Positions 1 to 20,193 of a DNA stretch of 20,193 bases are shown one piece after another (position 1 is the first letter of the stretch; every line of letters begins with the position of its first letter). The translations under genes were made by a program, and so were the position numbers. The notes under the pieces are model-generated. The model searched no databases. It was not told the DNA's origin and worked only from the letters and a program-made list of their open reading frames with translations. Source of the DNA: Candidatus Hydrogenedentota bacterium (GTDB lineage: Bacteria > Hydrogenedentota > Hydrogenedentia > Hydrogenedentales > SLHB01); NCBI GenBank assembly GCA_034408725.1, contig JAWXCN010000171.1:1-20193 (forward strand). The letters are read 5' to 3'.

Positions 1-1191
1 CAAAAAATGCAACCGGCAGCAATGCCAACAGGAACCAGGCAAGGCCGAGGCCCGCGGGCGACCGCACCAAGATCAAAATCAATGCGACCAGTCCAAGCCC
101 CGCTCCCGTGGTCACCGCCAGAAAAGGATTCACACCCGGCTCTTCCAGGTCGATATAGCCGGAAGCGGGCGGCAAGTCATGCTCGATTGTGAGTGGAGTG
201 AAATTCATGCTGAGTCCAAGTCCCCGCGAGAATGCCAGTGCCTCCACACCCGATGGCGTCGCAGGACTTTCCTGCATAACGTCGTAGGGATTGGCGTCAA
301 GTTTTGTGACGGTCATCCACCACGCGCCCAACGCGATTGCGATAGCCCAGAATGCCGCGTGTACCGCCAGCCGGCGGCGCATCGCCGCGCCGTTCGCTAT
401 CCAGTCCGCGATAAGCATAAAACCCGGCACAAACAGGGCCGTGATGTCACACGCCCATGACATGGCGAAACAAGCGCCTGCGCCTACGAGCGTGCCCACG
501 CCAAAACCCTCTTCCCGATCGGTCGCGCGCAGCATCAGCAACACCGCGCCGATTGCGAACGTAGCTGACAGTAGCGCCGTGCGTCCTATCACCAGGTTTA
601 CGCTTTCCGTCGCAAGAGGATGCAACGCTATCAAAAACCCCGCGAGCATGGCCATGGGTTCGCTCAGCGGCAAACTGTCTTCGTCACTCTTTTTTCCCAG
701 CCGGAGCAGCCGCCGCGCCAGTAAATAGACGAGCACCCCGTTCAGCGCGTGCAGCAGAATATTTGTCGCATGAAAGACCGGTGGTGACGCGGGCGCCATC
801 CACCAGTTCATTGCGATGGTGAGCATCGACAGGATGGGTATCCCGTTCACCCTGCTTGCCAGTGGCGCCGTTGCAATGGCGTGGGCCGCGGATTGTTCAA
901 GATGGCTTCGCGGTCGGCGTAATGCAACACCGGCTCCACGGCGCCCTCCGGCTGAAAGCCGAATGCATTGGAATAGGCGATTAGAGTAACGACGATGATC
1001 AGAAATCCGGCCATCACCACCTGGGCCGTCTCGATATCCGCGGTGCCTGTAAACACGGGTTCCGTCAGCCGTTCGTCGAGGTCCGCTTGTCCCGACAACT
1101 CGTCGTCAGGCAGGCGGCGTTCCAGCTCGACCGCGTCGCGCTCCGCAGGCACAACTACATCGTCAGTTTTTTCGTCATTGTCGGAATTCAC
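1..1191 (-). pseudogene. TMTC-like / GT-C family multi-pass membrane glycosyltransferase, split by a 1-nt frameshift near 890; runs off the left window edge
   Basis: ORF 847..1191 gives ...LIAYSNAF...YADREAILNNP. A second minus-strand frame, open from ~890 to base 1, continues AAHAIATAPLASRVNGIPILSMLTIAMNWW...FHATNILLHALNGVLVYLLA...LHPLATESVNLVIGR...PLTIEHD. These match the YSN..DD..I..NP, FH..N..LH and HP..TE.V....GR motifs of TMTC-type proteins. Could be a sequencing error rather than a true pseudogene. Confidence 0.75.
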
Positions 1192-1358
1192 GGCCCGTCA
1201 CATCCTTGCACCTAAGACTCGCTTGAAGAAGCGATACTATAAAGGATGCGAGGGCTGCGTCCCAAATGCGCCAAGAGGAACAACCCGGCTCCGCGTCGAG
1301 CGCGGCGCCCAATTGTCTTCCCCACGCCTGCGCCCACCAGTGTCAGTCCGTCTAGCGC

Positions 1359-4300
1359 CTATTTCGCAACCGGCTCCGCAATGGGATGCGGCGACGGCCG
1401 GCGGCGAAAAACATTTCCAAGGTCCACGGCGTACGTGTATAGCGTCGGAACAAACACCAGGGTAAGCACGGTGGCGAATGTCATACCGAATATGATCGCT
1501 ATGGCCATCGGCCCCCACCACTGTGCCGATTCGCCGCCACTGCTCCACTGAAACGTCTTGAAGTCAAAATTGACGCCCAGCGCCATCGGCACCAGCCCAA
1601 GCACGTTTGTCGTTGCCGTCAGCATCACCGGGCGGAACCGGATGATCCCGGCTTCGACAACCGCATCATCCAACGAATATCCGCGCGCGCGAAGCTGGTT
1701 CACAAAATCCAACAACACGATGCCGTTGTTCACCACCACCCCCGCGAGACTGATGCATCCGATGCCCGTCATAAGAATGCCGAATGGCATATCGCAGATG
1801 AGGAGACCCAATATGACGCCCCCGATCGACAGCACGACTGACGTCATGATGACGATGGTCTGCAATACCGAATTAAACTGGGCAACTATTGCGAGCGCAA
1901 CCAGCAAGAGCGCGACTCCAAACGCGCGCACCAGAAATTCCTGGGTTTCCTGTGTGTCTTCATTCTCTCCCGTATACGCGACACTATACCCCGCGGGCAT
2001 CACAAACCCCGCCAAACGCGCCTGCACGTCTTTAAGCACGTCGATCGGTTGGCGATCCCCGATGACCTCGGCGGACACCGTCACTGTCCGCTTCCGGTTG
2101 ATCCGCTTGATGCTGCCCATCCCGGCGCCTTGCTCGATATGGGCGACCGCCGAAAACGGCACTGCCTGCCCCGCGAGGTTGATAAGGTTCATGTTTTCGA
2201 GATTGTTCAAGTTCTCCCGGAACGACGCCGGGAACCGGACCGTCACGTCGTATTCCTCATCCCCTTCGCGATACTCACTGGCCTTGCGCCCTTCGATGGC
2301 CGTCTGGACGGTGAGTCCGATGAACTGGGTGTTAAGACCCATTTTCCAGGCCTTCTCGCGATCAATAATGATGCGAACCTCAGGCTTGCCTTTGTGGTAG
2401 TCATCGCGAATATCCACCAACTCCGGCATCCCTTTTATCTCACCCTGGATGTCCTGCGCGAGCGCCGCGAGCGTCTCGTAGTCGTCGCCGCTGATTTCGA
2501 TGTTCACGGGCGGCCCAGTCGGCGGCCCCATGTTCATCTGATCGATCCGTACGTCCGCCCCTGGTATACCCTTCATCGATGCGCGCACGTTTTCTATGAT
2601 AACGCTCGGCATCACCTTCGCCTCGGCAAGTTTCGGAAAATCAAGCGTGATTTGGCTCAGGTGCGTGCTGTTTTTCGTTTCTCCCGGCATGCTCCCGCCC
2701 GGATCAATCCCCTGTGAACCGATGTTCGATATTATGTTCTCGATGTTTGGCGCAAATTCCTGCAACCGGTCTTCCACCGCGCGCACATACGAATCGGATG
2801 CGGCCAGGTTGCTGCCCTGGGGAAGCTCAATATCAATTTGCGCCTGTGGCGGTTCGACCGTGGGCATAAACTCGAGCTGCGACCGCGCGATGAATACGGC
2901 AAACAACGCGACCTGCATGGCCAACGCGAGCAGAATCGTCACGGCCCGCCACCGCAGCGCCAGCCGCAGAAACGATTCGTACGTCCGCACAATCGCATGC
3001 CGCTGTTTTCGTTGCTCCGGCGGCAGCGGCTTTACCCGCATGAACTGGCCTATCATCGCGGGATTCACGATCATACCCACAAACAACGACGCGAGCAGTG
3101 ATACCGTGACCGTGATCGGAAGGTAGATCATGAAATCGCCAAAGATGCCCGGCCAGAAAAACATGGGCACAAACGCCGCAATCGTCGTCGCAGTCGATCC
3201 AATCACCGGCGCGGCGACCTCTGCCGTACCGCGTTTGGCTGCCGTTACCGCGTCCATACCCTGTTGCATGTGCCGGTAAGCGTTCTCGACGACTACGACA
3301 CCGTTGTCCACCAGCATCCCAAGCGCCAAGGTAAGACTGAACAACACGCTCATGTTCAGCGTAATGCCGGTCATGTGGAGATACGCAAAAGTCATGAACA
3401 TCGAAAGTGGAATCGCAATTCCGATAAACAGTGAGTTGACCAGCCCGAGCGACAGCATGATGACGATGACGACAAGCACCAGCCCGCTCAACATGCTGTT
3501 CTCGAGTTCATTTACCATGTCGCGAATGAAGTCGGATTCATCCCACGTTATCGCGAGATCAACGCCCTTGGGAAGCCTTTCCCGTTCCGCGGCAAACAGC
3601 GTTCGTATCTGGTCCGCCATCTGGATGATATTCTCGCCGGAACGCTTCGTCACGACCAATGTGACGGACGGTTTTCCATTCACGCGCGACTTCGACGTGA
3701 ACTCCTTGAACCCATCTTTCACCGTGGCGATATCACGAAGATAAACGATACCGTTCGGACCTTGTTTGGCGACCAGTCCATTCAGGTCGTCTGGCGTCTT
3801 GAATTCGCCCGGAGTGCGCATGAGGAATTTCGCTTCGCCAAGATCCATCGTTCCGCCGGGTGTGTTGACGTTCTCCAACTGCGTCAGTGAAATCAGGTCC
3901 ACAAGCGAAATGCCGTATTCCGCGACGCGATCGGGATCAACTTCGATCTGGATTTCCCGCTCGACGCCCCCGATCACCTGCACATCGAGCACGCCTTTGA
4001 TGCCCTCGATCCGGTCCTCGATGTCTTCCGCTATCTCGTCGAGAGCGGCCAGACCAGCATCGCCCGTCAGTGACGCGATGAGAATGGGAAGCTGGCCGAG
4101 GTTGATTTCTTCGATAATCGGATCGTCCGCGTCTTCGGGCAGGTCCTGCTTGGCGAGATCAACCTTGTCTTTCACACGCTGCAATGCGTCGTCGATGTCC
4201 GTGTCCGAAACGAATTCGATCACGACCGTTGCAGTGCCCTCGGCACTCGTGGACTGGATTTTCTTTACGTCCGAAAGCCCGGTCAGTTTGCGCTCGATTG

Positions 4301-4496
4301 GAATCGTCACGAGCGATTCCATGTCCTCGGGAGATACGCCCTCGTACGGCGTTGTCACGACGATGTACGGAACGATGACTTCGGGATTCGATTCGCGCGG
4401 CAGCACAAGATACGCGTAGAATCCCATGCCCATCAGCAGGAACACCGATACGTAGACCGAAATCCTCCGGTCAACTGCCAGATCGACGAGTTTCAC
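1359..4496 (-). CDS. RND efflux transporter permease subunit (AcrB/AcrD/AcrF family)
   Basis: 1045 aa with the RND layout: N-terminal TM, GVSPEDMESLVTIPIE, ALGMLVDNGVVVVEN (TM4), RFRPVMLTATT, FATVLTLVFVPTLY. The GTG start overlaps the MFP stop by 4 nt. Confidence 0.97.
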   Translation of the reverse strand: MKLVDLAVDRRISVYVSVFLLMGMGFYAYLVLPRESNPEVIVPYIVVTTPYEGVSPEDMESLVTIPIERKLTGLSDVKKIQSTSAEGTATVVIEFVSDTDIDDALQRVKDKVDLAKQDLPEDADDPIIEEINLGQLPILIASLTGDAGLAALDEIAEDIEDRIEGIKGVLDVQVIGGVEREIQIEVDPDRVAEYGISLVDLISLTQLENVNTPGGTMDLGEAKFLMRTPGEFKTPDDLNGLVAKQGPNGIVYLRDIATVKDGFKEFTSKSRVNGKPSVTLVVTKRSGENIIQMADQIRTLFAAERERLPKGVDLAITWDESDFIRDMVNELENSMLSGLVLVVIVIMLSLGLVNSLFIGIAIPLSMFMTFAYLHMTGITLNMSVLFSLTLALGMLVDNGVVVVENAYRHMQQGMDAVTAAKRGTAEVAAPVIGSTATTIAAFVPMFFWPGIFGDFMIYLPITVTVSLLASLFVGMIVNPAMIGQFMRVKPLPPEQRKQRHAIVRTYESFLRLALRWRAVTILLALAMQVALFAVFIARSQLEFMPTVEPPQAQIDIELPQGSNLAASDSYVRAVEDRLQEFAPNIENIISNIGSQGIDPGGSMPGETKNSTHLSQITLDFPKLAEAKVMPSVIIENVRASMKGIPGADVRIDQMNMGPPTGPPVNIEISGDDYETLAALAQDIQGEIKGMPELVDIRDDYHKGKPEVRIIIDREKAWKMGLNTQFIGLTVQTAIEGRKASEYREGDEEYDVTVRFPASFRENLNNLENMNLINLAGQAVPFSAVAHIEQGAGMGSIKRINRKRTVTVSAEVIGDRQPIDVLKDVQARLAGFVMPAGYSVAYTGENEDTQETQEFLVRAFGVALLLVALAIVAQFNSVLQTIVIMTSVVLSIGGVILGLLICDMPFGILMTGIGCISLAGVVVNNGIVLLDFVNQLRARGYSLDDAVVEAGIIRFRPVMLTATTNVLGLVPMALGVNFDFKTFQWSSGGESAQWWGPMAIAIIFGMTFATVLTLVFVPTLYTYAVDLGNVFRRRPSPHPIAEPVAK

Positions 4497-5569
4497 TCGA
4501 CGGTCTCGATGACGTTCACCCGCCCACCGGGGCGCGCGTCGCGTTGTCCGACAACGATAAGCCTGTCGCCTGTCTGCAACCCGCTGGTGATCTGCACATT
4601 ACTGGCTTGCACGACGCCGACCTCGACCGCGCGTAATTCCGCGACACCGTCTTTCTCGACGAACACGAATCGCTTGTCGTCTATCAACGCCGTCGCGAAT
4701 AACGGCGCCACAATGGACTCCGCAAAAGTCCTGCGCACCAACTGCGCCCGCGCAATCATGCCCGGCTTGAAACAACCGTCCGCATTGTCGAGCGCAATCT
4801 CGGTGCCAAACGTGTGCGTCACCGAATCCGCAGTCGGCGCTATCAAATGTATTACACCTGAGAACATGCGGTCCGCTATCGCGTCCAACGTCACGGCGAC
4901 AGTGTCCCCGGCTTTGAAATACGAAACGTCTCGTTCGGGGACGCCCACCCGCAACTTTACCCGGTCCACCTGCACGAGCCGGACCAGCGGATTCCCTACA
5001 TCGCTGAACTCATCCTGTTTGGAATAGAGTTCCGCCACCACGCCATCAAACGGCGCCTTCACAATGCTCTTGCGCAACAGAATTTCGGTCGCGCGAACTT
5101 CCGCGTCCGCAACATCCCTGCTCGCGACTGCGCTGTCCTGTTCCCGCACCGCGCTTACCCCGCGGTCAGCCAGTTTCCGCGCGCGATCGAATTCCTGTGT
5201 CGCCCATCGAGCCTGTGCTTCCGCCTGCTCGAATTTCGTCTGAAGCGCCTGCGTATCAATGCGGAAAAGGTCCTGGCCTTGTTTTACGAGGTCACCGGTT
5301 TCAATCGGACGCGCTTCTATCTTTCCACTGACTTCGGAACTCAGCGTGACGTTTTCCCATGCATCGATCGTGCCGGTAAGTGTAAAGCGGTCCTCGACGA
5401 CGCCCGCCGTCAGCACCTGCACTTTGACATTCGGAATCTGCGTTTCCGTTACGCCGTTCGCGCGCGCGGCTTCTTTCGCCGCAAACGCGCCTGCCGCCCA
5501 ATAGACTATCCCGCCGCAGACCGCGAGAATTCCGAAGCACATTCCCACCGATACCAGAAATTTTTTCAT
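4493..5569 (-). CDS. RND efflux periplasmic adaptor (membrane fusion protein)
   Basis: 358 aa, N-terminal anchor, lipoyl half-motifs (SEVSGKI...GDLVKQGQDLFRID; VKAPFDGVV), FKPGMIARA, GLQTGDRLIVVG. AGGAG RBS upstream; coupled to the permease. Confidence 0.96.
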   Translation of the reverse strand: MKKFLVSVGMCFGILAVCGGIVYWAAGAFAAKEAARANGVTETQIPNVKVQVLTAGVVEDRFTLTGTIDAWENVTLSSEVSGKIEARPIETGDLVKQGQDLFRIDTQALQTKFEQAEAQARWATQEFDRARKLADRGVSAVREQDSAVASRDVADAEVRATEILLRKSIVKAPFDGVVAELYSKQDEFSDVGNPLVRLVQVDRVKLRVGVPERDVSYFKAGDTVAVTLDAIADRMFSGVIHLIAPTADSVTHTFGTEIALDNADGCFKPGMIARAQLVRRTFAESIVAPLFATALIDDKRFVFVEKDGVAELRAVEVGVVQASNVQITSGLQTGDRLIVVGQRDARPGGRVNVIETVE

Positions 5570-5736
5570 ATGCGTCTCCTACTGCCACCGCTCCGCCCGG
5601 CGGGCGCCGTGATCGCCCCGGATAGTGGCTCGGTCCATTCCCGGCTGGGCTGGCGGCTACACACTGAAACTATCCAATGGTCAAACAGGAGCAATCGATC
5701 ACGAATCCTTGGCAAAAATCAGACGCATAATCCCAT

Positions 5737-5803
5737 CTTCAAAGTCCCCCGTTGAAGGGGGATCCTTCAAAGTCCCCCTTTGAAGGGGGATTTAGGGGGA
5801 TGT
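5737..5803. repeat. Tandem REP-like hairpin repeat, two 27-nt copies plus a partial TTAGGGGGAT tail
   Basis: CTTCAAAGTCCCCCGTTGAAGGGGGAT (5737-5763) and CTTCAAAGTCCCCCTTTGAAGGGGGAT (5765-5791), 28-nt period, 1 mismatch. Each copy folds TCCCCC/GGGGGA. Lies between TetR and the MFP gene. Confidence 0.8.
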
Positions 5804-5852
5804 AAGGTCTGATTTCCAAACTTCATATCGAACGAATCTCAAACTCGGGACA

Positions 5853-6476
5853 CTAGCGCGTGTGCGACGTCGCCCCCTCAATAAATAGATCAACAAGCGC
5901 CACGCCCAGTTCCCTTGGCAGGGTCGTGTGCGGGCGGTTGATCTTCACCATGATATGCATATCCATCATCCCGCAAAACGCCATCGCGAGCGTCTCCGGG
6001 TCCCGCCCCGTAAACGTCCCGGAAGCGACCCCTACCTCCATGATTTTGCGGATACGCGAATAGCGCGATTCCCACAAATTGTCCTTGTCCAATTTCGGGG
6101 TCTGATAACGCGGCGCGAAGAATGTATGAAATATGAGCCGCACAACCTGCGGCGATCGTTCGGCATGCTCGAAGATATTGATCACCACCGTCTCAAGCTG
6201 TTGCCGCAACCCCTCGACACCACTCAACGCCCGATCCATGTCCTCGACCAGCTCAATAAACCAAGATTCGACCAGCTTCCGGAACAGGTGCTCCTTGTTC
6301 TCGAAATAGTAGTACAGCACGGGCCGCGTAACACCGGCGCGCTCAATTATTTCGCGGATACTTGTCCCTTCATAGCCTTTCTCTGAAAACAGGCCAAGCG
6401 CGCTCGAAAGCAATCGTTTTTCCGCTTCGTTCGCGGTGCTCACGTCATCCGGTACTTTGGCTAACCGTGCAGGCAT
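5853..6476 (-). CDS. TetR/AcrR family transcriptional regulator
   Basis: HTH motif LLSSALGLFSEKGYEGTSIREIIERAGVTRPVLYYYFENKEHLF. Start moved from 6548 to ATG 6476 because GGAGA lies just upstream of it. Confidence 0.95.
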   Translation of the reverse strand: MPARLAKVPDDVSTANEAEKRLLSSALGLFSEKGYEGTSIREIIERAGVTRPVLYYYFENKEHLFRKLVESWFIELVEDMDRALSGVEGLRQQLETVVINIFEHAERSPQVVRLIFHTFFAPRYQTPKLDKDNLWESRYSRIRKIMEVGVASGTFTGRDPETLAMAFCGMMDMHIMVKINRPHTTLPRELGVALVDLFIEGATSHTR

Positions 6477-6486
6477 GTATTCTCCA

Positions 6487-6506
6487 ATAGACCGACCAGT
6501 CGATAT
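6487..6506. promoter_or_regulatory. Possible TetR operator just upstream of the tetR RBS
   Basis: ATAGACCGACCAGTCGATAT with palindromic core CGAC-CA-GTCG (6493-6502). Position is typical for TetR autoregulation. Confidence 0.4.
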
Positions 6507-6694
6507 ATAACCGGAGCCGATCATTTCCGCTGCAAATTCAATCCACATGAGTACGGCCGGTCACACCCCGCCGTACCTCCCTCATTAGTATAGACCAATC
6601 CCCCAACTGCTTTCATACTCGCACCGACTCGATATCAGCTCCGACATGCTTCCGCAATCGTCTTAATTTCCAAAGGTAGCTTGCCCATGAAGGG

Positions 6695-6737
6695 AAAGCG
6701 GCATCTGTCGCTGCCGCACTCCAAAGCGCTCCGCGCG
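6695..6737 (-). repeat. GGAG-type REP-like palindrome
   Basis: Minus strand reads TTGGAG-T-GCGGCA-gcgacaga-TGCCGC-TTT: a GGAG tetranucleotide followed by a GC-rich hairpin, the layout of RAYT-associated REPs. Only one copy in the window. Confidence 0.55.
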
Positions 6738-6773
6738 GATTTCGGACGTCTAGTGGACGCGCTCAGCGCCTTG

Positions 6774-6907
6774 ATAGGGGTAGGGAAGGCCTTTCGGCCT
6801 CCCCTCCCTCCGAACCGTACGTGCGGTTCTCCCGCATACGGCTCTCCAGTTAGTGGTTTTACCTTCGCAAGGATTGAGCGGCTGCGTATCGGGCCTAATG
6901 CAAGCTA
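6774..6907 (-). mobile_element. Group II intron 3' fragment (end of RT ORF, domain V, domain VI)
   Basis: Minus strand has DV GAGCCGTATGCGGGAGAACCGCACGTACGGTTC (6844-6812; AGC triad, AC bulge). DVI follows: GGAGGGAGGGGAGGCCGAAAGGCCTTCCCTACCCCTAT, ending in the canonical AY at 6774. Upstream is a short RT-tail-like frame SLH*ARYAAAQSLRR*. No RT core or 5' domains recognised. Confidence 0.9.
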
Positions 6908-6937
6908 TTGACAAAAATTCCTTCCGCGTGTTACACC
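6908..6937 (+). promoter_or_regulatory. Candidate sigma70 promoter for the Rhs locus
   Basis: Perfect TTGACA at 6908-6913, then 18 nt, then a weak -10 TACACC preceded by TG-n. Lies upstream of a GGGGAG RBS and ATG at 7007. Confidence 0.4.
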
Positions 6938-7006
6938 AACCTGCTGCGGGTTGGCAGTTTTCCGTGTTGGTGTTTCGGGTTGTTTGTCCACTCGGGGAGA
7001 CCACGC

Positions 7007-7090
7007 ATGTTCGGGCTGCTTCGTAATACGTCCCTCCTTCGCGCATTTACTTTCCTCAGCCCACGGACTACGACGTGCCCAACGGCATGA
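7007..7090 (+). pseudogene. Probable orphaned 5' end of the Rhs gene, out of frame with the Rhs body
   Basis: GGGGAG RBS 8 nt before ATG 7007; translates MFGLLRNTSLLRAFTFLSPRTTTCPTA*. It overlaps the point (~7063-7075) where YD-repeat sequence begins abruptly in another frame. Confidence 0.45.
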
Positions 7091-8967
7091 CCACGAATTA
7101 TACGTATGACACCAAAAACCGTCTCAGCGCCATCGAGCATAAGGATGGCGGGACGGTGCTCGACGGATTTACGTATGAGTTAGACGATTCCGGCAACATC
7201 ACGAAGACCACGCACGAGGACGGCTCGTATTGGGACTATGCCTACGACGACCGGTACCGGCTAATTGACGCGGACCGGTTCAGCGCGAGCGGAAACATCA
7301 AGGCCGCGTATGCGTACACGTATGACGACGGCGACAATATGCTCACCATAACCGAGCCGTTCTTCGATGACTTCAACGATGGCAACACCACTGGCTGGAC
7401 CACCAGCGGCACGTGGTCAGCGACGAACAACATGCTGGAGAGCACCGGCACGGGCGGGCCTATCGCGTCGCTTGCGAATACCGACAATAGCAACGAGATC
7501 ATGTTGCGCTACCGCATCAACGACACCTCGGACAGTCTAACCCGCGCGTACATCGATTTCCGGCACGTGGACTGGAACAACTACGAGTGGGTCCGCATCT
7601 TCCGGTCGAGCATTAACATCGGCAAAAACGTCAGCGGCGTGGGCACGCAAATCGCCTCCGGCAACGCAACCTCAACCGCAAACGTGTGGTACAACCTACG
7701 CATCGTCGCCGATGGCGCAAACGTAGACGTCTACCGCTGGGCCGACGGCGCCATGCCCACGCTCATTTGCTCCACCACCAGCAGCCCGAGTCTCTCCACC
7801 ACCACGTTCAAACTCAACGTCGTCTCCCCCTACCTCTACGATTTCGACGACATCCGCATCCTCGCCGATAGCCTCAGCAACACAACGACCTTCACCGTCA
7901 ACAACTCGAATGAGTTGGTGACGATGGTGGATTACAACGGCACCACCAATTTTACCTTTGATGATTGGGGACGAATGACGGAGAAGGAAAGGGTCGGCTC
8001 ATCTGCCACGTACTCCTGGAACTATGGTTACAATTTGACAAGTGTTTCTTCTAACTTCGCTGGAGAAGGCACAGTCGGATATGAGTTCGGCGGCGACCGG
8101 AAGCGCCGAGAGCGAGTATCCAGCGGTAACACTACTTGGTACAACTATGGTGGCTGGCTTGTTCTAAATGAGGAAGATGGCTCCGGTAACCTTTCCAAAA
8201 CCTATGACCATGACACGATGTGGCCTGTTGGCGCGGTCTTGGCTGATCTAGCTGGAGCTACGCCATCATCCGGAACGCCGCGTTTTTACGAGCGAGATAA
8301 TATTGGATCGACGCGCCGCCTTCGCGATTCGAGCAAGGCATCGCTCGGTCAATACGATTACGATCCATATGGAGTAGCTTACATTGCTACTGGCGCAACG
8401 ATTACGAACACGTTTACTGGGCACATCTGGGATAGTACCGCAAACCTTTATTGGGCTCCGTACCGCTTCTACAGCCCCGCCGAAGCTCGTTGGCTCAGCC
8501 GGGACTTGTTAATCAGCGATGGCCCGAATTTTTATGTTTACGCTCAGGACAGTCCAATTGTAAACAGCGACCCTTTCGGCTTGTGGACTTGGACTACAGA
8601 GCCAGGCCCACCTCCAAACATGAATACAATTGTGTGCGACGGCGTAGGAAGTATAGTACCTGTATTAAACGACGCCAAGGGAAATCTAAGCTGTGGAATA
8701 GGAGATTGTCTACGAGAGCACGAAAAAAGCCATGCGGAAGATGCTTTGAAGGCGGTCCCTGATATTTGTAAAGACAAAGAATACGGTACGTTGGTAGTTA
8801 ATTACAATCCGGAGGAACGAGCTGCATCCGAGCGAAAGGCCTGTGACAGAGAGACAGAGTGTCTGGATGATGAACTTAAAAAATATAAACCTGGTTCCGT
8901 GTGTGAAATCTTGATTAAAGACCGCATTCAGCGAGTGGGGACGTATCGTGATCAATTTGAGGATTAG
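7075..8967 (+). CDS. Rhs/YD-repeat protein (N-terminally truncated) with an inserted ConA/DUF1080-like domain, Rhs-associated core and C-terminal HEXXH toxin domain
   Basis: YD repeats (YTYDTKNRL, YAYDDRYRL, FTFDDWGRM). Core signature FTGHIWDSTANLYWAPYRFYSPAEARWLSRD...NFYVYAQDSPIVNSDPFGL (DPFGL at 8569-8583), then a 127-aa CT containing HEKSH. The frame is closed upstream by TAA at 7024 and begins mid-repeat. Confidence 0.92.
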   Translation: MPNGMTTNYTYDTKNRLSAIEHKDGGTVLDGFTYELDDSGNITKTTHEDGSYWDYAYDDRYRLIDADRFSASGNIKAAYAYTYDDGDNMLTITEPFFDDFNDGNTTGWTTSGTWSATNNMLESTGTGGPIASLANTDNSNEIMLRYRINDTSDSLTRAYIDFRHVDWNNYEWVRIFRSSINIGKNVSGVGTQIASGNATSTANVWYNLRIVADGANVDVYRWADGAMPTLICSTTSSPSLSTTTFKLNVVSPYLYDFDDIRILADSLSNTTTFTVNNSNELVTMVDYNGTTNFTFDDWGRMTEKERVGSSATYSWNYGYNLTSVSSNFAGEGTVGYEFGGDRKRRERVSSGNTTWYNYGGWLVLNEEDGSGNLSKTYDHDTMWPVGAVLADLAGATPSSGTPRFYERDNIGSTRRLRDSSKASLGQYDYDPYGVAYIATGATITNTFTGHIWDSTANLYWAPYRFYSPAEARWLSRDLLISDGPNFYVYAQDSPIVNSDPFGLWTWTTEPGPPPNMNTIVCDGVGSIVPVLNDAKGNLSCGIGDCLREHEKSHAEDALKAVPDICKDKEYGTLVVNYNPEERAASERKACDRETECLDDELKKYKPGSVCEILIKDRIQRVGTYRDQFED

Positions 8968-9502
8968 CAGAGATTTTTTGAGTCAAGGAATTGTGACGTT
9001 GCTAGCCATAATCGCGGTAGTGGCATTATTGTTTTCAGGAGTGGCTCCTGAGGCTTGGAGCGCCACGAATAGTGAAGGTGAGCTCCCTCCGATTTCCATG
9101 GAGGTTGAACTAGATCAAAGCACAGATGATTTACAGCTTAATGTCCGGTTGACCTCTAATCTGAAAGCCCCCGTCAAAACGTCGGAAAGCTTTCTGCCTT
9201 GGGGTAGCTGGTACAGCATGGTTCTGATTGGAGTCAAGGACAAAATCGATGGAGTAGTATTGAACAAGAAAGGGCAGCCGATTGACGACCCCAGCGCGGA
9301 TTCGGTCACCATTAAACCAGGCATACCGATAACCGGCAAGATCTCCTTAAGCAACCGGTTTGATGGCCTTGTCGAGGCTTTGGATGAATCAGATGTTATA
9401 ATATTTTGGTGTTATCGGCTATGGGTAGATGAAGATATTCCCGACACACGTGCGGGTGGATGGTTACTTATTCCGAAGCGCCAACACAAAACCGAAGCAT
9501 AA
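8948..9502 (+). CDS. Exported protein, probable cognate immunity protein of the Rhs C-terminal toxin
   Basis: Overlaps or directly follows the Rhs stop and has the same lower GC. Hydrophobic N-terminus (IVTLLAIIAVVALLFSGVAPEAWSA) and beta-rich body. Alternative start GTG 8993 with AAGGA upstream. Confidence 0.7.
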   Translation: MINLRISRDFLSQGIVTLLAIIAVVALLFSGVAPEAWSATNSEGELPPISMEVELDQSTDDLQLNVRLTSNLKAPVKTSESFLPWGSWYSMVLIGVKDKIDGVVLNKKGQPIDDPSADSVTIKPGIPITGKISLSNRFDGLVEALDESDVIIFWCYRLWVDEDIPDTRAGGWLLIPKRQHKTEA

Positions 9503-9643
9503 AAATACAAAAATTCTCACAAAGACCAAATCGGCGGGTTTATCAACGGCTCCACACCCACTTATTGAACTCCGCAAAGCGACATGTAGGTGCAAGTCGC
9601 GTTCTCGCAGTGCAACACCCCTCACGATGTATAACAGGAGAAT

Positions 9644-9664
9644 AATAGGGGACAGCACCCTATT
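9644..9664 (+). repeat. REP-like hairpin, copy 1 of the ATAGGGGACAGC family
   Basis: AATAGGG-GACAGCA-CCCTATT, 7-bp stem. Similar to the copies at 10657 and 13453. Confidence 0.75.
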
Positions 9665-9779
9665 AAATCCCGCAAACTTCGCATGGAATTTTTATGCACC
9701 GGGACTACGTTCAAGTGCAATTTTCCTTGTCGCAGTGCAACGCCGCCCCCACGGTGAATGGTCTCCAAGAAGTAGACCA

Positions 9780-10658
9780 AGCGAACTGGATCAGCACCGC
9801 GATGAATCGGGCAAGCCGGCGGGTTGCGCTATAATTACGATGCGAGTCGGCGTCTGGCAAGATCACGGATTGGGAATTGCAGGGACAGACTACGAATTGG
9901 AAATGGTGGAAGAAAACTGGGAAAGCCTATTTGTGCATCACGGACAAGATGGGCAATTCCGTCAATTTCCTCTTCGAGTACGCGCAAGACTCGGGTGGGA
10001 ATTGGGAAGCGAAGAAGGTCACGGTCACGGACGAGGCGGGCCTTGTCACGGTGTTTGACCGCAGCATCACTTCGGATGTCGCCACGGTGACGAACTGGGA
10101 CAGCACGACGCTGCTGTACAAAATGGTGTTCACGCCGAAAACCGGCTCAGTGCGGGAATCGGTTTCTATGACCATTACTTCGACGCGACGAACTACCAGC
10201 GCTGGTCGTTTGCCTACGACACCGCGGGTAACCTTACGCAGAACACAGGACCAAGCACGGCGGTGCTGTCGGAATATACCTATGACACCGGCAACCGCTT
10301 GACCGGCGCGCGCACGGGCGCGGGACCCTGGACCACGTTTGGCTATGCGGACGCAAACGCGGAGCATGCCAACACCATCACCGGCCCCGATGCCCTCGTC
10401 ACGACGGTGTATTACGATACGGACGGATTGATCTCGAAGGTGACGCATCCCTCAGTCGACGCGGACGGCACGCGCTGGGCCTATGACGGCAATGGCGTGG
10501 TCACGGCGGTGACGGACCCGTTAGACAATGTCACGGCGTATGAATACGACACCGTGGGCAACTTGACGTCGGTGACGGACCCGAACCTGAACGAAACGAT
10601 ATTTACCTACGACGATCTCGGCAACGTCACCTCCGTGACCGATCCGCGCGGGGCGTAA
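9780..10658 (+). pseudogene. Second Rhs/YD-repeat fragment with at least two frameshifts, truncated at both ends
   Basis: LRYNYDASRRL (frame of 9824) shifts near 9857 to KITDWELQ...ITDKMGN...VTVTDEAG (frame of 9877). It shifts again near 10148 to FYDHYFDATNYQRWSFAYDTAGNL...YEYDTVGNLTSVTDPNLNETIFTYDDLGNVTSVTDPRGA*. The left boundary is approximate. Confidence 0.85.
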
Positions 10659-10677
10659 ATAGGGGACAGCCACCTAT
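10657..10677 (+). repeat. REP-like hairpin, copy 2, directly upstream of the RAYT remnant
   Basis: AAATAGGGGACAGCCACCTAT. Its first bases form the TAA that ends the Rhs fragment. Confidence 0.8.
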
Positions 10678-10716
10678 GTATTGGCTTCTGGCGCGGCCTT
10701 CTGAATGTTGTCTCTC

Positions 10717-10904
10717 GTGTCACGGCACGCGCGAATCATCATACCCGGCCTGCCCCACCACATCACGCAGCGCGACGACTACCGTCGGGACGTTTTCTTT
10801 GTCGATGGTGACCGGGTCGCCTACTGGATTTGTTACGCGAGCAATGCCTGAAGCACCGCGTCCGCGTGCTGGGGTATTGCCTGATGACCAACCACATCCA
10901 CGCT
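10717..10904 (+). pseudogene. REP-associated tyrosine transposase (RAYT / Y1_Tnp, HUH) N-terminal remnant
   Basis: GTG 10717 gives MSRHARIIIPGLPHHITQRDDYRRDVFFVDGDRVAY. After a 1-nt shift at ~10825 it continues DLLREQCLKHRVRVLGYCLMTNHIHA. This matches the H(H)ITQRG and YCLMTNHxH motifs. Similarity ends right after the HUH motif, before the catalytic Tyr. Confidence 0.9.
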
Positions 10905-10919
10905 ATGAAAATACGCGGC

Positions 10920-12329
10920 TCACTTGTGCGTCGGCGGGGTGGGGATGGCGCTGGTCGTGCCGAATTTCTGACGGCCGCGCCAGTCCATTGGCTTGTTGGC
11001 GATCATCTGCCCGATGAGCGACAACGCGAACCACACGCGAAGTATGCCCGAGACGGGGTGAAGCCACGGCACCAAAGGGTGAAATTCCGCGATCTTTTCT
11101 ACGCCTTTGTATTCACGAGTTTCATCTACGTACAAAACGAATCCGGCCGCGGCGAGCAACGTCAGGAGCAGGTCGAAGCGGCCCGCGATCAATTGCGGGA
11201 GAATCCCCACGGCCATCATGGGCAGTGCCATGAGCGTTGTGCTGAGCCGCAAGGCCATCATGGTGAGCGGAAGCTGCAGATGGTCGCCAAAGAATATGCG
11301 GGTCTTGCGCAGCGTGTGTTTCTTGACCTCGCGATATCCGTGGTAGAACCGTACGCGGAGCAAATCCGGCGTCCAGGCGAATCCGACGCGGCCGCCGATG
11401 TGTTTCACCGCGGCGGCCATGAGAGTGTCCTCCGGGTGCCACTCGCCCAGGGCTTTGTGACCTCCGATGGCCCGATAGCAGCTGTGTTTAATGAGCATGA
11501 ATGCGCCGATGCCGATGGGGAACGATTGGGAATCGTTCAAATTTTCGTGATCGGCGCCTTGCAGAATCCCGCGCCAGCCCGTGGGTAAAAGAAACTGTTC
11601 GCCCCATGTTTTGGCGATCAATCGCGGCATGCAGGTGAGGAAATCAAGACGCTCGCGTTCGGCTTGGCTGATCGCTTGTTCCAGTATCCCGGGCTCGAAC
11701 ACCACATCGGCATCCGCGAACAGCAACCAGCCTTCATCGCGAACTGCAGGTTCAGGTTGCTTGCCCTCGATTTGCAGGACGGCCTGCCAAAGGGCATTGG
11801 ACTTGCCGAACCATCCTTCCTCGAAGGGAGGGTCATGCAATACATGCACACGCGGGAAATCGCGTTTGATCGCATCCAGAATGTGGGGCGTTTTGTCGGT
11901 GGAATGATCGTTGATGAACCACACGTCGAGATTGGGATAAGACAAAGACGCTACGGAACGCGCGGCTTCCTCCAGATTGTCCTCCTCGTTGCGGGCGGGG
12001 ACTATCACGGTGACTTTCGGCCGCGTTTTTGGGGAAGTAGCGGACGCAGCAGCGCGAGAAAAACACGGTAGCGTGGCCAGGTTGCGGCGAAACTTTTTGT
12101 GGCGCTCACCTCGCTTCCATACCAGAACGGCTACGTACACCCACACGGCGGCGAGCGTCACGGGGTTGGGTTTGGCGCACGCGACAATCAACAGGATGAA
12201 GACGACCCACCACAGCACGGCTACTGCCGAATTGGGGGTTGGACGAAGGCCACGGGCCAATGCGCCTACATCAATGGAAGGACGCACCGCTTCGACCTCA
12301 TGTTGTTGGCGAGAAGACTCGTCGACCAT
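10920..12329 (-). CDS. Membrane-bound family 2 glycosyltransferase (HpnB/CrtQ-like)
   Basis: VTVIVPARNEE, INDHSTDKT, GWFGKSNAL, LLFADADV (DxD), IGAFMLI...YRAIGGH, ED motif. N- and C-terminal TM helices. Confidence 0.93.
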   Translation of the reverse strand: MVDESSRQQHEVEAVRPSIDVGALARGLRPTPNSAVAVLWWVVFILLIVACAKPNPVTLAAVWVYVAVLVWKRGERHKKFRRNLATLPCFSRAAASATSPKTRPKVTVIVPARNEEDNLEEAARSVASLSYPNLDVWFINDHSTDKTPHILDAIKRDFPRVHVLHDPPFEEGWFGKSNALWQAVLQIEGKQPEPAVRDEGWLLFADADVVFEPGILEQAISQAERERLDFLTCMPRLIAKTWGEQFLLPTGWRGILQGADHENLNDSQSFPIGIGAFMLIKHSCYRAIGGHKALGEWHPEDTLMAAAVKHIGGRVGFAWTPDLLRVRFYHGYREVKKHTLRKTRIFFGDHLQLPLTMMALRLSTTLMALPMMAVGILPQLIAGRFDLLLTLLAAAGFVLYVDETREYKGVEKIAEFHPLVPWLHPVSGILRVWFALSLIGQMIANKPMDWRGRQKFGTTSAIPTPPTHK

Positions 12330-12354
12330 CGCCGATCGACCGCCCGGTTCGCCG

Positions 12355-12471
12355 TTACAACGTCATGGTGGTGTTTACGGGCGGTTTTTTGTCGCCCTTG
12401 AAGGCCTTGAGCAGTTTGACCTGAGCCAACTGGGGGTGTTTCATTTTACCTATCAACCGAATGTGTTTCAC
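12355..12471 (-). CDS. 38-aa basic peptide MKHIRLIGKMKHPQLAQVKLLKAFKGDKKPPVNTTMTL (absent from the ORF track)
   Basis: GTG at 12471 with GAGGTG RBS 8 nt upstream (12480-12485) and TAA at 12355-12357. Lies downstream of a near-consensus promoter and ends 25 nt before the GT2 ATG. Confidence 0.75.
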   Translation of the reverse strand: MKHIRLIGKMKHPQLAQVKLLKAFKGDKKPPVNTTMTL

Positions 12472-12537
12472 GTTCTGAGCACCTCAATTTGTTAATCGGT
12501 GACGATGAAACAATGTCTGGCGACTTACGAAAAATTG

Positions 12538-12566
12538 ACTCTAACAGGTAAGGCGACCCCTGTCAA
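12538..12566 (-). promoter_or_regulatory. Sigma70 promoter of the peptide-GT2 operon
   Basis: TTGACA (12566-12561), 17-nt spacer ending in TG-n, TAGAGT (12543-12538). Confidence 0.75.
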
Positions 12567-12630
12567 CGACCGTCGGATGCCAACACTAGTTTGCGGGAAA
12601 GAACAATTGCCGTGAAGTCATCCGCATGAA

Positions 12631-13347
12631 CTATTTCAAATTCTCGCGCTTGGCCGCCCAGCGGATTGCCTGGGCGATAAAGCGCTTGTAATTCTCATCC
12701 GCGAAAATCTCCCCGCCGTGACCGGGCGCTATGACAACAACGCGCGAATCCTTGTACTGCGTTGTCCACGCCACTATATCGTCGCTTTCCCCGTTACTGC
12801 TCACGAGAATTGGTATTGCCGTATCTGGACGGTACACGTACTTGTAAGGCTCTTCAACGACGCGGATCTCTTGAACACCCTGCGTAATTGGATGATTCGG
12901 GTCGGCAGGGCGATAGGTCATTTCAACATTCGGAGTGTATTCGCTTTTGCGATGACCGTCGCGCGGTTCGAAGAAGAACTGACCACCAGCGATTTCTCGG
13001 TATTTGGGCCACGCGGGGTGGTTACAAAGCGCATGATGGAGGACAATGAGTCCGCGGCCTTTTCCAAACGCATTTGCGAATTCGATTTTTTGTTCTTCGG
13101 AAATGTTCATTTCAAAATCATAGAGCAGAACGACGTCGTATTCCTTCGCGAATTCCCTGGTATACGCGGCGCAAGGCTTGTTCGTTTGCGTTTTCTTGTC
13201 CCACTCAATCTCGTTGAGTCCCTCGAAGAGCCCGTAGAACCGCGGGTCAAAGCCGTGACTGCCAGTGATAACAAGTAGCCGAATCGGTGATTCGTCTGCA
13301 CATGCGAACAGACCAGAGCAGATCGCGGTAAGATACAGCAATTTCAT
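12631..13347 (-). CDS. ThuA-like (class I glutamine amidotransferase-like fold) protein, probable lipoprotein
   Basis: LLVITGSHGF, YDVVLLYD, GRGLIVLHHA, HPITQGV...EEPY, VAWT...SRVVVIAPGH...AIRWAA. N-terminus MKLLYLTAICSGLFAC is lipobox-like. AGGGAG RBS. Confidence 0.88.
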   Translation of the reverse strand: MKLLYLTAICSGLFACADESPIRLLVITGSHGFDPRFYGLFEGLNEIEWDKKTQTNKPCAAYTREFAKEYDVVLLYDFEMNISEEQKIEFANAFGKGRGLIVLHHALCNHPAWPKYREIAGGQFFFEPRDGHRKSEYTPNVEMTYRPADPNHPITQGVQEIRVVEEPYKYVYRPDTAIPILVSSNGESDDIVAWTTQYKDSRVVVIAPGHGGEIFADENYKRFIAQAIRWAAKRENLK

Positions 13348-13452
13348 TTGTGTTCTCCCTGTCGTGAAGTTAAATTCGTACCAGGGCCTTCAGCATGCAG
13401 CAAGAAACCGATCAAATCCAGGAAATCATTCTCCGGAATTGCAGTGGCAAAT

Positions 13453-13471
13453 TAGGTGGCTCCCCTATTTT
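13453..13471 (-). repeat. REP-like copy 3, inverted and degenerate
   Basis: Minus strand AAAATAGGGGAGCCACCTA equals copy 2 with 2 nt missing. Lies 10 nt past the Fic stop. Confidence 0.7.
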
Positions 13472-13481
13472 GCTCAGCTCA

Positions 13482-14597
13482 TCAGTTCCACGTTTTATTC
13501 AATTGCGCGAGCGCGTAGCTGGCGCTGCGTCCGCCTTCCGGGTTGCGAACGAGAATGGCGCGTTCGACGAGCAGCAGAATGTCCCGGAGCGCTGTGTCCT
13601 GGGAGCACTTGGCGAGCTTGGCGTATTTAGATGTGGTGAGTTTTCCCTCGAAGCCGTCAAGCAGGCGATTGAGCACCAGGCGCTGACGGTCATTAAGCTG
13701 CACGCTTTGAATGCGCTGCCAAAAGCGCGCCTTGGCGAGGACGGCGCTGAGCGCGGTTTGTGCTTCATCAATGGCGCGGCCTAAGCATCCGACGAACCAG
13801 TCCATCCATAACGAGATGTCCATAGTTCCCGTCTGCGTCCGCTCCAGAATATCGTAATAGGCGTTCCGCTCCTGCCGGATCTGCGCCGACATGCTGTAAA
13901 ATCGCTGCGGGCTATTTTCCGACCGCGCGAGGGCCATGTCGGCGATGGCGCGCGCTATGCGGCCGTTGCCGTCGTCGAACGGGTGAATGGTTACAAACCA
14001 GAGATGGGCCAGCCCGGCTTTCAACACGGGATCAATGCCAGCACCTTTCTCGAACCAGTGCAGGAATACGCTCATTTCAGCGTCGAGTCGTTGCGCCTTC
14101 GGCGCTTCGAAATGGATATGCTCCTTTCCGACTGGGCCGGAAATGACCTGCATCGGTCCTGTGTTGTCGTCACGCCAGACCCCTGCCCGAATCTTCGTCA
14201 TGCCACTGCGCCCGGTGGGAAACAGGGACGCATGCCAAGCAAAAAATCTTTCGGCGGTGAGCGGGTGGTCATAGTGGCGCGTGGCGTCAAGCATCATCTC
14301 AACGACGCCCTCGACGTCGCGATCCATCGGCTTAAGAGCACCGATATCTATCCCGAGACGACGCGCAATCGACGACCGAACCTGTTCCGCGTCAAGCAGT
14401 TCTCCTTCGATCTCGCTGCTCTTGAGTACGTCGGCAGTGAGCGTTTGCAATAGGGCTTCTTGGCGCAAGTTGAATCCAAGCGCTTCCATGCGGCCGATCA
14501 ACCGGCCCTGACGGTGGCGGACAGCGGCCAGAGGTTCGGCTAGACTTTCTCGGTTCCACTGAAACCGGGGCCAGTCCATAAGTTCATGGATATACAT
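13482..14597 (-). CDS. Fic family protein with DUF4172-type N-terminus and C-terminal winged HTH
   Basis: Canonical Fic motif HPFDDGNGRIAR; YIHELMDWPRFQW and KSSEIEGE in the N-terminus; C-terminal TTSKYAKLAKCSQDTALRDI. ATG 14597 has AGGAG 9 nt upstream (the track start 14606 is the alternative). Confidence 0.95.
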   Translation of the reverse strand: MYIHELMDWPRFQWNRESLAEPLAAVRHRQGRLIGRMEALGFNLRQEALLQTLTADVLKSSEIEGELLDAEQVRSSIARRLGIDIGALKPMDRDVEGVVEMMLDATRHYDHPLTAERFFAWHASLFPTGRSGMTKIRAGVWRDDNTGPMQVISGPVGKEHIHFEAPKAQRLDAEMSVFLHWFEKGAGIDPVLKAGLAHLWFVTIHPFDDGNGRIARAIADMALARSENSPQRFYSMSAQIRQERNAYYDILERTQTGTMDISLWMDWFVGCLGRAIDEAQTALSAVLAKARFWQRIQSVQLNDRQRLVLNRLLDGFEGKLTTSKYAKLAKCSQDTALRDILLLVERAILVRNPEGGRSASYALAQLNKTWN

Positions 14598-14671
14598 TCT
14601 CCGCATCTCCTGCGGACATTATAACTCATTTTCACCGCAAGGCAATATTCACCGCACAAAGCGCGGCGAAT
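14596..14671 (-). promoter_or_regulatory. fic promoter with two palindromic operators and a half-site
   Basis: TTGCCT-N16-TATAAT on the minus strand (14645-14618). Palindromes ATTCTCCGCA-N5-TGCGGACAT (14596-14619) and ATTCACCGCA-N5-CGCGGCGAAT (14647-14671); half-site TTCACCGCA at 14631. Confidence 0.7.
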
Positions 14672-14734
14672 AGGCCACCAAAGCATGGACTAGCAATGGA
14701 AACGTTGCCGGACGGAACATCCGCCTGTATTTGG

Positions 14735-15595
14735 TCACGACACTCGTCCTTCCGCGCCAAGATACTTTCCCGGAACGCGGGTCATCGGATACTCGCCGAA
14801 CTCCTCCGCGCGTTCGATGCACTCCGGAATTGCGCCTTCCCACCAACTGGGCACGCTCGGCCATGGAAAGACGCCATGCCATTGCAGCAGTAACGTTCTC
14901 CGGTGATCCGTTGTGTTGGCATGCGCCGCGTGCAACAGCCGCGCATCATTGATCACGAGGTCACCCGCTTTGACCGGGAGATCAATCGCTTCGGGATGGT
15001 CCGCGAATACGGGGTGCGACGTTTCCAGCGCCTGGATTTCAGGGCCATGCGCCGGCGGCAAGATATCGTGCAAGGGTAGACGGCACCGATGGCTGCCGGG
15101 AATCGCGCGCAGACACCCATTCTCGACCGTTGTATCGACAAGGTAGTAGGACAGAAAAACCCGCGTCGGCCACGGAAGTCCCGCTTTGGGATGGTCCCAC
15201 TCCATAAAATCCTGGTGCCAATACAGTGCGGGGCCGTGCGCCGGCTTGCTGAGGATTAAAACCGTATCATCGGCTTCTGCGCCCTCAAAGCCGAGCAAGC
15301 GATACGCCTCGCGGGCCGCCGATAAATCCACCAATTCGTCCACCAGCGGCGACCACAACCCCTGGTCAGGCCGATGCAAGTCGTCCCGCTCGTACCGCCG
15401 CCGCGAATTGACGTGGAAATCACTGCCCTGATACTTCGTATCAGGATTCAACGGCACGCGATCCAACACGGCGTCGCTATACGCTACCCACCGTTCCAAC
15501 AGCGATCCGTGCAGCACGCCGGGCACGATGCAAAACCCATCGCCGACCAACTGCTTTCGCTTTGCCATTGCGGCTTCTGGAGAGAGCACAGTCAT
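14735..15595 (-). CDS. Phytanoyl-CoA dioxygenase (PhyH) family Fe(II)/2-oxoglutarate oxygenase
   Basis: DGFCIVPGV, LYWHQD (HxD), TVENGCLRAIPGSH, VKAGDLVI...LLHAAHANTTDHRR. Start moved to ATG 15595, which has AAGGAG 6 nt upstream. Confidence 0.93.
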   Translation of the reverse strand: MTVLSPEAAMAKRKQLVGDGFCIVPGVLHGSLLERWVAYSDAVLDRVPLNPDTKYQGSDFHVNSRRRYERDDLHRPDQGLWSPLVDELVDLSAAREAYRLLGFEGAEADDTVLILSKPAHGPALYWHQDFMEWDHPKAGLPWPTRVFLSYYLVDTTVENGCLRAIPGSHRCRLPLHDILPPAHGPEIQALETSHPVFADHPEAIDLPVKAGDLVINDARLLHAAHANTTDHRRTLLLQWHGVFPWPSVPSWWEGAIPECIERAEEFGEYPMTRVPGKYLGAEGRVS

Positions 15596-15933
15596 CAATG
15601 ACTCCTTCATCGGACAATGGTACGGATGCGGGAACACTCTGGCAAACAAACCTGTTCTTTACAGTAACGGTGTCTGGGATGTAAAGTATTAACGGTGCGG
15701 GGTAATTTCCAAAGTCTTGACGTATTCGCAGTATTCGTTTTTTGACCATTTATTTGTCAAAACTGACTAATACTACGCAATAATGACGGTTGTTTTTCGT
15801 GCTTCACGATTCTCATTCGCTATAAACAGGTGCAGGGTGACGATTTATAAAATGCGACATTTGCTGGCACGGTCCTTGATGTTATTCCTGTCATGGGACG
15901 TGACGGCTCCCAAATCGAAAATCGCGGGGTCAA

Positions 15934-18900
15934 ATGTCGCGTTATAATCGACATATAGGGTCAAGTGCCCTAACCATTTGTGGCATAATCTTTTATGCCT
16001 CGTCCAGTTACGCCCTGACCGCTGGATTATCACTCTCCATGCCCATCCTCGAAGGCCTACGTGCGCACAACCCGTACCCGCCAGGCTTTCAGGAGTCTAC
16101 TATCTATCAAGGCTCTTACCTGCCTACGGCGATTCGTTTCGCACCGGACGGACGCTATTTTGTCGCCGAAAAATATGGACGTGTGCTGGCTTTCGACAGC
16201 GTAAATGATTCCACGTTTACTATAGTGCACGAGTTTGGCGCTCCCGTCTGGACGTTTCATGATCACGGATTACTCGGGATGGCGGTTGATCCCGAATTCC
16301 CGGTCCGCCCCTATCTCTACGTGTCATACACCATGCGCGGAAAGCCGGGCGGCCGTCTGTCCCGGATTCAGATCAACCCCGCCACAAACCAGAAAGTGGG
16401 CAACGAGCTCGTCATCCTTGAGGGATGGTGCGCGGTCTATCCCAGTCATTCCATGGGTGACTTGCACTTTGGGCCGGACGGCTCGTTGTACATGACCTAT
16501 GGCGACGGCGCGAGTTTCAGCTTTCTCGATTGGGGCCAGGATGAACCCTATAACTCTGACAACAGCCCCGCCGGACCCTGCGGTTGCAACGACCCCGCAC
16601 TCGAGGGCGGCGCGCTGCGCAGCCAGGATTTCCGCACCACCGGCGACGCGCTTCAATTCAACGGCGCATTGATTCGCATTAATCCGGATACCGGCGAAGC
16701 AATGCCGGACAATCCGCTTATTGGTGGTAATCCCGCCGACGATCGCATGCTCGCCTATGGGTTCCGCAATCCTTTCCGGTTCACAATTCATCCCGTAACG
16801 GGAGACGTATTCGTTTGTGATGTCGGCTGGAATTCGTGGGAAGAGATCAACCGCGTCGAAACTCCGCTAATCGGACCCATTCCCAATTTCGGATGGCCGT
16901 GCTACGAAGGTCCCGGCCCGCAGCCGGGATACTCGGGCGCGAATTTGCCGATCTGCACGGCCCTATACAACGATGGCTCCGTGACAGCTCCGTTCTACGC
17001 CTATCAACATAACAACGGCAGTTCGGCCACCGGCGCCGCCGTGTACATGGGCGGCGAATATCCGGCCGAATATGAAGGCGCGCTGTTTTGGGGAGACTAT
17101 TCCAAAGCCACCATCAAAGCGATGTTGCCGGATGTCAACGGAAACCCCGATCCCAACAACGTTATCACCTTCGCAGATTCGGAGGTCCACCCCGTCGATC
17201 TTCAGGTTGGCCCCAACGGCGATTTATTCTATATCGATATCAGTGCCGGCGCGGTCAGGCGCATTCAGTATTTTCAAACCAACCATCCGCCCGTCGCGGC
17301 CGTGGAATCCGATCTGACGAGCGGTCCGTCCCCGTTGACGGTCCAGTTTAGCGGCGCGCAGTCGCACGATGACGACCCTGGGGATGTCATAACTTTCGAG
17401 TGGGACTTCGACAACGACGGCGATTTCTCCGATTCAACGGACATCGAACCCGCCATCTCATTCCCTTCCATCGGCAATTATCCCGTCAGCCTGAAGGTCA
17501 CTGATCTCGAAGGTCTTTTCGACATTGACACCATCCTTATCGCAGTGGACAACGGCCCGCCCGTCGCCACAATCCTCGAACCGCTCTCGTCGTTGACCTG
17601 GCGCGTCGGCGATGTTATTGACTTTGACGGTGAAGGCAATGATCCCGATTCCGGCGCGATGGACCCCGAAACATTCATGTGGGAATTAATTCTGCTGCAT
17701 TGCGCAACGCCCGCACTCGAAGATTGCCACGAGCATACAATCAACACCATCTTCGGCGAATCCACGGGGACCTTTACCGCCGTCGAACACGAATGGCCCA
17801 CGTATCTTCGTATACGGCTTACCACAACCGAGCCTGAAGCCTCTGGGCTTTCAGACACGGATTCCGTGTTGCTCGAACCGGAAACAGTCACTATTTCCCT
17901 CGCAACACAACCTCCGGGACTCCAGACCTCGATTTACGCGGCGAGCAACCCTTCGCCGTGGAGCAGGACTGCAATCATCAACGACATCACAACCATCACC
18001 GCGGGAACGCCTCAGATTCAAGGCGACATAAAATATTCGTTTGCATCCTGGTCCGACAGCGGTCTCTCCGCGCACAACATCCATATTCCGGACACCGACA
18101 CGACCTACACCGCAACGTATAGCGCGAACAACCGGCCCGTTCTCGCGCCAATAGGCAACAAGAACGTCAACGAGGGCCAGTCGCTTCAATTTATAGTATC
18201 GGGAACAGACACCGATGGCGCGCCGCCAACATTCTCGATGTCCAACGGCCCAGCGACCGCAACCCTCACCAATCACGGAAACGGCACAGCGACATTTTTG
18301 TGGCAAACGGACTACGAAGATCAGGGCACGCTTGCCAACGTAACATTCGCCGCCCGCGACGCCAATGACGCCACATGGACCGACACCGAAGTGATCGCCG
18401 TAACTGTCGGCAATGTGAACCCCCCGCCGGTCCTTGCCGCGATCGGCAACAAATCAGTCAATGAAAACGCGCTGTTGCAATTCTTGATCTCCGCGTCGGA
18501 TACCGACGGCACGACCCCCACGCTATCGGCAACAAACCTGCCCGCGGGCGCGTCCGTCAACAACAATGGCGACGGCACTGCTTCGTTCTCCTGGACGCCG
18601 GATTTCACTGATGCCGGCCCGCACTCCGTCACGTTTACCGCAACCGACACTGGCGCTCCGCCGCTCACCGATTCCGAAACGGTCACGATTACCGTAAACA
18701 ACGTCAATCGACCGCCGGTACTCGTAGACATTCCAAACAAAACAGTCGATGAAAACGCCTTGCTCCAGTTTACCGTTAACGCCAGCGATCCGGACGGCAC
18801 ATCTCCATCGCTGAACGCCTCGAACCTGCCCACCGGCGCGACATTCGTCAATCACGGCAACGGCACCGCGACATTTGCCTGGACGCCGAATTACTCTAAG

Positions 18901-20172
18901 GCCGGGGTCTACGCCAATATATCCGTCACTGCGTCTGACGGCGGTACTCCCGTTCTGACCGATAGCGATACGTTCTCCATCGCCGTGAATGACGTGAACC
19001 GCGCGCCTGTTGTGGGTTCTATCACCGACAAGACAGTCGACGAGAATGAAATCCTGCAGGTCAATGTGTCCGCGGTCGATCCGGATGGACCGACGCCCGG
19101 CCTCAGCGCATCAAATCTTCCGCAAGGCGCGACGTTTGCAGATAATGGTAACGGCACGGGCACCTTCGTCTGGCAAACCAACTACGAAGATGCTGGCCTT
19201 CATTCCGGCATAACCATCACCGCGGTGGATGCCCTGGATTCGGCATTGACCCACCAGGTCTCGTTCTCCGTCACTGTCGAACCCGTGAATCGCAAGCCGG
19301 TCCTCGCCAACATTCTCAACATCACCGCAACAGAAAATGAGCTTATCGAGTTCGTTGTCACCGCGACCGATCCGGATGGCAATCCGGTTACGCTCGCCGC
19401 TACGAATCTTCCCGCCGGCGGGACCTTCACTGACGGCGGTAATGGCGCCGGTACGTTTTCCTGGCAAACGGCCCATGACGCATCCAACGGTTCTCCGTAC
19501 ACCGTTGGATTCACTGCGAGCGATGGCGTTGATTCGGACGTCGATTCCTGCGTGATTACGATCAATAACGTCAATCTGCCTGTCACGCTCGATCCCATCG
19601 GAAACAAGTCTGCCGTCGAAGGCGAATTGCTGGCGTTTAACGTCACGGGTTCTGATCCCGATGGCGCGCTCGACATCGTCGCCAGCAATCTGCCACTTGG
19701 CGCGGCCGTCATCACTGTACAAAACGGGACTATCGCATTCAATTGGATTCCAGACTATGCCGCTGCGGACAATTCTCCCTATAGCGTGACGTTCACCGCA
19801 ACGGATGGCGACACGCAACAAGCCGAAACGATCGAAATTTCAGTTGCGGACGCCGATGCGCCAGGCACGATTTCGGTTGTTCGTCCAAAAACTGGAACGG
19901 ATTACGTCCCCGGCTCGGACAATATCAAAATCAAATGGTCCACCACGGGCGAAGTTGGAGAAAAAATCATCATCGAGTTGTGGCGTAAAGGCGCATTCGT
20001 AAACAAGGTTAAAACCACAAAGAACGACGGCAAATTGGGCTGGGACGTTCCGCTCAACACGCCCACCGGCAACGGCTACACGATTCGCATTCGCTCGAAG
20101 AGCAACCCATTGATCGTAGGCGAGAGCACCGGTACATTTAAGATATCCAAAGCTAAACAGTCCCGAAAATAA
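15934..20172 (+). CDS. Large secreted protein: GSDH/PQQ-dependent sugar dehydrogenase-like beta-propeller, PKD domain(s), six Ig/cadherin-like repeats and a C-terminal beta-sandwich
   Basis: Signal peptide ending SSSYA. Propeller motifs PTAIRFAPDGRYFVAEK, DHGLLGMAVDPEF, HSMGDLHFGPDG, AYGFRNPFRF, DVGWNSWEEIN, NFGWPCYEG. PKD motif SGPSPLTVQFSG...FEWDFDNDG. Repeats start N(R/P)xPVL..IxNK.V.E. Confidence 0.93.
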   Translation: MSRYNRHIGSSALTICGIIFYASSSYALTAGLSLSMPILEGLRAHNPYPPGFQESTIYQGSYLPTAIRFAPDGRYFVAEKYGRVLAFDSVNDSTFTIVHEFGAPVWTFHDHGLLGMAVDPEFPVRPYLYVSYTMRGKPGGRLSRIQINPATNQKVGNELVILEGWCAVYPSHSMGDLHFGPDGSLYMTYGDGASFSFLDWGQDEPYNSDNSPAGPCGCNDPALEGGALRSQDFRTTGDALQFNGALIRINPDTGEAMPDNPLIGGNPADDRMLAYGFRNPFRFTIHPVTGDVFVCDVGWNSWEEINRVETPLIGPIPNFGWPCYEGPGPQPGYSGANLPICTALYNDGSVTAPFYAYQHNNGSSATGAAVYMGGEYPAEYEGALFWGDYSKATIKAMLPDVNGNPDPNNVITFADSEVHPVDLQVGPNGDLFYIDISAGAVRRIQYFQTNHPPVAAVESDLTSGPSPLTVQFSGAQSHDDDPGDVITFEWDFDNDGDFSDSTDIEPAISFPSIGNYPVSLKVTDLEGLFDIDTILIAVDNGPPVATILEPLSSLTWRVGDVIDFDGEGNDPDSGAMDPETFMWELILLHCATPALEDCHEHTINTIFGESTGTFTAVEHEWPTYLRIRLTTTEPEASGLSDTDSVLLEPETVTISLATQPPGLQTSIYAASNPSPWSRTAIINDITTITAGTPQIQGDIKYSFASWSDSGLSAHNIHIPDTDTTYTATYSANNRPVLAPIGNKNVNEGQSLQFIVSGTDTDGAPPTFSMSNGPATATLTNHGNGTATFLWQTDYEDQGTLANVTFAARDANDATWTDTEVIAVTVGNVNPPPVLAAIGNKSVNENALLQFLISASDTDGTTPTLSATNLPAGASVNNNGDGTASFSWTPDFTDAGPHSVTFTATDTGAPPLTDSETVTITVNNVNRPPVLVDIPNKTVDENALLQFTVNASDPDGTSPSLNASNLPTGATFVNHGNGTATFAWTPNYSKAGVYANISVTASDGGTPVLTDSDTFSIAVNDVNRAPVVGSITDKTVDENEILQVNVSAVDPDGPTPGLSASNLPQGATFADNGNGTGTFVWQTNYEDAGLHSGITITAVDALDSALTHQVSFSVTVEPVNRKPVLANILNITATENELIEFVVTATDPDGNPVTLAATNLPAGGTFTDGGNGAGTFSWQTAHDASNGSPYTVGFTASDGVDSDVDSCVITINNVNLPVTLDPIGNKSAVEGELLAFNVTGSDPDGALDIVASNLPLGAAVITVQNGTIAFNWIPDYAAADNSPYSVTFTATDGDTQQAETIEISVADADAPGTISVVRPKTGTDYVPGSDNIKIKWSTTGEVGEKIIIELWRKGAFVNKVKTTKNDGKLGWDVPLNTPTGNGYTIRIRSKSNPLIVGESTGTFKISKAKQSRK
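18127..19850 (+). repeat. Six tandem ~95-aa Ig-like repeats within the large protein
   Basis: Units start NRPVLAPIGNK, NPPPVLAAIGNK, NRPPVLVDIPNK, NRAPVVGSITDK, NRKPVLANILNI and NLPVTLDPIGNK. Most share D.DG...NLP.GA....GNGT.TF.W. The end coordinate is approximate. Confidence 0.85.
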
Positions 20173-20193
20173 TCGCGCGCCGCCGGTGTGGCC

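Follow-up and report, generated by a model that had tools for sequence, protein, structure and literature searches.

Sequence conservation indicates that a 38-codon open reading frame (ORF) of a Candidatus Hydrogenedentota bacterium is a real, conserved gene, and in every testable case this gene and the membrane glycosyltransferase gene downstream of it hold together as an obligate two-gene module. Both genes lie on the minus strand of the window analyzed here, a stretch of 20,193 nucleotides to whose positions all coordinates below refer. The peptide gene (12355..12471) has a GTG start codon at 12471 and a TAA stop at 12357-12355, and a Shine-Dalgarno (SD)-like GAGGTG (12480..12485) is located 8 nt upstream of its start codon. 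A 25-nt spacer (12330..12354), which contains no SD-like motif and in which the terminator scan found no terminator-like site on the minus strand, leads from the peptide stop to the ATG (12329) of a family-2 glycosyltransferase (GT2, 10920..12329), a polytopic membrane protein of 469 amino acids of the HpnB/CruG-like kind. The initial annotation, made from the sequence alone, had proposed a promoter, a GAGGTG ribosome-binding site, the ORF, a 25-nt gap and the GT2, with no terminator in between, and we found all of these elements at the minus-strand places given for them. The central proposal of that annotation, a hidden peptide gene heading a two-gene unit with the GT2, is now supported by conservation, coding signature and pairing.

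The promoter, which had been called strong, held up only in part. A -35-like TTGACA (12561..12566) and a -10-like TAGAGT (12538..12543), separated by a 17-nt spacer and with a TG immediately upstream of the -10 hexamer, are indeed present and jointly match 10 of 12 consensus positions in the promoter scan. Conservation of a strong promoter is not supported, with a promoter-like site above threshold in one of the three relatives scanned and at a different distance, and the number of promoter-like sites is within chance (2 in 2.6 kb versus 1.1 +/- 1.0 in shuffles). By eye, a weaker TAnAGT that falls below the scan threshold can be seen at the same relative place in genus-mates. The neighboring genes in the window are a ThuA-like gene and RHS fragments, and as the annotation had cautioned, no peptidase or exporter, nor a docking gene, was found among the neighbors of the peptide/GT2 locus. 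Eleven DNA sequencing runs contain the stretch or part of it (eight labeled as microbial mat, and three as soil with small shares), and there is no RNA run among the sequencing runs listed as containing it.

Using a profile search, we identified the peptide ORF in 11 genomes, out of 54 examined for the family and 135 for the Hydrogenedentota as a whole; all 11 are of one family and are distributed over four genera in a patchy yet vertical-looking manner. An intact start (ATG, GTG or TTG), stop and SD-like motif are kept in all 11 genomes, which answers the question of ORF conservation raised by the annotation. All 10 loci checked have an SD-like motif ahead of the peptide ORF, compared with 26-46% of the long ORFs of the genome. 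Substitutions follow a coding pattern: variability at the three codon positions is 0.30, 0.28 and 0.56, pN/pS is 0.41 in frame but 1.12 and 1.08 when the frame is shifted, and all 55 pairs out of 55 have a pN lower than their pS. Indels are all whole codons, one Ser position alternates between TCG and AGC codons, and stop codons abound in the other two frames. That the ORF arose by chance in an intergenic leader and is no gene at all would agree with its short length and with the lack of any Pfam or NCBIfam family matching the peptide. This explanation is refuted by the conservation and the coding signature, as it would have to account for an intact frame in 11 genomes of four genera with a substitution pattern absent from the other frames, and we give it virtually no weight. 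Gene callers have moreover already predicted 12 database clusters of such peptides, whose members are unnamed or labeled only as 'hypothetical protein'. The ESM Atlas returned no usable match, and the literature listings searched contained no paper on the peptide, on the peptide-GT2 pairing or on the leader described below.

The association of the two genes is equally consistent. Orthologous GT2 genes (at least 60% identity) occur in 13 of the 54 genomes, and the peptide, whose retention upstream of these orthologues had been suggested as a check, is present in all 10 of the cases whose contig includes the 5' end of the GT2 gene. In further loci the GT2 gene follows the peptide in 11 of 12, the genes flanking the pair differ in every genome, and all eight loci of GT2 paralogues are without the peptide. 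These counts cover the searched genomes, and 10 database peptide clusters fall outside them. The gap between the two genes is about 10-32 nt in relatives, with an SD-like motif at the GT2 start in one of 10 loci and at the peptide start in 10 of 10. Since an SD-like motif is missing from 54-74% of the long ORFs of the genome (74% when counting first starts), the SD-less GT2 start does not demonstrate translational coupling. The GT2 reading frame is not fixed at +1 with respect to the peptide ORF, the values being 1, 1, 1, 0, 1, 1, 1, 2, 1 and 1. Because of this, and because the GT2 frame meets a stop codon before the peptide ORF has ended, a frameshift fusion of peptide and GT2 was rejected. 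Complex prediction for peptide and GT2, using alignments of both, gave a score of 0.01 against a mark of 0.32, a result that is not evidence either way.

Members of the peptide family are 34-39 residues long (38 in the window copy), strongly basic (pI 10.1-11.5, with 6-10 Lys and Arg per 34-39 residues) and, as noted initially for the window copy, free of Cys (22 out of 22). Between its two conserved ends the peptide has an amphipathic linker that is variable in length and sequence. Codons 1-16 (12424..12471) make up the leader-like part, MKH...P-x-x-A, with a boundary that we place by alignment with other MKH small ORFs. Codons 17-38 (12358..12423) make up the core, in which the variable linker is followed by a C-terminal module conserved among the 22 sequences, KK-x-P-x-N-x-T-[MKL]-[TS]-[LIM]. 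Seven residues (M1, K2, H3, K9, K28, N33 and T35) are shared by all 22 sequences; Thr or Ser invariably occupies the third-from-last position, and the final residue is Leu, Ile or Met throughout. The invariant Asn-x-Thr is encoded by codons 33-35 (12367..12375), and an N-x-S/T sequon, in which x is A, T, V or G but in no case Pro, is conserved in all 22. The presence of a sequon does not by itself show glycosylation, and to our knowledge the known bacterial Asn-glycosylating enzymes belong to other families. The repeated MKH that had been singled out in the annotation is a peculiarity of the window copy, the second one (residues 10-12) not being conserved. Polyproline stalling was rejected as a conserved feature because the Pro-Pro pair is not invariant (P, F, I, L or E at the first position, and an Ala in place of the second Pro in one sequence).

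The N-terminal part of the peptide is shared with other small ORFs of Hydrogenedentota, in agreement with the proposal that the first ~16 residues, up to P-x-x-A, are leader-like. The common motif, M-K-H-[IVLT]-[RK]-x-[IVL]-x-[KR]...P-x-x-A, has 12 matches in the six-frame translation of the genome versus one for the reversed motif, and 10 of these 12 matches are ORFs of 30-72 aa with an SD-like motif in front. The genome thus contains what had been proposed as something to look for, namely small ORFs that combine one leader with differing cores. A leader model built independently from nine other MKH small ORFs, with the GT-linked peptides left out, recovered 11 out of 11 GT-linked peptides (E 7e-6 to 0.05) among 1238 segments, and these outranked the other segments except for four MKH-type ORFs of L043-L046. 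The window's peptide alone matches the model weakly (E 1.2). A leader model has matches in 71 of 135 Hydrogenedentota genomes, and so the short MKH...PxxA-leader peptides that the annotation had mentioned for this phylum do exist. At leader position 8, the GT-linked peptides have Gly or Ala (Gly in the window copy) and the nine other MKH ORFs of the genome have Ser. Given this difference and the E value of 1.2, a docking protein that reads the other MKH peptides may not read this one. The two groups have in common the N-terminal motif, a small SD-preceded and Cys-free ORF and a cassette in the same genome; the GT-linked peptide differs in position 8, in its location away from the cassette, in having its own membrane GT2 and in its conserved core ending in the invariant Asn-x-Thr, found in four genera of one family. 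The other MKH small ORFs occur in very mixed contexts (one, for instance, has a porin and a sulfate ABC transporter as its neighbors), and at least one stands alone and is followed by a terminator-like hairpin, with no coupled gene. A second MKH peptide near a glycosyltransferase (G000:C150) is kept in 10 of 54 genomes. It was rejected as a second peptide-GT pair, as the GT1-like neighbor is found only in three loci of the window's genus (a rough count) and a terminator-like hairpin lies between the two genes.

The cassette is split over two contigs of the same genome. Two MKH ORFs and two GNAT genes are located at the end of one (C7), and a CPBP protease, an ABC ATPase, an ABC-2 permease and a 695-aa ORF at the start of the other (C124); we infer that the two contig ends adjoin and form one cassette. 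The 695-aa ORF aligns with residues 6-439 of CteB (5WGG_A, E 2e-17). CteB is a radical-SAM peptide maturase that, as described in PMC6231123, binds the CteA leader as a beta-strand on its RRE domain, the bound leader comprising 18 residues. The region of the 695-aa ORF aligned with the N-terminal part of CteB, the RRE peptide-binding domain, is well kept, non-Cys residues occupy the positions of the CxxxCxxC motif of CteB, and the match to TIGR03974 reaches 73.7 bits against a cut-off of 425. The MKH peptide-handling gene set derives from a radical-SAM maturase, and it looks undescribed.

SCIFF precursors were described in the annotation as having a similar N-terminus, and it had brought up both the SCIFF/ranthipeptides (precursor TIGR03973, maturase TIGR03974; CteA-CteB, PDB 5WGG) and the glycocins. 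With no Cys and no model match, membership of either is not supported. While the genome does have a clear CteB homologue, the SCIFF core carries six Cys in ~45 residues compared with zero in 22 out of 22 peptides here, and on their sequences thioether chemistry is not possible for the GT-linked peptides. TIGR03973 (cut-off 50 bits) matched none of five peptides at E <=10, nor any MKH ORF genome-wide. There is also no TIGR03974 maturase beside the peptide, the best match in the genome being on another contig and without CxxxCxxC. The glycocins (sublancin, glycocin F) likewise have a small ribosomal peptide gene adjoining a GT2, and Thr/Ser-type candidate acceptors are found in the conserved part of the peptide here. 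Their enzymes, however, are soluble members of the SunS family, while the GT2 here is polytopic and HpnB/CruG-like, and their peptides are disulfide-stapled and accompanied by an exporter and peptidase in the cluster, whereas here there are no Cys and no such genes adjacent. Prochlorosin/ProcM offers a parallel in organization, with many small ORFs that share one leader, carry different cores and are scattered from a single processing set; the leader and chemistry are different, and the cores here are conserved across genera per subfamily rather than hypervariable.

The downstream enzyme is a clear GT2 (Pfam Glycos_transf_2, E 1.3e-21, 77.7 bits versus a cut-off of 23.3). Its best family matches are HpnB (TIGR03469, residues 77-423, 108.8 versus 379.25 bits) and CruG (NF045692, residues 96-454, 97.2 versus 600 bits), both full-length but weak and below cut-off, and the match to SunS (TIGR04195, 11.5 bits versus a cut-off of 350) covers only the generic N-terminal GT2 segment. 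The caveat that this is a membrane, HpnB-like enzyme is therefore upheld by the family matches and the structural model. In the model, a GT-A core is flanked by membrane helices at its N- and C-terminal sides; structurally it is best matched by hyaluronan and cellulose synthases, PcManGT, GtrB and DPMS, and the solved chain matched over the longest stretch is ceramide glucosyltransferase. The enzyme thus resembles HpnB/CruG/ceramide-glucosyltransferase-like lipid enzymes in its weak full-length matches and in its GT-A core with membrane helices, and differs in scoring far under the family cut-offs and in that no hopene cyclase was found in the genome (92% complete). We know of no family of this kind described with a coupled upstream peptide gene. 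An N-terminal motif (residues 19-30, 12240..12275), probably cytoplasmic, is conserved in nine peptide-linked GT2 orthologues. In the model it includes a short clade-specific helix (residues 21-28) that precedes two membrane helices, which are followed by a basic stretch, a topology in which both the N-terminal helix and the catalytic domain would face the cytoplasm. A paralogue in the same genome, 40% identical, is without the motif and aligns from residue 38 on only; the membrane helices of the two are identical in layout.

The reading that we prefer, although tentatively, is that the gene encodes a leader-plus-core peptide and that the dedicated membrane GT2 glycosylates its C-terminal motif. 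According to this model, the peptide would be translated in the cytoplasm, starting from a strong ribosome-binding site of its own, after which ribosomes would continue from the peptide ORF to the GT2 start 25 nt downstream. With its catalytic domain and clade-specific N-terminal helix facing the cytoplasm, the GT2 would then add a sugar to the C-terminal module, either on Thr/Ser or on the Asn of N-x-T. The leader may be read by the putative docking protein of the genome, the CteB relative without the radical-SAM Cys motif, and the GNAT acetyltransferases, the CPBP-family membrane protease and the ABC exporter encoded beside it may process the peptide further and export it. Glycosylation, the acceptor residue, leader cleavage and export are all conjectural parts of this model. 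A point against a glycosylated peptide is that the GT2 resembles lipid- or polymer-directed enzymes, and the same membrane helices as in the peptide-less paralogue fit an unchanged lipid acceptor. A bolder version, which we regard as unlikely, is that the HpnB/CruG-like membrane GT2 glycosylates the Asn-x-Thr/Thr-Ser module of the peptide, perhaps after acylation of an invariant Lys by the GNAT enzymes of the MKH cassette, which would anchor the peptide in the membrane in the manner of a lipid acceptor. The product would then be a glyco(lipo)peptide of a new class and the GT2 the first of its enzyme group to act on a peptide, in a pathway derived from SCIFF maturation minus the radical chemistry.

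The main rival to peptide glycosylation, which we consider rather doubtful, holds that the peptide is an unmodified small partner or regulator of a lipid GT2, binding its cytoplasmic face (for example at the N-terminal helix) and tuning the glycosylation of a carotenoid-type or other membrane lipid. Co-occurrence in every testable case, the gaps of 10-32 nt and the nine out of 10 GT2 starts without an SD-like motif are as expected for such a pair, even though coupling is not demonstrated when 74% of the first starts in the genome are without this motif. A membrane-embedded, HpnB/CruG-like enzyme suits a lipid substrate, and a conserved N-terminal motif on the cytoplasmic side, missing in the paralogue and available for a partner to bind, was gained in the peptide-linked GT2 clade. 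The genome contains a phytoene/squalene-synthase homologue. The mixed contexts of the other MKH ORFs, within operons of unrelated function, also fit small accessory proteins over natural products. A regulator nonetheless leaves unexplained why many unrelated small ORFs carry a common N-terminal tag, why two MKH ORFs adjoin part of a processing/export cassette and why invariance in the module falls on Asn and Thr, the classic acceptors of sugars.

Two further explanations seem to us improbable. The peptide ORF could act in cis, as an upstream ORF that loads ribosomes for reinitiation at the SD-less GT2 start or gates it via the nascent chain, the released peptide being functionless. PMC4833913 puts forward reinitiation downstream of short leader genes as a device of general use in bacteria, and the distribution of SD-like motifs (10 of 10 peptide ORFs versus one of 10 GT2 starts) with gaps of 10-32 nt, the conservation of both peptide ends and a length held at 34-39 residues agree with it. 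Yet the N-terminal motif is also present in stand-alone ORFs of 30-72 aa, at least one of which ends at a terminator-like hairpin, the Pro-Pro pair is not invariant, and SD-less starts are common in the genome. RNA folding of the junction and 5' leader at 10 loci gave no common fold (z-scores -6.0 to +1.2), and an Rfam scan of 11800-13000 yielded no family above threshold, the best being Hrs13 (E 0.22, 17.4 bits versus a gathering score of 52). Equally hard to credit is an exported cationic antimicrobial-type peptide, with leader removal and export by the MKH cassette and the GT2 as an immunity gene altering the membrane lipids of the producer. The pI of 10.1-11.5 and the 6-10 Lys and Arg residues would suit such a peptide, as would the link of the leader family to a protease and ABC exporter elsewhere in the genome. 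In bacteriocin/immunity pairs the structural gene is usually followed directly by that of a membrane protein, and the gene order here matches this layout. The part of the peptide that is conserved is, however, the C-terminal Asn/Thr tail, and the amphipathic middle varies. The patchy yet vertical-looking distribution over four genera favors neither side on this point.

Small genes of this size are missed or left unnamed. In the present case a 38-residue peptide and a membrane glycosyltransferase are inherited as if they were a single unit, with a leader that connects the peptide to a phylum-wide peptide-handling gene set. If the GT2 modifies the peptide, lipid-type membrane GT2s would join the enzymes known to act on ribosomal peptides; should the peptide control the GT2 instead, it would be a rare soluble micro-protein regulating lipid glycosylation. 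With only two genes and three candidate acceptor residues involved, the question is directly testable. Overall these results provide a handle on the biology of Hydrogenedentota, an uncultured phylum without a cultured model.

The 38-codon peptide ORF lies on the minus strand of the window at 12471-12355, with a GTG start and a TAA stop (12357-12355), and is preceded by a Shine-Dalgarno (SD)-like GAGGTG at 12485-12480 (-) that follows a leader of ~55 nt. Upstream of this leader, a -35-like hexamer TTGACA (12566-12561 (-)) and a -10-like hexamer TAGAGT with TG before it (12543-12538 (-)) are separated by a 17-nt spacer, the pair scoring 10/12 in a promoter scan. The count of promoter-like sites is unremarkable (2 in 2.6 kb vs 1.1 +/- 1.0 in shuffles), and a site above the tool threshold was found in the window and in one of three relatives scanned, where its distance differs. 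After a 25-nt gap the peptide ORF is followed by the ATG start, at 12329 (-), of a 469-aa protein matching the Pfam family-2 glycosyltransferases (E 1.3e-21), referred to here as GT2, and the scan found no terminator-like site on the minus strand between the two. Because RHS-repeat fragments on the opposite strand converge on the 3' end of GT2 and a ThuA-like gene lies upstream of the peptide, the unit consists of these two genes. RHS-repeat ORF fragments and unassigned ORFs extend over 7075-11017 (+), with RHS matches at 7075-8967 and 10263-10658; the last ORF of the run (10676-11017 (+)) overlaps the GT2 3' end by ~100 nt, and the region resembles an RHS locus that is broken or has diverged strongly. 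The window also holds genes for a DUF4172-Fic protein (13482-14606 (-)), a PhyH-family dioxygenase (14735-15649 (-)), a 1412-aa GSDH/PKD/Big_9 surface-type protein (15934-20172 (+)), and a TetR regulator with an HlyD-type adaptor and AcrB-type pump (1359-6548 (-)).

Wherever the loci allow a test, the peptide and GT2 genes occur together. Orthologous GT2 genes (at least 60% identity) occur in 13 of 54 genomes of the family, which are kin, so that counts across them are not independent. In the 10 with the GT2 5' end on the contig, the peptide ORF is always found 10-32 nt upstream, while in the remaining three (G069, G052 and G054) the GT2 match begins at a contig edge and is uninformative on pairing. 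GT2 also follows the peptide at 11 of 12 further loci, which come from named genome and metagenome records and in many cases represent the same populations; the exception is the same short contig as in genome G048, where the peptide lies 95 bp from the contig end. These counts cover genome and metagenome loci. Consistent with this pairing, a GT2 search of 41 related genomes recovered orthologues at 66-73% identity with the same small ORF directly upstream of all four full-length copies, and no such ORF was found upstream of the 37-43%-identical GT2 paralogue at any of eight loci. The genes flanking the pair differ in each genome examined (cohesin-domain, Laminin_G_3, cyclase, GH127, HDOD and GFO/IDH/MocA genes in relatives, ThuA and RHS in the window). 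Pairwise identities of peptide and GT2 are loosely correlated (r = 0.53, 36 pairs). Two metagenome contigs from other records (L079 and L080) carry both genes, with GT2 proteins 100% identical and peptides reduced to 97% solely by translation of the GTG start as V, indicating the same population assembled more than once. The orthologous GT2 of a genus-mate (G002:C91:7995-9338, also recovered as L005, L033 and L053) is reported with one in-frame TAG inside the match, for which a sequencing error, disruption of the gene or the edge of the alignment may account.

The peptide ORF is a real gene. A peptide profile recovered it in 11 of the 54 family genomes (E 2e-22 to 3e-11), patchily distributed within four genera; a wider profile run on 135 genomes of the phylum returned the same 11 and no match in the 81 genomes of 14 other families. 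All starts (ATG, GTG or TTG) share one codon position and have an SD-like motif before them, and length changes involve whole codons in every case. Over 36 codon columns the mean pairwise differences at the three codon positions are 0.30, 0.28 and 0.56, and pN/pS is 0.41 in the peptide frame versus 1.12 and 1.08 in the other two frames of the same alignment, with pN below pS in 55/55 peptide pairs; one Ser column alternates between TCG and AGC codons. Among 1.84 billion representative proteins the profile found 14 matches at E <=0.001, 12 of them proteins of 34-39 residues aligned end to end and two long proteins matched through repeated partial stretches. The source gives 'hypothetical protein' or no name for the 10 database clusters looked up, and the peptide has no family match in Pfam or NCBIfam.

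Alignment of 22 peptide sequences revealed three parts: a conserved N-terminal nonamer followed mostly by P-x-x-A at 13-16, a linker variable in length and sequence, and a conserved tail, KK-x-P-x-N-x-T-[MKL]-[TS]-[LIM], which ends the protein. M1, K2, H3, K9, K28, N33 and T35 are invariant, K29 and P31 nearly so, and in the invariant Asn-x-Thr x is A, T, V or G. The repeated MKH listed as a feature in the initial annotation turned out to be peculiar to the window's copy.

The first part is not confined to GT-linked peptides. Our first profile search gave weak matches, limited to the N-terminus, to other small ORFs, and a six-frame translation of the window's genome (133,966 segments) holds the nine-residue motif 12 times (reversed motif, once). 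Ten of the 12 are SD-preceded ORFs of 30-72 residues, the window's included, and there are three tandem pairs. Small ORFs sharing the leader with different cores, which the initial annotation had proposed seeking, thus exist in nine further copies: the tandem pairs at L064:6342-6440 and 6468-6560 (+), L062:9845-10042 and 10106-10252 (+) and L063:8720-8887 and 8407-8601 (-), and single ORFs at L065:8593-8733 (+), L066:8529-8726 (-) and L067:9025-9243 (-). Their cores are unrelated (Lys/Pro-rich, Trp-rich, acidic, or hydrophobic and Gly-rich, the last with a common G-x-x-A-A-x-G-A-Y stretch), and their mixed contexts include a place between a porin and a sulfate transporter, one after an ECF sigma/anti-sigma pair, and one beside PEP carboxykinase. 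A leader model built from these nine only, with GT-linked peptides left out, ranked the window's peptide 12th of 133,966 (E 1.2, weak alone); among 1238 segments of related loci it matched 11/11 GT-linked peptides (E 7e-6 to 0.05), other segments being weaker (best E 0.23) apart from four MKH-type ORFs of L043-L046. Judged by these sequence comparisons, the peptide belongs to an MKH-leader family. Position 8 of the leader is Gly/Ala in all GT-linked peptides versus Ser in the nine other ORFs. An 18-position leader model matched in 71 of 135 phylum genomes (46/66 genera), with 179 matches, those listed being mostly short open frames. The 72-aa protein of L067 contains a hydrophobic segment and is encoded between the gene of an OprO/P-type porin and an operon for a sulfate ABC transporter; at its C-terminus it carries D-K-K...P-P-V, resembling D-K-K-P-P-V of the window's peptide. 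The L065 ORF (contig C150) belongs to a subfamily conserved in 10 of 54 family genomes, whose conserved core is acidic and Lys-rich with a single Cys; downstream of the ORF a GC-rich hairpin and T-run were seen by eye (ORF and hairpin together, L065:8593-8820 (+)), and next, only in the window's genus, comes a Glyco_trans_1_2-domain gene.

GT2 resembles membrane enzymes. Its best family matches are full-length and far below cut-off (HpnB, 108.8 vs 379 bits; CruG, 97.2 vs 600), the SunS peptide glycosyltransferase model gave 11.5 bits (cut-off 350), and the longest-covering sequence match among solved structures was ceramide glucosyltransferase (E 9e-6). In the predicted structure (pLDDT 84.3, pTM 0.82), a short helix (21-28) precedes two membrane helices (34-52 and 56-86) and a GT-A core, and further helices span 332-443. 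Structurally it comes closest to GT2 enzymes of the membrane type, namely hyaluronan synthase, PcManGT, BcsA, GtrB and DPMS (TM-scores 0.3-0.5). Since a basic stretch follows the second membrane helix, the N-terminal helix and catalytic domain probably both face the cytoplasm, the site of peptide synthesis. Residues 19-30 form a conserved motif in the peptide-linked clade, and a 40%-identical paralogue of the same genome is without it, aligning only from residue 38. A hopene cyclase was not found in the 92%-complete genome of the window, which has one phytoene/squalene-synthase homologue.

Genes of a putative leader-handling cassette occur in the same genome. MKH ORFs and GNAT genes, two of each, lie at the end of contig C7 (L062, 10829-12020 (+)), and the start of contig C124 (L076, 248-4867 (+)) encodes a CPBP protease, an ABC ATPase and an ABC-2 permease along with an ORF of 695 aa; the two ends probably join into one cassette. 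The 695-aa ORF aligns with CteB, the radical-SAM maturase of the SCIFF system (5WGG_A residues 6-439, E 2e-17), and scores 73.7 bits against TIGR03974 (cut-off 425). The region aligned with the N-terminal part of CteB is well kept, and non-cysteine residues stand at the positions of CxxxCxxC. In a published account of CteB, this N-terminal region holds the peptide-binding RRE, on which the 18-residue leader of the substrate CteA is bound as a beta-strand (PMC6231123). The leader system of the peptide is one descended from SCIFF. Membership of SCIFF/ranthipeptides or glycocins, both raised initially, did not hold up: all 22 peptides lack Cys, the SCIFF precursor model matched no MKH peptide, GT-linked or genome-wide, there was no glycocin model match, and neither an active radical-SAM maturase nor a SunS-type enzyme was found. 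In its logic, as read from the genes, the peptide most resembles the glycocins, in that a ribosomal product of leader plus core is paired with a tailoring enzyme of its own.

We infer that GT2 would act on the conserved tail of the peptide and that the leader may bring the peptide to the CteB-like protein, as a docking partner, to be processed and exported. Taken together these steps are a tentative proposal, possible rather than probable, which we favor because it alone explains both conserved ends, a shared tag and a GT-specific tail with sugar-acceptor invariant residues. The main alternative, which we regard as somewhat doubtful, is a glycosyltransferase acting on lipids with the peptide as its small partner or regulator; this would better accommodate the lipid-type fold of GT2 and the mixed contexts of the other MKH ORFs. 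A purely cis-acting upstream ORF would be consistent with SD-like motifs at 10/10 peptide starts versus 1/10 GT2 starts; however, SD-less starts are common in the genome (SD in only 26-46% of long ORFs), an RNA structure common to the loci was not found, and the N-terminal motif is present on stand-alone ORFs too, leaving this quite unlikely. The peptides have a pI of 10.1-11.5, and that they are cationic exported peptides with GT2 as the immunity gene seems similarly improbable.

A literature search, mostly at title and listing level, found no paper on this peptide-GT2 subfamily. What is new here is an MKH subfamily that occurs in one Hydrogenedentota family only, is tied to a membrane GT2 and has a tail with an invariant Asn-x-Thr.
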